Notes under the pieces: model-generated
Told to the model about the DNA's origin: nothing
Database searches by the model: none
What the model saw: only the letters and a program-made list of their open reading frames with translations
Program-made: the position numbers and the translations under genes
From: a virus
DNA length: 42,351 nucleotides
Reading direction: 5' to 3' (one strand)
IMG/VR virus record: IMGVR_UViG_3300045988_041457
Coordinates: 1 to 42,351 of that record
Shown here: positions 1 to 42,351 of the stretch, piece after piece
Layout of the letters: every line of letters begins with the position of its first letter
Position numbering within the stretch: the first letter of the stretch is position 1

Positions 1-49
1 TGTACTTCTTCCTGCTCATTGACATCTTGGGCGCTGTGTTTGCGTGGTA
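1..49. repeat. Terminal duplication (identical to 42303-42351), the signature of a circular assembly or terminal redundancy
   Basis: Direct comparison shows both 49-mers read tgtacttcttcctgctcattgacatcttgggcgctgtgtttgcgtggta. Confidence 0.95.
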
Positions 50-251
50 TAACCTACCCTACTGCGCGATTTTAGCGACGCTGGGTGTGCTGCTTATTGA
101 AGGACGCTCCGTCATCGAGAACTCCAAGAAGAAGCAGAGCGCGGCTGGCAGAGTGGTGGATGCTGTTCAGGAGATTATCTCGTGCGTGGACAGCGAAAAG
201 GCTCAAAGGATTATCGAGATGATTAAGGAATACCCGAAACATAAACAATAA
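1..251 (+). CDS. Holin, 3' part (continuation of the ORF starting at 42098 across the circular junction; TcdE/phage holin_4-like)
   Basis: The frame of track ORF 27..251 is open back to nt 3. Nt 1-49 duplicate 42303-42351, so ATG 42098 reads through to the stop at 249-251 (151 aa in total). The protein has hydrophobic helices and the motif LIDMWTGIDAAKANKEKIMSHGLRKTVRKI. It lies directly upstream of the endolysin. Confidence 0.75.
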   Translation, partial: YFFLLIDILGAVFAWYNLPYCAILATLGVLLIEGRSVIENSKKKQSAAGRVVDAVQEIISCVDSEKAQRIIEMIKEYPKHKQ

Positions 252-263
252 AACTTAAAAAAA

Positions 264-689
264 ATGGGCACAATCAGTAAAGATTTTTCATTTTCGGAAT
301 TTGAGGACAGCAAAATAGCAGAAGAAAAGGGCATTTGCAATGTTGTTCGTTCCTTTGCCGTCCGCGATGCGATAAAGTCGCTTGTGGATAATGTTCTGCA
401 ACCATTGCGCGACATTGCAGGCGTACCACTTCGGATAAATTCCGGATATAGATGTAGTGAGCTAAACGCGGCCGTCGGTGGAGTTCCGACATCACAACAC
501 GTAAAGGGAGAAGCGGCGGATGTCGCTTTTCCTAAACCTATCGAATTGGCCAGAATGGCAGCGGACAATCATTTGCCATTTGACCAGATGATAATTTATC
601 CAACATTTGTGCATTTTTCACACAAACTGAAAGGTAGACAACGTCATCAGGTTTTGTATAACAAGTCATATAAAGGTGAAAAACTTTAA
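264..689 (+). CDS. Endolysin, peptidase M15 family (zinc D-Ala-D-Ala carboxypeptidase-like cell-wall hydrolase)
   Basis: The motif SGYRCSELNAAVGGVPTSQHVKGEAADV followed by FVHFSH gives the H..D..H zinc ligands typical of Peptidase_M15_3/M15A phage lysins. It is adjacent to the holin. Confidence 0.85.
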   Translation: MGTISKDFSFSEFEDSKIAEEKGICNVVRSFAVRDAIKSLVDNVLQPLRDIAGVPLRINSGYRCSELNAAVGGVPTSQHVKGEAADVAFPKPIELARMAADNHLPFDQMIIYPTFVHFSHKLKGRQRHQVLYNKSYKGEKL

Positions 690-694
690 GAGTT

Positions 695-1162
695 ATGTAT
701 AATTATGATTACAGCGATGACTTTGCAAAGCTATCGCAAGAAAAAAAGAAATGGTATCATGTGTTGCTTTATGTCCTATTGTGGATATGGCAATTGCCGC
801 AGAACCTTTTGGGGTTCATCTTCTCGGCAAATATAAGAGATAACGGAGGACAAAGGTATATCTATTGTCTAAAGATTAAAGGCAAGGTGCGTGAAGTTAG
901 ATTTGTTCATTTTCGTGCTTTTCCAGGCGGCGTCACTTTAGGCGAATATATCATTATTGGCGGAAAATGGGACGAAAGCGATGTGCGGCACGAATACGGA
1001 CATGTCCGACAATCACGAATGCTCGGGTGGTTGTATCTTGTGGTGATAGGGATTCCGTCATTGTGGCACGCGTGTTGGCATGATAAATTATGGGCAAAAA
1101 ACAAAGAGTATTCACATTTCTGGACTGAAAAATGGGCAGAAAATTTAGGAGGTGAATTATGA
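695..1162 (+). CDS. Membrane protein with an HExxH metallopeptidase-like motif (lysis-cassette accessory, function unknown)
   Basis: 155 aa. There are two hydrophobic helices (WYHVLLYVLLWIWQLPQNLLGFIF and LGWLYLVVIGIPSLW). HEYGH lies immediately before helix 2. The gene starts 5 nt after the endolysin stop. Confidence 0.6.
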   Translation: MYNYDYSDDFAKLSQEKKKWYHVLLYVLLWIWQLPQNLLGFIFSANIRDNGGQRYIYCLKIKGKVREVRFVHFRAFPGGVTLGEYIIIGGKWDESDVRHEYGHVRQSRMLGWLYLVVIGIPSLWHACWHDKLWAKNKEYSHFWTEKWAENLGGEL

Positions 1163-1278
1163 CAAAGATTGAAGAGAATGAAGTTCACTCGTTTGTCGAG
1201 ATAATGGGCGGCAAATATACGCTGAAGTTGAGCCGCGAAGTGGGGCAATCTGAACTAACATATACACCTAATGCGTAG
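1159..1278 (+). CDS. Small hypothetical ORF (39 aa)
   Basis: This ORF is below the track size cutoff. It has an ATGA start/stop overlap with 695..1162. GGAGG (1148-1152) lies 6 nt upstream of the ATG. Its end overlaps ATG 1271 of the next gene. Sequence: MTKIEENEVHSFVEIMGGKYTLKLSREVGQSELTYTPNA. Confidence 0.35.
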   Translation: MTKIEENEVHSFVEIMGGKYTLKLSREVGQSELTYTPNA

Positions 1279-1873
1279 GCGGTTGATTTTGGCGGCTGTC
1301 ATTGCTGCCATGCTTTTTGCAATAGTATTGCAGGGAGTTTCTATCGGTAGGCTGAAAGACGAGCGAAACCGGTACAGGGAGAACACGAAATCATTGCTCG
1401 TGGATGTCAACACCTACAAGGTGAGGGATTCTTTGAATGCGACAAAGGCGCATGACTTGTCGCTGGAATTGTCTGAACTGAAGAAATACCGGAAAGCGGA
1501 CGCGAAATTGATTGCCGACATGGGCGTAAAGTTGCGCAATCTGCAATCGTTAGCGAGCATGGGCACAGAGACGCGGACGGAATTTGTCACAAGAGTTGTC
1601 CGAGATACGATTATTAAGGTCGTAGGAGACACTAACACGGCCGCATTGATAGATTATGAGGACAAGTGGATGACGTTCAAAGGACGGCTCGAAAATGGGC
1701 AATTTCGGGGCAATATTATATCAAGGGATTCGCTGTTGTTGACTGAGAATGTGAAGTACAAGCGTTTTTTGTTCTGGAGAACCAAGAGGGTAAAAAGTCG
1801 TGATTTTAGGGTTGTTTCTAAAAATCCACATACGAAAATTGTAAATTGTGAACATATTATCATAAAAGAATAG
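1271..1873 (+). CDS. N-terminally membrane-anchored protein, last gene of the lysis cassette (candidate spanin-like or envelope-disruption factor)
   Basis: 200 aa. The N-terminus MRRRLILAAVIAAMLFAIVLQGV is a signal-anchor-like helix, followed by a predicted helical segment. A rho-independent terminator follows at 1932-1962. Confidence 0.55.
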   Translation: MRRRLILAAVIAAMLFAIVLQGVSIGRLKDERNRYRENTKSLLVDVNTYKVRDSLNATKAHDLSLELSELKKYRKADAKLIADMGVKLRNLQSLASMGTETRTEFVTRVVRDTIIKVVGDTNTAALIDYEDKWMTFKGRLENGQFRGNIISRDSLLLTENVKYKRFLFWRTKRVKSRDFRVVSKNPHTKIVNCEHIIIKE

Positions 1874-1931
1874 TATCTTTGCCTTTGTAAGTTATCCTTT
1901 ATTTGTTGGTTTAGTAGTTTTAGTGTTAGAG

Positions 1932-1962
1932 GCAATCCGCAGTGATGCGCATTGCTTTTTTT
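1932..1962 (+). terminator. Rho-independent terminator ending the late/lysis operon
   Basis: The stem pairs gcaat-c-cgc with gcg-c-attgc around a 6-nt loop and is followed by T7 (1956-1962). Confidence 0.7.
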
Positions 1963-2049
1963 ATTATATTTGCTGTGTCATTATTAAAAGCGTTGATGTT
2001 ATATGTTTTTCGAAAATGGTGCGTTGTGAAATGAGCCATTTTTGCGTTT

Positions 2050-2123
2050 TAGTCGTTTTTAGTCGTTTGTGGTCGTTTTTGGTCGTTTTTAGGCATTTTC
2101 TATCCGAAGATGATAAATTATAC
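2050..2123 (+). promoter_or_regulatory. Class-2 composite motif, copy A: five 10-bp-phased boxes plus core
   Basis: The boxes are TAGTCGT (2050), TAGTCGT (2060), TGGTCGT (2070), TGGTCGT (2080) and TAGGCAT (2090), spaced exactly 10 bp apart. The core AAGATGATAAATTATAC (2107-2123) starts 17 nt after the last box. Confidence 0.6.
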
Positions 2124-2197
2124 CTTTTTGACTTTTGGTGCGAAATACGGATGTTTTCGAAAAAATTAACTTTTTTATTAAAAAATATAAAAAAAAG

Positions 2198-2276
2198 TTT
2201 GCATTATTCAAATATTGGTTGTACCTTTGCTTTCGAGATGAGGGAAATACCTCACACGGACAAGGCCGATTCCTTG
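2198..2276 (+). promoter_or_regulatory. Class-1 promoter plus twin-hairpin leader, copy 1
   Basis: TTTG at 2198-2201, a 20-nt spacer, and TACCTTTG at 2222-2229. The hairpins are TGAGG-gaaata-CCTCA (2239-2254) and CAAGG-ccgatt-CCTTG (2261-2276). ATG at 2301. Confidence 0.7.
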
Positions 2277-2300
2277 AACATAAAACAAAAACATAAAGTC

Positions 2301-2495
2301 ATGAAAGCATACGGAATGATGATGCCAAGAACGCATAAGCATTACATTAAGAAAATACGTGGTTGGTTCTATGTCTTTGAGTGTGATGACCTTTCAGGTG
2401 ATGCATTTTTCGAAACAAAGGAAGAAGCAGAAAAATATATCGCAGAAATAGAAGAAGCATGGCAAAAAAAATTAGGAATAACTTGCAAAAAATAA
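2301..2495 (+). CDS. Hypothetical early protein (64 aa)
   Basis: This is the 3' part of track ORF 1923..2495. I moved the start to ATG 2301 because 1963-2300 contains a terminator, repeat arrays and a canonical promoter plus leader ending about 25 nt upstream. Confidence 0.6.
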   Translation: MKAYGMMMPRTHKHYIKKIRGWFYVFECDDLSGDAFFETKEEAEKYIAEIEEAWQKKLGITCKK

Positions 2496-2501
2496 AGAGA
2501 C

Positions 2502-2735
2502 ATGGCAACATTAAAATATACAGTACGAGACATTAACCATAATTTCAAAATTAAGGTTTACGGAATCCACAATGGGCAGAAAGTTGATAAGTTGGTAGGA
2601 GTTAGCGGATTCCTTGCAATAGTAGAAGATGTCGAGTTGTGCAACAGGCTTCTGGATAGGGCATTCAAGACAATGAAAGACAAAGAGGTCTGCAAACTTC
2701 GTAGAGGTATAAAGTTCACTTTTTATTGTGTCTAG
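2502..2735 (+). CDS. Hypothetical early protein (77 aa)
   Basis: Track ORF with an ATG start 6 nt after the previous stop. Confidence 0.6.
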   Translation: MATLKYTVRDINHNFKIKVYGIHNGQKVDKLVGVSGFLAIVEDVELCNRLLDRAFKTMKDKEVCKLRRGIKFTFYCV

Positions 2736-2736
2736 T

Positions 2737-3045
2737 ATGGCAAAGAAGAAACAGACATTAGGCGAAATGTATTCGGAAATTCTTTCGCGTCCGGACATGT
2801 CCGGACGTTGGAAGAAACCGATGAAGTTGTCGGATTGCTGGTGTGTGGGTTCGATATTTCCGGATGAAAGCAAAGCGCGATTGTTCAGATATGATTTGCT
2901 TCTAAAGCAGATGCCGTATCTTTTCGTAGACATGCGCGAAAATAAAGTGGTAGTCGTTATCCGTGCGGATTTCATATTGTCCGATGAAGTGAGGAAGATA
3001 GCAGAATTGTATGACGGCGAGCCGTACAATGTCTCCTTGAAATAA
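2737..3045 (+). CDS. Hypothetical early protein (102 aa)
   Basis: Track ORF 2728..3045 starts at GTG. ATG 2737 lies 1 nt after the previous stop (2733-2735). The gene contains a 20-bp perfect palindrome at 2788-2807. Confidence 0.6.
   Translation: MAKKKQTLGEMYSEILSRPDMSGRWKKPMKLSDCWCVGSIFPDESKARLFRYDLLLKQMPYLFVDMRENKVVVVIRADFILSDEVRKIAELYDGEPYNVSLK
2788..2807. repeat. 20-bp perfect palindrome inside a coding region
   Basis: CGTCCGGACATGTCCGGACG equals its own reverse complement. Confidence 0.9.
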
Positions 3046-3049
3046 AAAA

Positions 3050-3083
3050 GGGCTTGCGTAAAACTTTGAAAAACCGCAAGCCC
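3050..3083. terminator. GC-rich hairpin after the first early cassette (orientation ambiguous)
   Basis: GGGCTTGCG (3050-3058) pairs with CGCAAGCCC (3075-3083) around a 16-nt loop. The T-run lies on the minus-strand side and an A-run follows on the + strand. Confidence 0.35.
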
Positions 3084-3165
3084 GAAGAAAAAATGAAACA
3101 AGGTTGACAACTTGTAATGCAAAGATAGCAAAAAAATACGATATTATGTTGTCATGTTGATTTTG

Positions 3166-3202
3166 AGTTGTGGCCGTTGTGAAATGTCCACAACTTTTTT
3201 TT
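3166..3202 (+). terminator. Rho-independent terminator
   Basis: AGTTGTGG (3166-3173) pairs with CCACAACT (3088 offset: 3188-3195) and is followed by a T8 run to 3202. Confidence 0.65.
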
Positions 3203-3223
3203 ATAAAAAAAATATGCAAAATG

Positions 3224-3298
3224 TTTGCAGAATTAAAAATAATGCTTAACTTTGTATCGGATTCAAGAATGAATCTGACTGACATGGCAGTTTCCATG
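3224..3298 (+). promoter_or_regulatory. Class-1 promoter plus twin-hairpin leader, copy 2
   Basis: TTTG at 3224-3227, a 19-nt spacer, and TAACTTTG at 3247-3254. The hairpins are GATTC-aagaat-GAATC (3260-3275) and CATGG-cagttt-CCATG (3283-3298). ATG at 3318. Confidence 0.75.
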
Positions 3299-3317
3299 AA
3301 TCATAAAATTTTAGAAT

Positions 3318-3647
3318 ATGAAGCCTATTATCTTGGACGTTGAGAATGTAAAAACATTCGTTGGAAAGAAAATCAAATGGAATGCGGATGCGTATTATCT
3401 GAATAGACCCTATGAGGGTGTTGCGGTAATAACAGAGATTGTTGAGGGCAAAAGAGATGAGTTCTCTAAAATCGTTAGTAAAACTCTAAAGTGCGAGACC
3501 CTTTCTGGTGATAACTTGGAGTATGCGTTTGTTGCCGATTTTGGGTTGGAAGAAAGAGATGGCGAAATGTTCTATGCTAATACACCGCATGTCTATTGCT
3601 ACACTGATGCAGATAGGCCAGTTTGTATTCAGGAAATAGAAGATTAA
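3318..3647 (+). CDS. Hypothetical early protein (109 aa)
   Basis: Track ORF. It is a monocistronic cassette, preceded by promoter/leader copy 2 and followed by the terminator at 3703-3729. Confidence 0.7.
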   Translation: MKPIILDVENVKTFVGKKIKWNADAYYLNRPYEGVAVITEIVEGKRDEFSKIVSKTLKCETLSGDNLEYAFVADFGLEERDGEMFYANTPHVYCYTDADRPVCIQEIED

Positions 3648-3702
3648 GTGTTATAATGTGCGCTTTGCCTTTTTTAAGTTGGGAATAATGTGAGATTTTT
3701 AT

Positions 3703-3729
3703 AGGCAAGGTTAATTCCTTGCCTTTTTT
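3703..3729 (+). terminator. Rho-independent terminator after 3318..3647
   Basis: AGGCAAGG-ttaatt-CCTTGCCT is followed by TTTTTT. Confidence 0.8.
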
Positions 3730-3759
3730 ACGTTTTTTTCAAAAAAAATAAAGAAAAAG

Positions 3760-3832
3760 TTTGCACATTAAAAATAAATGCCTACCTTTGTACCAGAATC
3801 AAGGATGATTCACTGACTAGGCAGATTCCTAG
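3760..3832 (+). promoter_or_regulatory. Class-1 promoter plus twin-hairpin leader, copy 3
   Basis: TTTG at 3760-3763, a 19-nt spacer, and TACCTTTG at 3783-3790. The hairpins are GAATC-aaggat-GATTC (3796-3811) and CTAGG-cagatt-CCTAG (3817-3832). ATG at 3853. Confidence 0.75.
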
Positions 3833-3852
3833 AATGAGAAAATTTATTAGTT

Positions 3853-4722
3853 ATGGCAACAATTAACACAATAAGAAAGCAGATTGAAACCGCAACAAAG
3901 CGCATGGAATCGGCAAAGGCTAAAATAGCAATGTATGATGAGCGAACAGCTAATACTATTGCCAAGGCAGCCAAGGCAACAGGAATGAACGTAACAATTG
4001 ATAATTACGACAAATTATTGTCGACTATTGAGAATTGGGAATGGCGCTACAAAATCGAGTGCAATATAGATAGCAAAAAGTCTAACGAGAAGATTGCTTC
4101 GAAAGAAGTCGAAATGTTGAAATTGTTGAACGTGAAATTGACAAAGATGGAACAGAGTGCAGCGGAAAAGGAAATTGCAAATAGCGCGTTAAAAGTTGCA
4201 TTGAGCGATGTAATGTCAGACTTCAAAAAGTGCTGGTTCGAAAAGATGATAAATTGGTATTCCGCTCATTATGACATCATGCGAAATGCTTTGCCGGAAG
4301 CCATTGAGCGGAGAAAAAAATGCGATAGGATTGAACGAAATTACATGTACGATTTTTTAAGGATGCGCAAATATCATATAAGAATGTATAATTTCGTGAA
4401 AGCAGAAAGGCATAAGGCAATAGAAATCATCTTTGATAATGCAAATCGCATGGATAAAGTGAGGTATATGTCCGAAGTCAATACAATGCTGGTTAATAGC
4501 TGGGAAAAAGGAATTGACAAATTGGCTGACAAGTGCAAGTCTTTCGGAATTGATGAAAACAAAATTAAGGTTGAAAATCCGGAGATGACAGAAAAGGGTT
4601 TCGAGGTCTTAATAACTGACGGAAAAGCAAGAAATATATATGCTCGTGTGATTTGGGCGGCCGAATATTCATCATTTGTTATGCCGCACACAAGATATAT
4701 AGTAACCGAAAGAACAAAGTAA
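3853..4722 (+). CDS. Hypothetical protein (289 aa), helical and Lys/Glu-rich
   Basis: Track ORF preceded by promoter/leader copy 3. I recognised no motif. Confidence 0.7.
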   Translation: MATINTIRKQIETATKRMESAKAKIAMYDERTANTIAKAAKATGMNVTIDNYDKLLSTIENWEWRYKIECNIDSKKSNEKIASKEVEMLKLLNVKLTKMEQSAAEKEIANSALKVALSDVMSDFKKCWFEKMINWYSAHYDIMRNALPEAIERRKKCDRIERNYMYDFLRMRKYHIRMYNFVKAERHKAIEIIFDNANRMDKVRYMSEVNTMLVNSWEKGIDKLADKCKSFGIDENKIKVENPEMTEKGFEVLITDGKARNIYARVIWAAEYSSFVMPHTRYIVTERTK

Positions 4723-4726
4723 AAAT

Positions 4727-5155
4727 ATGAAAATTAAGAATGATGAAAACTTGCAACGCTTGGCCGAAGTTGCCGGCGTTGCTCCAGAAACAATGTCGAA
4801 GCACATTGCATCTAATCTCTTAAAGTTTGACGATACGATAGATGATAGCAACAATTGGCTAAATGAAATAGCCGATTTTATTCCAGAAGATACGCCGATA
4901 TGCGATGTCGCAAAGATGTTGGACAAGTGCGGAATTAAGCGCCGGACAATGGCAACTTTATCGGCCTTTTTTCATTGCGTTGTAATTGGAGATGGAACTT
5001 GCCCTGTATGTGGTGGAGATTTGGACGTTGAGGAAATCGGGCATTATCTGAATGATGGAGATAGTTACACAGAACGCACATGGGTAGTTGATGAGTATGT
5101 GCATGTATGTCATGAATGTGGTTTTACAAAAAAAAGTAAGTATGAAGAATTTTAA
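4727..5155 (+). CDS. Hypothetical protein with a C-terminal zinc-ribbon (CPVCG...CHECG)
   Basis: Track ORF. Two CxxC pairs lie about 35 aa apart near the C-terminus. Confidence 0.65.
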   Translation: MKIKNDENLQRLAEVAGVAPETMSKHIASNLLKFDDTIDDSNNWLNEIADFIPEDTPICDVAKMLDKCGIKRRTMATLSAFFHCVVIGDGTCPVCGGDLDVEEIGHYLNDGDSYTERTWVVDEYVHVCHECGFTKKSKYEEF

Positions 5156-5381
5156 GATTGAAGAAGCCCTCGCGAGGGCGAAAGACAACGGAGCGCGAAT
5201 ATTCAAGACTGATATTGCCGCAAAGCTATGGCCGGAATCAAATCGCGACACACAAAGAATGAATATGACAAATCTTTGCAATGGTCGAAGCACGAGAATA
5301 AAGCCGGAATGGGCATTGATAATATGCGACATGTGCGGTTGTACGTTGGACTTTTTATTTGGTAAAGACGATGAAAAATAA
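5142..5381 (+). CDS. XRE-type helix-turn-helix DNA-binding protein (79 aa)
   Basis: Track ORF 5088..5381. ATG 5142 is in frame and limits the overlap with the upstream gene to 14 nt. The pattern IAAKLW...TQRMNMTNLCNGRS...ALIICDMCGCTLDFLFG resembles Cro/C1-type HTH proteins. Confidence 0.6.
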   Translation: MKNFKIEEALARAKDNGARIFKTDIAAKLWPESNRDTQRMNMTNLCNGRSTRIKPEWALIICDMCGCTLDFLFGKDDEK

Positions 5382-5532
5382 ATCATATTTGACGTGGACG
5401 ATTGTCTGGTCGGTTATCGCGTTATTAACGATTATTAGCACGTTCTGGAATAAAGCGCAATGGATTAGTTTCGGAGTCGCATTTATTATGGCAATTGGGT
5501 GCTATAAGGAATATTTAGATAGTGAGGAATAG
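5371..5532 (+). CDS. Small membrane protein (53 aa, two hydrophobic helices)
   Basis: This ORF is below the track cutoff. ATG 5371 overlaps the last codons of the HTH gene. Sequence: MKNKSYLTWTIVWSVIALLTIISTFWNKAQWISFGVAFIMAIGCYKEYLDSEE. It fills an otherwise empty 175-nt gap. Confidence 0.5.
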   Translation: MKNKSYLTWTIVWSVIALLTIISTFWNKAQWISFGVAFIMAIGCYKEYLDSEE

Positions 5533-5555
5533 ACAACTAAAACAAAATAAAAAAA

Positions 5556-6671
5556 ATGAAAGAGAAAGAAACAAACGTGGCATTTGACATGCTCAAAGAG
5601 CCTGAAAGGATGGAAATCACGTCCGGTATGACAACGGAGGAAATCAAGGCGTTGTTCTTCGATGCGAGCGCATTGAGAGAGCCGAAATACAAGGTCTATC
5701 GCCTTGACAGCAACGGCTATCGCTATTATTACAGATTCAACGAGGCAGGTGAACCGGAGTTCTATCCTTCAGTTACTACATTGTTAAGGCAGGTAATGCC
5801 GACAAGTCCGTTTTTGATTTCGTGGATGATGGAGAATGGCAAAGAACAGGCGGAAGAAAAGCGCGATTTGTCCGCCGCTTACGGAACGTTGATGCACATG
5901 GAATTTGAGCGATTGATAATATCGCGCAAGTATGACTTTGACGCGGTGCCGGAAGTCGTGAGGGCGTATATGCAAGAGAACCATTTGCCGGATAAGTTCT
6001 TCGGCGATAGCGTGGTGAAGTTGCGTAAAGATGTGCTTGCTTTTGCGCAGTTCATAAAGGATTACAACGTCAAGCCGTTGGCTATCGAGATAGGACTTGT
6101 TCATCCGGAGTATCACTTTGCCGGATGCGTGGATATGCCTTGCGAAATGGTTGACCCAAAGACGGGCGAGGTGTTCAAAGCTATTGTTGATTTCAAGTCT
6201 GGACGCAAGGGATTCTTCGAGGAACACGAGATTCAGTTGCATTTGTACGCGATGATGTGGAATGTGAACTTTCCGGACATGCAGATTGACAAGGTGTTTA
6301 ATTTTTCGCCGAAAGATTGGCGCACGAAGCCGACATATAATTTGAAAGACCAGACGGATTCGCCAAATGCGGCCAAGATTCCGGCATTGTTGCAGTTAGC
6401 AACGATTGAGGATGAGAAGCGAAAGAACACATTGACAATCGTACATGGTGAGATTTCGCTGGACAACAACGAGCCGCTGAATAATATTCTTTCCATTTCG
6501 CTTGCGGAACTCGTAAAGAGTAAGACAAGCAAGGAAGAAATGGCCGAAATTAGGCCAAATTTCGAGCCTAAGGAAGAAAGCGAGGGAAATATACCTTTGG
6601 TCGAGGAAAAGGCGAATACGGACGGAATTTGCGGCATACCGCAAGACTTGTTCGATGAAGATGAGTTTTGA
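5556..6671 (+). CDS. PD-(D/E)XK superfamily nuclease (RecB/Cas4-like phage exonuclease)
   Basis: The sequence GCVDM ... AIVDFKSGRK ... HEIQLHLYAMMW gives the D / D-x-K / QxxxY motif order of RecB-family nucleases. Confidence 0.65.
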   Translation: MKEKETNVAFDMLKEPERMEITSGMTTEEIKALFFDASALREPKYKVYRLDSNGYRYYYRFNEAGEPEFYPSVTTLLRQVMPTSPFLISWMMENGKEQAEEKRDLSAAYGTLMHMEFERLIISRKYDFDAVPEVVRAYMQENHLPDKFFGDSVVKLRKDVLAFAQFIKDYNVKPLAIEIGLVHPEYHFAGCVDMPCEMVDPKTGEVFKAIVDFKSGRKGFFEEHEIQLHLYAMMWNVNFPDMQIDKVFNFSPKDWRTKPTYNLKDQTDSPNAAKIPALLQLATIEDEKRKNTLTIVHGEISLDNNEPLNNILSISLAELVKSKTSKEEMAEIRPNFEPKEESEGNIPLVEEKANTDGICGIPQDLFDEDEF

Positions 6672-6673
6672 TT

Positions 6674-7372
6674 ATGGGCGGTAGAATTGTAAGGCCGGAA
6701 ACTCCACAAGGTTTGGAGTTTCCGGAAATAGGCAGACTGCATATAGGGATGAAAAGCGACAAAGGCTACCCGATGAGCATAGATTGGTTTCGCGCAACAG
6801 GCAAGTATGCAGACAAGTTCACAGAAGCCTATGGTGATAAGCCGAACACCATCCAGATAGTTTTTCCGTCCGATAATGTCGAGTATGTATGTAACGAAAG
6901 ATTCGAATATCGAGATAATGCAGGCGCGTTGTTGTCAGATGGTGACGGTAAGACTTTCCGCCTTTGGAATGGCAAATCATGGTCGATGTATTCGACAGAG
7001 CAATATCCGGACTTCATGGAGTGGGTTGTCAAGAACTATCCGACAAAGCGAGGTGCGGAAAATTGGAATATTACCTTGACTTTGAGATTTATCATACCGG
7101 CAATTCGCGGCATTATGGGTGTCTGGAGATTCAGCACGAAAGGTTCAGCGTCAAGTGTGAACAATATCCGCAATTCGTTTGATTCAGTGATGCAGATGCG
7201 CGGCTCCGTCACGACTTCGGTATTCGATTTGTCGGTGCATTTCCACAAGTCAAACAAGCCAAACGATAATTCGCGTTATCCTGTTGTCGACTTGATAGCG
7301 AATGATACGCGAATTGAGGATATTCGAAAGATGTTACAGCAAGATTCAAATCTTAAATTGTTACAGAAATGA
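6674..7372 (+). CDS. Hypothetical protein. It is a candidate recombination partner (annealing or ssDNA-binding protein) on position only
   Basis: Track ORF 6668..7372 starts at TTG. ATG 6674 follows the nuclease stop by 2 nt. I recognised no motif. The function guess rests only on the common exonuclease-plus-SSAP gene pairing. Confidence 0.5.
   Translation: MGGRIVRPETPQGLEFPEIGRLHIGMKSDKGYPMSIDWFRATGKYADKFTEAYGDKPNTIQIVFPSDNVEYVCNERFEYRDNAGALLSDGDGKTFRLWNGKSWSMYSTEQYPDFMEWVVKNYPTKRGAENWNITLTLRFIIPAIRGIMGVWRFSTKGSASSVNNIRNSFDSVMQMRGSVTTSVFDLSVHFHKSNKPNDNSRYPVVDLIANDTRIEDIRKMLQQDSNLKLLQK
6695..6725. other. Perfect 12-bp-stem hairpin 21 nt into ORF 6674..7372
   Basis: CCGGAAACTCCA (6695-6706), loop caaggtt, then TGGAGTTTCCGG (6714-6725). 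Confidence 0.85.
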
Positions 7373-7803
7373 TTGATATAGATATTGACAAATCATATAC
7401 AAAAAAGGCAGCGGCAGAATGCATGGGCATTTCTATATACGCTGTCAACAAGGCTATCAGAATAGGAAGATTGCAAAGTACCGAAAATGATGGCAAAATA
7501 GAGATTAAAGGTTCGGATTTGTATAAATACTGCAAATCAAGGTGGGATGTCCTACGAAGAACGCCGTTAGCGGAAAAGAAGTATAACATGTCAACCATTG
7601 ACGGGGTGCTGTCAGAGTGCAACCGGATAGCGAATTTTATTGGTGTTCGAATCGAGTTCCGGCATGACGGGTACAGGGTAATCTTGAACGGAAAGACATA
7701 CGCAAAGAATCTTGATTTAGGGTGCTTGCTTGCGTTCATGCAAGGGTGTGATATGTTTTATCGCGTTCATAAAAATTGTGCAATACCTAAATATTACAGA
7801 TGA
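7369..7803 (+). CDS. HTH DNA-binding protein (excisionase/MerR-like HTH at the N-terminus)
   Basis: KKAAAECMGISIYAVNKAIRIGRLQS is a helix-turn-helix pattern. The gene has ATGA overlaps with both neighbours. Confidence 0.5.
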   Translation: MIDIDIDKSYTKKAAAECMGISIYAVNKAIRIGRLQSTENDGKIEIKGSDLYKYCKSRWDVLRRTPLAEKKYNMSTIDGVLSECNRIANFIGVRIEFRHDGYRVILNGKTYAKNLDLGCLLAFMQGCDMFYRVHKNCAIPKYYR

Positions 7804-8567
7804 TGGAGAACATAGAATTATATAATGACCATTTCCAAAATTTCAAAGTGTATCATTTACCAAAGGCACAATTGGTCATAGCGGATATTCCGTACAATAT
7901 CGGGAAAAATGCGTATGGTAGCAATCCGAAATGGTACAAGGATGGAGACAACAAGAACGGAGAATCCGAGTTGGCCGGTAAAGAATTTTTCGACACGGAC
8001 AAAGATTTTCGAGTGGCAGAATATATGCACTTTTGTTCGCACATGCTGAAAAAAGAGCCAAAAGAAACTGGGAAAGCACCATGTATGATTGTTTTTTGCG
8101 CGTTTGAGCAACAAATGTACGTTATTGAAAAGGCGCGCGAAGCCGGATTTAACAATTATATCAATCTGGTTTTCCGCAAAAATTATTCGGCGCAAGTCCT
8201 CAAAGCGAACATGCGGATAGTTGGTAATTGCGAATATGCAATTCTTCTCTATCGTGACAAGTTGCCGAAGTTCAACAATAACGGGCGAATGATATTCAAC
8301 TGCATGGATTATCCGCGCGATAATGAAAGCCCGAAAATTCATCCGACACAGAAGCCTATTCAGTTGTTAGAGAGGCTTATAGAGATTTTTACAGACCCTG
8401 ACGATGTAGTAATTGACCCGTGTGCCGGAAGCGGATCTACGTTGGTAGCAGCGCAAATTACAGGGCGCAAAGCATACGGATTCGAGATTAAAAAGGATTT
8501 CTACAAAAAGGCTTGCGAGTGGATAAACATGCCAAAAGTGCATAATATGTTTAATCAAAATTTGTAA
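7800..8567 (+). CDS. DNA methyltransferase, beta-class N6-adenine/N4-cytosine family (orphan, no endonuclease partner seen)
   Basis: Motif IV (IADIPYNIG, a DPPY variant) precedes motif I (VIDPCAGSGSTLVAA). HPTQKPIQLLERLI is typical of the N-4/N-6 DNA methylase family. Confidence 0.85.
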   Translation: MMENIELYNDHFQNFKVYHLPKAQLVIADIPYNIGKNAYGSNPKWYKDGDNKNGESELAGKEFFDTDKDFRVAEYMHFCSHMLKKEPKETGKAPCMIVFCAFEQQMYVIEKAREAGFNNYINLVFRKNYSAQVLKANMRIVGNCEYAILLYRDKLPKFNNNGRMIFNCMDYPRDNESPKIHPTQKPIQLLERLIEIFTDPDDVVIDPCAGSGSTLVAAQITGRKAYGFEIKKDFYKKACEWINMPKVHNMFNQNL

Positions 8568-8573
8568 AAAAAT

Positions 8574-8686
8574 TGTAGGTAACAAAAAATTTTGTACATT
8601 TGCAATGTGATAGCGGCAACTATCGGAGAAAATTAAAAGGCCACGAGAGGATTGTTTGAGGTTGCCGACTCAACATCTTCTCGTGG
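8574..8686 (+). promoter_or_regulatory. Promoter and structured leader of the replication-initiator operon
   Basis: TTG at 8574-8576, a 19-nt spacer, and TACATTTG at 8596-8603. The leader hairpin pairs CCACGAGA (8641-8648) with TCTCGTGG (8679-8686), with an inner TTGAG/CTCAA pair. ATG at 8701. Confidence 0.5.
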
Positions 8687-8700
8687 CTATTTTTATAGCC

Positions 8701-9591
8701 ATGAACTATTTATATAACATCAGCATTAACCAGTGTGCGGTAATCGAGAATGGTTGGGATTTAGACCTTGCTGACCTTGCGATTTTTCAAGTCTTTCATA
8801 TTTTCGGAAATGCTCCGAAAACAGTGAGGGTAAAGGTTGACGGCTCGGATTATTTCATGATAACCGCAAAAAAAATCAGAGAAGAATTGCCGATTCTAGG
8901 CATAAATACTGACAAGCAAATAAAGAATCGAATTGCAAAACTAGTCGCTTGCAAACTTTTGGATGAAAGGGTTGTCGAGGAATTGGGTTCTGGACGCAAG
9001 TCCTATTGTTTCGGTGAAAACTATGAGAAATTATTTTCCACTAGCGGAAAAAATTTTGCGCAAGAGCGGAAAAATATTTCCGATGAGGTGGAAAAAAATT
9101 TCCAACAAGGGTGGAAAAAAATTTCCACTGAAGATTATACTAAAAAAGAAGATAATACTAAAGATTATACTAATAATGCCCCCCTTATATCCCCCCGAGG
9201 GGAAAACAACGCCTCTGACATTTCCGGTGATTTGAATAATGATGGCGTTTCTAAAGCGAAAAAGGAACTTTGTCCGTTTGCCTCAACGGAATTCAAAGAG
9301 GCGTGGGAAATGTTGTTGCAACAGCCGAAGTGGAAAAAGAAATCGCTGAATGCTATAAGGTTGTCCGCTAAAAAATTAAAGAAGTTTGAGGAAGAATTTG
9401 CGCGAACCATGGTAGAACTTGCGATTGTGAACGATTGGCATGGTGTTATCTTTCCGGACACAGAAGAACGTTACAAGAAGTGGCTACAAGGCAGGCAAGC
9501 GGCTAAACCGGCCGGAACACCGCAATTCAGAAGCGAAGCGGACAAAAGGGCATATTATGAGGGTTTGCTAAATGGAACGATAAGGCGATGA
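8701..9591 (+). CDS. Replication initiator / replisome-organizer-like protein (lambda O-like architecture)
   Basis: Track ORF 8656..9591 starts at TTG inside a leader hairpin, so I prefer ATG 8701. There is an N-terminal winged-helix-like domain. The low-complexity linker is encoded by four phased iterons plus an AT-rich tract (9044-9173). A C-terminal helical domain follows. Confidence 0.55.
   Translation: MNYLYNISINQCAVIENGWDLDLADLAIFQVFHIFGNAPKTVRVKVDGSDYFMITAKKIREELPILGINTDKQIKNRIAKLVACKLLDERVVEELGSGRKSYCFGENYEKLFSTSGKNFAQERKNISDEVEKNFQQGWKKISTEDYTKKEDNTKDYTNNAPLISPRGENNASDISGDLNNDGVSKAKKELCPFASTEFKEAWEMLLQQPKWKKKSLNAIRLSAKKLKKFEEEFARTMVELAIVNDWHGVIFPDTEERYKKWLQGRQAAKPAGTPQFRSEADKRAYYEGLLNGTIRR
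9044..9173. repeat. Candidate origin of replication: four phased iterons plus an AT-rich direct-repeat tract inside the initiator gene
   Basis: The iterons are gcGGAAAAAATTTTgcg (9044-9060), gcGGAAAAATATTTCCg (9066-9082), gtGGAAAAAAATTTCCa (9088-9104) and gtGGAAAAAAATTTCCac (9111-9128). Their starts are 22, 22 and 23 bp apart. AAGATTATACTAA (9131-9143), AAGATAATACTAA (9149-9161) and AAGATTATACTAA (9161-9173) follow. Confidence 0.55.
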
Positions 9592-10340
9592 AAAAGACAG
9601 AATATTTGCAGATTCCGCAAGTGGCAAAAATGCTTACGGAAAATGAGAAGAAAGTAGTAAGAGCAAATGATGGAAAGCCGCTTTTGAAAGCGGAGGATTT
9701 TGAGATAGTTGAGGTGCTTGACAGAGCAGCATTGATGACCGGAACTGCGTGGTCGAAAACACAAAACGATTTGCGCCGAATTGTGGATTTCATCCGCGAT
9801 ATGTTCGGCAATCTTACGACAGATGATTTTGTCAATGCTTTCATGTTCCTATGTGCTGGCGAAATTGATATGTATTTGCCGGCGAATAGGTCAGGACAAC
9901 CGGACCGGAATTCTTACGGAACGTTTAACGAAGCATACATTGGCAAAGTTTTGCGCGCATATTCAAATTATTGCTATCAAGTATATCGTAAGATTAACTA
10001 TTATATGCCGCGAGCGCGAGTAACAGATATTGATGCTGGCAATGATGAAAGGCGCAATCACGAAAGAAACAGGCAGGAAAGAAACAGGAATGTGCTTAAT
10101 GAGTTTGAAACGTGGAAAAAAAGTGGAAATCTGGGATGTGATAATTTCGAAATTATTGTCATTTGGCAAGCACTTTATTCGCTTGGCTTGATACAAGGAC
10201 AGGAAGCGGGCGTTAATGATGTTGTCAATGCCGTTATGTGCAGCAAGAAAGACGAGAGGAGAATAAATGACATTAAGACAGCGTTTTCAGAAGTTGCAAG
10301 AAAAAAAATCAATTTACAGAATAAATTAAATGAGTTATGA
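9588..10340 (+). CDS. Hypothetical protein in the helicase-loader (lambda P-like) position
   Basis: Track ORF with ATGA overlaps to the initiator and to the RuvC-like gene. It has no Walker motif. The function is inferred from position only. Confidence 0.55.
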   Translation: MKKTEYLQIPQVAKMLTENEKKVVRANDGKPLLKAEDFEIVEVLDRAALMTGTAWSKTQNDLRRIVDFIRDMFGNLTTDDFVNAFMFLCAGEIDMYLPANRSGQPDRNSYGTFNEAYIGKVLRAYSNYCYQVYRKINYYMPRARVTDIDAGNDERRNHERNRQERNRNVLNEFETWKKSGNLGCDNFEIIVIWQALYSLGLIQGQEAGVNDVVNAVMCSKKDERRINDIKTAFSEVARKKINLQNKLNEL

Positions 10341-10897
10341 AAGAGATGCAGATTAACGCTATCATGGGCATAGACCCAGGAGCACAAGGTGGTATCGCGG
10401 TCTATATCGACGGAATGAACGTCAAAAGGCACAAAATGCCGAAAGACAATGAAGAATTGCGCGATTTGTTGAATTACTATCGTACGAACTTCAATTGCTT
10501 GGCGTTTCTGGAAAAATTATGCTTGCGTCCGGATGATGTGTCGGTTGATGGTGGAAAGAAGAACATGGGAAAGGCGTTCAGGATGCAGAAGATGTTAGCG
10601 AACTTCGAGCACCTGAAAGCGGTTCTGGAGATTATCGGAATGCCGTATGTGCTTGTGCATCCGATGTCATGGCAGTCAAGATTAGGTTTGCGAATCAAGG
10701 GAGAGGAAAAGAAAGAGAGGAAAGCGAGATACAAGGAAGAAGCGGAAAAGTTGTATGGTGGAAATGTTACGCTTTGGAATGCCGATGCGCTTTTGATAAT
10801 GCACTTTGGGCGACACATCCTCAAAAATGATGTAAAATGGTTGCTGAAGAACTTGCCGGAAAGGGAGCATGGGAAACTATTTGCCGATAATGGCTAA
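10337..10897 (+). CDS. RuvC-like Holliday-junction resolvase
   Basis: AIMGIDPGAQGGIAVY supplies the N-terminal catalytic Asp motif, AFLEK the Glu, and NADALLIMHFGRH the C-terminal Asp. Confidence 0.6.
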   Translation: MKEMQINAIMGIDPGAQGGIAVYIDGMNVKRHKMPKDNEELRDLLNYYRTNFNCLAFLEKLCLRPDDVSVDGGKKNMGKAFRMQKMLANFEHLKAVLEIIGMPYVLVHPMSWQSRLGLRIKGEEKKERKARYKEEAEKLYGGNVTLWNADALLIMHFGRHILKNDVKWLLKNLPEREHGKLFADNG

Positions 10898-10900
10898 AAA

Positions 10901-10965
10901 TAGGCGATTATAGCGACTTTTGAAGAAAAGATATATAATTTATCAATCGCGCGAAAAAACGCGCG
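10901..10965 (+). promoter_or_regulatory. Class-2 composite motif, copy B (upstream of dut)
   Basis: TAGGCGA at 10901-10907, TAGCGAC at 10911-10917 and core AAGATATATAATTTATC at 10928-10944. The hairpin CGCGCG-aaaaaa-CGCGCG spans 10948-10965. TAAAACGCAAATT and AAAATAACATG follow. The ATG lies 91 nt after box 1. Confidence 0.6.
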
Positions 10966-10991
10966 TAAAACGCAAATTTGGAGAAAATAAC

Positions 10992-11411
10992 ATGGAAGTA
11001 AAAGTTAAGAAAGTAATGGATTGTGCGGTTATGCCGGCCAAGGCGCACGCGGCAGATGCAGGATTCGATTTGAGGGCTTGCAAGGTTGAACGTGTCGGAT
11101 TCGATGAAATAGTATGTCATACAGGATTAGCCTTTGAAATTCCAGATGGACATGTCGGTTTGTTATTTCCTAGGAGTTCAATCGCACGGACTGCAATGAT
11201 GCTGAAAAATTCGGTCGGAGTTCTGGATTCTTGCTATCGTGGTGAAGTCACTTTCAAATTCCGTCAATTGGATAATGGAGACACGTATAATGTAGGCGAT
11301 AAAATAGGGCAAATTATTATAATGCCTTATCCGGAAATCATATTTGTCGAAAGTGATAATTTGAGCGATACGGAGCGCGGTGCTGGTGGCTATGGTTCGA
11401 CAGGCAGATAA
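10992..11411 (+). CDS. dut: dUTP diphosphatase (dUTPase)
   Basis: All five trimeric dUTPase motifs are present: AGFDL, PRSS, GVLDSCYRGE, GDKIGQIII and RGAGGYGSTG. Track ORF 10920 starts at TTG inside the upstream regulatory motif, so I prefer ATG 10992. Confidence 0.92.
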   Translation: MEVKVKKVMDCAVMPAKAHAADAGFDLRACKVERVGFDEIVCHTGLAFEIPDGHVGLLFPRSSIARTAMMLKNSVGVLDSCYRGEVTFKFRQLDNGDTYNVGDKIGQIIIMPYPEIIFVESDNLSDTERGAGGYGSTGR

Positions 11412-11439
11412 AAATTTTCGAAAATATTTTGCAAAAATG

Positions 11440-11512
11440 TTTGCAAATTAAAAAATAATGCTTAACTTTGTATCGGATTCAAGAAAGAATCACTGACAAG
11501 GCAGTTTCCTTG
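11440..11512 (+). promoter_or_regulatory. Class-1 promoter plus twin-hairpin leader, copy 4
   Basis: TTTG at 11440-11443, a 19-nt spacer, and TAACTTTG at 11463-11470. The hairpins are GATTC-aagaaa-GAATC (11476-11491) and CAAGG-cagttt-CCTTG (11497-11512). ATG at 11535. Confidence 0.75.
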
Positions 11513-11534
11513 AAACATTAAATTTTTAGAAATT

Positions 11535-11786
11535 ATGGATAATGTAAAAGTTATGAAAGTCGCTCGTTTGGCAAAGAACTTTTTGAGAATTGCAGATGAA
11601 TTGAATGAGAAAGTTTCAAGATATTTCAATGGTTCAAATGCTTCAGAAGATGTTAGAGCCTATGAGATGGTAAGGGAAGCAGATAAAAAGTTCGTGGATG
11701 GCCTGAATGATTTAGAGGATGAGCGTTATGAGTATGGCTTGAATTATGAACTTGCAGAATCTTTTTTGGATGGTTTTAATTTCTAA
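11535..11786 (+). CDS. Hypothetical acidic protein (83 aa)
   Basis: Track ORF preceded by promoter/leader copy 4. Confidence 0.65.
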   Translation: MDNVKVMKVARLAKNFLRIADELNEKVSRYFNGSNASEDVRAYEMVREADKKFVDGLNDLEDERYEYGLNYELAESFLDGFNF

Positions 11787-11797
11787 AATTTTGAGTT

Positions 11798-12058
11798 ATG
11801 AAAAGGTTTGAAGTTGGTAAAACTTATAGGATGGTAAGCCCTTGCGATACAAATTGCGCATGGTATTACACGGTAACAAAGAGGACTGCAAAAACAGTCA
11901 CTTTGTTGGATTTTGACAAAGAAGAAACGATTGTCCCGAGGTTGGCAGAAATGAAAGCGATTGACAGAGTAACGAGCATTGAAAGTGGCGAGGAATATTG
12001 CAAGCCGTTGGGCGATTTCTCGATGTGTCCTATTTTACGCGCTTCTAAAGATGTATAA
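11798..12058 (+). CDS. Hypothetical protein (86 aa)
   Basis: Track ORF with close spacing to its neighbours. Confidence 0.6.
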   Translation: MKRFEVGKTYRMVSPCDTNCAWYYTVTKRTAKTVTLLDFDKEETIVPRLAEMKAIDRVTSIESGEEYCKPLGDFSMCPILRASKDV

Positions 12059-12060
12059 TC

Positions 12061-12324
12061 ATGAGCGAGTTTGATGAATTGGTAAAGTTGGGAAAGTCGA
12101 AAGGCTGGGTGCTTTCCGAGATGTACCGAAATAAGGGTTATAAATTTGCGGCTTTCCGGATGGAAAACAAGAAAATGTTTTTCATGGTTCAAGATGGTAT
12201 GTTTAACGTGGGTTTTTATGGCTTTATTCCGGATAATCCTTTGGAGATTATGTTTAGGGATTGCGGAGATTCTTTAATATCGGTGGCTAGTTTGACCTTT
12301 GAGCAGATACAAAGTTTGATATAA
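12061..12324 (+). CDS. Hypothetical protein (87 aa)
   Basis: Track ORF starting 2 nt after the previous stop. Confidence 0.6.
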   Translation: MSEFDELVKLGKSKGWVLSEMYRNKGYKFAAFRMENKKMFFMVQDGMFNVGFYGFIPDNPLEIMFRDCGDSLISVASLTFEQIQSLI

Positions 12325-12330
12325 TATGAT

Positions 12331-12401
12331 TGCCTTATGGTGTAATGGTAGCACAAATGATTTTGGTTCATTTAGTTCCGGTTCGAATCCGGATAGGGTA
12401 A
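12331..12401 (+). tRNA. tRNA-Gln (anticodon UUG), no encoded CCA
   Basis: I folded the cloverleaf by hand. The acceptor pairs 12331-12337 with 12394-12400 (two G-U pairs, U1-A72). The D stem is gtgt/gcac with an aatggta loop. The anticodon stem is aatga/tcatt with loop tt-TTG-gt (U33, G37). The T arm is tccgg-ttcgaat-ccgga. Confidence 0.85.
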
Positions 12402-12429
12402 CAAAGAACAACCAAAAAACTGAAGTTGT

Positions 12430-13845
12430 ATGTATGTAAAAAAACTTGAATTGTTGAACTTCCAAGTAATCAAGGAATTCAACGCTAATTTTGACGGAAA
12501 CGTCTATTTGATTACGGGTGACAATGAGCTGGGTAAATCTACCTTGCTAAAGGCTATCGGTGCGCTTTTGACCGGAAACCGCGACAACGTTCTTCGAAAG
12601 GGAGAAAGTAAGGGATTTGCAAAGATGGTAGTAGGTGACGGAGGTGAGGAATACGAAGTTTCTCTAAACTTCACAGAGGCAAATCCGCGCGGAACGTTGA
12701 CCATTAAATCGAAGTCCGGCATGAAGTCGAATAACGTGTCAATGCTTCAGAGCATTTTCGGCTATCAAGATTTCGATGCAGTGGAGTTCTCCAGATGGAG
12801 TGAAACGGCAGAGGGAAGAAGAAAGCAGATTGAGGTGGTTAAAAAGTTGTTGCCGGATGCGGTAGTCAAGCGCATTGACGAAATCGACAATGAAATGGCG
12901 CAACTGAAAGATGAAAGACTATTCCTCAATCGTGATGTGAAGTCTTTGAAATCGGTGGTCGATGATGCGCGTAAAGGTCTCACGGATGCGGACATTCAGA
13001 AGTATTCTAAAAAAATCGACGTGTCGGACTTGATGCAGGAGCAGTCAAAGAGGCTTGCGCTGATTGAAAAGTCGAAATCTGTGAAGTCGATGATGGAGCA
13101 GAGGACGAGGGAACTTGCCGAATTGCCGGTACAGATGGAGGAAGAAAAACAGCATTATGACGAAGATTTGCTGAAAATCGCTGCAAAATTAGCAGAAGCG
13201 CAAAGGGTGTTCGAGATGGCGCAAAAGGAAGCGGAAATCGAAAAGAATAACAGAGTTGCGAAATATATGGCTTTTTTGGCTGACATGGAAAGCAAGAAAA
13301 CCGATTTGTCGCAAAGAAAGGAAAATGCGGAGAAATGGCTTGCAGACTTCGAAAAGCGCAACATTACCGCAGACGATTTGACGCAGAGGCTTGCACAAGC
13401 GGAGGAACACAACCGCAAGAGTGGTGAAGTGGCTACATATCTGGAGAAGTATGAATCATTGAAAGCGGCTGATGCAAAGGTGGAGGATGTCGAGACGCGC
13501 ATAGGGTCGCTTTCTGGCGAAAGGGCAGAACTGATAGCAAATTCACACCTGCCTATCGAGGGGCTTACGTTCTCGGATTCAGGCTTGGAATTGAACGGCA
13601 TTCCTTTCATGGCCGGAAATGTGTCAGATAGCCAGATAATGGAGGTTGCAACGAAATTGATAATCGCAAGTAATCCGAAAGTCAAGGTGTTCAGAATCGC
13701 AAGGGGTGAAAGTCTGGGAGAAAAGAGATTGGAAGCAATCGTTGACGTGGCGAAGAAAAATGGATTTCAAGGATTCATTGAGCAGGTTCAGAGAGGCCAG
13801 AATGACATGATTATCGAGGAATACACGGAGGCAAACAATGAATGA
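12430..13845 (+). CDS. SMC/Rad50/SbcC-like ATPase with a central coiled coil
   Basis: The N-terminal Walker A is LITGDNELGKSTLLKAIG. A long Glu/Lys/Ala-rich helical middle follows. The C-terminal ABC-like half (SDSQIMEVATKLIIA ... VFRIARGESLGEKRLEAI) resembles a signature plus Walker B region. Confidence 0.7.
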   Translation: MYVKKLELLNFQVIKEFNANFDGNVYLITGDNELGKSTLLKAIGALLTGNRDNVLRKGESKGFAKMVVGDGGEEYEVSLNFTEANPRGTLTIKSKSGMKSNNVSMLQSIFGYQDFDAVEFSRWSETAEGRRKQIEVVKKLLPDAVVKRIDEIDNEMAQLKDERLFLNRDVKSLKSVVDDARKGLTDADIQKYSKKIDVSDLMQEQSKRLALIEKSKSVKSMMEQRTRELAELPVQMEEEKQHYDEDLLKIAAKLAEAQRVFEMAQKEAEIEKNNRVAKYMAFLADMESKKTDLSQRKENAEKWLADFEKRNITADDLTQRLAQAEEHNRKSGEVATYLEKYESLKAADAKVEDVETRIGSLSGERAELIANSHLPIEGLTFSDSGLELNGIPFMAGNVSDSQIMEVATKLIIASNPKVKVFRIARGESLGEKRLEAIVDVAKKNGFQGFIEQVQRGQNDMIIEEYTEANNE

Positions 13846-14257
13846 CTATCAAGCGATAGGAATAGTTGACGACAGCGGCCATTTGCGTATGCCGATGGCC
13901 GATGTCAATGATTTTTTCCGCAAGCACAAGGGCGATAGAATCGTGGCGCGATTCATGGCTTATCCTAGGGGCTGTTCGGATGCCCTCAAAGGTTATTATT
14001 ATAACTATGTCGTACCGACAATGCGCCGCGCGTTGAATGACATGGGAGAAGCAAAGACGGATGCGGAAACTGACGTATATTTGCGCGAGGTGTGTCCGTT
14101 GCTACAATGTCAGCGGAAGATTGAGGATGGCTGGGATAGCAGGACGCTTGAAATAGAGGAATTGGGCGATAGGTTAATGATTGATTTCTTGGAGTGGTTA
14201 AAGATGTGGGGCGCGGAAAACATGTCAGTATATATTGAAGAACCAAAAATTTTATAA
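13838..14257 (+). CDS. Hypothetical protein (139 aa), translationally coupled to the ATPase
   Basis: Track ORF with an 8-nt overlap onto the ATPase gene. Confidence 0.6.
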   Translation: MNDYQAIGIVDDSGHLRMPMADVNDFFRKHKGDRIVARFMAYPRGCSDALKGYYYNYVVPTMRRALNDMGEAKTDAETDVYLREVCPLLQCQRKIEDGWDSRTLEIEELGDRLMIDFLEWLKMWGAENMSVYIEEPKIL

Positions 14258-14259
14258 TT

Positions 14260-14436
14260 ATGAGAAAGATTGATTTTAAGGAGTATGATAGTTACACCTA
14301 CAAGGAAGCAGGGTTCTCGTACACAAGCACAAATTTCGATGAGGTTATGGGTTTGTTGAAAGAGCGAAAGAAAGGGGTTGTGTACGGCAACAAGCTAAAT
14401 GGAGATGTCAACATCTTGGATGGAATAATGGAATAA
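14260..14436 (+). CDS. Small hypothetical protein (58 aa)
   Basis: This ORF is below the track cutoff. ATG 14260 lies 2 nt after the previous stop. The ORF ends just before the regulatory motif at 14444. Sequence: MRKIDFKEYDSYTYKEAGFSYTSTNFDEVMGLLKERKKGVVYGNKLNGDVNILDGIME. Confidence 0.45.
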   Translation: MRKIDFKEYDSYTYKEAGFSYTSTNFDEVMGLLKERKKGVVYGNKLNGDVNILDGIME

Positions 14437-14443
14437 GCTAAAT

Positions 14444-14508
14444 TAGGCGATTTTAGCGACTTTCTTCAAAAAGATGATAAATTGTATTACTTCGCCGAGA
14501 AAGTCGCT
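14444..14508 (+). promoter_or_regulatory. Class-2 composite motif, copy C
   Basis: TAGGCGA at 14444-14450, TAGCGAC at 14454-14460 and core AAGATGATAAATTGTAT at 14471-14487. A 10-bp perfect inverted copy of box 2 (AGCGACTTTC at 14455-14464, GAAAGTCGCT at 14499-14508) brackets the core. TAAAACGCAAATT and AAAATAACATG follow. The ATG lies 91 nt after box 1. Confidence 0.6.
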
Positions 14509-14534
14509 TAAAACGCAAATTAAATAAAAATAAC

Positions 14535-14723
14535 ATGAAAACAATCGAATTGAATTATCCGCCGTCTGTTGCGGTTGAGTACGTTCGGAATTGGATTGCA
14601 GTTCTGGACAAGTTCAAGGACGCTACAATCGAACAAAAGGCAATTGTCGCAGATTTGTTGACGCTTGCAATGTTGGCCGAAAAGGCTTTGACACCGCAAG
14701 AGAAGAAAACTAATGAAAACTAA
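14535..14723 (+). CDS. Hypothetical protein (62 aa)
   Basis: Track ORF preceded by class-2 motif copy C and the conserved AAAATAACATG start context. Confidence 0.6.
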   Translation: MKTIELNYPPSVAVEYVRNWIAVLDKFKDATIEQKAIVADLLTLAMLAEKALTPQEKKTNEN

Positions 14724-14735
14724 AAAACAAGTATC

Positions 14736-15185
14736 ATGGAGAAGAAATTTGAACTTAAAAAGGTTGTGCGCAACCGCGTTGAAATTGATTGCAAGTACAT
14801 CATGACGGAGACAAACGATGATGGAATTAGGACAATCAAGGAAAATCATGTAAAGGATTCGAGGGCTATTCATGATGATTTGAAGGCTTTGTTTGACAAG
14901 TTGAAGCCGATAGTCGCAGGCATATTCCGGTGGGAATGTCTTGACGATGTTGAGGTAGCCGGATTCGCACTTGCCGGAAAGAATGATAATATCGGAGTGA
15001 CGATTCTTGGCCAGTACATGACGACGCATGGAGAGGCTAAATTCAAATCACCGCGAATCAAATACGCTGTCGGAGAAAGTCCGGAATGTGCTGATTTGAC
15101 AGTCATAATCAATGATTTCGTCCGTGAAATGGAATTGTATCTGTTTCATGACAAAACGGCCGAAATGGGCACATTTGGCGAGTAA
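14736..15185 (+). CDS. Hypothetical protein (149 aa)
   Basis: Track ORF. Confidence 0.65.
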   Translation: MEKKFELKKVVRNRVEIDCKYIMTETNDDGIRTIKENHVKDSRAIHDDLKALFDKLKPIVAGIFRWECLDDVEVAGFALAGKNDNIGVTILGQYMTTHGEAKFKSPRIKYAVGESPECADLTVIINDFVREMELYLFHDKTAEMGTFGE

Positions 15186-15617
15186 ATGAATACTTTTCTT
15201 ATAGATAGTCGAGTTTTGTATGATTATGCTCGTTCACGAGGCTATGAGCCTTTAATTGATACGCGGTTTTTCCGAATGGAAATAGGCTTGCGAAAAGAAT
15301 TGCAACGGGAAAGGTTCGGGAACGGGCATACGCCTAGCGAGAACGAGCGGTTCTATCGCTTCATGTGGGAGAATAAGCCTCACTATTGCGAGGAATGTAT
15401 GCGGCCTTTGTCCGAGTATTCGGCGGTCTATGTGTCTCACATATTGACCAGAGGGGCGAATCCGGACATGGCACACGATGCAAGAAACGTCAATATCTTG
15501 TGCTTCAGACATCATGCGGAATGGGAGAATGGAGAGAGAGAAAAGATGCGGATTTGGGCAAAGAATCAAGCGACTATTGAGGAATTGAAAAAGGATTACA
15601 AACAAACAAGCAAGTAA
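15186..15617 (+). CDS. HNH endonuclease
   Basis: CEEC ... VSHILTRGANPDMAHDARNVNILCFRHHAEWENG gives the His-Asn-His core with flanking Cys/His zinc ligands. Confidence 0.6.
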   Translation: MNTFLIDSRVLYDYARSRGYEPLIDTRFFRMEIGLRKELQRERFGNGHTPSENERFYRFMWENKPHYCEECMRPLSEYSAVYVSHILTRGANPDMAHDARNVNILCFRHHAEWENGEREKMRIWAKNQATIEELKKDYKQTSK

Positions 15618-15848
15618 ATGAAACCAATTGAATTTGACGGCGCAAATTGCGTTTATGGTAAAGAGCAACCCGAATATCAGCCATTACCTGCCAATAAAGG
15701 CAACGACGGTACGGTTGTTACCTGTTGGCAATTGGAACCGGGCGATTTGGAACGCATAAAGGAAACGGGGTGCGTTTGGTTGTCAGTTCTAACATTCAAT
15801 GAAGCATTGCAACCAGTTTTGTTGCTTACCGAAAATCCGAGTTTATGA
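15618..15848 (+). CDS. Hypothetical protein (76 aa)
   Basis: Track ORF starting directly after the HNH stop. Confidence 0.6.
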   Translation: MKPIEFDGANCVYGKEQPEYQPLPANKGNDGTVVTCWQLEPGDLERIKETGCVWLSVLTFNEALQPVLLLTENPSL

Positions 15849-15919
15849 GAACAACGGAATCGAAACAATATGAACCCGATAACACGGGAAAGAATGTCTA
15901 ATGTTAAAAGAAAAATAAA

Positions 15920-16330
15920 ATGAATCTTGTTTTACTAAAAGGAAGTGTCGGACATGACGCAAAGATTACTAACTTTGAGGGTGGCGGAAAGGTGGCTCAG
16001 TTCTCACTTGCCACGACTGAAAGAGGTTACACCAAAAAGGACGGAACAAAGGTTGAACCTACGACCGAATGGCACAATGTGGTAGTGCGAAATTCAGGTC
16101 TTGCCGGAGTATGCGAGCAGTACGTGAAGAAAGGAACTTCCTTGCTTGTGCAGGGCAAAATACAAACGAGAGAATGGACGGGCAACGATGGAGTGACAAA
16201 GAGAATAAACGAGATTATCGCCAGCAATTTGGAGTTGCTTCCTGGCGGCCAGAAACGCGAGAGTGCACCGGCGCCGATGCCGGATAGTATGCCACAGGGC
16301 GAAGTGAAAGATGATGATATGCCATTTTAA
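15920..16330 (+). CDS. ssb: Single-stranded DNA-binding protein
   Basis: The OB-fold SSB pattern is present (NLVLLKGSVGHDA...FSLATTE...TEWHNVVV...YVKKGTSLLVQGKIQTREW). There is a Gly/Pro-rich linker and the acidic tail DDDMPF. Confidence 0.92.
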   Translation: MNLVLLKGSVGHDAKITNFEGGGKVAQFSLATTERGYTKKDGTKVEPTTEWHNVVVRNSGLAGVCEQYVKKGTSLLVQGKIQTREWTGNDGVTKRINEIIASNLELLPGGQKRESAPAPMPDSMPQGEVKDDDMPF

Positions 16331-16338
16331 TTAACCGA

Positions 16339-16362
16339 TAGCACGGGCATTTGTCCGTGCTA
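16339..16362 (+). terminator. Hairpin / weak terminator after ssb
   Basis: TAGCACGG-gcatttgt-CCGTGCTA forms an 8-bp stem. Only a weak T tract (aaatttg) follows. Confidence 0.45.
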
Positions 16363-16375
16363 AATTTGATAAATT

Positions 16376-16888
16376 ATGCAGATTAACAATATCGAATATA
16401 ATGCAGAATTGCATGAACAGTACAAGTGTCTTTCGATACCTCAACCGATAGCGGATTGGATGACAAAATTAGAATACATGGACGAAAACGGAGAATTTCA
16501 CGCGCGTAAAGAGGTTGAAATCCGTTCTAGGAATGTCAAGCACAGGGGCGATGTATTGATTTGTTCATCTAAATTTCCGGAAGTGGCTGGATGTGATTGC
16601 GGTGTTACCTTGGGGCTAGTCGAATTATATGATGTCAAACGTGTAGCAGATTTCACAGATGAGGATTGGTCGAAAACGGCATTGCCGAAATCGGAATGGG
16701 TGCGAAAGACCGGATATGGTTATTTCTTCCGCAATCCGCGTCCGGTGGTGGAAATGCCGGTAAAGGGTATGCTAGGTTTCTATAAGATAACGTTACCGAA
16801 AGGCGATATAACCGAATATCCACGATATTTAGAGGTTGGAGAAAGAGAATGGAGAAAAATAAATCACAAATTTTTTCAAAAAAAATAA
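16376..16888 (+). CDS. ASCH (PUA-like) domain protein
   Basis: LSIPQPIADWM ... KEVEIRSRNVKHRGDVLICSSK ... LGLVELYDV matches the ASCH pattern (SIxQPWA ... E.R ... RG.llI.asK). Confidence 0.5.
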   Translation: MQINNIEYNAELHEQYKCLSIPQPIADWMTKLEYMDENGEFHARKEVEIRSRNVKHRGDVLICSSKFPEVAGCDCGVTLGLVELYDVKRVADFTDEDWSKTALPKSEWVRKTGYGYFFRNPRPVVEMPVKGMLGFYKITLPKGDITEYPRYLEVGEREWRKINHKFFQKK

Positions 16889-16896
16889 AGGAATTG

Positions 16897-16969
16897 TTTG
16901 TAAATTAAAAATAAATGATTACCTTTGTATCGGATTCAAGAACGAATCACTGACAAGGCAGTTTCCTTG
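16897..16969 (+). promoter_or_regulatory. Class-1 promoter plus twin-hairpin leader, copy 5
   Basis: TTTG at 16897-16900, a 19-nt spacer, and TACCTTTG at 16920-16927. The hairpins are GATTC-aagaac-GAATC (16933-16948) and CAAGG-cagttt-CCTTG (16954-16969). ATG at 16992. Confidence 0.75.
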
Positions 16970-16991
16970 AAACATTAAATTTTTAGAAATT

Positions 16992-17417
16992 ATGGAAAAG
17001 ATTTTTGACAAAAAGTATACATTCTCTTTTATAGCACCTAGCAATGTTATCGAGGAAATTAAGTCAGACATGAGATTTTCAACATTTGTTAAGGTAAGCG
17101 AGACCTCTAACATATTCAGGCCGAGCATCCAGATGCGCTTTTGGTGCGGTTCTGGGGAACATTGCAGTATGGATGTAATTGGCTATGACAAAAAGGCTAT
17201 GGAGGGCTTGCATGAGTTTATCAAGCGAAATGAGGCGGTTGTGGAAACCACCGACATTACGGCAACAGATGCTTCGGATATATTGGTAACATATATGAGC
17301 GAAGTTCGAAAAATTGAATGGAACAATTTAATTTGCAAACATACCTCAAGAATCCCAACAGGGGAATTGTCACGAGAGACGGAAGAAGTGCGAGGATTAT
17401 TTGTACACAGAGGTTAG
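16992..17417 (+). CDS. Hypothetical protein (141 aa)
   Basis: Track ORF preceded by promoter/leader copy 5. Its last 100 nt overlap the next ORF in another frame. Confidence 0.55.
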   Translation: MEKIFDKKYTFSFIAPSNVIEEIKSDMRFSTFVKVSETSNIFRPSIQMRFWCGSGEHCSMDVIGYDKKAMEGLHEFIKRNEAVVETTDITATDASDILVTYMSEVRKIEWNNLICKHTSRIPTGELSRETEEVRGLFVHRG

Positions 17418-17689
17418 ACGATAATTATCAAGTGCTTGCACTTGTAAACAATGAAGATTATGAAGCATGTTATAGTTATACGACATTTGGGAAGTTATCT
17501 ACAAATCAAAGTTTAAATTGTGAACTCGATTTATTCTTCGCGCCAGAAAAGAAGAGTGGTTGGATAAATATATACAAAGATGACGATATTGCCTATGCTT
17601 CTATGGACATATTTAAGACTAAGAAGAAGGCTGAATCTGCAAGTTGTAGTACTTGTATCGCAACAGTTAAAATCGAATGGGAGGAATAA
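17318..17689 (+). CDS. Hypothetical protein (123 aa)
   Basis: Track ORF. A TGA lies in its frame immediately upstream of ATG 17318, which fixes the start. Confidence 0.55.
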   Translation: MEQFNLQTYLKNPNRGIVTRDGRSARIICTQRLDDNYQVLALVNNEDYEACYSYTTFGKLSTNQSLNCELDLFFAPEKKSGWINIYKDDDIAYASMDIFKTKKKAESASCSTCIATVKIEWEE

Positions 17690-17691
17690 TT

Positions 17692-17925
17692 ATGACAATA
17701 GAAGAAAGGGCAGATGCTTATGTGGGGCATCCTGAAGAAATTGATGAATTTACATCAGCGACAATAAAAAGAGATGCATATATTCGTGGAGCAAAAGAGC
17801 AGAAAGCAATTGACATTGACAATGCTTGTAGCATCTTATGCCGTAATGTATGCCCATACAACTCTAACCAATGCAATGCCAAGTGCGAAACTTGGGAAAT
17901 GTTTAGAAGAATGATGGAGGAATGA
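17692..17925 (+). CDS. Hypothetical Cys-rich protein (77 aa)
   Basis: Track ORF 17677..17925. ATG 17692 lies 2 nt after the previous stop and 7 nt after GGAGG (17680-17684). Either start is possible. Confidence 0.55.
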   Translation: MTIEERADAYVGHPEEIDEFTSATIKRDAYIRGAKEQKAIDIDNACSILCRNVCPYNSNQCNAKCETWEMFRRMMEE

Positions 17926-18082
17926 TTATGTACGTAATTCTTGGGTTAATATATCTTGGAGTTGCAAAAATTATGTCAGATTCAGTGTAGATGGAATAGA
18001 GATTAATTATGTTCATGAATTCCAGCATTACTTGCGTCTGGTGAATTTGTCCGATTATGCAAACAGCTTAAAAATATAGAAT

Positions 18083-18613
18083 ATGGCAAAGATAATTTAT
18101 AAAGAGGGTTTCGAGGGGCAGAACCATTTGGAATGTATCGAGGGAATAGAGATAGGTCTTGAAAACGGAAGAAAGGCACTGATATTCCCTAAATACGCAT
18201 GGCGCAAGGTATTACGTAAGAATTTCGATTTGGAGGATTGGGATTCGGAAGAAATGACAATAAAGCAAGCGATGGCAAGTGACGGAGAGGCGGATAATGA
18301 GGAATTGTACCGGATAAGCAGTCCGGCAGAAATGTTCGTATGCGCGTTCATGACCGACAAATGGGGCTTGAGGGATTTGCCCGATTTGCGTCTGGCGGTA
18401 GAGATTCAGAAACAACGGATGGAGATAGACAAGCAGGCGGAGAAGATTGTAGGAGCGGACTTGTTGAGGGAATATCGTGGAGGTATCTGGTCTTGCGCTC
18501 GTGCATCTGGAGATAGTTGCTATATTGCACTATTTGACAAGACAATCTTTTCGGCTGATATTGTATGTAACGAACACATATGCGTGCCTTGTGTATTGAA
18601 TTATAACGATTGA
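18083..18613 (+). CDS. Hypothetical protein (176 aa)
   Basis: Track ORF. The C-terminal pattern GIWSCARASGDSCYIALFD...VPCVL is loosely DUF1566-like, which is weak evidence. Confidence 0.6.
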   Translation: MAKIIYKEGFEGQNHLECIEGIEIGLENGRKALIFPKYAWRKVLRKNFDLEDWDSEEMTIKQAMASDGEADNEELYRISSPAEMFVCAFMTDKWGLRDLPDLRLAVEIQKQRMEIDKQAEKIVGADLLREYRGGIWSCARASGDSCYIALFDKTIFSADIVCNEHICVPCVLNYND

Positions 18614-18616
18614 GTT

Positions 18617-19207
18617 ATGAAAAATTACATGAAAGACAAATACGACTTGCCGATTGAGATTGATTCGGTGCTTTGGGAAGTCGTAAGGATGTGCGAAAGC
18701 ACGACCGGAAAGGAAGTCATTTTGCGCAATTCCGCAGAGAAGAATAAGTGTCAATTGTTTTTTAAGTATGGAATAAAAGACTTATATACGCCCATTATTG
18801 ACGCGATAAAGGCACGTCTGGGCGATAGAATCATTGAAGCGTATGATTTTTCGTTTATGTGTGTCGGAATGGTTGAATTCAAGTTAGTAGATTGCGATTT
18901 TCCGCAAGAACTGGGAGACATAAACAAGAAGTGGAAAGATGATGAGGATGAGGGCAACACATACGCGCACAAATTACAAGAGGTGAAAGCGATTAAGGTA
19001 GAACGCTACAATGCCGAAAGATTGATTAACTTTGTAGGCGGCGGACAAATGACGATAACGAGGGCCGGAACGGCAGTATTCTCGTTCCTCAACAATGGAG
19101 TAGCCTATCTGGACGCGCCGGAGCATGATTACGTTGTACGTGTCGGAGAATCAAGATTCAAGGTTGTGCCGGAAAAGGATTTTGAAAAAGAATGGGAGTT
19201 GAAATGA
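18617..19207 (+). CDS. Hypothetical protein (196 aa)
   Basis: Track ORF starting 3 nt after the previous stop. Confidence 0.65.
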   Translation: MKNYMKDKYDLPIEIDSVLWEVVRMCESTTGKEVILRNSAEKNKCQLFFKYGIKDLYTPIIDAIKARLGDRIIEAYDFSFMCVGMVEFKLVDCDFPQELGDINKKWKDDEDEGNTYAHKLQEVKAIKVERYNAERLINFVGGGQMTITRAGTAVFSFLNNGVAYLDAPEHDYVVRVGESRFKVVPEKDFEKEWELK

Positions 19208-19455
19208 GTAATCAAGAGATAATCGAATGCTCGTATTTGAGTTTGGGAGAAATGCGATTCTTTGATGAATCAATGGATGCGGCAATAGTCGGATGTGCGG
19301 ATGGAAAGCCCGTCTATGACTTCGTGAAAATGGTCGAAATCCTACAAAATACGGGCATAGACAGAATGGATGCAGAGGATTTCATAAGCGACAATTATTA
19401 CGGCTTGTATGGCGCGGAAACGCCGATAATAATGCGTTCTATTAAGGATATGTAA
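19204..19455 (+). CDS. Hypothetical protein (83 aa)
   Basis: Track ORF 19192..19455. The in-frame ATG 19204 gives an ATGA overlap with the upstream stop. Confidence 0.55.
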   Translation: MSNQEIIECSYLSLGEMRFFDESMDAAIVGCADGKPVYDFVKMVEILQNTGIDRMDAEDFISDNYYGLYGAETPIIMRSIKDM

Positions 19456-19467
19456 AAACAAAAAAAT

Positions 19468-20127
19468 ATGGGAATGGTATATCGAAAGTTGGCGGATTTG
19501 GTGGAGAATCCAGATAATCCGCGAAAGTCCACGCCGGAGGGAATCATGGAATTAGCCAAAAGCATAGCGGACAATCCCGATTTCTTTGAAGCGCGTCCGA
19601 TTTTGTTGTCTGATAGGACGGGAGTTCTGATGATTATCGGCGGTGAACAAAGAAGCAAAGCGGCGCGAAGTCTGGGCATGGAGGAAGTTCCGACAATTTT
19701 GTTTTCCGGCATATCGGAGGAACGCGAGCGAGAAATCATGATTCTAGACAATACACACAGAGGTGAATGGGATTATGAGGCTCTGAATCATTCTTGGGAT
19801 AAGGATAAGTTGGAATCGTGGGGAGTTGACGGTTATTATCTGGGAGAGTTCGAAAAGAAAATGACCGATGAAGAATTTGAAAAAAAGTTCAATGCAATAA
19901 CCGATAAAGATGCTTTCTATCCAATAATTCCGCAATATGATGAAAAGCATGAAATCTTTATAATTGTTTCAGATTCGGAGCAACAAAGCAACCATTTGCG
20001 CGAATTGCTGAACATGCAGAAGATGAAGTCGTACAAATCAGATAAAGTCATTAAGTCAAACGTAATTTCAATAGATGATGCAATTAGAGCCATTAAAAAT
20101 TGTAATTCCGAGTTACAAGAGAGCTGA
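19468..20127 (+). CDS. ParB-like nuclease (ParB/Srx) domain protein
   Basis: The N-terminal sequence is NPDNPRKSTPEGIMELAKSIADNP...ARPILLSD...IIGGEQRSKAARSLGMEEVP. This matches the ParB N-terminal domain pattern, including the GGxxR box. Confidence 0.7.
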   Translation: MGMVYRKLADLVENPDNPRKSTPEGIMELAKSIADNPDFFEARPILLSDRTGVLMIIGGEQRSKAARSLGMEEVPTILFSGISEEREREIMILDNTHRGEWDYEALNHSWDKDKLESWGVDGYYLGEFEKKMTDEEFEKKFNAITDKDAFYPIIPQYDEKHEIFIIVSDSEQQSNHLRELLNMQKMKSYKSDKVIKSNVISIDDAIRAIKNCNSELQES

Positions 20128-20824
20128 CAGGATCCTGTCTAAAAGGCTGTTCGAACGGCCTATTATATGCGTTTGTGAGAGTGAAAGAGAGGAATATGAA
20201 AGGTGCAATCCAGAGTGCGATATTCTGACACATCCGGATTCGGTGCGAGGTCTTGTCGCTAAACGTAATTGGATAGCGGAGAATATCGGGGATTGCTTCA
20301 TGGTTGACGATGATGTGGTAAGTTGTCACAACATTTCCGTTCCTCCGAGTGAGAAAGCCTACAATTTGAGCAAGCAAGAAATTTATGATACGATTCAACG
20401 CTTATACAGGATGGCGATTTTATTGGATGTGCATTTGTTCGGATTCTCTACAAAAACACGTCCTTGCTTCTACAATGAGAAGTCGTGGTATGCATTAAAC
20501 ATACCGATTACAGGTTGTGCTTATGGTATAAGACAGTCAAAAAATATTCATTGGGATATGCGCTTTACGTTGAAAGAAGATTTTTTAATTTCTTCGACAA
20601 TCATGTTTCGAGAAAGAAAAATCCTTACTTGTCAAGCATTGTATTTCGTTCAGCGAGACACAGGAGTAAATGGTGGAGGGCTAAGTGAGTTCAGAAATAA
20701 AGAGGAAATAAAAAGAAACATTTTGTTGTTGCGAAAATTCTTCGGTGAAAGCATAAAAAAGAAGCCTCAACGATTCAAAAATGAAAAAGAAGCAATTAAT
20801 GTCATAATGAATTATAAAATATGA
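20075..20824 (+). CDS. GT-A fold (family-2-like) glycosyltransferase, acceptor unknown
   Basis: The N-terminal strand is LKIVIPSYKR. It is followed by RGLVAKRNWIAENIGDCFMVDDDVV, which fits the GT2 pattern G..a.aRN.gi...g....f.D.DD with a DxD at aa 78-80. The gene overlaps the ParB-like gene by 53 nt. Confidence 0.55.
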   Translation: MMQLEPLKIVIPSYKRADRILSKRLFERPIICVCESEREEYERCNPECDILTHPDSVRGLVAKRNWIAENIGDCFMVDDDVVSCHNISVPPSEKAYNLSKQEIYDTIQRLYRMAILLDVHLFGFSTKTRPCFYNEKSWYALNIPITGCAYGIRQSKNIHWDMRFTLKEDFLISSTIMFRERKILTCQALYFVQRDTGVNGGGLSEFRNKEEIKRNILLLRKFFGESIKKKPQRFKNEKEAINVIMNYKI

Positions 20825-20831
20825 ATTTTTC

Positions 20832-20894
20832 TTTGCATATTAAAATAAAATAGTTATCTTTGTAGAAATTAAAACGGGTGCAGACGATACTGCA
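20832..20894 (+). promoter_or_regulatory. Promoter plus single leader hairpin upstream of the MgsA_C-like gene
   Basis: TTTG at 20832-20835, a 19-nt spacer, and TATCTTTG at 20855-20862. The hairpin is TGCAG-acgata-CTGCA (20879-20894), again a 5-bp stem with a 6-nt loop. Confidence 0.6.
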
Positions 20895-20913
20895 TTATTA
20901 AAAAACTGAAAAA

Positions 20914-21447
20914 ATGTATATACCAAGAACATTGAACGGCTATGACTTTTTCGAATGTTCATCTGCAATGCAGAAAGCCGTAAGACGAGGAGACGCAAAG
21001 ACTGCCGGATATTTCGCTTTGGAATTATGGCACAGCGGTTACAGGGATTACGTCTGGAAACGATTGTTTACCATTTCCGCAGAAGATTGTTTTGGACTGA
21101 TTACCGGAGAGATTGAAAGCCTGTGGCAGGGGCATGAACTTGTGAACAAGACTGCAAAAGAGCCGAAAGGAAGAATCTTCGTAAGTAAGGCGATATTGTT
21201 GCTTTGCGCTTGCAGGAAGAACCGAGACGCGGATTACTTGCAAAATTTTGTCTATGACAGAAAGGATGTTGACGCGGAGAAATGGATTGAGGATGTAAGG
21301 AAAGAGCCTATCCCGATACCTGAATATACTTTCGATTGCCACACAAGGAAAGGAAAGATGAGAGGTAGGACAAAGGAAGAATTTTTCAAGGAAGAACACG
21401 AAGCATTACAGCCAAGAGAGCCGGGGTTGTTTGATAATCTCTTCTGA
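20914..21447 (+). CDS. Stand-alone MgsA/RarA C-terminal-domain-like protein (no AAA+ module)
   Basis: YDFFECSSAMQKAVRRGDAKTAGYFALELWHSGYRDYVWKRLFTISAEDCFGL resembles the MgsA_C consensus as I recall it (hYD.iSA..KS.RGSD.dAA.Yw.a....G.dp..i.RRl...AsEDiG). The gene has its own promoter (20832-20862). Confidence 0.5.
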   Translation: MYIPRTLNGYDFFECSSAMQKAVRRGDAKTAGYFALELWHSGYRDYVWKRLFTISAEDCFGLITGEIESLWQGHELVNKTAKEPKGRIFVSKAILLLCACRKNRDADYLQNFVYDRKDVDAEKWIEDVRKEPIPIPEYTFDCHTRKGKMRGRTKEEFFKEEHEALQPREPGLFDNLF

Positions 21448-21475
21448 TTGCATTGTTTGGTACCTAGAATAGAAT

Positions 21476-21515
21476 TTCTCCGTGAAGATGATATATTTAT
21501 TATCTTTGCGGAGAA
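21476..21515 (+). promoter_or_regulatory. Class-2 core-only copy F upstream of terS, bracketed by an inverted repeat
   Basis: Core AAGATGATATATTTATT at 21485-21501 overlaps TATCTTTG at 21501-21508. The flanking inverted repeat is TTCTCCG (21476-21482) and CGGAGAA (21509-21515). There are no upstream TAGNCGA boxes. Confidence 0.4.
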
Positions 21516-21565
21516 AATCGCTTTAAGGCGATATTTTGAATTTTTAATATCTAAAGAGTAAAGAT

Positions 21566-22063
21566 ATGAAGTATTGTAAAGAATTGACCGAGCGAATTTG
21601 TCAAGACATCCGCGATGGTTATACGCAGAAGAAAGCGTGCGAAAAAGAGGGCGTGAGTTCAACGCAATTTCATGTTTGGATGAACAAATATACGGCATTT
21701 GCGGAAGCCATAGAAAAGGCTCACTCCGATTTTGACGCGAATATAGTGAGAGTTGCGACAAAGGGGTTAATGGAATTAGTGACAGGCTTTGAGTATGATG
21801 AGAAAAAGACGGAGTATGAAAAAGACCCTTTGAATCCAGACAAGCCGCGAATCGTTAAGCAGACGATAATACATAAAAAGGTCGCTCCGAACATCACCGC
21901 AATTATATTCGCACTGACAAATAAAGACCCAGAGCAGTGGAAGAATAGGCAATACCAACAAATCGACGGAAAAGTAAAGGCCGAGAGCGACACGCAAGTA
22001 AGTCTGGCGAATGTGCCGGATGAGCTGTTGGCAGAGGTGATAAGCAAGATAAACGGCAAATAA
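21566..22063 (+). CDS. Terminase small subunit
   Basis: The N-terminal HTH is ICQDIRDGYTQKKACEKEGVSSTQFHVWMNK...FAEAIEKA. The C-terminus contains PNITAIIFALTNKDPEQWKNRQ, typical of small terminase proteins. It lies immediately upstream of terL. Confidence 0.7.
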   Translation: MKYCKELTERICQDIRDGYTQKKACEKEGVSSTQFHVWMNKYTAFAEAIEKAHSDFDANIVRVATKGLMELVTGFEYDEKKTEYEKDPLNPDKPRIVKQTIIHKKVAPNITAIIFALTNKDPEQWKNRQYQQIDGKVKAESDTQVSLANVPDELLAEVISKINGK

Positions 22064-22065
22064 AA

Positions 22066-22143
22066 ATGTTCTAAAAGTCTTATTTCGGTGTGGTTTGTCA
22101 AGAAAATCCCCGAGGTTAGACTTTTTGTGTATGTTCTAAAAGT
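22066..22143. repeat. 13-bp perfect direct repeat pair in the terS-terL intergenic region
   Basis: ATGTTCTAAAAGT occurs at 22066-22078 and 22131-22143, 65 bp apart. Confidence 0.7.
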
Positions 22144-22166
22144 GATATTTCAAACAAAATATTTGC

Positions 22167-23708
22167 ATGAATGTAAACGACATACAGATAGCGAGGATTC
22201 TGGAGCGCAATCCGGATTTGTTCCGACAAGAAGCGGCAAGGCGCAATTTGTTGTGGTACACGGAATATATGAATCCGCGTTTCAGTGCAACGACATTTCA
22301 CAAGAACTTTTACCGCGTCTTGGACATTTTCGCGCATGGTAAAGTGAAGAACTTGATTATTCAAAGCGCACCTCAACATGGCAAGAGTGAGGGGAGTAGT
22401 CGAATGTTACCGAGTTTCATGCTTGGTCTTAATCCTAATTTGAAAATCGCTATCTGTTCATATGCGGCCACGATTGCAAAGGACTTCAATCGAGACAATC
22501 AACGATTGATTGACACGCCGGAATATCATGCCGTTTTCCCTGAAACTACCTTGTCAGGCGCAACGGCAAAGAACGAGGACAACTATTTGCGAAATTCGGA
22601 ATCATTTGAAATTGTCGGTTATCGCGGTTCGTTGAGGTCGGTCGGTCGTGGCGGTGCGCTGAACTCGAAAACGATTGACTTGCTGATTTGCGATGACTTG
22701 TATAAAGATGCGATGGAAGCTAATTCGCCGGTAGTGCGGCAGGGTGCGTGGGATTGGTATACGAAAGTAGCGCGAACAAGATTGCATAATGAATCGCAGC
22801 AATTAATCGTGTTTACAAGGTGGCATCCGGAGGATGTTATCGGTAAGATTCTGGAGAGTGAGAAAGTGATAACGGCTACAAAGTGGAGCGACTTTGACAA
22901 TGTGCCGGATGGTACGTGGGTGCTTGTGAACTTTGAAGCAATCAAGACGGGCGAGCCGACCGAGATAGACCCGCGCAAAAAGGGCGAAGCACTATGGCCG
23001 GAGCGGCATAGCCTTGAACGATTGTTGTCGATGAAAGCAATCGACCCTGTGGGTTTTCAGTGCTTGTATCAAGGAAATCCGGAGAACGCGGAGGGTCGCT
23101 TGTATGAACCTTTCAAGACGTGGATAGACAAAGCGGAATGGGGAATGATGGTACGTAAGGGTTGCTATGTCGATGTTGCGGACGAGGGAAATGATTATAC
23201 GTGTGCGATTGCCTATGATGTCTACAAGAGCAATGAAACATCATGGAATGAACGCAAGAAAAGGTTTGAACCTATCTTGTATGCGCTTGTTACCGGAATT
23301 GACTATACGGACGCAAACGCGGACACGACAACGATAACCACGCCGCGATTGATTAATGAGAGCGGCGCACAGAAAGCATGGATAGAGAGCAACGGCGGAG
23401 GTTCGCAATTTGAAAAGGTGGCACGCAAGAAAGTAAGGGCTTTGACATGTCCGTTTTATCAGAGCTTGAACAAGGAAAGCCGAATTGTGACAAACGCACC
23501 TTTTGTGAATCAATCTATAATCATGCCTTTTGGTTGGGAGACAAGTTATCCGAAATTCTACAAGGCGGTAACGGAGTTCTTACGGCAATTCACGGCCAAC
23601 GAGCATGATGACGCGGCTGATTGTTTGACGGGCGTATATGAAAAAGAGATAGCAGACGGAAACACAATGCCGTATGGCCACGCGAACAGGGGCGTAAGGG
23701 TGCATTGA
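22167..23708 (+). CDS. Terminase large subunit
   Basis: Walker A-like SAPQHGKSEGSS and Walker B DLLICDDLYKD are present. The C-terminal nuclease half contains YVDVADEG and HDDAADCL acidic motifs. Size and position also fit. Confidence 0.85.
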   Translation: MNVNDIQIARILERNPDLFRQEAARRNLLWYTEYMNPRFSATTFHKNFYRVLDIFAHGKVKNLIIQSAPQHGKSEGSSRMLPSFMLGLNPNLKIAICSYAATIAKDFNRDNQRLIDTPEYHAVFPETTLSGATAKNEDNYLRNSESFEIVGYRGSLRSVGRGGALNSKTIDLLICDDLYKDAMEANSPVVRQGAWDWYTKVARTRLHNESQQLIVFTRWHPEDVIGKILESEKVITATKWSDFDNVPDGTWVLVNFEAIKTGEPTEIDPRKKGEALWPERHSLERLLSMKAIDPVGFQCLYQGNPENAEGRLYEPFKTWIDKAEWGMMVRKGCYVDVADEGNDYTCAIAYDVYKSNETSWNERKKRFEPILYALVTGIDYTDANADTTTITTPRLINESGAQKAWIESNGGGSQFEKVARKKVRALTCPFYQSLNKESRIVTNAPFVNQSIIMPFGWETSYPKFYKAVTEFLRQFTANEHDDAADCLTGVYEKEIADGNTMPYGHANRGVRVH

Positions 23709-23727
23709 TTTCGCGTAAGGTTAAAAC

Positions 23728-23771
23728 TAGGCGATTCTAGGCACTTTCGATGAAAAGATGATAGATTATAC
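23728..23771 (+). promoter_or_regulatory. Class-2 composite motif, copy D (downstream of terL, upstream of 23887)
   Basis: TAGGCGA at 23728-23734, TAGGCAC at 23738-23744 and core AAGATGATAGATTATAC at 23755-23771, with the same 10-nt and 17-nt spacings. Confidence 0.55.
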
Positions 23772-23801
23772 CATTTCGAAAAAATAACCGAATATGAGTC
23801 A

Positions 23802-23870
23802 TTTTAGGAAAAATTAATATCTTTGCATTTAGTACGGCAATGGGTGAGCCGTTAAGATAAAATATTAACG
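23802..23870 (+). promoter_or_regulatory. Promoter-like -7 box and structured leader upstream of 23887
   Basis: TATCTTTG at 23818-23825 with only a weak TTTT at about -33. The leader hairpins are ACGGC-9nt-GCCGT (23834-23852) and CGTTAA-9nt-TTAACG (23850-23870). Confidence 0.45.
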
Positions 23871-23886
23871 TTAAATTTTTTACATT

Positions 23887-24537
23887 ATGAGTATTACTTG
23901 TCAATGTCCGCTTGCAGAAGCATTGCCGAAGATTCCGAATGCGTCTTGTCCTGTTTCTTTCGGACAGATTCAGAAAGTAGCTTTTCAGAGATTGCGCAAG
24001 CCAACGGGCGAAGCGAATGAGTTTACCGCCGAGGCAGCTATTACCAAGAAAGCATCATGGACGGCACTTCTAACCGCCGAAGATGTTAAGAAAGTCGTTG
24101 TATCGCCTTATATCAATTCTCCTGCCGATACTGGTGGAGATGCCAGAACGACAAGCGGCGGAAATGATGATTTGGGCGGCGTGTCTACGATTCTAGGAAG
24201 TGAGCCGATTCAGTTTACCGGTTCATTGCGCGCGATTGACCAATCAATCGTAAAGGCGCTGAAAGAACTTATTTGCGAAGCGAATGCCGGAAATCTTGGT
24301 GTATTCCTGTTCGATGAAAACGGCAATATCGAAGCAATCCAAGATGAGACTACAAAATCGACATATCGCCCGATTCCTATTCGCAGTTTCTTCGTTGCCG
24401 ACAAGGTTCACGGAAACTATGATGCAAAGGATTCGAATGCGATTCAATGGTCGTATCAACCGAACTATTCCGACAACCTTACAATCGTGAAGCCGGAAGA
24501 TTTCAATCCGCTTACTGACCTCGTAAATGCCGAATAG
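23887..24537 (+). CDS. Virion-module protein (216 aa) with its own promoter region, possibly an abundant structural protein
   Basis: Track ORF preceded by class-2 motif copy D plus a TAnnTTTG promoter and a structured leader. I recognised no motif. The structural role is inferred from position between terL and the portal. Confidence 0.6.
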   Translation: MSITCQCPLAEALPKIPNASCPVSFGQIQKVAFQRLRKPTGEANEFTAEAAITKKASWTALLTAEDVKKVVVSPYINSPADTGGDARTTSGGNDDLGGVSTILGSEPIQFTGSLRAIDQSIVKALKELICEANAGNLGVFLFDENGNIEAIQDETTKSTYRPIPIRSFFVADKVHGNYDAKDSNAIQWSYQPNYSDNLTIVKPEDFNPLTDLVNAE

Positions 24538-24539
24538 TC

Positions 24540-24737
24540 ATGGGAGCGAAACAAACATTTGTAACGTTGTCTGCCGATGGTGTTACAAGAGAGTTTGAAT
24601 TCAGCCATGCCGAAAGGCTTTTGAACATGCCAAATTCCGGCTGGCGTTTGCCGGATGAATCAAAATTCGAATTTGTGAATCATGCCATTAGACGCAAGCA
24701 GATTAAAAGAATTACTGACGAAGAATTCAAAGGCTGA
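24540..24737 (+). CDS. Hypothetical protein (65 aa)
   Basis: Track ORF starting 2 nt after the previous stop. Confidence 0.5.
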   Translation: MGAKQTFVTLSADGVTREFEFSHAERLLNMPNSGWRLPDESKFEFVNHAIRRKQIKRITDEEFKG

Positions 24738-26421
24738 CACGTTGAGCCGCATGAAATATCACCAAGCTAGGGTGAAATTCCATGTCGTTAAAAGGATGTC
24801 CGCTTTAAGTTCTACATGTATTTCGCAACCATTGACACAATTTTTGGCGATGGTTGAAAATCTGTTGCCGCATGATAAATTTGTTGTATTCAAGACATTA
24901 TTCCGTTATCCCGTTAAGACAAACGAGATAACGGAAGTATGTTTTGACAAGTTGAGCCGAATATTCGAGGGTCGCAATCCGGCATATAATTACCTTTTCG
25001 CTACAAGCGAAGCGCGCGATGATTGGGAAAATTATCGACAAGAGGTATTGAATGAGCCGGTAGTGTGGCAGACGAAAGGATGGGAGTTCTTCAAGAGCGA
25101 AATTAACAGCGTCCTAATCGTTGACATGCCGCGAGAGCAGACCAGCGAAACGCCCGAGCCGTATTTCTATTGGTTGCCAATTGATGATGTCTTGACGTAT
25201 GACGCAGAACCGACAACCGGACAAATGCGCTATCTGGTTTTCAAACGCAAAGGGCAAATCATTGTCATAGATGATATGTCATATAGAGTTTGGGAAGATA
25301 AGAAAGACACGGGAATACCGGAGGGCGACCCGATTCTGGAGACATTGCATGACTTGGGATATTGTCCGGCGCGGTTCTTCTGGGATGAAAGCATTTCGCT
25401 TGACGACCCAGATGTAAAGGAAAGCCCGATTTCTTGCGTGCTGGAAAGTCTGGATTGGTTCGAGTTCTTCCACATTTCCAAACGTCAATTGGATTTGATG
25501 GGTGCATATCCTATCCTATCCGGCTACGAGCAGAATTGCGATTTTACCAATTCGGAAAACGGCGATTATTGTGATGGTGGCTTCTTGAAGAACAAGCAAG
25601 GCTATTATAAGCTGGACATGGCCGGAATGCTTATGCGGTGTCCTAAATGCGGCAACAAACGCATAGTTGGTGCCGGTTCTTTCGTTGAGATACCTGTTCC
25701 AAACGGCGGCGAGAATCAACCGGACTTGCGTAATCCGGTGCAGATGCTTTCGGTAGACAGGAATTCGCTTGATTACAACGTTTCCGAGGAAAAGAGACTA
25801 CGCGAGGATATTATTACTTCCGTGGTCGGACAAGCAGAGATTATCACTAATCGGGAAGCGTTCAACGAGCAGCAAGTCCAAGCCAACTATGAGAATGTTA
25901 CAACAATCTTGCGGAGAGTTAAAAGAGGTTTCGAAAATGCGCAGACATGGGTAGACAGCACGATTTGCCGTTTGAGATATGGAGAGCAGTTCATTTCCGC
26001 TAAAATTGACTATGGTACGGATTTCTTTTTGTCGTCCGTTGATGAATTGTGGGCGAAGTACAAGAAAGCAAAGGAATCCGGCGCGTCGGAAAGTGAACTT
26101 GACATGTTGCAGAACAGCATCATTGAAACGGAATATCGCAACGACCCTACGCAATTAAGGCGCATGAAGATTCTTGCAGACCTAGAGCCGTATCGGCACA
26201 TGACACGCGCAGAAGCAATTGAGCTGAGAGAGAAGAATTTAATTAGTGATTCGGATTTGCGAATAAAGTTGAATTTTTCTAATTTTGTCAACAGGTTCGA
26301 GCGCGAAAACACAAATATACTTAATTTCGGTACGGAGATTCAATACGCGAAAAAAATTGATAAAATCATGTCCGAGTTTGAACGATATGCCAAAGAGCAG
26401 AAAGCGAAACAGGACAACTAA
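24682..26421 (+). CDS. Putative portal protein
   Basis: This is the largest head-module ORF downstream of terL (579 aa). The call rests on size and synteny only. The alternative in-frame start ATG 24751 would remove the 56-nt overlap with 24540..24737. Confidence 0.5.
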   Translation: MPLDASRLKELLTKNSKADTLSRMKYHQARVKFHVVKRMSALSSTCISQPLTQFLAMVENLLPHDKFVVFKTLFRYPVKTNEITEVCFDKLSRIFEGRNPAYNYLFATSEARDDWENYRQEVLNEPVVWQTKGWEFFKSEINSVLIVDMPREQTSETPEPYFYWLPIDDVLTYDAEPTTGQMRYLVFKRKGQIIVIDDMSYRVWEDKKDTGIPEGDPILETLHDLGYCPARFFWDESISLDDPDVKESPISCVLESLDWFEFFHISKRQLDLMGAYPILSGYEQNCDFTNSENGDYCDGGFLKNKQGYYKLDMAGMLMRCPKCGNKRIVGAGSFVEIPVPNGGENQPDLRNPVQMLSVDRNSLDYNVSEEKRLREDIITSVVGQAEIITNREAFNEQQVQANYENVTTILRRVKRGFENAQTWVDSTICRLRYGEQFISAKIDYGTDFFLSSVDELWAKYKKAKESGASESELDMLQNSIIETEYRNDPTQLRRMKILADLEPYRHMTRAEAIELREKNLISDSDLRIKLNFSNFVNRFERENTNILNFGTEIQYAKKIDKIMSEFERYAKEQKAKQDN

Positions 26422-26433
26422 AACAAAAAAAAT

Positions 26434-26907
26434 ATGATTGTGAAAAATGGACGAGATTTGCCGATTGAGCAAATCACCAGCGAAAATTATGTAGTGCCAC
26501 GCGGCGAAGAAATGGTTTACCACGTCAAAATTGAGGTAAAGCAGTTCAACGCCAAGACGGGCGAAAGGATTTCAAGGCCGAGGGTTCAAAAGTTCGGCAT
26601 AAAAACATGGCAGGGAAGTGTAAGAGATAGCCTAGTTAAACAAGGCTACACGATAGACGTTTTGCATGACCCTATGGATTGGATTGTAGAAAACAAGGCG
26701 CGCGTGGAAGCCGAAAAGGCCGCAGCCATGAAAGCCGAAAAAGCAGCCGAAAAGGAAGCCATGAAAGCGGCGATTCTGGAGGAACTGAAAGCAGCCGGAA
26801 TTATTCCGAGCGATGGAAAATCGGTTGAGGACACAACGAGCGATGGAACATCAGAAGTGGATAAACCGAGCGAGAAGAAAGTTGGCCGACCGCCGAAGAA
26901 AGACTAA
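26434..26907 (+). CDS. Hypothetical head-module protein with an Ala/Lys/Glu repeat and a C-terminal GRPPKK (AT-hook-like) tail
   Basis: Track ORF containing the repeat EAEKAAAMKAEKAAEKEAMKAA. Confidence 0.6.
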   Translation: MIVKNGRDLPIEQITSENYVVPRGEEMVYHVKIEVKQFNAKTGERISRPRVQKFGIKTWQGSVRDSLVKQGYTIDVLHDPMDWIVENKARVEAEKAAAMKAEKAAEKEAMKAAILEELKAAGIIPSDGKSVEDTTSDGTSEVDKPSEKKVGRPPKKD

Positions 26908-26932
26908 TTTATAACTATTAAAAATAAACATT

Positions 26933-27196
26933 ATGCCACAGATTGCAAATCAAGACTTCATTAAAGTCAAAGTAGAGGGCGCATTTGCCGCAATGGATGC
27001 GGACACGAAGAAATATCTTCTGGCGAAGAAGAAAGAGGGTACAATTTTCGATTGTCTTGTTGAATCGACCACACAGGGAACGAGCCGCGTTTTGGCGGTA
27101 CATGATACCAAAGCCGGTAGCGCGATTACCAAAACCGAAATTACACTTGTTGATGGCTCAACCGGAAATGCCGAGAAAGTCGCAATTTTAGGGTAA
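26933..27196 (+). CDS. Hypothetical head-module protein (87 aa)
   Basis: Track ORF. Confidence 0.55.
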   Translation: MPQIANQDFIKVKVEGAFAAMDADTKKYLLAKKKEGTIFDCLVESTTQGTSRVLAVHDTKAGSAITKTEITLVDGSTGNAEKVAILG

Positions 27197-27228
27197 TTGA
27201 TTTATAACCAAAATCAAAGGGAAAGATT

Positions 27229-28173
27229 ATGGCACTTACGATGGATATGATTCGGAGCAATGAGCGTTTGAGCGCATTGACCGATGAACAAATAGCAGTC
27301 ATTACAGAAATGAGCCGAAACGATGAATCATCCGTTATCGGGCAAAAGACCGGAGAAATATATGGTGGACTTGATGCAGATATTTTGTCGGTTTCTGGGA
27401 TTGCAAAAAATGGAACGGAGAAAACCTATGATTACGCCAAAAGGGTAATCGGCGAAATCAAGGGAACGGCCGCGAAGTATGATGAGGCAGCACGCGAGAT
27501 TAAAGCATTGACTGATGAGAAAGCAAGACTTGAAAAGGTAATTGCGGATGGTGGTGCAGATTCAGAGACAAAGCGACAACTCACACAGGCGCAGACCGAC
27601 CTAGCATCCGTTACAAAGAGTTTTACCGACCTCAAAGCGCAGTTTGACGCGCAGAAAGACGCACACGTCAAAGAATTGTTCGACATTAAACTTGACGGAG
27701 AATTTGCAAAAGCGACAAGCGGACTGAAATACAAGTCTGACATTCCGCAAAGTGTAACGGATGTAATTTTGTCGCAAGCGGTATCGAAAGTCAAGGGCAT
27801 GTTCCCTGAATTCATTGACGATGGAAAGGGCGGAAAGGTTCTTGCTTTCAAGGACGGCGAAAATGGCGCGATTATGCGCAATCCGGAAAGGAACTTGAAT
27901 CCTTACACAGCATCTGAACTTGTCGAAAAAGAGTTAAAGACGATGGGGGTGCTGGATAGCGGACGCAAGAAAACCGGCGCCGGAACTGAACCGCCAGCAG
28001 GTCGGAATTCGGGCGTTATCGACATTACGGGCGCGAGGACGCAAGATGAAGCATACGAAGCCATTGCATCCAGCCTTATGGCACAGGGCATGACTATCGG
28101 TTCAAACGAATTTGATGCCGCAATGTCGAAAGCATGGGCAGAAAACAATATCAAGTCATTGCCTGTAAAATAG
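27229..28173 (+). CDS. Putative scaffolding protein
   Basis: 314 aa, helical and rich in Ala/Glu/Lys/Asp. It lies directly upstream of the major capsid gene. Confidence 0.5.
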   Translation: MALTMDMIRSNERLSALTDEQIAVITEMSRNDESSVIGQKTGEIYGGLDADILSVSGIAKNGTEKTYDYAKRVIGEIKGTAAKYDEAAREIKALTDEKARLEKVIADGGADSETKRQLTQAQTDLASVTKSFTDLKAQFDAQKDAHVKELFDIKLDGEFAKATSGLKYKSDIPQSVTDVILSQAVSKVKGMFPEFIDDGKGGKVLAFKDGENGAIMRNPERNLNPYTASELVEKELKTMGVLDSGRKKTGAGTEPPAGRNSGVIDITGARTQDEAYEAIASSLMAQGMTIGSNEFDAAMSKAWAENNIKSLPVK

Positions 28174-28238
28174 CATTACACACAAGCCGAAAAAGGGTCA
28201 TTCGGTCGAATTATTAACAATTTAATTTTTTACGAACT

Positions 28239-29354
28239 ATGTCATTAATCGCAACAAGATTGCAGAATTGGCGTGTGGAAAATCCGCAGTTTGACCGCAA
28301 TATGACCAGACCTTGCGAGTATGGTGCGCTTGATTTCTTCATTGACCAGACAAATTCTGCCAACTCAATCATTTCGCCGAAACTTCGAGAGAGGGCTTTC
28401 GCGAGCATGGGTAATACGGTGCAGATTCCGGTTATCAATTTCGATGGAGACGTTCAAGTTTCAAATGTCCGCTCTTGCGTGATTGGAGATGACGAGAACA
28501 CGTCTGCATTGTATACTATCAACTGGGTAACATTGTCAGTCGGCTTTACCATGACACCGCGCCTTTACATGAACAACGAGATTTCGTATGAGCATGACTT
28601 CGCGCGTAAGATGGAGAAGATTTGCCGCGCTCTTGCAAACGCAATGGACGTTCAGGCTATCGCAGCACTTGAAGCCAACAAGACCGAGGTATTCAAGGAC
28701 AAGCTGTATTACACAGTCAATGCCAACGTGGTCGAAGTGCCATGGGCGGCGCGTCAAGAGTTCCTTGGAGACATGAACGCAATCATGAGAGCGAATTGCT
28801 ATCCGGGTATGCTTCATATCGTAGGCAATGCCGGTATTGATTCGACGATTGCAAAGTTGGCACAGCAAGATATTTATAACGATGTCAACAAGCGCAACGA
28901 GTACGCCGGAAAGGTATTCCACTATACTAACAATGTAGCCAACGAAGCCGGCAAGTTCGCAACCGCATACGTTGTCGAGGACGGAAATGTCGGTGTGCTT
29001 ACAAGGGTTGACCGCGAAGCATTGAACAGGACAAAGGCTAATTTCCACGAGTGGGATGTTGTCCGTCTGCCTTATATTGATTTGCCGGTCGGTTCTCACT
29101 ATTATACCGCAGTCGGTGACATGTCCGGTATTGCTGGAGCAGCATCCGAAGATATGACATGCGCGGTTAAGGAGTATTTCGGATTCAGCGTTGATGTTGC
29201 TTTCGTGGTAGCATACAATAGCGACACGCAGAATGTGGCGAATCCGATTATCAAGGTTGAGGTAGCCGCTTCCGGTTCAGCAAATCCATTTGCTGCACCT
29301 GTTGAGGTTGTCAATTCCGATAAGATGCCGATTCCGACAAAAACGATAGGCTAG
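28239..29354 (+). CDS. Putative major capsid protein
   Basis: 371 aa. It follows the scaffold-like gene and is followed by a strong terminator (29382-29418). The call rests on size and synteny. Confidence 0.65.
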   Translation: MSLIATRLQNWRVENPQFDRNMTRPCEYGALDFFIDQTNSANSIISPKLRERAFASMGNTVQIPVINFDGDVQVSNVRSCVIGDDENTSALYTINWVTLSVGFTMTPRLYMNNEISYEHDFARKMEKICRALANAMDVQAIAALEANKTEVFKDKLYYTVNANVVEVPWAARQEFLGDMNAIMRANCYPGMLHIVGNAGIDSTIAKLAQQDIYNDVNKRNEYAGKVFHYTNNVANEAGKFATAYVVEDGNVGVLTRVDREALNRTKANFHEWDVVRLPYIDLPVGSHYYTAVGDMSGIAGAASEDMTCAVKEYFGFSVDVAFVVAYNSDTQNVANPIIKVEVAASGSANPFAAPVEVVNSDKMPIPTKTIG

Positions 29355-29381
29355 AAATAGAGAATCGTTGTTGAAATCTTG

Positions 29382-29418
29382 GTGGGGATGGGGATTTGCC
29401 CCGTTCCCACTTTTTTTT
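29382..29418 (+). terminator. Rho-independent terminator immediately after the major capsid gene
   Basis: GTGGGGATGGGG-atttg-CCCCGTTCCCAC (two imperfect positions) is followed by T8 (29411-29418). Confidence 0.75.
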
Positions 29419-29430
29419 ATTAAAAATGCT

Positions 29431-30777
29431 ATGTTTAGACTTAAAGAGATAGATGATGCTTTGCTTCCGTTGGTAGGATGGCAACAGGCATATAATCCAG
29501 AGGAGCAGATAGATGCAAATTTGTGTGTGAGCGAAAGCGGTCTGACCTTTCAAGGGGCGCATCCGTTGTGCACATTGAATGGTATCCGCTCAATAATGCC
29601 GGATGACTACATATTGAATTATCCGGAGTGGAATATTCTTGTACCATACAAAGTAGGTAAAAAAGTAAGACACAATGACAGGGTGTGGATTTGCAACATT
29701 GCGAATACAGGTCTAGAGCCTAAATTGTCCGACTTCAACAAGGATTTCAATAATGACTTCGGAAGCGATATCGCCGGCGCATGGGTTGTTTACAACATGG
29801 CTTCTGATTATATTCGCAACATGACCATTGAGGGCATTAATGCGGTTGTTCAGCAGTTCATCATGCAGAAGCAGTTGACAAAGGAAACGCGCAACCTTTT
29901 AGAACGAAGAACGTTCTTTGACGGCGCGGCGCGTTTGGCCGCTACAATCAATTCAACGGATAGATTGGTAGGTTTCGAGATTGTTCCTGTTCGCGCAATG
30001 GGTGTTACGGCAAAGATTGACAAAATAGGATTGCAGATGGTGGGCGCCGTTGGCCAAATCCGGATATATCTGTTCCACTCGTCACAAGTTGCGCCGATGC
30101 AAGTAGTGGATGTTGAGTTTACGAATTCAAAAGGCGGCTTTCAATGGTTTACACCGAAAGAACCGCTATACTTGCCATACATGGGCGAAAACAATGATTC
30201 GGGAGGTGCATGGTATCTATGTTATAACCAGCGCGATTTGCCGCGAGATATGCAGGCTTTGAACGTGTCGAAAGATTGGAGCAGAGACCCGTGCGCGACA
30301 TGTATCGGAGGTTCGATTGAGAGTTGGCGAGAACTGACGAAATATTTGCAGATTTCCCCGTTTGCCGTTCATGTCGCATCTGATTTCCGCGAATATCCGG
30401 AGATGTTCGATGTGTCACAAATTGCATACACGAACACGATGAATTACGGCATGAATTGCGAGATTTCGGTCGGTTGTGATTTGACGGACTTTATCATTTC
30501 ACAAAGACAAGTTTTCGCTTCGGTAGTTCAGAAGCAAGTCGCGGTAAATGCTTTGCGGACAATGGCGATGAATCCGGAAGTGAGAGTGAACCGGAATCAA
30601 TCAAACGTTAGCCGGAATGATATTCTTTATGAGATTGAGGGCAATGCACAAGGACGCGCAAATGGCTTGGGATATGACTTGAAAAAGGCGTACGAAGCAT
30701 TGGCGATTGATACGCGCGGTCTGGACAGGATATGTTTGGCTTGCAATAATCATGGAGTGCGCTATCGCGTAGTGTGA
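29431..30777 (+). CDS. Hypothetical virion protein (448 aa)
   Basis: Track ORF 29368..30777 starts at TTG and would run through the terminator hairpin, so I prefer the in-frame ATG 29431. The segment EWNILVPYKVGKKVRHNDRVWICNIANTGLEP loosely resembles a CBM5/12-type carbohydrate-binding motif, which is weak evidence. Confidence 0.6.
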   Translation: MFRLKEIDDALLPLVGWQQAYNPEEQIDANLCVSESGLTFQGAHPLCTLNGIRSIMPDDYILNYPEWNILVPYKVGKKVRHNDRVWICNIANTGLEPKLSDFNKDFNNDFGSDIAGAWVVYNMASDYIRNMTIEGINAVVQQFIMQKQLTKETRNLLERRTFFDGAARLAATINSTDRLVGFEIVPVRAMGVTAKIDKIGLQMVGAVGQIRIYLFHSSQVAPMQVVDVEFTNSKGGFQWFTPKEPLYLPYMGENNDSGGAWYLCYNQRDLPRDMQALNVSKDWSRDPCATCIGGSIESWRELTKYLQISPFAVHVASDFREYPEMFDVSQIAYTNTMNYGMNCEISVGCDLTDFIISQRQVFASVVQKQVAVNALRTMAMNPEVRVNRNQSNVSRNDILYEIEGNAQGRANGLGYDLKKAYEALAIDTRGLDRICLACNNHGVRYRVV

Positions 30778-30778
30778 T

Positions 30779-31291
30779 ATGGGAATACTTGACGAGTTGT
30801 TGAATAGAGTTAAAGATGTGGCCGGAGGAATAACAACGGGCATACTTATTGGCAGTGTGGTGCAGAATCATCCCGTGGACATAATGGAATTGCAAAAGGA
30901 GCAACTATTGAACGGCAAATCGTCAAGCGGCGAGGATATACGACCATTTTACAGCGAGGATGTCAAGCCGCATGGATATTTCAATTCGATAGAAAGTGCA
31001 AAGAATTATGCGGCGTGGAAATCGACATTGAGTTATCCATCTTTTTCTGGCCGAAGAAATCCGGATGCGCCGAACCTGTATATCAATGGCAAGTTTCATG
31101 AAGAGCTGGGTGTGCGGTTTTCCGCGTTGTCTATGGAGGTAGTTCCGGAGACCGCATACGCGGCAACGATAGTGTCGAAATACGGCATTTCAACCTTTGG
31201 ACTTATGCCTAGCATGTGGGCGCGCATATTCGAGGAATATGGGGCATATAATGAGTTAATGGACGAAATAAAATCAATATTGTACGTATGA
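30779..31291 (+). CDS. Putative neck / virion morphogenesis protein
   Basis: Track ORF. The pattern GKSSSGEDIRPFYSED...YAAWK...NLYINGKFHEEL resembles head-tail joining or morphogenesis proteins, a weak match from memory. Confidence 0.5.
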   Translation: MGILDELLNRVKDVAGGITTGILIGSVVQNHPVDIMELQKEQLLNGKSSSGEDIRPFYSEDVKPHGYFNSIESAKNYAAWKSTLSYPSFSGRRNPDAPNLYINGKFHEELGVRFSALSMEVVPETAYAATIVSKYGISTFGLMPSMWARIFEEYGAYNELMDEIKSILYV

Positions 31292-31884
31292 TAACGAAAG
31301 CACCGATAATCGAAAATGCGGTAATGATTGACCGCGTGATTGGCGAGATTCAACAAGGTTTGGTTAGTGGTCTGCCTTGGCTGGATGCGGCATTTGGTCG
31401 AGCGCAAAAACTAGTCAAGACGATTGACGGAAAGAGATACATAACGCCTAATGTCTATTGTGGCGGACTGCAAGGAAAAGGGAAAAACGACTATATGGAG
31501 GTATCGCCGGATAGTCATATAGGGAATTTCTCGTTTTTTGCCGTGAACGACCCACAAATCATTAACACATTTCCGGGGCAACCGGCCGAGATAAAAGCAC
31601 CTTTTTCGTTGATATTCTGGTTTGACTTGCGCACCATTTTCGGAAGCGACACAAACCGCAATACAGAATTGATAAAGGCGCAGATATTGAAGATTTTGAA
31701 CGGACGGACGGAATGGCATTTGCAAGGTGGGCGGATATTGATAAACAAGTCTTATGAACAGGCGCAAAATATTTATTTAGGCTATACGTTGGATGAAAAC
31801 GACAATCAATTCTTGATGCACCCGTATGGTGGCTTCAAATTCGATGGTATATTGGAATATACGGAGTATTGCTATGATGTGTGA
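31288..31884 (+). CDS. Hypothetical tail/neck-module protein (198 aa)
   Basis: Track ORF with an ATGA overlap to the upstream gene. Confidence 0.6.
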   Translation: MITKAPIIENAVMIDRVIGEIQQGLVSGLPWLDAAFGRAQKLVKTIDGKRYITPNVYCGGLQGKGKNDYMEVSPDSHIGNFSFFAVNDPQIINTFPGQPAEIKAPFSLIFWFDLRTIFGSDTNRNTELIKAQILKILNGRTEWHLQGGRILINKSYEQAQNIYLGYTLDENDNQFLMHPYGGFKFDGILEYTEYCYDV

Positions 31885-32143
31885 TTTTGTTTGTTGGGTG
31901 GCCGTGGTCGGAATGGTTGCGGCTTTCGTGCTTTCCTTGGCTGACAAGTGGGGCATAATTGAATATTTGCAGATACACGCGCCGAATGACTTTTGGAACA
32001 AATTATTTTCGTGTCCTTTTTGTTGTTCGTGGTGGGTCGGTGTGGCTATTTCGCTATCTTTGTTGTTGGTTACAAAGGAATGGTTCTTTTTGGCCGTTCC
32101 GCTATGTTCAACAATTTTAACACGTGAATTATGGAGACGCTGA
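31874..32143 (+). CDS. Small integral membrane protein, DUF1360-like (CPFCxSWW motif)
   Basis: Track ORF 31826..32143. The in-frame ATG 31874 limits the overlap to 11 nt. There are three hydrophobic helices, and LFSCPFCCSWWVGVAISL resembles the DUF1360 signature. Confidence 0.5.
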   Translation: MMCDFVCWVAVVGMVAAFVLSLADKWGIIEYLQIHAPNDFWNKLFSCPFCCSWWVGVAISLSLLLVTKEWFFLAVPLCSTILTRELWRR

Positions 32144-32907
32144 AAATAGGTAAGCACACGTTGAAAATATACGATAGCATTGAAGAACTGCCAATCGTGC
32201 GATTCCACAAGTACCAAAAATTTTTGCTTGTGGATTCCGGCATTGGCGGAACGATAACGCAGTTTGACCAGAGGATAGAAATTATCCGGCGGTTCTTGAT
32301 GCTGGGAGACAATGAAAAGGCACAAAAGGAAATTGAGAATTTGCGTCAATGCGTTTATATGATTCAATCTGAATTGTCGCCGCGTCACTTGGCATTTGCC
32401 GCATTGGTCGCTGAAATTGACGGCAAGCCATGCGAGGACTTGTCAGATGATTCGCTTAAACGTGTTATCGAGCAGTTAAATGATGCTTCCGGAAAAGAGT
32501 TCTCCGACCTTATAGGTGGGTGCAAAAAAAAAATAGATACGGAACTAGTCGCATATTTTCCGGCATTGTTCGATAATTCAGAAGTCAAAGAGTATTACGG
32601 ACTGATGAAAATGAGAATATCTGCAATACTTGACAATATCATGCGTGGGGTTGTGCAACCGGACAAGACTAAATCCGTTGACGATATAACAACAAAACTT
32701 ATAACGTACAGCAATCCTCAAACATTTTCTGGAAGTGAAAACGCGGAAATCACATTTGACAAAGAATTTGAGAATTTGTGCTTGTTGTTGTCGAGTGAAT
32801 TGCATGTAAAGCCGAAAGATTTTTCAGTTTTGGAGTTCTACAATGCTTTCACATATCTACAAGAAAAGGCGAAGAAGTCCGAAAGGGCGCAAAATAGGCG
32901 CAAATAG
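32131..32907 (+). CDS. Hypothetical protein in the tail-assembly-chaperone position
   Basis: Track ORF immediately upstream of the tape measure gene. I found no slippery site or frameshift product. Confidence 0.55.
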   Translation: METLKIGKHTLKIYDSIEELPIVRFHKYQKFLLVDSGIGGTITQFDQRIEIIRRFLMLGDNEKAQKEIENLRQCVYMIQSELSPRHLAFAALVAEIDGKPCEDLSDDSLKRVIEQLNDASGKEFSDLIGGCKKKIDTELVAYFPALFDNSEVKEYYGLMKMRISAILDNIMRGVVQPDKTKSVDDITTKLITYSNPQTFSGSENAEITFDKEFENLCLLLSSELHVKPKDFSVLEFYNAFTYLQEKAKKSERAQNRRK

Positions 32908-32939
32908 CGACTTTTGACGGCCGAGCAATATAATTTATG
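32895..32939 (+). promoter_or_regulatory. Class-2 composite motif, copy E (upstream of the tape measure gene)
   Basis: TAGGCGC at 32895-32901, TAGCGAC at 32905-32911 and a degenerate core GAGCAATATAATTTATG at 32923-32939. AAAATAACATTATG lies at the start codon. Confidence 0.5.
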
Positions 32940-32989
32940 CTTTTTGTGTTTTAGGTTCGAAATAGGGCACTTTTAAGAAAAATAACATT

Positions 32990-35900
32990 ATGGACAATCC
33001 GAATCCGATTAAATATTCCGACTTGATTAGTCCGGACAATAGTATAACTGACTTGATAGCGCAATTAACCGCGTTGATTTCAAAGTACGAGGAAGCGAGG
33101 TCGAAGATTCAGACCGCCGCGGCTGATATGTCGAAAGGCTTGCAGAATGTGTCTGGAGCGACCGAGCAACAACGGCAAGCGATAACGCAAGCATATCAAG
33201 AGACCGAAAGGCTTGCAGAACAATATAGGCGCGTAACGAGCGAGGAACAAGCGGCACGACGGCAGAAAATAGCATTATCGCAAGCGTCAAGGGAGCAAAC
33301 GCAAATCGACAAATTGGTAGTGCAACTTAACAAGTCGCAAGAGGGGGCGTATAATAGGCTATCAGCCCTATATCGGTTGAATAAAATTCGACTGAACGAA
33401 ATGAGTTCCGCCCAGAGAGCCGGAACGGAAGCAGGGCGGCAACTTGAAAGGGAAACTAGGGCGATATATGAGGAGATGTCGTCTTTGCAGAAAGCAACAG
33501 GCAAATATACGCTTGAAGTAGGACATTATGAGAACGCATTACGAGCATTGCCAGGTCCACTTGGGCAAGTATCATCTGGATTGATTGGCTTGCGCGATAA
33601 TTTGAACAATATCAATTCATCCGGATTGCCTACTTCGGTGAAGTGGTTTTCAAAATTCGCTATTGGTGTAGGGCTTGCGATTAATGGGGTTCAATCCTTG
33701 TTTAGAGGATTGCGAAGCGGCGTAAATACGATTGCAGACTTCGAGCAAGCTAATGCGAATCTGTCAACAATCCTAGGCGTTAACGTAAGAGACATGAAAG
33801 CGTTGACGGATAGTGCCTTGTCATTGGGTAGAGCGACTGAATACACTGCATCACAAGTAACGCAATTGCAGACGGAATTGGCTAAATTGGGCTTCGGCCA
33901 AGGTTCGATTCTGTCAATGCAGAAATATATCTTGCATTTCGCAACGGCAATGGGTGTGGACTTGGGAGAAGCGGCGGAAGTGGCAGGCTCCACTTTGCGT
34001 TCATTTAACTTGTCGAGCAAGGACACGGAAGATGCGCTGTCTGTTCTTGTCGAGGGCGCGAACAGGTCTGCATTGAGTTTTGAAAAGTACAAGACGTCAA
34101 TCGGCATAGTCTTTCCGGTGGCGAAAACTTTTGGATTCTCGTTGCGTGATGTTGTCGCTTTGCTTGGTTCGTTGGCGAATGCCGGATTTGACGCTTCAAT
34201 GGCAGCAACCGCAACGCGAAATATTCTTTTGAATTTGGCCGATGCAGGTGGAAAATTGGCACAAAAACTTGGCGAGCCGGTAAAGACATTTGATGACCTT
34301 TTCGATGGTCTTATCAAGTTGAGAAAAGGGGGCATTGACCTTGCGGAAGCCTTGGAACTCACCGACAAGCGAAGCGTATCGGCGTTTTCTACTTTCCTAG
34401 AGGGAGCAGAAAGTGCAAAGACCTTGCGCGCCGAATTGGAAAATGTTTCTGGTGTCTTGGAAACAATAGCTGGAGAGCGTCTGGAGACGGTCGAGGGTTC
34501 AACGAAATTGCTTGAATCGGCGTGGGAGGGGTTGATTTTGTCGTTCCGTAATTCCGCCGGAGTTATCAAAACTTTGATTGACCAACTGACCAGCCTAACT
34601 ACTAGCCTGACAAATTTATTGTTCCCGAAACAAGCGCAATCGGCGGCGACTTATGATGAGTATTTTGCAAAATTCACCGATTATTATGCGAAAGAGGGTG
34701 GAAAGAAAACACTTGACGCGATGGATACGTTTATCAACCAATATATCGCACATGTGGAAGCCTTGGAGAAGATTCAAGCGCGAGAACCGAAGTTTACCGG
34801 ATGGCTGGGTATCGGGAAGCCTTACAAGGATTATCGAAAGGCTTTGGACACGTTGAAAGATATACGCAAAGCGGAAGCGGCGGTGCGCGAGCAGATAGAA
34901 GCAGATGAAAGGGCAGCGGCGGAAGAACGAGCACGGCAAGAGGAAAAAGAGAATCAAGACAATATCGAAAGAGTTAAGCAGGAGACGGAAAAGGAGCGGA
35001 AAATTCGAGAAAAGGCAGAAGCGAAAAGAAAAGCGGATGCGGAAAAGGCCGAAAGGGCACGTCAAAAAGCAGAGGAACAAGCACGTAAGGATGCGGAAGC
35101 TAGGGATAAAGCAGAAAAGCAAGGACGGATAAATAGCCTACAAGCCGAGCAGCAAGCAATACAATTGCAAATAGCAATTACGGAAGAGGGTTCACAAGAA
35201 ATGCTGAAATTGCGTCTTGAATTGATAGAGAAGCAACGCGCTTTGGAATTGGAGAAGAACAGGCAAGCGTCGGAGAATTTAAGGCAAGATGAGAAATTGA
35301 TTAATGCGAAGTACGACAAATTGTTGCTAAAGTCTGAAACTGAATTCAACAACAAATTGGCCGAACGCGATTTGAAAGCGCAAAGGGAATTGGCCGAAAG
35401 CGAATTTGAGTTGCAGAATCACACAGAAAGGCAAAAGACTATCTTCAGATTGCAACAAGAAAAGGCGCGTCTTAAAGCGGTGCTGAAATTAAACGAGACT
35501 GCATCCGAGAAGTTGAAGGATGATGAGGTACAGACTATCAAGAATACTATCAAGAAGATAGGGCAGGAGGTGTCGGAAGTAGGCTACAAGGACATTTGGG
35601 ATTTGCTGGGAATAAGGGCAACGAGCGGACAAAAAGATGCGTTTAACGAGGTTGCCAATTCAGTTGCGGATACGATAGGTTCGATTGTCGATTCGTGGCA
35701 GAAAGCGGCGGATGCGGCGGTAGAAAGCGCGGAGAAACAAGTGGAAGCCGCGAAATCAGTTCTTGACGCGGAGATTGAAGCGCGAAACAACGGATATGCT
35801 AATAATGTGGAACAAGCGCAAAAGGAATTGAATTTGCGCAAGAAGCAACAAGCGGCGGCATTGGCTGAACAGGAAAAAGCGCAAAGGGCACAATTGGCGA

Positions 35901-36475
35901 TTGATACAATTACGCAGACTAGTTCATTGATAACCGCAAGCGCAAATATCTGGAAATCGCTATCCGGTATTCCGGTAGTTGGTCCGACTTTGGCCGTGGC
36001 GGCACTTGCAACCATGTGGGGTTCATTTGCGGCGGCAAAAGTTAAGGCAATTCAAGTGGCCGGAACGGGTAAATCCGAGAAATACGGAGATGGTACGATT
36101 GAATTGTTGGAGGGCGGAAGCCATGCGAGCGGAAAAGACATTGATTTAGGAGTGAAGAAAGACGGAACGCGCAGACGTGCGGAGGGTGGAGAATATTTCG
36201 CTGTTATCAACAAACGCAATTCGCGCAAGTTCCGCGATGTTATTCCGGATGTCATTAATTCGTTCAATGACGGCTCTTTTGCGGACAAATACCAGCGAGC
36301 AAATGCGCAAATGTCCGGTTATGCGCTCAATTATGTAGGCGGCGGAACGGATGTAACTCAATTGCAGCGCGATGTCAAAGCAATTCGAGAACAGGGCGAT
36401 GAAGTCAGATACGTTGACGCGAAAGGAAATATGATTGTCAGGTACAAAAATTTAACAAGAAAAATCAAGTCATGA
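32990..36475 (+). CDS. Tail tape measure protein
   Basis: 1161 aa. The TP901-type TMP core pattern is present (LSTILGVNVRDMKALTDSALSLGRATEYTASQVTQLQTELAKLGF...). A long Glu/Lys/Ala/Arg coiled coil and hydrophobic Gly/Ala segments follow. Confidence 0.9.
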   Translation: MDNPNPIKYSDLISPDNSITDLIAQLTALISKYEEARSKIQTAAADMSKGLQNVSGATEQQRQAITQAYQETERLAEQYRRVTSEEQAARRQKIALSQASREQTQIDKLVVQLNKSQEGAYNRLSALYRLNKIRLNEMSSAQRAGTEAGRQLERETRAIYEEMSSLQKATGKYTLEVGHYENALRALPGPLGQVSSGLIGLRDNLNNINSSGLPTSVKWFSKFAIGVGLAINGVQSLFRGLRSGVNTIADFEQANANLSTILGVNVRDMKALTDSALSLGRATEYTASQVTQLQTELAKLGFGQGSILSMQKYILHFATAMGVDLGEAAEVAGSTLRSFNLSSKDTEDALSVLVEGANRSALSFEKYKTSIGIVFPVAKTFGFSLRDVVALLGSLANAGFDASMAATATRNILLNLADAGGKLAQKLGEPVKTFDDLFDGLIKLRKGGIDLAEALELTDKRSVSAFSTFLEGAESAKTLRAELENVSGVLETIAGERLETVEGSTKLLESAWEGLILSFRNSAGVIKTLIDQLTSLTTSLTNLLFPKQAQSAATYDEYFAKFTDYYAKEGGKKTLDAMDTFINQYIAHVEALEKIQAREPKFTGWLGIGKPYKDYRKALDTLKDIRKAEAAVREQIEADERAAAEERARQEEKENQDNIERVKQETEKERKIREKAEAKRKADAEKAERARQKAEEQARKDAEARDKAEKQGRINSLQAEQQAIQLQIAITEEGSQEMLKLRLELIEKQRALELEKNRQASENLRQDEKLINAKYDKLLLKSETEFNNKLAERDLKAQRELAESEFELQNHTERQKTIFRLQQEKARLKAVLKLNETASEKLKDDEVQTIKNTIKKIGQEVSEVGYKDIWDLLGIRATSGQKDAFNEVANSVADTIGSIVDSWQKAADAAVESAEKQVEAAKSVLDAEIEARNNGYANNVEQAQKELNLRKKQQAAALAEQEKAQRAQLAIDTITQTSSLITASANIWKSLSGIPVVGPTLAVAALATMWGSFAAAKVKAIQVAGTGKSEKYGDGTIELLEGGSHASGKDIDLGVKKDGTRRRAEGGEYFAVINKRNSRKFRDVIPDVINSFNDGSFADKYQRANAQMSGYALNYVGGGTDVTQLQRDVKAIREQGDEVRYVDAKGNMIVRYKNLTRKIKS

Positions 36476-38685
36476 TATATCCGGTATATGAATTTGAGTT
36501 GTCTGCAACGTTGAACGGCAAGACAACACATAGGCAGGTAAAGCCTGTATATAGCGATGAATTGTCAATTGATGTGTCGAAAGAGACTAACGAAGAATTT
36601 TTCCGGAAGTCTCTTTCGGGCAAACTTACTTTTGTGCGCGAGGATTTCGATTTTATCAATTCGCAAGGTTTTGAAAGCGAATTTGAATTGCGGATTTTGA
36701 TTTCGCGCAATCTGGGTGAGAGTTTTGAGCAATATTGGACGGGCAAGTTTTGGAAAACCGATTGTGAATTCAATCTTGACGACAAGATAGTTTCGGTTAA
36801 ACCGGAAGTGTCGGATGAATATAGCGCGGTTCTGGCCGGAATGGACAAGGAATACGACCTTATCAATTTAGCACCGGAAATACATCCTATAACCATAACG
36901 AAACGCCCGATGATACAGGTATATGTGCCCGGCCAAAGTGTCATTGCTTGCTTCCTTTCCAGCCTGTATTGGGAAACCGACTGCAAAGAGGTAAATTCAG
37001 AATCCGATTTGGTTAACAAGTATCATTTTGCAAAAGTGGCTACTGGATTGGTTGCGGAAACAAGCGGCAATGTTATGCCTAGATTACCGGATGCGTTTAT
37101 CGGTAGAATTGAATCTGATAAGGCAGGGCGTGTCAATGCTTTCAGCATAGCAAATGATAATTATATATATTCTTATTCATATGACACAGTCAATGAGGAA
37201 GACCCGATAACCGGTGAAAGCGACTATGTGACATATACCTATTGGAAAATATCGTCCGGCGGTGTTGAGATGTGGTCTAAAATTGATAGAAGAGTAGGAT
37301 ATATTCATGTCAGTCCATTGTTAGATGTAACTCTTAATGCCGTATCCGGAAGCGGAGCAAGCGGCGATGTGACAATTAAATCGTCTGCTACGGATGTATA
37401 TTCACGATTCGTAACAGATTGTGATAACGTGGCAGGTGTCGATACGTCTGCATTAAGCGCAGATGATATGGTAGATAATAATCGCAATTATCATAGGGTG
37501 GTGAAATATGATTTCAAAGATACAATTTACTTCACGGGCGATTTATCAAAAACGCCCACGAAGTGGGGTATCTATCAACCGAATCAATACTATCAAGAAC
37601 CCTATGCGCTTGGAGTTCCGGCATTTTATCCGGTGGCAAAATCTGCATGGGGTAGGATGTCGATTTGGTTTGCATTTTCGGTGATAGATGAAATAGTCGA
37701 GAGTTCCGGACGCAAGGAATATGAGTTGAGAAATGCCTATCCGCTATATTCTGCAATTTCGGTGCTTTTGAAAACTATCGCGCCGAGTATAACGCACGAA
37801 CCAACGGAGGAATATTCACAATTCTTGTATAGTGCAAGAAATCCGATTGACAGCACCGCATACAAGTTGTTCATAACGCCAAAATCAAACATCTTGGCCG
37901 GAGAATACGACCAAGCGGCGCAAAAAGCACCGATAACGTTGCGATATATTACCGACATGCTTCGGGATTGTTTCCGCTGTTATTGGTATATTGAGGATGG
38001 AAAATTCAAGATTGAACATATCCAATTTTTCCGCAACGGCAGCACATATTCCGACACACCGGATATCGGCATTTATTTGACGAAACTAAAATTGCCGCGA
38101 AATGGCAAGCCGTGGGCGTTTGGCACGTCAACATACACGTATGACAAACCGGACATGCCGGAACGATATCAATTCGGCTGGATGGACGATGTAACGTCAC
38201 CATTTGAGGGCGAACCTATTGAGATTGAGAGCAAATATGTAGAAGCCGGAAATATCGAAGAAATATCGGTGGCGAATTTCACTTCTGACATAGATTACAT
38301 GCTTTTGAACCCGTCCGCGTGTTCATCCGATGGCTTTGCGTTGCTTGGTGCAGTCGAGAATGGGGATGGCTATAAATTGCCGATTTTGAAAATTGAATTG
38401 AATCTGGTCGAATACTATTTACAGAACCTGTATTTGGCATTTTGCTATCTGCAAAAATATTACTTGTATGACATGCCGGCCAGATATGTGAAGATGAACG
38501 GCAATATCATAGCGGCGCAAGGAATCAAAAAACAAAAGACGCAAGATGTGAGATTCCCGATGTTGTTAGATGCTAACTTGGGGAAGTTAGTTCAAACGGA
38601 ATTGGGAAATGGTGAAATTGCGAAAATTTCATTAAATTTGTTGTCAAGGGGTGCTAAAGTAACATTGAAGTATGATACCGAATAA
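36472..38685 (+). CDS. Tail-tip protein (distal tail protein position)
   Basis: 737 aa, with an ATGA overlap to the TMP stop. The call rests on position. Confidence 0.6.
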   Translation: MIYPVYEFELSATLNGKTTHRQVKPVYSDELSIDVSKETNEEFFRKSLSGKLTFVREDFDFINSQGFESEFELRILISRNLGESFEQYWTGKFWKTDCEFNLDDKIVSVKPEVSDEYSAVLAGMDKEYDLINLAPEIHPITITKRPMIQVYVPGQSVIACFLSSLYWETDCKEVNSESDLVNKYHFAKVATGLVAETSGNVMPRLPDAFIGRIESDKAGRVNAFSIANDNYIYSYSYDTVNEEDPITGESDYVTYTYWKISSGGVEMWSKIDRRVGYIHVSPLLDVTLNAVSGSGASGDVTIKSSATDVYSRFVTDCDNVAGVDTSALSADDMVDNNRNYHRVVKYDFKDTIYFTGDLSKTPTKWGIYQPNQYYQEPYALGVPAFYPVAKSAWGRMSIWFAFSVIDEIVESSGRKEYELRNAYPLYSAISVLLKTIAPSITHEPTEEYSQFLYSARNPIDSTAYKLFITPKSNILAGEYDQAAQKAPITLRYITDMLRDCFRCYWYIEDGKFKIEHIQFFRNGSTYSDTPDIGIYLTKLKLPRNGKPWAFGTSTYTYDKPDMPERYQFGWMDDVTSPFEGEPIEIESKYVEAGNIEEISVANFTSDIDYMLLNPSACSSDGFALLGAVENGDGYKLPILKIELNLVEYYLQNLYLAFCYLQKYYLYDMPARYVKMNGNIIAAQGIKKQKTQDVRFPMLLDANLGKLVQTELGNGEIAKISLNLLSRGAKVTLKYDTE

Positions 38686-39889
38686 TAATTTGTCCGTACT
38701 GCCTTGGTACGATTCGCTGGAAAGGCAAAATGCGCGTAAATGGTGGATGTATGACAAAGTATATCCGCTGTTTGTTCCGTCTGGTTATATGCTTCCTTTT
38801 CAGGCGATGCGCCAGTCAAGAACAGAACTTGCAAAAGGCGACCTTATGGAACCGACAGACAGCGATAGAGGCTATCTGACAAGTGATAGTTCTTGGTGTC
38901 AGGATACTTCGGCAGGCTATGTAGCAGAATATGACGTAGTGGGGATAGACGCAGTATATTTATCTGATATTCCGATGTATGTTCACGGAGGTGTGCATGT
39001 CGGCGATTCAGTATGTTATGTTGCTTATGATAGTTCGGATAAAGTCTTGTTTTCTCAATCGGTTAACGCCGGTACATACTCCGGATTTTGGACATTGCCG
39101 CAAGGCACTACAAAAATAAGGGTGCTGACGTCCAACAGCGAATTTGAGCAATATGACGGGGAAGTATATAAGGCGAATAGCGTACCAACAGCGATAAAAA
39201 GTTTCAAGATTTATACACGATGCGATGAGTTGGTTGGCGATTTTATCGCGGACATGACAGCAACCGGTCTGACCATAAAGCATGTACAATTGCAAGATAT
39301 AGATGTTATAGTATATTCGGGCCTTTTCCCAATTTCGCAAGTCATAGCAGATGGACAATACTATGCTGAAATGTCAGATGGTGTTGATACTTGGTATTCT
39401 GAAATGTTCACAATATCGAAAGCTGCATCTTCATACTTGAAAATCGAGTGGTGGGATGTCGAAGATTTCATAATGGATGCTGGAGCGATTGTTTATACGT
39501 CACCGAAATATCGCAATCGGATTTATCTTCCGGCGGACATTGCGAAACCTGAATACGAGTTCGAGGAAGAAAGCGAGGAAAGGGATGGATATATTTTCCC
39601 AATCAAGCAAATATCAAAGAAAACGTTTCATTTTTCGTTCTTGGCTTCGGAGTATCTGCTGGATGTCATGCGATTCATTCGGTTGTCGGATTACGTGGAA
39701 ATAACCTACAAGGGGCAAAGATATTCGGTTGATTCGTTCCTGCTTTCGCCGGAATGGGAGGACTATGGTGATGTCGCTTCGGTAGATGCGGAGTTCACAA
39801 CGGCAACGGTCGCTAAAAAGGTAGGATTTGCGTATATCAAAAGCAAGCGATTAGATTTCAATGATGATTTCAACAACGATTATAATTAA
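38672..39889 (+). CDS. Tail-tip / baseplate protein
   Basis: 405 aa, overlapping the upstream gene by 14 nt. The call rests on position. Confidence 0.55.
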   Translation: MIPNNNLSVLPWYDSLERQNARKWWMYDKVYPLFVPSGYMLPFQAMRQSRTELAKGDLMEPTDSDRGYLTSDSSWCQDTSAGYVAEYDVVGIDAVYLSDIPMYVHGGVHVGDSVCYVAYDSSDKVLFSQSVNAGTYSGFWTLPQGTTKIRVLTSNSEFEQYDGEVYKANSVPTAIKSFKIYTRCDELVGDFIADMTATGLTIKHVQLQDIDVIVYSGLFPISQVIADGQYYAEMSDGVDTWYSEMFTISKAASSYLKIEWWDVEDFIMDAGAIVYTSPKYRNRIYLPADIAKPEYEFEEESEERDGYIFPIKQISKKTFHFSFLASEYLLDVMRFIRLSDYVEITYKGQRYSVDSFLLSPEWEDYGDVASVDAEFTTATVAKKVGFAYIKSKRLDFNDDFNNDYN

Positions 39890-39909
39890 CTATTAATGAA
39901 GTTCTGATT

Positions 39910-42015
39910 ATGGCTAATAACGAATTATTAAAGTCTTCGATTCGCAGTGTAATAAAAGCAAACGGCAATAAAGAAATTACAGGTGATATATTGCAACAAA
40001 CATTGGTGGCGATTGTGTACGCCTTGGGTAAAGGCTATCAATTCATGGGTGTTGCGACACCTACTACAGACCCGGGTACGACGGACCAAAACGTGTTTTA
40101 TATCGCATCGCAACCTGGCATATATTCCAAATTTAGCGGAATAGTCGTTACGGATGAGGTGGTAATATTGAAATACAATGGTAGTTGGTCGAAAGAATCA
40201 ACAGGCATTGCCCCTAATATTGTTGCAAAGGATTCTTTGGCAACACATTTTGGAATTATAAAGGTAGCCGATGGTCAAATTATCCCCGATAACGAATCAT
40301 TCATATATAGCGATGCCATTTCGGCAAAGGTTGGGGATAAATTCCAATTGATTAACAACACACAATCATCGTTGGGTTGGTATCGTGTTTTTTTCTATCA
40401 AGATGACACGTTTGTATCCTACAATGATTTGGGTGTCACATTCGAAAATGTAGAGTATGAATTACCATCATTAAAAAGTACATACAATAAAGTTCGATTT
40501 AACATTTACTTATCCAGTGGCGATTTTGGTTCCATAAATGATATTTCGGTTAATCGTTATTTGGGGATAATTGATGCCATTTCGTGGTTGGATGGTAGGA
40601 TTTCGGCAATTGAATCTTTGGATGTCACCGATGCAATTACCGAGATAAATAACAATTATCGTTTAGCCCAAAGTTCGGATATAACCCAATCAATGGCGGG
40701 AAAATTCGCAATTGAGAATGGCGCATTGTACGTGAAACGTAAGGGAGCCGACCCGGCAATAATGATGATATTTAATGCCAATGTAACAGGTATTGAATTT
40801 GAAATTTCGTCATTATGGGATTCAAATTTAATTTCGCTATGTTTTGGAATTGGCGTTGATGGCGAAAACAATAAACAATGTTTTGCTGGATGTTATATGC
40901 CGACAAATTCGCGTCCAAATGATATAGGATATGTGCAAAATTATGATATTGATGGTGATGCGTCAAACGAACAGCCATCGTCAATATGGGGCGAAGGGCA
41001 TTACAGTGGCGAATATAGACAACCACAATTCAAGCCAGCCGCTGTTTCTATTGGAAGCAAATGCCGGATTGAATTGTTAGATGGTCATTATTTTGCCGGT
41101 TCGATTTACAATACTACAACAGGACGTTGGGAATGGTGGTTTTGTCTTGATGCCAACGGTTCGTGGAATGTACCACAAAGATATGGTTGGAGCACACGCA
41201 AGGCAATAGGATTTAGTGCACGATTTTTCGCGGGCGACAAAACAAAAATAATTGACAATCTTAAAGTAATTACGGATTCGTCAAAACTTACCAATACGAC
41301 AACATTATTATCCCGTAATTTCCCGGACAAAAAACAATGGGTCGCAATTGGGGATTCCATCACGGAGATTGATAAAAATAACGGCCTTTCCTATGTCGGC
41401 TATGCACAACGGAAACTCGGTTTCAAGGTAGACAATCAAGGCAAGGGGGGATGGACTATTTACAAGTTATGGCGAGACAGGGCATTCGCCGGATGGGAGA
41501 GTGCCGTTTATGCAATCAATGACGGAGACCTCGTAACCATCCTTGCTGGGACGAATGACTTTGATACGGATAGTTTTGCGGTACCTTCAAGTGACGAGGC
41601 GATGGATGCGGAGGGGAATCCGCACCCTCGTTTCGGAACTACCGACCCGACTTCCGAAGATGCGAAAGACCCCCACACTACACTTGGTTGTCTGCGGTTG
41701 ATGATTGAAAGAGTCTTGACCTTGAAACCAGGTGCGAGGTTGTCGGTGTTCTCTCCATTCTATCGGGAAAGGGGTACGAGTATTGGTGGAACCTCTTGGA
41801 ATAAATTGTATATCAATTCGGACGGAAAGACAATCTACGATTATGCGGATGCCATCTATTCCGTAGCGCGTGAGTACAATATACCCGCGTACAATACTTG
41901 TCGAGATTGCGGTATCAACGCGTTGACCATTACAACATACACCTACGATGACTTGCATATCGGGCAACTTGGGGGTGAACTCATCGGGGATTATGTGGCA
42001 AAACGCATTCTATGA
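39910..42015 (+). CDS. Tail fibre / receptor-binding protein with a C-terminal SGNH (GDSL) esterase domain
   Basis: 701 aa. The SGNH blocks are WVAIGDSITE (GDS at 41350-41358), NQGKGGWT, ILAGTNDF and DDLHIG in the last ~225 aa. It is the last structural gene before the lysis cassette. Confidence 0.7.
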   Translation: MANNELLKSSIRSVIKANGNKEITGDILQQTLVAIVYALGKGYQFMGVATPTTDPGTTDQNVFYIASQPGIYSKFSGIVVTDEVVILKYNGSWSKESTGIAPNIVAKDSLATHFGIIKVADGQIIPDNESFIYSDAISAKVGDKFQLINNTQSSLGWYRVFFYQDDTFVSYNDLGVTFENVEYELPSLKSTYNKVRFNIYLSSGDFGSINDISVNRYLGIIDAISWLDGRISAIESLDVTDAITEINNNYRLAQSSDITQSMAGKFAIENGALYVKRKGADPAIMMIFNANVTGIEFEISSLWDSNLISLCFGIGVDGENNKQCFAGCYMPTNSRPNDIGYVQNYDIDGDASNEQPSSIWGEGHYSGEYRQPQFKPAAVSIGSKCRIELLDGHYFAGSIYNTTTGRWEWWFCLDANGSWNVPQRYGWSTRKAIGFSARFFAGDKTKIIDNLKVITDSSKLTNTTTLLSRNFPDKKQWVAIGDSITEIDKNNGLSYVGYAQRKLGFKVDNQGKGGWTIYKLWRDRAFAGWESAVYAINDGDLVTILAGTNDFDTDSFAVPSSDEAMDAEGNPHPRFGTTDPTSEDAKDPHTTLGCLRLMIERVLTLKPGARLSVFSPFYRERGTSIGGTSWNKLYINSDGKTIYDYADAIYSVAREYNIPAYNTCRDCGINALTITTYTYDDLHIGQLGGELIGDYVAKRIL

Positions 42016-42097
42016 ATTGGACAAGTATAATAATCGACACGCGCAACAGCGACGTGTTCGCTGAAGTAATCGTGATAGAAGACAAGGAGGAAAAAGT

Positions 42098-42351
42098 ATG
42101 GATGAAATAATCACAACGCACAATCTCCCTGACGGATTGAGCCGAGGAATAATGATAGCCTTCCTGCTCTGCGTGCTCGTTTGTGCTGCGGCGCTGATTG
42201 ACATGTGGACCGGCATAGACGCGGCGAAGGCGAACAAGGAAAAGATTATGAGCCACGGACTTCGTAAGACTGTAAGGAAGATTATTGACTATCTGAGGAT
42301 AGTGTACTTCTTCCTGCTCATTGACATCTTGGGCGCTGTGTTTGCGTGGTA
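42098..42351 (+). CDS. Holin, 5' part (continues at nt 50 of the window through the circular junction)
   Basis: ATG 42098 lies 7 nt after GGAGG (42086-42090). The frame stays open to the window end and joins track ORF 27..251 in frame through the 49-bp duplicated end. Confidence 0.75.
   Translation, partial: MDEIITTHNLPDGLSRGIMIAFLLCVLVCAAALIDMWTGIDAAKANKEKIMSHGLRKTVRKIIDYLRIVYFFLLIDILGAVFAW
42303..42351. repeat. Terminal duplication (identical to 1-49)
   Basis: See the paired feature at 1-49. Confidence 0.95.

Follow-up and report, generated by a model that had tools for sequence, protein, structure and literature searches.

The sequence analyzed here, referred to below as the window, is the complete virus record IMGVR_UViG_3300045988_041457 (42,351 nt), in which every gene lies on the + strand. 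The window is the complete, circularly mapped genome of a PDS1-like Bacteroidales siphovirus whose kin include Parabacteroides phage PDS1 and Alistipes phage AS73P1. The 49-bp terminal repeat of the record is an assembly overlap within the holin gene. Intergenic DNA totals 2,570 nt in the whole window, and the interval studied here, positions 1874 to 2300, is the late/early junction of this phage. No related sequence was found among GenBank phages, either by blastn with the junction region or by megablast with positions 1 to 20000 of the window. A scan of viral contigs for the 18-nt class-2 core returned chance matches only, and the spanin-like gene gave no match when metagenome contigs were scanned at the protein level. 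Close relatives were retrieved by exact-protein look-ups.

The initial annotation had described a dense, noncoding control region at the late/early boundary, made up of five boxes phased at exactly 10 bp, a class-2 core, a class-1 promoter with a twin-hairpin leader (2198-2276), and two TTTTCGAAAA palindromes spaced by 147 bp. Every one of these elements was recovered, and their coordinates are collected in Table 1. At least 62 of 80 PDS1-like loci show these elements in one order (terminator, boxes, core, leader tail, class-1 promoter), and an Elizabethkingia phage has the same junction order. On this comparison of sequences, the junction is a stack of family-conserved modules whose order is constant across the phage family.

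Table 1. Features of the late/early junction and the first early gene (window coordinates)
Feature	Position	Strand	Description
Intrinsic terminator T1	1928..1962	+	Closes the late/lysis operon; stem GAGGCAAUCCGCA...UGCGCAUUGCUUU, then a run of 7 T
Lone -7-type box	1965..1972	+	TATATTTG, between T1 and T2; read directly from the sequence
Palindrome 1	2007..2016	.	TTTTCGAAAA; its right half forms the base of hairpin T2 on the 5' side
Terminator-type hairpin T2	2011..2044	+	Second hairpin, conserved loop GTTGTGAAAT; fold -13.5 kcal/mol, z-score -3.1
Box array	2042..2099	+	Five 10-bp units (starts at 2050, 2060, 2070, 2080, and 2090), preceded by a degenerate TTGCGTTTT
Class-2 core	2107..2123	+	-10-like TAAATT (2114-2119); spacing of exactly 17 bp from the proximal box, TAGGCAT (2090-2096)
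Class-2 leader remnant	2124..2170	+	Ends in ...TTTTCGAAAAAATTAAC; counterpart of the family-conserved ...AAAATTCnnnGAAAATAAC
Palindrome 2	2154..2163	.	TTTTCGAAAA, within the class-2 leader tail; direct sequence match
T-run/A-run tract	2171..2196	+	T6 ATT A6 TATA A7, upstream of the -33 element; predicted curved
Class-1 promoter	2198..2229	+	TTTG (2198-2201), 20-nt spacer, TACCTTTG (2222-2229); motif match
Leader	2236..2300	+	Two small hairpins (2239-2254 and 2261-2276), A-rich tail to the ATG at 2301; RNA fold
First early gene	2301..2495	+	64 aa; coding score 0.188

An open reading frame of 190 aa (1923..2495) runs across the junction, and its part upstream of 2301 had been regarded as spurious. 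Codon usage and the lack of homologues agree with that view. The segment 1923-2300 scored -0.009, which is below every in-frame 378-nt window taken from a real gene (minimum, 0.079) and above every out-of-frame window, and no homologue of it was found in the relatives. The segment is noncoding.

Two hairpins lie between the late genes and the boxes. T1, a stable G+C-containing hairpin directly before its T run, was found by the terminator scan (RNA fold, -14.9 kcal/mol; z-score, -2.85) and is kept in all close relatives. In the family alignment, the position of T2 is occupied in relatives by a GC-rich hairpin and a T7 run that directly precede the boxes; this form is seen in the clade of 82 to 84% identity, whereas in the window the hairpin is present but its stem is A/T rich and its T run interrupted. 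The consensus structure of T2 keeps 14 pairs across clades, and the changes are one-sided only. The lone TATATTTG box between the two hairpins is kept in the 82-100% clades and has no -33 TTTG at the proper spacing; going by its sequence, it might start a short transcript of some 70 nt that would end at T2. At the gathering score, Rfam found only the tRNA; two sub-threshold sRNA hits fell across 1922-2044.

At the other end of the junction, the class-1 promoter matches the pattern TTTG-N20-TAnnTTTG, which has six intergenic copies in the genome (a further match at 26256, inside the portal gene, is due to chance), and the promoter is kept in relatives. A -33 TTTG and a -7 TAnnTTTG about 19 to 21 nt apart are what we take from the literature to be the Bacteroidota sigmaA consensus, and both are present at 2198-2229. 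By its motifs, class-1 is a canonical host-type sigmaA promoter of the Bacteroidota. The T-run/A-run tract before it, which has a predicted curvature peak of 30.1 degrees at 2181, resembles an UP element. The same kind of tract lies ahead of class-1 copies 3224, 3760, and 16897; at 11440 it is shortened to a TTTTCGAAAA version. Downstream, the two leader hairpins fold with -12.6 kcal/mol (z-score, -2.4), and the leader is identical in the relatives carrying it. The 64-aa first early gene, for which no family match was found, is an indel among close relatives; in L221 and L222 it is missing, and a 77-aa gene comes directly after the leader.

Between these flanks lies the class-2 cassette, with GATGATAAATTATACC at 2109-2124. 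Related cores occur in the window at ~10930, 14473, 21487, 23757, and ~32925, and class-2 cassettes precede the dUTPase, SSB-block, TerS, head, and tape-measure modules. Paired boxes in the window are confined to these cassettes, and their geometry is fixed: the proximal and distal boxes lie at -19/-29 from GATGATAAATT at 2109, 10930, 14473, and 23757 and at -20/-30 at 32925, and a hexamer TA(A/T/G)A(T/A)T follows 16 to 17 bp after the proximal box. The cassettes have no TTTG at -33; direct boxes in 10-bp phase stand at -35 and -45, and an A-rich leader tail ends the cassette. A constant box-to-hexamer distance, found at five cassettes, combined with a missing -33 TTTG is the geometry of an activator-dependent promoter. 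GATGATAAATT is kept in relatives. The core is nearly palindromic, and its minus strand can be read as TATAAT with a TTCGCA -35, so its orientation rests on the conservation of TAAATT on the + strand and on gene direction. The family-conserved ...AAAATTCnnnGAAAATAAC, whose counterpart ends the class-2 leader remnant, abuts the ATG or is at most 3 nt from it at three other cassettes of the genome, and the leader RNA at 2124-2175 has no stable fold (z-score, 0.14). The paper on PDS1 describes no promoters. The class-2 cassette is probably an activator-dependent middle or late promoter that is shared across Bacteroidota phages.

The five boxes upstream of the core at 2107 read, in order, TAGTCGTTTT, TAGTCGTTTG, TGGTCGTTTT, TGGTCGTTTT, and TAGGCATTTT, and are preceded by the degenerate TTGCGTTTT. 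Each unit consists of a 7-bp repeat and a 3-bp T-rich spacer, which makes one helical turn, and every unit carries its T tract in helical phase. In Tandem Repeats Finder, the array has a period of 10, with 88% matches over 4.6 copies; the remaining period-10 rows of the window reach 2.0 copies at most. Among the 13 assemblies of the clade of at least 87% identity (14 genomes with the window), the number of boxes is 3, 4, 5, or 6, in exact 10-bp steps, and the hairpin-to-core distance is 49, 59, 69, or 79 nt. Sorted by identity, three boxes are found at 82-88%, four at 94-96%, five at 97-100%, and six in L227, so that repeat number differs between closely related strains. The 82-84% clade has a hairpin-to-core distance of 50 nt and the canonical boxes TGGCCGTTTT, TAGGCGATTT, and TAGCGACTTT. 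More distant relatives carry two to three boxes, and in PDS1-like relatives the terminator-to-core distance is 40 to 43 nt in 59 of 66 loci, a length that can hold no more than about two. The identical five-box array was recovered from independent assemblies and is therefore not an assembly artefact.

The initial annotation had seen in these boxes a separate operator set and a series of cooperative binding sites. The second idea is plausible, and the 10-bp phasing on which it drew is conserved in relatives. The first gives way to a simpler relationship, in that the boxes are the class-2 upstream box amplified, with 3 to 6 copies among close relatives. On the evidence of the repeat units, the five boxes are a tandem amplification of a single upstream box of the class-2 cassette, although two positions set the amplified unit, TAGTCGT, apart from the canonical TAGGCGA and TAGCGAC boxes of the cassettes. 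A candidate explanation in which boxes are specific to each genome, implying a co-evolving phage factor, was dropped, as the boxes of orthologous cassettes are similar in PDS1 and in the window phage.

The array is also the top predicted curvature peak of the genome (41.6 degrees, versus a mean of 9.6 +/- 5.4, computed, like the other curvature figures, with wedge parameters). The junction boxes of PDS1 form the third-highest predicted peak of the PDS1 genome. The predicted bend grows with box number, being 64, 85, 92, and 101 degrees for 3, 4, 5, and 6 boxes, respectively.

Taken together, we hold with moderate confidence that the junction contains tandem promoters and that the array is a copy-number-variable upstream activating element for the class-2 promoter. 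Judged from its sequence and predicted shape, the array is most likely an activator-binding and/or curved upstream element that would tune a regulated promoter standing in tandem with the early promoter. Promoter activity and its timing, a factor that binds the boxes, and whatever influence copy number may have are inferred.

Variation in box copy number could be neutral. The array would then be a microsatellite, produced by slippage of a 10-bp unit in an ordinary promoter-upstream region; the extra boxes would be idle, and the cassette, if functional, would use the two promoter-proximal boxes. The near identity of the units (88% matches) fits this account, as does the finding that copy number varies among strains whose adjacent 200-aa protein is 94 to 100% identical, and two to three boxes suffice in more distant relatives. 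Since the unit is one helical turn, gain or loss of a copy keeps all boxes and T tracts on one face of the helix; slippage preserves the phase automatically, and because a 10-bp unit slips only in 10-bp steps, preservation of the phase is no evidence of selection. However, the array has been kept in all 13 assemblies of the clade of at least 87% identity, never with fewer than three boxes, while the flanking bases have diverged. Arrays still contain unit variants such as TGGTCGTTTT and TAGTCGTTTG, and L240 and the window do not have the same ones, which points to age rather than to a fresh slip, and T-tract phasing upstream of the core is seen also in distant relatives that have a different box sequence. 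On balance, we regard neutral slippage as unlikely but deserving of serious weight.

A different view of the junction had been built on its palindromes. In the initial annotation, the two TTTTCGAAAA copies were read as operators of a multi-operator or looping switch, in which a regulator bound at both would loop the DNA over the box array and control early transcription. The motif is indeed unusual in its distribution: exact TTTTCGAAAA occurs three times in the window (2007-2016, 2154-2163, and 11415-11424), compared with 0.39 expected from shuffles of the whole window, and all three copies are intergenic, where 0.06 are expected and where 0 of 2,000 shuffles reached three. The copies at the junction stand on both sides of the array, their 147-bp spacing is close to 14 helical turns, and T-run-CG-A-run motifs of similar kind lie near other promoters. 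Similar palindromes had been reported next to other regulatory elements, and the copy at 11415-11424 and a ATTTCGAAAA at 23773-23782 bear this out. When one mismatch is allowed, however, 11 copies are found against 7.5 expected, and the enrichment is lost. Palindrome 1 belongs to the conserved terminator-type hairpin as its foot; it is present in 13 of 13 assemblies of the clade of at least 87% identity but missing from the 82-84% clade, where the position reads TTTTCAGGGG or TTTTTTGGGGG. Palindrome 2 is perfect only in the window and in three near-identical assemblies (L219-L221) and degenerate in 9 of the 13 close assemblies; in other close relatives it reads TTTTCGAGAAAA, TTTTCGGAAAAA, or TTTTCAAGAAAA, so that the half-site spacing ranges from 0 to 2, and outside the window and those three assemblies the half-sites stand 1 to 2 nt apart. 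Both copies are thus present in the window, but they are not both conserved in relatives, the spacing between them shifts by 10 to 20 bp with box number, and no repressor was identified. As far as their sequences tell, the two palindromes are not an operator pair, and we consider a looping switch based on them very improbable.

A secondary role in replication or packaging had also been raised. The array would in that case be a packaging recognition site (pac or cosB like, bound by the small terminase) or a secondary replication origin. Its position at a boundary and its phased direct repeats on strongly bent DNA close to an AT-rich tract resemble cosB/pac sites and iteron origins: five to six units at 2042-2099 stand beside a tract at 2160-2197, as in lambda ori and other origins with several direct repeats beside an AT-rich tract. 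Moreover, the GenBank record of a relative, PD691P4, begins inside the junction. Against this, the start positions of deposited relatives are arbitrary, TerS lies 19 kb away (21566-22063), and the box-plus-core unit occurs at five other places, each before a gene module. The RepA-like initiator gene is at 8656-9591 (PDS1 gp16 is annotated as a replication initiator), and the array, unlike origin iterons, is neither in nor beside it and does not match its iterons. A separate iteron set, lambda-like, 22 to 23 bp in unit length and unrelated in sequence, lies within that gene (9043-9127), and an AT-rich tract comes after it. Because these different iterons sit in the RepA-like gene, a replication role of the array is unlikely, and the array was rejected as a replication origin; the packaging and origin readings together appear quite improbable.

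If the array is an activating element, a protein that reads the boxes would be expected. Among 52 phage proteins scanned with PHROGs, Pfam, and NCBIfam, no sigma, MotA-like, response-regulator, or activator family was found, and the only regulator candidates were a 79-aa protein, homologous to a regulator annotated as HTH in PDS1, and a 142-aa zinc-ribbon protein. The 77-aa product of the first conserved gene has a confidently predicted fold (pLDDT, 91.7), for which no match was found in the PDB, including solved DNA-binding structures. This product is nearly invariant among relatives with differing boxes, and it is therefore not an obvious specificity determinant.

The factor might instead belong to the host. 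A conserved 561-aa AlbA_2-HATPase_c_4 protein that has a winged-helix-like tail is encoded in four contigs from gut metagenomes and in a Bacteroidales genome bin, and in each case an array of exact TAGTCGTTTT units, from 4 to at least 7 of them, begins at its stop codon or shortly downstream. Two of these loci add about nine degenerate GGTCGTT boxes at approximately 10-bp spacing, resembling a protein-binding region. In the genome bin, the array stands at the start of one contig, which continues straight into a Cas10/RAMP operon (type III CRISPR-Cas), and at the end of a second contig, behind the AlbA_2 gene. These observations suggest a scenario in which the amplified TAGTCGTTTT boxes copy a host cis-element and the phage array recruits or titrates a host DNA-binding protein, perhaps the AlbA_2/HATPase_c_4/winged-helix protein; this too we rate as very improbable. 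The host proteins, being 80 to 90% identical, represent a single orthologous locus and hence one independent occurrence; the TAGTCGTTTT unit is found also in unrelated environmental contigs; the other phage cassettes use TAGGCGA and TAGCGAC, not TAGTCGT; and the phage has no homologue of the host AlbA_2 protein. In PADLOC, the AlbA_2 protein had only weak Schlafen-domain matches to pAgo-associated models. That the array mimics the host array and, by recruiting or soaking up this protein, would couple early/middle transcription to a defence-linked regulator or interfere with it is scarcely less improbable.

The reading of the array as an upstream activating element has parallels in several well-studied systems. 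In the middle promoters of phage T4, a MotA box replaces the -35 element, and such promoters often stand in tandem with early promoters upstream of prereplicative genes. The class-2 cassette likewise combines a -10-type hexamer with a phage-specific box at -35 in place of the host element, and it is repeated ahead of several gene blocks and at the junction stands upstream of a host-type early promoter, so that the same genes would have two promoters. Unlike T4, which uses a single MotA box, the window phage has 2 to 6 direct boxes in 10-bp phase; no MotA/AsiA homologue was found in it, and its host group is the Bacteroidota, with sigmaA -33/-7 elements. The pho boxes bound by PhoB/OmpR-type regulators are 7-bp direct repeats with A/T spacers, about one helical turn apart, that overlap -35 and occur several times at some promoters, and the lambda CII sites read TTGC-N6-TTGC around -35. 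The cassette shares with both the direct repeats one helical turn apart, the proximal repeat at -35, and the missing normal upstream element, and its extra repeats reach upstream on the same helix face. In contrast to those promoters, its box sequence is unrelated and its box number polymorphic, and among the phage proteins neither a response regulator nor a CII-like protein was identified.

Intrinsically curved upstream DNA and UP elements, with phased A/T tracts, stimulate promoters. The array has T4-5 tracts every 10 bp directly upstream of a promoter-like core, and T-run/A-run tracts precede class-1; however, the G/C parts of the array boxes are conserved between cassettes of the same genome, and curvature alone needs none of them. 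Finally, tandem repeats upstream of bacterial promoters can tune expression, as the TAAA repeats at Neisseria nadA do. The phage array resembles these as a promoter-upstream repeat whose copy number varies among close strains, but its unit is a full helical turn, so that changes are phase neutral, the phage is lytic, and any tuning is predicted only.

On the activating-element reading, events at the junction would unfold as follows. T1 and T2 would halt late/lysis transcription. The class-1 promoter, requiring the host machinery only, and its two-hairpin leader would drive the first early genes at once, whereas the regulated class-2 promoter upstream would fire later, so that the first early genes would be served by tandem promoters. 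Boxes added or lost would alter only the number of sites and the intrinsic bend and leave the phase unchanged, and array copy number may in this way determine how strong or how cooperative the class-2 promoter is.

How transcription is controlled in the gut Bacteroidales siphoviruses, an abundant group, is not known to have been studied. The junction described here introduces a second, probably activator-dependent promoter class that spans Bacteroidota phages, with representatives infecting Parabacteroides, Alistipes, and Elizabethkingia. If the array has no effect, the locus would be an ordinary microsatellite in an ordinary control region. The natural series of 3 to 6 boxes provides a ready set of alleles bearing on whether site number or DNA bend tunes a phage promoter, and the class-2 cassette could serve as a regulated part for Bacteroides genetics.

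At 42,351 bp, the window spans a complete IMG/VR virus record in which every gene is encoded on the + strand. The 49-bp repeat at its ends falls within the holin gene and is an overlap left by assembly. Small early genes start at 2301, and genes for recombination, replication and nucleotide metabolism reach to about 21 kb. TerS and TerL (21.6-23.7 kb) are followed by the head and tail genes and then by lysis genes, which wrap round to 1873. Positions 1874-2300 therefore lie where the last late gene gives way to the first early gene. The kin of this virus are siphoviruses of gut Bacteroidales with genomes of ~45 kb, of which Parabacteroides phage PDS1 and Alistipes phage AS73P1 are typical; no cis-elements are described in the PDS1 paper. 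The initial annotation listed a series of elements in this junction, all of which were found where it had placed them (see table); its observation is confirmed, and its interpretation is partly supported. A lone -7-type box (TATATTTG), kept in the clades at 82-100% identity in the adjacent 200-aa lysis-cassette protein, was also noted between two terminator hairpins (window 1965-2049). As read from sequence, it could yield a short RNA of ~70 nt ending at the second hairpin. Rfam returned two sub-threshold sRNA matches over 1922-2044.

Coordinates of features at the junction and in related sequences
Feature	Sequence	Position
TTTTCGAAAA palindromes 1 and 2	window	2007-2016, 2154-2163
Third TTTTCGAAAA copy	window	11415-11424
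Five 10-bp boxes (starts)	window	2050, 2060, 2070, 2080, 2090
Class-2 core	window	2107-2123
Class-1 promoter	window	2198-2229
Two leader hairpins	window	2239-2254, 2261-2276
Inverted box AAAGTCGCTT	window	14497-14509
Inverted box AAAATCGCTT of the 21487 cassette	window	21511-21523
Inverted box	PDS1 (L084)	~1772-1782
Junction layout	Elizabethkingia phage TCUEAP2 (L216)	630-870
Record start within junction	Parabacteroides phage PD691P4 (L217)	1-190
Homing-endonuclease insertions at junction	relatives L067, L008, L058, L003	L067:2380-2870, L008:2150-2680, L058:2385-2870, L003:4720-5195
TAGTCGTTTT arrays	contigs L129, L133, L166, L125, L212, L213	L129:9713-9860, L133:1945-2014, L166:14-140, L125:1-45, L212:1-76, L213:2119-2193

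A 190-aa ORF had been called across the junction, and the part upstream of 2301 was suspected to be spurious. This was borne out by its codon-usage score (-0.009, lower than in any of 239 in-frame windows of real genes, whose minimum was 0.079) and by the absence of a counterpart in any of the relatives. Its conceptual translation is Phe and Cys rich, as T-rich DNA predicts, and this part is non-coding. The 64-aa first early gene (2301-2495) is itself an indel among relatives: in two at 97-99% identity (L221 and L222), the same promoter and leader lead straight to the 77-aa gene, and in some 82%-identity relatives the same promoter is followed by a different leader and a 96-aa gene. The 77-aa protein (2502-2735) is the first gene past the junction in most relatives, with a mean column identity of 84%. 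It has a confidently predicted fold (pLDDT 91.7), an alpha/beta unit, for which no match was found among solved structures.

Two promoter classes meet at the junction. Class-1, TTTG-N19-21-TAnnTTTG, the canonical Bacteroidota sigmaA promoter type, has six intergenic copies in the window (2198, 3224, 3760, 11440, 16897, and 20832). A long T-run/A-run tract lies ahead of copies 2198, 3224, 3760, and 16897, and a shorter TTTTCGAAAA version occupies this position at 11440. The class-2 cassettes are devoid of the -33 TTTG and have a fixed geometry: direct boxes of the types TAGGCGAnnn and TAGCGACTTT stand at -29 and -19 from a GATGATAAATT-type core, which places a hexamer, TA(A/T/G)A(T/A)T, 16-17 bp past the proximal box. 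Single boxes are frequent by chance; box pairs at this spacing were found only in the cassettes, which precede the dUTPase gene, an SSB-containing block, TerS, a 216-aa head-type protein, and the tape measure. A repeated box replacing the normal upstream element is a signature of activator-dependent promoters, such as the T4 middle, pho-box, and lambda CII types, and it is in this respect that class-2 resembles them. Family searches of the phage proteins (PHROGs, Pfam, and NCBIfam) found no activator for the class-2 boxes. Some window cassettes and most PDS1-like junctions also carry an inverted box ~21-27 nt downstream of the core, making them roughly symmetric about an AT-rich, nearly palindromic core. 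No such inverted copy is present in the window's junction cassette.

The flanking DNA of many assemblies was retrieved through homologues of the 200-aa lysis-cassette protein (82-99% identity). The initial annotation had proposed to check the phasing in related genomes: the 10-bp phasing was conserved, and the array was kept throughout the clade. Box number was nevertheless polymorphic: three boxes in the 87-88% relatives, four at 94-96%, five at 97-100%, and six in one 96% genome, with hairpin-to-core distances of 49, 59, 69, and 79 nt, respectively. Two assemblies from other samples match the window base for base across the junction, which rules out an assembly artefact as the source of the five-box array. 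In the 82-84% clade there are three boxes, of canonical sequence (TGGCCGTTTT, TAGGCGATTT, and TAGCGACTTT); relatives at 87% or above combine TAGTCGTTTT or TGGTCGTTTT with a proximal TAGGCA(C/T)TTT or TAGGTACTTT. That the extra copies are neutral products of slippage is the main rival to a regulatory role and, we consider, rather unlikely.

Curvature was predicted with a wedge model, and the outcome is qualitative. On this basis the box array (2042-2099) was the strongest peak genome-wide (41.6 degrees/30 bp versus a mean of 9.6 +/- 5.4), and the predicted overall bend grew as boxes were added, from 64 degrees with 3 boxes to 85 with 4, 92 with 5, and 101 with 6. The junction boxes of PDS1 form the third-highest peak of that genome; among relatives, several junctions exceeded the 99.7th percentile, and four reached only the 69th-91st. 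Other high peaks lay beside class-2 copy D and in the T-run/A-run tracts of class-1 promoters. The second highest in the window (33.1 degrees at 23805; 23800-23830) has copy D on one side and, on the other, a weak -7-type box (TATCTTTG) ahead of the 216-aa head-type gene. This is a second case of a tandem arrangement like that of the junction.

The wider family was sampled as 80 loci gathered through the conserved 77-aa gene. At least 62 of the 80 share one order: late terminator, two to four units of T-tract plus G/C box, a core of GTGGATAA(A/T)TT, a leader that closes with ...AAAATTCnnnGAAAATAAC, then a spacer and, last, a class-1 promoter followed by its hairpin leader. The terminator T-run lies 40-43 nt from the core in 59 of 66 scorable loci, versus 144 nt in the window, so the ancestral junction accommodates about two boxes. 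Several relatives have HNH/NUMOD-type homing-endonuclease genes inserted to either side of the class-2 cassette, marking the junction as a plastic spot in the genome; in some of these, the leader of the cassette continues into the endonuclease gene. The terminator, boxes, AT-rich core, leader (ending in AAAATAAC), class-1 promoter, and hairpin leader also occur in TCUEAP2, which has a Flavobacteriales host, and the cassette thus spans Bacteroidota orders.

The initial annotation had likened the region to a multi-operator switch or a cooperative-binding/looping region; in a looping model, the TTTTCGAAAA palindrome pair would serve as operators. Exact TTTTCGAAAA is enriched beyond local composition (three copies in 2,570 nt of intergenic DNA versus 0.06 expected; 0 of 2,000 dinucleotide shuffles reach three); no enrichment was seen with one mismatch allowed. 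Palindrome 1 shares bases with the 5' arm of a hairpin (2011-2044; -13.5 kcal/mol; z-score, -3.1) whose loop (GTTGTGAAAT) and position are conserved. In the 82-84% clade, this hairpin has a GC-rich stem (GTGGCGC/GCGCCAC) followed by T7, identifying it there as a terminator, and TTTTCAGGGG or TTTTTTGGGGG replaces the palindrome, which is thus a by-product of the A/T-rich stem version. Palindrome 2 is the tail of the class-2 leader and is perfect in the window and three near-identical assemblies alone; at this position, TTTTCGAGAAAA, TTTTCGGAAAAA, TTTTCAAGAAAA, or AAATTCCAAGAAAA is found in other relatives. Its half-site spacing varies from 0 to 3 nt, which does not suit a dimeric operator of rigid geometry, and the palindromes lie closer together or farther apart depending on box number. 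The third copy sits in the T-run/A-run position of a class-1 promoter. Looping through the two palindromes is therefore unsupported and highly improbable.

A role of the array in packaging or as an origin was likewise given very little credence. A RepA-like ORF (8656-9591) contains 3.7 copies of a 22-23-bp iteron that has internal dyad symmetry, followed by AT-rich 12-bp repeats (9043-9173 together); this is the likely real origin. The GenBank record of PD691P4 begins at the junction boxes and has a G12 run at the expected core position; this may be an artefact or a hint of a physical end.

Scanning metagenomes for the array revealed exact TAGTCGTTTT tandem arrays in gut Bacteroidales, with a copy number that varies from 4 to at least 7. 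Each begins at, or just past, the stop codon of a gene for a conserved 561-aa protein (AlbA_2/HATPase_c_4) whose tail is winged-helix-like. These host proteins are orthologues and so count as a single independent occurrence. About nine further degenerate GGTCGTT boxes are present at two of the loci. In one genome bin, one contig ends in the AlbA_2 gene and array and another opens with the array, immediately followed by a Cas10/RAMP (type III CRISPR-Cas) operon; adjacency of the two contigs is assumed. The unit is also present in unrelated environments. A link between host and phage arrays is unproven, and mimicry of a host factor by the phage array seems most improbable.

We favor, with about an even chance of its being correct, the reading that the array tunes a regulated class-2 promoter in tandem with class-1. 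The first early genes would have two promoters, a host-only class-1 and, upstream, a regulated class-2 whose upstream box is repeated in units of one helical turn. Every extra copy would add a further site and T-tract on the same helix face. The result would be fuller occupancy of the boxes by a factor that binds them, a larger intrinsic bend, or both, and promoter strength would be set in this way. The change from canonical TAGGCGA to TAGTCGT in the amplifying clade would, we infer, fit weaker sites offset by number.

Follow-up and report, generated by a model that had tools for sequence, protein, structure and literature searches.

The locus described here raises the question of what is conserved in a phage leader that occurs in several copies, and what such a leader could do for the genes behind it. 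The window, i.e., the whole analysed stretch of 42,351 nucleotides (IMG/VR virus record IMGVR_UViG_3300045988_041457), contains five copies of a promoter-leader module, all of them on the + strand and starting at 2198, 3224, 3760, 11440 and 16897 (alignment A1); the repeat families D1-D3 that cover these copies show 67–89% identity across 77–132 nt. An earlier note on this DNA had placed five copies at these coordinates, each with two equivalent, covarying hairpins. The copies and their strand were recovered by the alignment and by the repeat families; the equivalence of the hairpins had to be given up, given that hairpin 1 is a sequence-free accessory and hairpin 2 is predicted to be part of a sequence-conserved pseudoknot.

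In each copy, a promoter of the form TTTG-N19/20-TAnnTTTG is followed by two small stem-loops, an A/U-rich spacer of 20–25 nt and the ATG, which lies 19–24 nt past the last stem base in the five window copies. The pattern TTTG-N17-22-TAnnTTTG has 8 matches in the window versus 1.86 expected, a number reached by none of 100 shuffles, and six of the eight are the claimed intergenic sites on the + strand. All five module promoters have A/T-rich tracts upstream. Hairpins resembling intrinsic terminators are located immediately upstream of copy 2 (3176-3194) and copy 3 (3703-3724), and none was found ahead of copies 4 and 5; a single-gene cassette (3318-3647) is bracketed by the copy 2 promoter and the terminator-like hairpin before copy 3. 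A Pfam search with the genes behind the five modules gave no matches, and a DNA-level search for close cultured relatives of the window found none. The view that the five copies are recurring host-type, presumably early, promoter-leader modules is supported. A sixth promoter, reported earlier at 20832-20862, is real; the hairpin assigned to it turned out to be a 7-bp stem from which the conserved motif is absent. The features are as follows:

2198-2229, + strand: copy 1 promoter, with the -33 TTTG at 2198-2201, a 20-nt spacer and the -7 box TACCTTTG at 2222-2229 (pattern search, alignment A1)
2239-2254, + strand: copy 1 hairpin 1, TGAGG/GAAATA/CCTCA (RNAfold)
2256-2277, + strand: copy 1 pseudoknot, ACGGACAAGGCCGATTCCTTGA, with the ATG at 2301; S1 pairs CGG 2257-2259 with CCG 2266-2268, L1 is A2260, S2 pairs CAAGG 2261-2265 with CCTTG 2272-2276, and L3 is ATT (structure-only finder)
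3176-3202, + strand: terminator-like hairpin GTTGTG..CACAAC followed by T8, immediately before copy 2
3224-3254, + strand: copy 2 promoter, TTTG-N19-TAACTTTG (pattern search)
3260-3275, + strand: copy 2 hairpin 1, GATTC/AAGAAT/GAATC, extended to 9 bp in RNAfold
3278-3299, + strand: copy 2 pseudoknot, ACTGACATGGCAGTTTCCATGA, with the ATG at 3318 (structure-only finder); S1 pairs CTG 3279-3281 with CAG 3288-3290, and S2 pairs CATGG 3283-3287 with CCATG 3294-3298
3703-3730, + strand: terminator-like hairpin AGGCAAGG..CCTTGCCT followed by a T-run, immediately before copy 3
3760-3790, + strand: copy 3 promoter, TTTG-N19-TACCTTTG (pattern search)
3796-3811, + strand: copy 3 hairpin 1, GAATC/AAGGAT/GATTC, folded by RNAfold with 6 bp and a 4-nt loop
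3812-3833, + strand: copy 3 pseudoknot, ACTGACTAGGCAGATTCCTAGA, with the ATG at 3853 (structure-only finder); S1 pairs 3813-3815 with 3822-3824, and S2 pairs 3817-3821 with 3828-3832
11440-11470, + strand: copy 4 promoter, TTTG-N19-TAACTTTG (pattern search)
11476-11491, + strand: copy 4 hairpin 1, GATTC/AAGAAA/GAATC (RNAfold)
11492-11513, + strand: copy 4 pseudoknot, ACTGACAAGGCAGTTTCCTTGA, with an A/U-rich spacer at 11513-11534 and the ATG at 11535 (structure-only finder); S1 pairs 11493-11495 with 11502-11504, L1 is A11496, S2 pairs 11497-11501 with 11508-11512, and L3 is TTT
16897-16927, + strand: copy 5 promoter, TTTG-N19-TACCTTTG (pattern search)
16933-16948, + strand: copy 5 hairpin 1, GATTC/AAGAAC/GAATC (RNAfold)
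16949-16970, + strand: copy 5 pseudoknot, ACTGACAAGGCAGTTTCCTTGA, with the ATG at 16992 (structure-only finder); S1 pairs 16950-16952 with 16959-16961, and S2 pairs 16954-16958 with 16965-16969
20832-20896, + strand: a further promoter of this type, the sixth, whose 7-bp hairpin at 20877-20896 is unrelated; it has no pseudoknot and falls outside the module family

The RNAfold minimum-energy structure contains both hairpins in all five window copies and leaves the leader spacer unpaired. The stems are those given in the earlier note. Copies 2, 4 and 5 have GATTC/GAATC as the stem of hairpin 1, which is swapped to GAATC/GATTC in copy 3 and replaced by TGAGG/CCTCA in copy 1; for hairpin 2, the stem CAAGG/CCTTG is shared by copies 1, 4 and 5, copy 2 has CATGG/CCATG, and copy 3 has CTAGG/CCTAG. 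Folding energy alone is poor support for these hairpins: the z-scores of the leaders range from -0.65 to -2.45, the predicted hairpin energies are like those of shuffles, and the lower stems are A/U-rich. Hairpin 1 was missed by an alignment with MAFFT and RNAalifold, the check that had been proposed, as the stems are too divergent to be aligned, and it was judged one copy at a time; the covariation of the pseudoknot was found once relatives were included. Among these relatives hairpin 1 has at least 12 different stems and in some it is missing. Hairpin 1 is, by this comparison, a variable and apparently dispensable accessory at the predicted 5' end of the transcript.

The true conserved unit is predicted to be a compact H-type pseudoknot of which hairpin 2 forms part. 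Its consensus, of 20–22 nt, is 5'-A-CNG-A-CNNGG-CN'G-NUU-CCN'N'G-A, where the upstream CNG pairs with the first three bases of the loop; it is composed of a 3-bp S1 (CNG:CN'G), a one-nucleotide L1, a 5-bp S2, no L2, and L3 with the sequence NUU, and in the structural model S1 and S2 would stack as one quasi-continuous helix of 8 bp. All five window copies have, 5' of hairpin 2, a CNG triplet that can pair with the start of the loop, as CUG/CAG in four of them and CGG/CCG in copy 1. This is an additional compensatory change; neither it nor the terminator-like hairpins before copies 2 and 3 had been noticed in the earlier note. When IMG/VR was scanned with patterns that left the covarying positions unconstrained, the three free pairs were all complementary in 74 of 101 distinct contexts, versus approx. 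3.5 by chance. In alignment A2, which takes in chance matches too, the covariation score was 0.262 versus 0.076 in shuffles (0/500 shuffles reached 0.262), and the paired fraction was 88.5% versus 22–53% in slid controls. The middle pair of S1 is found in all four Watson-Crick forms (C-G, U-A, G-C and A-U), and its first pair is A-U in the Parabacteroides phage PDS1; the closing pair flips to U-A in locus L026, the junction pair to A-U in locus L010, and the fourth pair of S2 to C-G (CCGCG/CGCGG). A finder that uses structure only, with no sequence constraint, detected the fold in 10 of 56 windows downstream of promoters versus 1.9% of random windows. Every copy of the pseudoknot lies on the coding strand, and G.U pairs are present in genuine copies, A.C only among chance genome matches. 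At the level of sequence, these comparisons show that the predicted pseudoknot is a real, structurally selected, sense-strand element; the idea that selection maintains single-strand base pairing, and not a fixed duplex sequence, is supported by the covariation, which is strong once relatives are added.

The pseudoknot is shared by many unrelated phages, including Salmonella phages, and it is located behind promoters, tRNA genes or stop codons; the genes downstream of it belong to at least 41 unrelated clusters or families. Approx. 430 Guernseyvirinae of Salmonella and E. coli carry a single copy before the gene for a DUF2815/Gp2.5-like single-stranded DNA-binding protein (SSB, gp38), with UAAA repeats in the spacer. 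Cultured carriers are PDS1 and the Salmonella/E. coli genera Jerseyvirus and Kagunavirus; DNA-level searches for close cultured relatives of loci L191, L141, L020 and L016 found none. In bacterial genomes (596 Gb, 185,579 species), a scan that covered the U-A form of S1 gave complementarity at chance level, in 4 of 34 matches, and an origin in host genomes was rejected on this basis for that form; the pseudoknot appears to be largely phage-restricted. With blastp at 1e-4, no protein was common to the window phage and Ent2 or the other non-Bacteroidota pseudoknot loci, and at this BLAST-level sensitivity a shared phage protein was discarded as the binding partner. The element is confined neither to the early cassettes of the window phage nor to promoters: it also stands behind tRNA genes and stop codons, and it is present in phages that have no detectable proteins in common with the window phage. 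This spread makes it less likely that the early cassettes are coordinated by a regulator specific to the phage, one of the earlier suggestions.

The position of the pseudoknot is constrained on one side in particular. In 86 of 100 cases, 15–24 nt separate the 3' end of S2 from the ATG behind it, showing that the distance of the pseudoknot from start codons is constrained. In Bacteroides thetaiotaomicron, the modal length of the whole 5' UTR is 23 nt, and A is enriched at positions -3, -6 and -11 to -15 (PMC7366714). On the upstream side, the first structure is found 3–9 nt past the -7 box, or 7 nt past the sigma-70 -10 hexamer, relative to predicted starts. Hairpin 1 itself begins 3–9 nt past the -7 box, which agrees with its previously suggested placement at or near the predicted 5' end of the transcript; in other relatives this distance is 3–5 nt, in loci L187 and L205 the pseudoknot begins 4–5 nt past the -7 box, and in Guernseyvirinae it is the pseudoknot that begins 7 nt past the -10 hexamer. 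In seven contexts the pseudoknot lies 3–9 nt beyond the 3' end of a tRNA. A 5'-terminal placement is not universal, as in 22 of 114 contexts the pseudoknot starts right behind an upstream stop codon and in 39 of 114 there is no recognised feature that would generate a 5' end. In related gut phage contigs, the sequences before and behind identical 22-mers occur in reassorted combinations, among them a four-gamete configuration.

The reading that we favour, to which we give slightly less than even weight, is that the pseudoknot is a self-contained, cis-acting structural cap at or beside the mRNA's 5' end. Each copy would be a compact early-expression cassette transcribed by the host RNA polymerase, in the order optional terminator, A/T-rich stretch, Bacteroidota sigma-A promoter, variable hairpin, pseudoknot, a spacer of ~20 nt of unstructured A/U-rich RNA, and AUG. 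The pseudoknot would act in cis without a dedicated partner, and the capped 5' end may arise by transcription start or by tRNA processing. Such a cap would shield the transcript against 5'-end-dependent decay and prevent base pairing between the A-rich initiation region and upstream sequence; any gene behind it would be expressed predictably, and the pseudoknot would be a natural counterpart to synthetic 5'-UTR insulators. An insulator role would account for its presence at the junctions of shuffled gene cassettes. Counted in favour of a cap without dedicated partner are the lack of a shared protein, the 41 unrelated downstream clusters and the variable distance to the Shine-Dalgarno (SD) sequence; for the cassette junctions, the reassorting contexts around the 22-mers and the terminators flanking copies 2 and 3. 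Counted against it is the near-invariant sequence across phyla (GG/CC, CNG and NUU), which a plain stabiliser or insulator would not need and which one would sooner expect where a specific partner binds. The contexts that are not 5'-terminal and the shuffle-like folding energies of the window copies also count against it, the transcription starts are placed by promoter consensus, and a generally useful element would not be expected to be nearly absent from cellular genomes.

Stabilisers of the E. coli ompA type and synthetic insulators such as RiboJ place a portable structure near the mRNA 5' end, before an unstructured ribosome-binding region. The pseudoknot would resemble them in being context-independent and in lying no more than a few nucleotides from the predicted 5' end; however, those are ordinary hairpins without conserved sequence or engineered parts, whereas this is a sequence-conserved pseudoknot that spans phage lineages and host phyla. 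A wider reading, somewhat more tentative than that of the structural cap, is that the pseudoknot belongs to an unrecognised, phage-restricted class of cis-acting RNA that works on universal host machinery from Bacteroidota to Enterobacteria, either as a sequence-specific ribosome or nuclease decoy or as a minimal, self-sufficient "5' cap" that would give phage mRNAs an advantage in stability and translation, and that it has spread horizontally as a junction of mobile cassettes.

The closest structural parallel leads to a different explanation. The T2/T4 gene 32 pseudoknot consists of S1, a one-nucleotide L1, S2, no L2, and then L3, and the strand order is the same here; both are H-type pseudoknots with which a leader begins on its 5' side. 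It is conceivable, though unlikely, that the pseudoknot is a translational operator of this kind, nucleating the phage SSB or another RNA-binding protein that would spread over the A/U-rich spacer, hide the start codon and, as it accumulates, silence the SSB gene itself or the early cassettes. The layout agrees, in that an unstructured UUAAA/UAAA stretch and the ribosome-binding site come after a 5' pseudoknot (PMC535899; PMC10690425), and both parts, the pseudoknot and the unstructured A/U-rich region, were found here by covariation and RNAfold; the window spacers hold UUAAA or UAAAA, the window phage encodes an SSB (15920-16330), and in the Guernseyvirinae the pseudoknot does precede the SSB gene. 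Nevertheless, the SSB gene of the window lacks a pseudoknot and the five pseudoknots of the window precede non-SSB genes, the SSB families vary among carrier phages with no common protein, and across phages there are the 41 unrelated kinds of downstream gene. The two leaders have no sequence similarity, and they differ in dimensions: 3 + 5 bp and a 3-nt L3 here versus approx. 5–6 + 7 bp and a 7-nt L3 in gene 32, with a spacer of just 15–24 nt versus more than 40 nt in T4.

Somewhat less probable still is a ribosome-recruiting enhancer, which would raise SD-independent initiation through contact of the pseudoknot with a 30S component common to all hosts, such as the platform or protein S1. There is a precedent in ColIb-P9 repZ, where a pseudoknot immediately upstream of the ribosome-binding site enhances translation; the constrained distance to the AUG would place the pseudoknot just beyond the ribosome footprint, its sequence is kept across host phyla without a common phage protein, and it is largely restricted to phages. 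However, in SD-using hosts the distance from pseudoknot to SD ranges from 1 to 21 nt, which is evidence against a fixed docking on the ribosome; complementarity to rRNA is not evident, and in the group of loci L002 through L019 the motif occurs in a terminator-ended unit without a downstream ORF.

Processive antitermination, in which RNA polymerase would be modified by the emerging two-stem RNA so as to read through terminators downstream, is very improbable. HK022 put and lambda nut lie between early promoters and the terminators that have to be read through, and such RNAs have either boxA plus a boxB with a GNRA-like pentaloop or the two-stem put fold of approx. 65–70 nt; the two adjoining stem-loops right behind the early promoters, in a region with terminator-like hairpins, recall them. 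On the other hand, every cassette is equipped with a promoter of its own right behind the preceding terminator, so that read-through would be unnecessary; the pseudoknot is also found far from promoters, behind stop codons and tRNA genes, its distance is fixed to the ATG and not to promoters, and hairpin 1 is dispensable. No boxA-like element was found; the loops are AAGAAA and CAGUUU, the second being engaged in the pseudoknot, and the unit is only ~20 nt long.

The reassortment of contexts around identical 22-mers could also reflect a recombination site at the DNA level, a conserved 22-bp patch of homology for cassette shuffling in which the RNA fold is incidental. The PeSLs (promoter-early stem-loops) of T4-type phages are repeated cassettes at small orphan early genes and junctions of modular shuffling; each combines a terminator stem-loop with a strong host-type promoter that has A/T-rich sequence upstream (PMC2839356). 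The window shares with them the host-type early promoters with A/T-rich upstream sequence, repeated before small orphan genes, its terminator-promoter composite bears some resemblance to theirs, and in the related gut phage contigs the contexts reassort by cassette. In contrast, the PeSL stem-loop is a terminator upstream of the promoter, which here has terminator-like counterparts before copies 2 and 3 only, whereas the structure conserved here lies downstream, in the leader, and is a pseudoknot with RNA-level covariation that also occurs without a promoter; the promoters are of the Bacteroidota -33/-7 type instead of sigma-70. The compensatory changes in both helices, the pseudoknot pair included, which keep the single-strand fold while the DNA sequence changes, the strict coding-strand orientation and the tolerance of G.U and not A.C leave such a site little credence as the sole role; homology-driven exchange would favour identity over covariation.

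The least probable alternative is a self-cleaving or processing element, i.e., a small ribozyme or nuclease site that generates new 5' ends: theta/HDV-like ribozymes adjoin tRNA genes, as the motif does, and it co-occurs with type II hammerheads in loci L001, L006 and L018, but a unit of ~20 nt with a continuous 8-bp helix has no obvious catalytic pocket, the P3, P1.1 and P4 elements of HDV-like folds are absent, and the hammerhead core is not kept at U4 and G8/A9. In these three loci, ACUGACGAGGCAGGUUCC matches the pseudoknot pattern and also supplies a type II hammerhead (RF02276) with its core (CUGAnGA), stem II and the 3' tail of that stem. The Rfam hammerhead model itself spans the GGCAGGUUCC tail in such loci, so the matches may be coincidental, and they are probably hammerhead tails that fit the pattern by chance. 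Elsewhere, position 3 of the pseudoknot varies (C, U, G and A) with compensation, unlike the invariant hammerhead U4, and G8/A9, GAAA and stems I and III are lacking.

Comparison with known RNA families gave no relative. RF02276 had no match in the window at the gathering or E<=10 thresholds, and a hammerhead relationship was rejected for the window copies as the core is not conserved. An HDV-like or theta ribozyme near the tRNAs was rejected for lack of space for P3, P1.1 or P4. At the gathering threshold, Rfam 15 detected only tRNA in the window, and permissive scans of a window leader, the G+C-rich copy L105 and the Ent2 leader gave no relevant family; a match to 6A treats the pseudoknot as a skipped insertion. 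In these permissive scans no covariance model of the preQ1-I, SAM-II, guanidine-III or fluoride riboswitches matched, and the preQ1-I topology is the opposite, given that its loop pairs with 3' sequence and here it pairs with 5' sequence. In the literature, searches by sequence string and by concept brought up no account of the motif; it may be among the ~10,000 candidate viral RNAs of one catalogue (PMC10690425). The earlier remark that no described element of this form was known agrees with the absence of a family match in Rfam 15.

If the pseudoknot is functional, as the covariation implies, it would be among the smallest widely conserved phage RNA folds, and a rare case of the same cis-element in phages that have no genes in common and infect different phyla. 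Bacteroidota do not use Shine-Dalgarno pairing, and their post-transcriptional control is poorly known; a functional pseudoknot would give insight into how early mRNAs are protected or translated in the phages of these bacteria. In the genomes of uncultured gut phages it may also be used to mark where cistrons begin and where early promoters lie, and it could serve as a compact, portable 5'-UTR insulator for the engineering of Bacteroides and enterobacteria. Since cultured carriers exist (PDS1, Jerseyvirus and Kagunavirus), these possibilities are directly testable.

The five copies of the promoter-leader module that the earlier note had described, at 2198, 3224, 3760, 11440 and 16897 on the + strand, are all present at these positions and clearly homologous (alignment A1 of the window copies; repeat families D1-D3). 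Every stem sequence quoted for them was correct, and RNAfold finds both hairpins in 5/5 copies; the folding energies of the leaders are unremarkable (z = -0.65 to -2.45), so the structural case rests on covariation and not on stability. In relatives found independently through their terminase, the promoter-leader layout recurs with different stems, and the triplet located 5' of hairpin 2 covaries with the first three bases of the loop. The stem formed by these two triplets, S1, was found in the following forms (three-digit L-numbers are phage loci outside the window):

CUG/CAG: window copies 2-5
CGG/CCG: window copy 1, L027 and L036
CCG/CGG: L026 and L037
CGC/GCG: L025

This joint change indicates that hairpin 2 and the upstream triplet form an H-type pseudoknot, with the following predicted elements:

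Stem S1: 3 bp, CNG:CN'G (N' being the complement of N)
Loop L1: one nucleotide, usually A
Stem S2: 5 bp
Loop L2, joining the S2 5' strand to the S1 3' strand: zero nt
Loop L3: NUU

IMG/VR was scanned with two patterns, some positions being fixed by the pattern and the counts referring to the matches listed. The first, ACTGACNNGGCAGNTTCCNNGA, holds the conserved bases of hairpin 2 and leaves two variable stem pairs free; these positions were complementary in 21/21 of the loci listed. With the second, ACNGACNNGGCNGNTTCCNNGA, in which the middle pair of S1 is free as well, all three free pairs were complementary in 74 of the 101 distinct contexts listed, versus approx. 3.5 expected; the remaining contexts are mostly chance matches, high in G+C and coding-like. 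Counting pairs on 50 distinct 22-mers, chance matches included, gave a covariation score of 0.262 (reached by 0/500 shuffles) against 0.076 after shuffling, and 88.5% of positions paired in the proposed structure versus 22–53% when the partners were slid by 1–3 columns. The middle pair of S1 occurs as C-G, U-A, G-C and A-U. Compensation is also seen at positions fixed by the pattern, i.e., U-A at the closing pair, C-G at S2 pair 4 (CCGCG/CGCGG), A-U at the junction pair, and A-U at the first S1 pair in the Parabacteroides phage PDS1. A finder based on geometry, free of any sequence constraint, detected the structure in 10/56 windows downstream of promoters versus 1.9% of random windows, and all ten finds carry identical conserved bases. 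The proposal that base pairing is under selection was right. The two hairpins do exist, as had been claimed; they are not equivalent, and the conserved unit is the mini-pseudoknot that contains hairpin 2. Given that G.U pairs appear in genuine copies and A.C in chance matches only, and that the copies lie on the coding strand in every case, the molecule that folds is the sense RNA.

The cultured relative PDS1 (L250, MN929097) has three pseudoknots, at 1912, 2207 and 10418, with ACG/CGU as S1. The one at 1912 falls within the annotated gp_5 (1886-2203), which suggests that the true start of this gene is the ATG located approx. 20 nt 3' of it.

Hairpin 1 is an accessory structure whose sequence is not conserved. 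Of 36 distinct segments between the -7 box and the pseudoknot, approx. 29 form a hairpin, in which the loop measures 4–9 nt and 12 or more different stems occur; five short segments lack it, and there the pseudoknot starts 5–15 nt past the -7 box. Where present, hairpin 1 begins 3–5 nt after this box (9 nt in window copy 1), and since only 1–2 nt separate its end from S1, it could stack on the pseudoknot. Many of its loops are purine-rich with A(A)GGA (window 3801-3806, L193, L026, L037, L150, L203); for instance, CAAGGAUG, shared by window copy 3 and L193, equals the CsrA SELEX consensus core. Other loops carry AAGAAA, so that A(A)GGA is not universal.

Regarding the promoters, TTTG-N17-22-TAnnTTTG occurs 8 times in the window versus 1.86 expected, and 6/8 matches are the + strand intergenic sites named previously. 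The pattern equals the published consensus of the primary sigma factor of Bacteroides (PMC7366714). A sixth promoter, at 20832 (+ strand), was confirmed; its supposed 5-bp/6-nt hairpin is in fact of 7 bp and unrelated to the module. Another match, at 26256-26287, lies within the 3' end of a 579-aa putative portal gene, just upstream of the gene at 26434; the site and the sequence downstream of it are kept in many relatives, for which reason it may be an internal promoter. A second intergenic module, TAGGCGAnnnTAGCGACTTT followed approx. 10 nt on by (A)AAAGATGATAAATTATA, precedes the dUTPase, the gene at 14535, the major head protein and the 1161-aa tail gene, and is never found together with the pseudoknot:

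2047-2122; 10889-10940; 14432-14486; 23716-23770; 32883-32930: copies of the second module

At 2047-2092 its half-site forms 4.6 tandem 10-bp copies (TTTTAGTCGT). This module is probably a second (middle/late) class of promoter or operator.

The window is a complete phage genome of approx. 42.3 kb, circularly assembled, since bases 1-49 recur exactly at 42303-42351 as a 49-bp direct repeat. Its G+C content is 40–45%, and virtually all genes are encoded on the + strand:

264: lysis enzyme gene
approx. 2,000-21,000: early/replication region (exonuclease, methylase, Holliday-junction resolvase, dUTPase, tRNA-Gln, AAA ATPase, SSB, ParB-N, TAGT glycosyltransferase)
Also encoded: terminase, portal, capsid and tail genes

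The large terminase shares approx. 60% identity with its counterparts in cultured phages of Alistipes, Parabacteroides, Bacteroides and Elizabethkingia, and 60–74% with many IMG/VR contigs of 42–46 kb from rumen and gut; these identities place the host within the Bacteroidota. The ParB-N protein, the TET-associated glycosyltransferase (TAGT) and the N6/N4 DNA methylase (19468-20824 and 7800-8567) hint at DNA hypermodification. Within ORF 8701-9591, in the replication region, a unit of 22–23 nt with the palindrome GGAAAAAAATTTCC is present in 3.7 tandem copies (9043-9127), possibly origin iterons.

The genomic context was counted for 114 unique pseudoknots among the matches listed: 46 are preceded by a Bacteroidota promoter, 22 start at most 15 nt from the stop codon of the upstream ORF, 7 start 3–9 nt past a tRNA gene, and 39 have other contexts. 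In relatives with a tRNA before the AAA_15/23 ATPase gene the pseudoknot follows 3–9 nt on (L025:1205, L026:2477, L027:1272, L037:1584, L039:420); at the equivalent site of the window (12331-12429) the 27-nt gap after tRNA-Gln, 12403-12429, contains none. In 86/100 cases the ATG follows the S2 3' end by 15–24 nt, close to the modal length of the whole 5' UTR in B. thetaiotaomicron, 23 nt (PMC7366714). The genes that follow form 41 unrelated clusters, are mostly small orphans, and include an ArdC-like protein, AAA ATPase and SSB.

The pseudoknot is also found after sigma-70 promoters and before Shine-Dalgarno (SD) sequences. Its best-documented case is that of the Guernseyvirinae, with one copy in each of approx. 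430 Salmonella/E. coli phage records:

L245 (NC_023608) 32233-32254, minus strand: Guernseyvirinae pseudoknot; also in L246-L249

Here it begins 7 nt past the sigma-70 -10 hexamer and lies 25–27 nt upstream of a DUF2815/Gp2.5-like SSB gene; the flanks drift and the pseudoknot bases are invariant. This layout suggests autoregulation in the manner of gp32, in a system that is cultured and tractable. In blastp comparisons of the window with a Guernseyvirinae phage and other non-Bacteroidota loci, no shared protein was detectable. The element is widespread and not private to this phage. In bacterial and archaeal genomes (one per species, 185,579 species), a scan covering only the U-A form of S1 gave 34 matches, of which 4 were complementary, the chance rate; these four include at least one phage-like contig. 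None of the leader versions matches an Rfam 15 family, and literature searches returned no description of the motif, in agreement with the earlier note, whose author knew of no such element; the pseudoknot is without a match among described families and is amenable to experiment.

Some members are doubtful. Three of the first 21 matches are type II hammerheads, in high-G+C phage contigs:

L018 3591-3657
L006 3145-3211, minus strand
L001 approx. 7840-7911

The pattern falls on their core, stem II and 3' tail, the Rfam model spans the tail, and they may lie outside the family. They are located directly upstream of an SD and ATG; the GGUU(CC) tail can base-pair with the loop of stem I or form a hairpin/pseudoknot, which might reflect a switch by refolding after cleavage, or mere chance. 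In another high-G+C group (L002 through L019) the motif belongs to a terminator-ended intergenic unit:

L016 4876-5010; also L002, L007, L011, L013, L014, L017, L019: unit of approx. 130 nt

The unit comprises a CRISPR-repeat-like hairpin (CCCCGTG..CGCGGGGATTGCAC), a long A/T hairpin, the pseudoknot and an intrinsic terminator, and looks like a small RNA or 3' UTR; GCUGAG right after the pseudoknot can pair with CUCGGC inside it. As no ORF follows, a role in translation alone does not account for this group.

At the level of sequence, the comparisons establish the pseudoknot as an RNA that is under selection for its structure, is largely confined to phages, and keeps a constrained distance to the start codon downstream of it. 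Regarding its function, the reading that we tentatively place first is that of a minimal structural cap and insulator. It accords with the lack of a protein partner common to the carriers, the high diversity of downstream genes, a pseudoknot-to-SD spacing that ranges from 1 to 21 nt, and a position that commonly adjoins the predicted RNA 5' end; nevertheless, conservation across phyla exceeds what a generic structure needs, and many copies follow stop codons instead of expected 5' ends. The main rival, which we consider rather improbable, is a translational operator of the gp32 type; the two share their pseudoknot topology and their operator layout (PMC535899), and the Guernseyvirinae copy precedes an SSB gene. 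A specific ribosome-recruiting enhancer ranks next and is slightly more doubtful, and the remaining readings, antitermination, recombination purely at the level of DNA, and ribozyme activity, are each unlikely.

Terminator-like hairpins lie in front of two of the window copies:

3176-3194: terminator-like hairpin with T-run, directly upstream of copy 2
3703-3724: terminator-like hairpin with T-run, directly upstream of copy 3

Because they directly precede these copies, gene 3318-3647 is a self-contained promoter-to-terminator cassette. In gut phage contigs an identical 22-mer joins 11 upstream with 9 downstream context classes in 16 combinations, among them one four-gamete configuration. Reassorting contexts and the terminators before copies 2 and 3 recall the PeSL cassettes that mediate modular shuffling in T4-type phages (PMC2839356), with the difference that here the conserved structure is within the transcript leader. 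As a cap and insulator, the pseudoknot would shield the transcript from decay that depends on its 5' end and would prevent upstream sequence from pairing with the A-rich initiation region, and shuffled genes would thereby gain a predictable expression.

Follow-up and report, generated by a model that had tools for sequence, protein, structure and literature searches.

The σA promoter of Bacteroidetes, in the line of work of Bayley et al. from 2000, reportedly consists of a −33 TTTG and a −7 TAnnTTTG box separated by a spacer of 19-21 nt. Other regulated promoters offer parallels of a different kind: the lambda CII promoters (pRE, pI and paQ) and the PhoB pho-box have direct repeats phased by ~10-11 bp at or beside a poor −35 element, a phasing that puts the activator on one face of the helix, and the T4 MotA/AsiA middle promoters form a phage-specific class, scattered before early and later genes, which combines a good −10 region with a non-host upstream element, the single-copy MotA box at −30 that replaces the −35 element. 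In the P2 Ogr and Mu C/Mor late promoters and in the Cro/CI operators at −10, an imperfect dyad accompanies each regulated promoter and a small phage DNA-binding protein is its ligand, the P2 and Mu dyads lying at −55 or −43. Repeated, co-oriented intergenic cassettes of ~50-100 nt with stem-loops before genes are described as the RNase III sites of the T7 group and the PeSL of T4-like phages, and the stoperators of mycobacteriophage cluster A are asymmetric repressor sites that keep one orientation and lie in large numbers within operons.

The DNA analysed here, called the window, is the 42,351-nucleotide IMG/VR record IMGVR_UViG_3300045988_041457 of a Bacteroidota phage, in which a non-coding cassette of ~90 bases stands before six gene blocks (copies A-F, Table 1). 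The cassette motif is real, non-random and conserved, and the cassette is most likely a second, regulated promoter class, which would be expected biology; full-text literature searches returned no description of the motif, and the class is undescribed for these phages. The cassette resembles canonical Bacteroidetes σA promoters in its apparent layout (TTTC or TTTG, 18-22 nt, TA..TTT) and its A/T-rich spacer, and it stands about as far from the start codon as the six canonical promoters of this genome do; unlike them, it usually has TTTC as its −33 and, outside F and unit 2 of D, an imperfect −7, with a conserved dyad in the spacer and phased GC boxes directly against the −33. Phased repeats beside a poor upstream element are shared with CII and PhoB promoters, unlike which the repeats lie just 5' of the −33 instead of straddling or replacing it and number up to five. 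The scattered, phage-specific placement and the pairing of a good −10 region with a non-host upstream element recall the T4 middle promoters, from which the cassette differs in its multiple boxes, which do not replace the −35, and in a host sigma of a different type. One imperfect dyad per promoter, with a small phage DNA-binding protein as presumed ligand, is the likeness to P2 Ogr, Mu C/Mor and Cro/CI, although here the dyad sits within the spacer, overlapping the −7, unlike those of P2 and Mu. Unlike T7 RNase III sites and PeSL, two of the six window copies fold significantly, stems range from 7 to 19 bp and the loop sequence flips its orientation; compared with stoperators these are longer intergenic cassettes, and no stoperator-like repressor site was recognised, as the core occurs in both orientations and in only six copies.

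The sequence anatomy of the cassette, its non-randomness, strand, position and conservation are shown by the sequences themselves. Exact matches to the box pair TAGGCGNNNNTAGSNNCTTT number four against 0.27 expected (10901, 14444, 23728 and 32895, + strand throughout), a count that 0 of 100 shuffles reached; the core AAGATGATAAATTATAC, with at most three mismatches, matches at 2107, 14471 and 23755; and AAAATAACAT occurs three times (0.39 expected), each time ahead of an ATG (B, C and E). All six copies lie on the + strand, co-oriented with the genes and 45-120 nt 5' of the start codons. The genes that follow encode dUTPase, a 62-aa/HNH/SSB operon, terS (after F), a 216-aa protein assigned to the 'major head protein' PHROG (after D) and the tape measure protein, which bears out the earlier listing of dUTPase, the operon at 14535, the head-module gene and the tape measure gene. 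With A in the early module, B and C in DNA metabolism and F, D and E among the structural genes, the copies do not fit a 'late'-only label.

The recurrence of the composite motif at the sites listed by the first-pass annotation is real, with the corrections that A has five boxes and that B and E deviate from the core given there. Box starts are spaced exactly 10 bp apart in B-E, as had been noted, and five such boxes occur in A, in each case directly 5' of TTTC or TTTG; the 10-bp G+C periodicity of copy A exceeds the 99th percentile of the window. The AAGAT said to begin 17 nt after box 2 is found there in A-D when counted from the start of box 2, and B and E are off consensus in that register. 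Copies B and C of this one genome are indeed colinear, with 78% identity over ~95 nt; the perfect 10-bp inverted copy of box 2 in C (14455-14464 / 14499-14508) was correctly described, and the 8-bp inverted repeat reported around F is actually a 19-bp stem with the arms TTTCTCCGTGAAGATGATA / TATTATCTTTGCGGAGAAA. In copy E, the TAG of box 2 doubles as the stop codon of the gene at 32131-32907.

Table 1. Positions of the cassette elements and of the candidate regulator gene in the window.
Feature	Position	Strand	Description
Copy A boxes	2050..2096	+	TAGTCGT x2, TGGTCGT x2, TAGGCAT; 10-bp-phased, T-tract after each; read directly
Copy A box starts	2050, 2060, 2070, 2080, 2090	+	Read directly
Copy A unit	2097..2128	+	TTTC 2097-2100, 20-nt spacer, core AAGATGATAAATTA 2107-2120, −7-like TACCTTTT 2121-2128
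Copy A second unit	2141..2175	+	GAAATACGG..TTTTCGAAAAAATTAAC, ends TAACTTTT (2167-2174)
Canonical early promoter	TTTG 2198-2201 / TACCTTTG 2222-2229	+	3' of copy A second unit
Candidate regulator, 79 aa	5142..5381	+	Probably Cro/C1-type HTH; conserved across phage group
Copy B box pair	10901..10917	+	TAGGCGA / TAGCGAC
Copy B unit	10919..10948	+	TTTG 10919-10922, 18-nt spacer, reversed core ATATAATTTATC 10933-10944
Copy B −7-like box	10941-10948	+	TATCAATC; L183 counterpart TATCATTTG
Copy B leader	10948..10994	+	Hairpin CGCGCG-A6-CGCGCG, block TAAAACGCAAATT 10966-10978, AAAATAAC, dut ATG 10992
Copy C box pair	14444..14460	+	Same sequence in L183
Copy C unit	14461..14492	+	TTTC 14461-14464, 20-nt spacer, forward core AAGATGATAAATTG 14471-14484
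Copy C weak −7-like box	14485-14492	+	TATTACTT; L183 counterpart TACCATTT
Copy C leader	14499..14537	+	Inverted box 2 GAAAGTCGCT 14499-14508, block TTAAAACGCAAATT, AAAATAAC, ATG 14535
Copy F unit	21475..21516	+	Before terS; 19-bp dyad/hairpin with TTTC 21475-21478, 22-nt spacer
Copy F half-site	21484-21493	+	GAAGATGATA, inside 22-nt spacer
Copy F canonical −7 box	21501-21508	+	TATCTTTG
Copy F palindromic box pair	21517..21532	+	ATCGCTTTAAGGCGAT, 3' of −7 box; read directly
Copy D unit 1	23728..23776	+	Boxes TAGGCGA / TAGGCAC, TTTC 23745-23748, 20-nt spacer
Copy D unit 1 −7-like box	23769-23776	+	TACCATTT; core AAGATGATAGATTA in spacer
Copy D unit 2	23795..23886	+	GAGTCATTTT..AAAAATTAA, then TATCTTTG 23818-23825
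Copy D unit 2 leader hairpin	within 23795..23886	+	CGGCAATGGGTGAGCCG, conserved, before 216-aa head-protein gene
Copy E unit 1	32895..32943	+	Boxes TAGGCGC / TAGCGAC, TTTG 32913-32916, 19-nt spacer
Copy E reversed core	32928-32939	+	ATATAATTTATG
Copy E −7-like box	32936-32943	+	TATGCTTT
Copy E unit 2	32962..32992	+	ATAGGGCACTTTTAAGAAAAATAAC, then tape measure ATG (32990)

The run of T that follows box 2 is the −33-like element, reading TTTG in B and E and TTTC in the other four copies, and the −33 to −7 spacing is 18 nt in B, 19 nt in E, 20 nt in A, C and D and 22 nt in F. The −7-like box lies just 3' of the core, TACCTTTT in A and TATCTTTG in F; the match to TAnnTTTG is 6/6 in F and in unit 2 of D, 5/6 in A, and 3-4/6 in unit 1 of D, C, B and E, or else a 3-nt gap is needed, and the relaxed threshold that admits the −7 of A yields 53 matches in the window, mostly in coding DNA. 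The earlier description of a core without a −33 box and with TAAATTAT as an approximate −7 was a mis-registration, as TTTC or TTTG is present and a better −7 stands just 3' of the core; a register with box 2 as −33 and TAAATTAT as −7 was dropped on comparison with close relatives. Six canonical TTTG-19/20-TAnnTTTG promoters were found in the same genome, and the apparent geometry of A, F, B and E resembles theirs; the late/structural region has no canonical TTTG/TAnnTTTG promoter, F, D and E being its only promoter-like sites. In relatives, the gene-proximal D unit has a perfect −7 box, TACATTTG, after a pair of GCGA boxes, and L101 has GCGG-N6-GGCGG, 21 nt and then TATATTTG; the −33/−7 register is ambiguous in distant (rumen-type) relatives, where C orthologues read TTTG-20-TAAATTAC, for example, and MGIL-family copies lack TA at the expected place.

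The central 12-mer of B (10933-10944) and E (32928-32939) is the reverse complement of that of A, C and D, reversing the GATAAATTGTAT / GATAAATTATAC of C/A about the same centre, and a profile built from relatives matches copy B on the minus strand. Since the flanks stay colinear around this reversal, the core is an imperfect dyad, AAGATGATA-N3-4-TATCATCTT, and the earlier view of a one-way core that varies on the −7 box gives way to one of an orientation-flipping element. The 12-mer is also inverted in place at the D site of L008/L010 and the tape measure site of L031/L045, its centre staying 27.5 nt from box 2 and 53-61 nt from the ATG; L101 carries the perfect palindrome AAGATGATA-AATG-TATCATCTT (9-4-9), and in F the dyad forms part of the 19-bp hairpin. 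A small upstream ORF from the core ATG (MINYPS...) was rejected, since it has a frameshift in L017 and a stop in L002 with the downstream DNA still conserved, and the reversed copies are unable to encode it.

A lack of conservation in related phages had been named beforehand as the observation that would tell against the motif, and the cassette and its core are conserved, as the whole composite in close relatives and as core plus cassette in distant ones. Copies A-F are kept at orthologous places in L183-L189, on the + strand only and with no additional copies, and relatives at 60-70% terL identity, PDS1 and TCUEAP2 among them, retain C-, D- and E-type copies; gene order around the cassettes is colinear in all relatives examined. 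PDS1 is a Parabacteroides phage and TCUEAP2 an Elizabethkingia phage, both of them cultured. In conservation the cassettes match the genes beside them (for example B 91% vs 86% and 76%; F 90% vs 87%), and in D and E the boxes, the core, the T-run and the −7 region are unchanged among relatives, with substitutions gathered between the two units and in the spacer's 5' half. The number of boxes at copy A varies among orthologues (3 in L183, 2 in L185, 5 in the window), its GATGATAAATTATACCTTT is invariant in L183 and L185, and the layout of its second unit with the early promoter behind it recurs in PDS1 (L181 1700-1830) and TCUEAP2 (L182 22800-22920); the box pair of copy B is conserved in L183, L184 and L185. 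In L186-L189 the palindromic pair of copy F is largely conserved, with 1-2 variable positions and an invariant GGCGAT arm, and in L188 a change of TG to CA converts two wobble pairs of the F stem to Watson-Crick pairs. The head protein has 3,902 relatives. An exact search of IMG/VR with the box pattern gave 20 single matches, none with the core after it, which were taken as chance.

We give about an even chance to the composite being a second promoter cassette class for host RNA polymerase with its primary (σA-type) sigma, and we infer promoter activity, factor dependence and factor identity from the layout of the DNA. Read 5' to 3', such a promoter would comprise TAGNCGN boxes (two; five in A), phased by 10 bp, each with a T/A tract, at ~−38 to −56; a weak −33 drawn from the T-run after box 2; an 18-22 nt spacer with a AAGATGATA-N3-4-TATCATCTT-like imperfect dyad, whose better half may be on either strand; a −7-like box directly 3' of the dyad centre (TACCTTTT, TATCTTTG, TACCATTT or TATCA(T)TTG); and a leader of ~40-45 nt (TTAAAACGCAAATT ... 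AAAATAAC) into the start codon, in place of which A and D would have a second similar unit. With a weak −33 and an imperfect −7, initiation would need a protein or DNA curvature at the phased upstream repeats, and repeats next to a poor −33 are, in sequence layout, what marks an activator-dependent promoter of the CII/PhoB type; the spacer dyad overlapping the −7 is the putative site of a dimeric phage DNA-binding protein that would set the timing. The first-pass proposal of a promoter class with upstream regulator sites survives in its co-orientation, its placement 45-120 nt before genes, its conserved positions, the place of A behind a terminator and the want of canonical promoters in the late region, and fails in its anatomy. 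The late-operon terminator precedes copy A in the window, PDS1 and TCUEAP2, and in L185 three tandem terminators do, so that copy A does not require read-through RNA. Against a promoter, a single temporal class spanning early, middle and late modules would be odd, and the hairpins of F, C and the MGIL family have their 5' arm upstream of any start site.

Two other readings keep the cassette at the level of DNA. The dyad and boxes may bind phage proteins, such as the 79-aa HTH protein, that repress, insulate or tune transcription from other promoters, with no initiation at the cassette itself, which we consider unlikely; the core tolerates inversion up to the perfect palindrome of L101, the F dyad overlaps a canonical −7 box, a classic repressor place, inverted box copies lie downstream in C, F and the MGIL family, and phages with the cassette consistently carry a small, conserved HTH-like protein. 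Such operators would, however, leave the structural genes (21.5-42 kb) with only the cassette-internal, −7-only boxes at F and D, and a pure operator needs neither the strict co-orientation of the whole cassette nor its fixed distance to the ATG. It is distinctly unlikely that the promoter is factor-independent, with the phased GC-box/T-tract repeats acting as curved, UP-like DNA that would offset the weak −33 with no activator. T- or A-tracts do lie at 10-bp intervals 5' of A (five of them), B and E, with a periodicity above the 99th percentile of the window, the GC parts differ within the genome of one relative (CCCCGG, GCCCGG, GGCCC, GGACGC) with A-tract phasing kept, and box number at A ranges from 2 to 5; yet the boxes of B-E are near-identical (TAGGCGATTNTAGCGAC) and kept across relatives beyond what curvature needs, and C and D have no significant periodicity past two boxes.

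An RNA element, in which a polycistronic read-through transcript would form a hairpin with the AU-rich core in its loop and serve as an intercistronic processing or stability site, comparable to the RNase III sites of T7, or as an attenuator, appears improbable. Significant folds were obtained only for F (19 bp, z = -6.7) and C (12 bp, z = -5.4) among the six copies; outside the window, folding was strong in the tape-measure copy of L101 (z = -3.7) and, at z = -3.9 to -5.1, in four copies of the MGIL family. Shuffled sequence folds as well as A, B, D and E do (z -1.4 to +1.0), so the ~20 bp stem at every site of an RNase III-type hairpin is not seen. The MGIL stem has compensatory changes at three pairs, but the RNAalifold covariation term is ~0, and in 14 of 19 MGIL copies folding favours the sense strand, with three of the 14 relying on 5-9 G·U pairs, a suggestive bias that is nevertheless within the background (55% of random windows favour the + strand, sd 4.7 kcal). 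Stem sequences vary between phages (e.g. GGACGTTAAGCG / CGTTTAACGTCC in L018), and a 12-mer in both orientations alters the RNA sequence and leaves the duplex site the same; copy A behind strong terminators also speaks against an RNA element. By eye, no U-tract follows the C, F and MGIL stems, which are therefore not intrinsic terminators; a scan of positions 1-20,000 called no + strand terminator-like site at A, B or C and two weak minus-strand ones in the leader of B, and Rfam 15, at E up to 1, gave nothing at the cassettes, with only tRNA credible. The 78% identity of B and C and the position of cassettes at module junctions would suit a recombination or mosaic-boundary repeat, one that chiefly serves module exchange or was multiplied by duplication and has no regulatory role of its own, a reading that is highly improbable given that orthologous copies stay in place with gene-like conservation over long divergence amid colinear gene order.

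In the promoter reading that we prefer, the cassette would be controlled by a phage factor. The 79-aa protein (5142..5381) is only inferred to be a candidate for this role: it has 45-46% identity to PDS1 gp12, an annotated HTH regulator, and to a TCUEAP2 protein, members of its family show sub-threshold matches to HTH_26 and HTH_31, and its model has five helices (pLDDT 80) with a best Foldseek E against PDB of 0.97, which is not significant, in a list dominated by Cro/CI-type repressors. The two HTH proteins proposed earlier (5142-5381 and the 144-aa product of 7369-7803) received no family assignment above threshold. Pfam, PHROGs and PDB sequence searches of the window proteins returned no activator or sigma factor, and no MotA/AsiA homologue appeared with PHROGs on 40 and Pfam on ~44 of the ~57 predicted proteins (some small ORFs were searched with one library only, a few with neither); nor did these searches of the window yield a CII-like or OmpR/PhoB-like protein. 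Several further candidates were set aside. The PDS1 'sigma factor' has no Pfam support as a phage sigma; its gene lies directly 5' of terL, like terS in the window, to which it has no detectable relation (tblastn: 0/22 core-negative loci). When loci with and without the core were compared within ±10 kb of terL, only three proteins differed, an AAA ATPase, a 76-aa acidic protein and terS, none of them regulator-like. The protein at 20914-21447 before terS, considered as a late activator, has weak similarity to an MgsA-like ATPase C-terminal domain, and by eye no IHF-type or DnaA-box consensus fits the cassette.

A bolder version, rather doubtful in our estimation, is that the cassette would be the first regulated, non-canonical promoter class of widespread Bacteroidota siphophages, run by an unrecognised phage factor system, with hosts ranging from Bacteroidales to Flavobacteriales. 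One protein would then read the phased repeats that replace a proper −33, in the manner of sigma appropriation or of CII, a dimer would read the strand-flipping dyad, and some promoters would be nested in a conserved hairpin loop, so that read-through and locally initiated RNA would differ in structure. Very little is known about the timing of gene expression in gut Bacteroidota phages, and if the cassette proves to be a weak σA promoter of the ordinary kind, with curved DNA upstream, its value would be chiefly for annotation. A cassette conserved in position offers a concrete target for start-site mapping, for a regulator search and for Bacteroides expression parts, and it sharpens the annotation of operons in related metagenomic phage genomes, which number in the thousands.

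At 42 kb, the window has the appearance of a more or less whole genome of a siphophage with a Bacteroidota host. Every gene is on the + strand: lysis genes come first (1-1.9 kb), early and DNA-metabolism genes next (2.3-21.4 kb), and after them terS/terL, followed by the head, tail, tape measure and fibre genes. Distant relatives (~64% at the nucleotide level) are phage PDS1 of Parabacteroides, phage TCUEAP2 of Elizabethkingia, and phages of Bacteroides and Alistipes. The spacer upstream of an AAA-ATPase gene encodes a tRNA-Gln (anticodon TTG). Hypermodified DNA bases are suggested by a DNA methyltransferase together with a ParB_N-domain protein and, overlapping the latter, a TET-associated glycosyltransferase (TAGT); a TET/JBP dioxygenase was not identified in the window. 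In PDS1 the annotation gives terL as two CDS, 92 nt apart; the gene directly upstream, called 'RNA polymerase sigma factor' there but lacking support from Pfam, takes the place of the window terS, to which it is not detectably related.

Coordinates of the cassette copies and other features (window positions unless a relative is named; start positions for the copies)
Feature	Position	−7-like box	Downstream gene
Cassette copy A	2050	TACCTTTT	
Cassette copy B	10901	TATCAATC; TATCATTTG in L183	dut
Cassette copy C	14444	TATTACTT; TACCATTT in L183	62-aa/HNH/SSB operon
Cassette copy F	21475	TATCTTTG	terS
Cassette copy D	23728	TACCATTT	216-aa head protein
Cassette copy E	32895	TATGCTTT	tape measure
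Canonical promoters, −7	2222, 3247, 3783, 11463, 16920, 20855		
Canonical early promoters with leaders	3225-3317, 11440-11534, 16897-16991; also 3762-3852, 2198-2300		
Terminator-like hairpins with conserved loop	2018-2046, 3176-3202; L183 7835-7870; L185 7105-7320		
Leader hairpin	23826-23886; PDS1 (L181) 25100-25177; TCUEAP2 (L182) 3030-3101		216-aa head protein
79-aa protein	5142-5381		
DNA methyltransferase	7800-8567		
tRNA-Gln	12331-12402		AAA-ATPase
HNH endonuclease	15186-15617		
ParB_N-domain protein	19468-20127		
TAGT	20075-20824		
terL ORF of L101	L101 2824-5334		
terL of PDS1, two CDS	L181 23502-25054		

The 10-bp-phased boxes and the A/T-rich core that follows them make up a regulatory cassette that is both real and conserved. 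From one box start to the next there are exactly 10 bp, and AAGAT follows the start of box 2 by 17 nt; TAGGCGNNNNTAGSNNCTTT has four exact matches in the window, on the + strand only, at the starts of copies B, C, D and E (0.27 expected by chance), the 17-mer core with up to three mismatches matches at 2107, 14471 and 23755, and AAAATAACAT occurs three times in the window, each time right at the start codon (copies B, C and E). Copy A has five phased boxes; ahead of A, B and E, G+C content shows a 10-bp periodicity above the window's 99th percentile. No Rfam family coincides with any copy, nor does any coding-strand terminator-like site in the scanned first 20 kb. In the operon of copy C, the HNH endonuclease gene has small genes of unknown function on one side and SSB on the other.

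Relatives were collected through terL (80 from IMG/VR and 80 from metagenomes); for closer ones, the 79-aa HTH-like protein and the head protein served as queries. The same boxes occur in the close relatives L183-L189, whose loci taken together contain an orthologue of each of the six copies, all of them on the + strand, and no additional copy. Cassettes are conserved to the same degree as flanking genes, with identities of 91% versus 86% and 76% for B, 90% versus 87% for F, 85% versus 85% for E, 80% versus 83% and 77% for D, and 82% versus 79% and 86% for C. In D and E, substitutions concentrate in two places, the spacer's 5' half and the stretch between the units, and the boxes, T-run, core and region just 3' of the core are fixed. 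Relatives at 60-70% terL identity retain C (before a 62-76-aa gene), D and E, with a recognisable core and different GC boxes. An extra copy, the 'MGIL' family, lies upstream of a 170-aa tail-protein gene (MGILNDL...) that lacks a spacer in the window; this copy (L006/L015/L017 and other relatives, ~6.8 kb downstream of terL) forms a three-tier hairpin, and in L001, L003 and L011 the stems are retained and the core is replaced. The first-pass annotation had placed the composite motif where the exact box and core matches now locate it, and had named absence from related phages as grounds for refutation; since orthologous copies are kept in L183-L189 and at 60-70% terL identity, that ground falls away.

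Six canonical Bacteroidetes promoters (TTTG, 19-20 nt, TAnnTTTG) are all confined to the early and middle region. The early ones (TTTG-19-TAACTTTG/TACCTTTG), presumably the 'first motif class' of the earlier reading, share a near-identical spacer, AAATTAAAAA(A)TAA(A)TG, and a conserved ~60-nt leader, GTATCGGATTCAAGAAnGAATCACTGACAAGGCAGTTTCCTTGAAACATTAAATTTTTAGAAATTATG, which may be a structured 5' UTR. In the cassettes, a −33-like T-run follows box 2 (TTTC in A, C, D and F; TTTG in B and E) and, 18-22 nt downstream of this T-run and right 3' of the core, there is a −7-like box, so that the core falls in the spacer and overlaps the −7. This register, supportive but not proof, is good for A and F and only fair for the other copies, and would set the boxes at about −38 to −56; relaxed −33/−7 matches number 53 in the window and are common in coding DNA, and in rumen-type relatives the register is ambiguous. 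The gene-proximal unit at D in relatives, GCGATTTAACGCGATTTTT-N13-TACATTTG, and the relative L101, with GCGG-N6-GGCGG, 21 nt and then TATATTTG, support the putative link between box pairs and −7 boxes. The terL ORF of L101 encodes 836 aa versus 513 aa in the window, and its match (85% identity) is limited to residues 74-513, which points to an N-terminal fusion or insertion.

The core is an imperfect dyad, of which one half (ATGATAA) is strong, because it flips while centre, flanks and distances stay. The central 12-mer of B/E (ATATAATTTATC, ATATAATTTATG) is the reverse complement of that of C/A (GATAAATTGTAT, GATAAATTATAC), both orientations share a centre and colinear flanks, and the profile from relatives matches copy B on the minus strand. 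The centre is 27.5 nt from box 2 and 53-61 nt from the ATG, independent of orientation. L001-L030 have the tape-measure copy in reverse and L031/L045 have it forward; after terL, the copy is forward in most relatives and in reverse in L008/L010. The L101 site is a perfect palindrome (AAGATGATA-AATG-TATCATCTT), and the copy F core is part of a 19-bp stem. A short ORF from the core ATG was rejected, its frame not being conserved. The first-pass annotation had proposed a promoter, predicted to be activator-dependent and middle or late, with a one-way core as its −7. This proposal is partly supported: the promoter-like character, with putative upstream regulator or curvature sites, stands, whereas the anatomy was mis-registered, as a −33-like T-run is present and a better −7-like box lies directly 3' of the core, and B and E carry the core inverted.

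Strong hairpins form at F (z = -6.7) and C (z = -5.4), as well as in the L101 copy (z = -3.7) and the MGIL-family copies (z = -3.9 to -5.1), with stem sequences that vary from phage to phage; they may represent further inverted sites for proteins or a second level of action, on read-through RNA. A, B, D and E fold no better than shuffles, the sense-strand folding bias (14/19) is within background, and covariation is weak, with two-sided changes in three pairs and a covariation term of ~0; the flipping dyad itself argues against an RNA sequence signal and would fit recognition on duplex DNA. The upstream repeats could also act purely through curvature, as in distant relatives the GC parts differ from copy to copy of a single genome, but in the window group they are nearly identical among copies and among relatives. 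A separate leader hairpin, ACGGCAATGGGTGAGCCGT, upstream of the 216-aa head-protein gene is kept as GGC-AAAGGGNNAGCC in all relatives, PDS1 and TCUEAP2 included.

Of the roughly 57 predicted proteins of the window, 40 were compared with PHROGs and about 44 with Pfam, and sequence searches of the PDB were added; none of these revealed a sigma factor or a MotA/AsiA, CII or OmpR-type protein. The 79-aa protein is a reasonable candidate, nothing more, for the ligand of the core dyad: it has homologues in PDS1 (45% identity; annotated HTH regulator) and TCUEAP2 (46%), its gene lies upstream of the exonuclease gene in all three phages, family members give sub-threshold Cro/C1 HTH matches, and its model has five helices (pLDDT 80), with no significant hit in a fold search.

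Terminator-like hairpins with a common conserved loop, GTTGTGAAAT(G), and then T-runs occur in one to three tandem units upstream of cassette A in relatives. Copy A follows the late terminator and precedes the first early promoter in the window, PDS1 and TCUEAP2 alike, and in L185 it is preceded by three tandem terminators, a position that makes it independent of read-through RNA. Activators such as lambda CII and PhoB use a weak −33-type element with abutting phased repeats, and the cassette resembles this arrangement. A DNA-level, promoter-like function is the best reading of the cassette, because it is always co-directional with the genes, its end keeps a fixed distance to the ATG, copy A is so placed, the core dyad flips, and canonical promoters are absent from the genome's structural half, where F, D and E are the only promoter-like sites.
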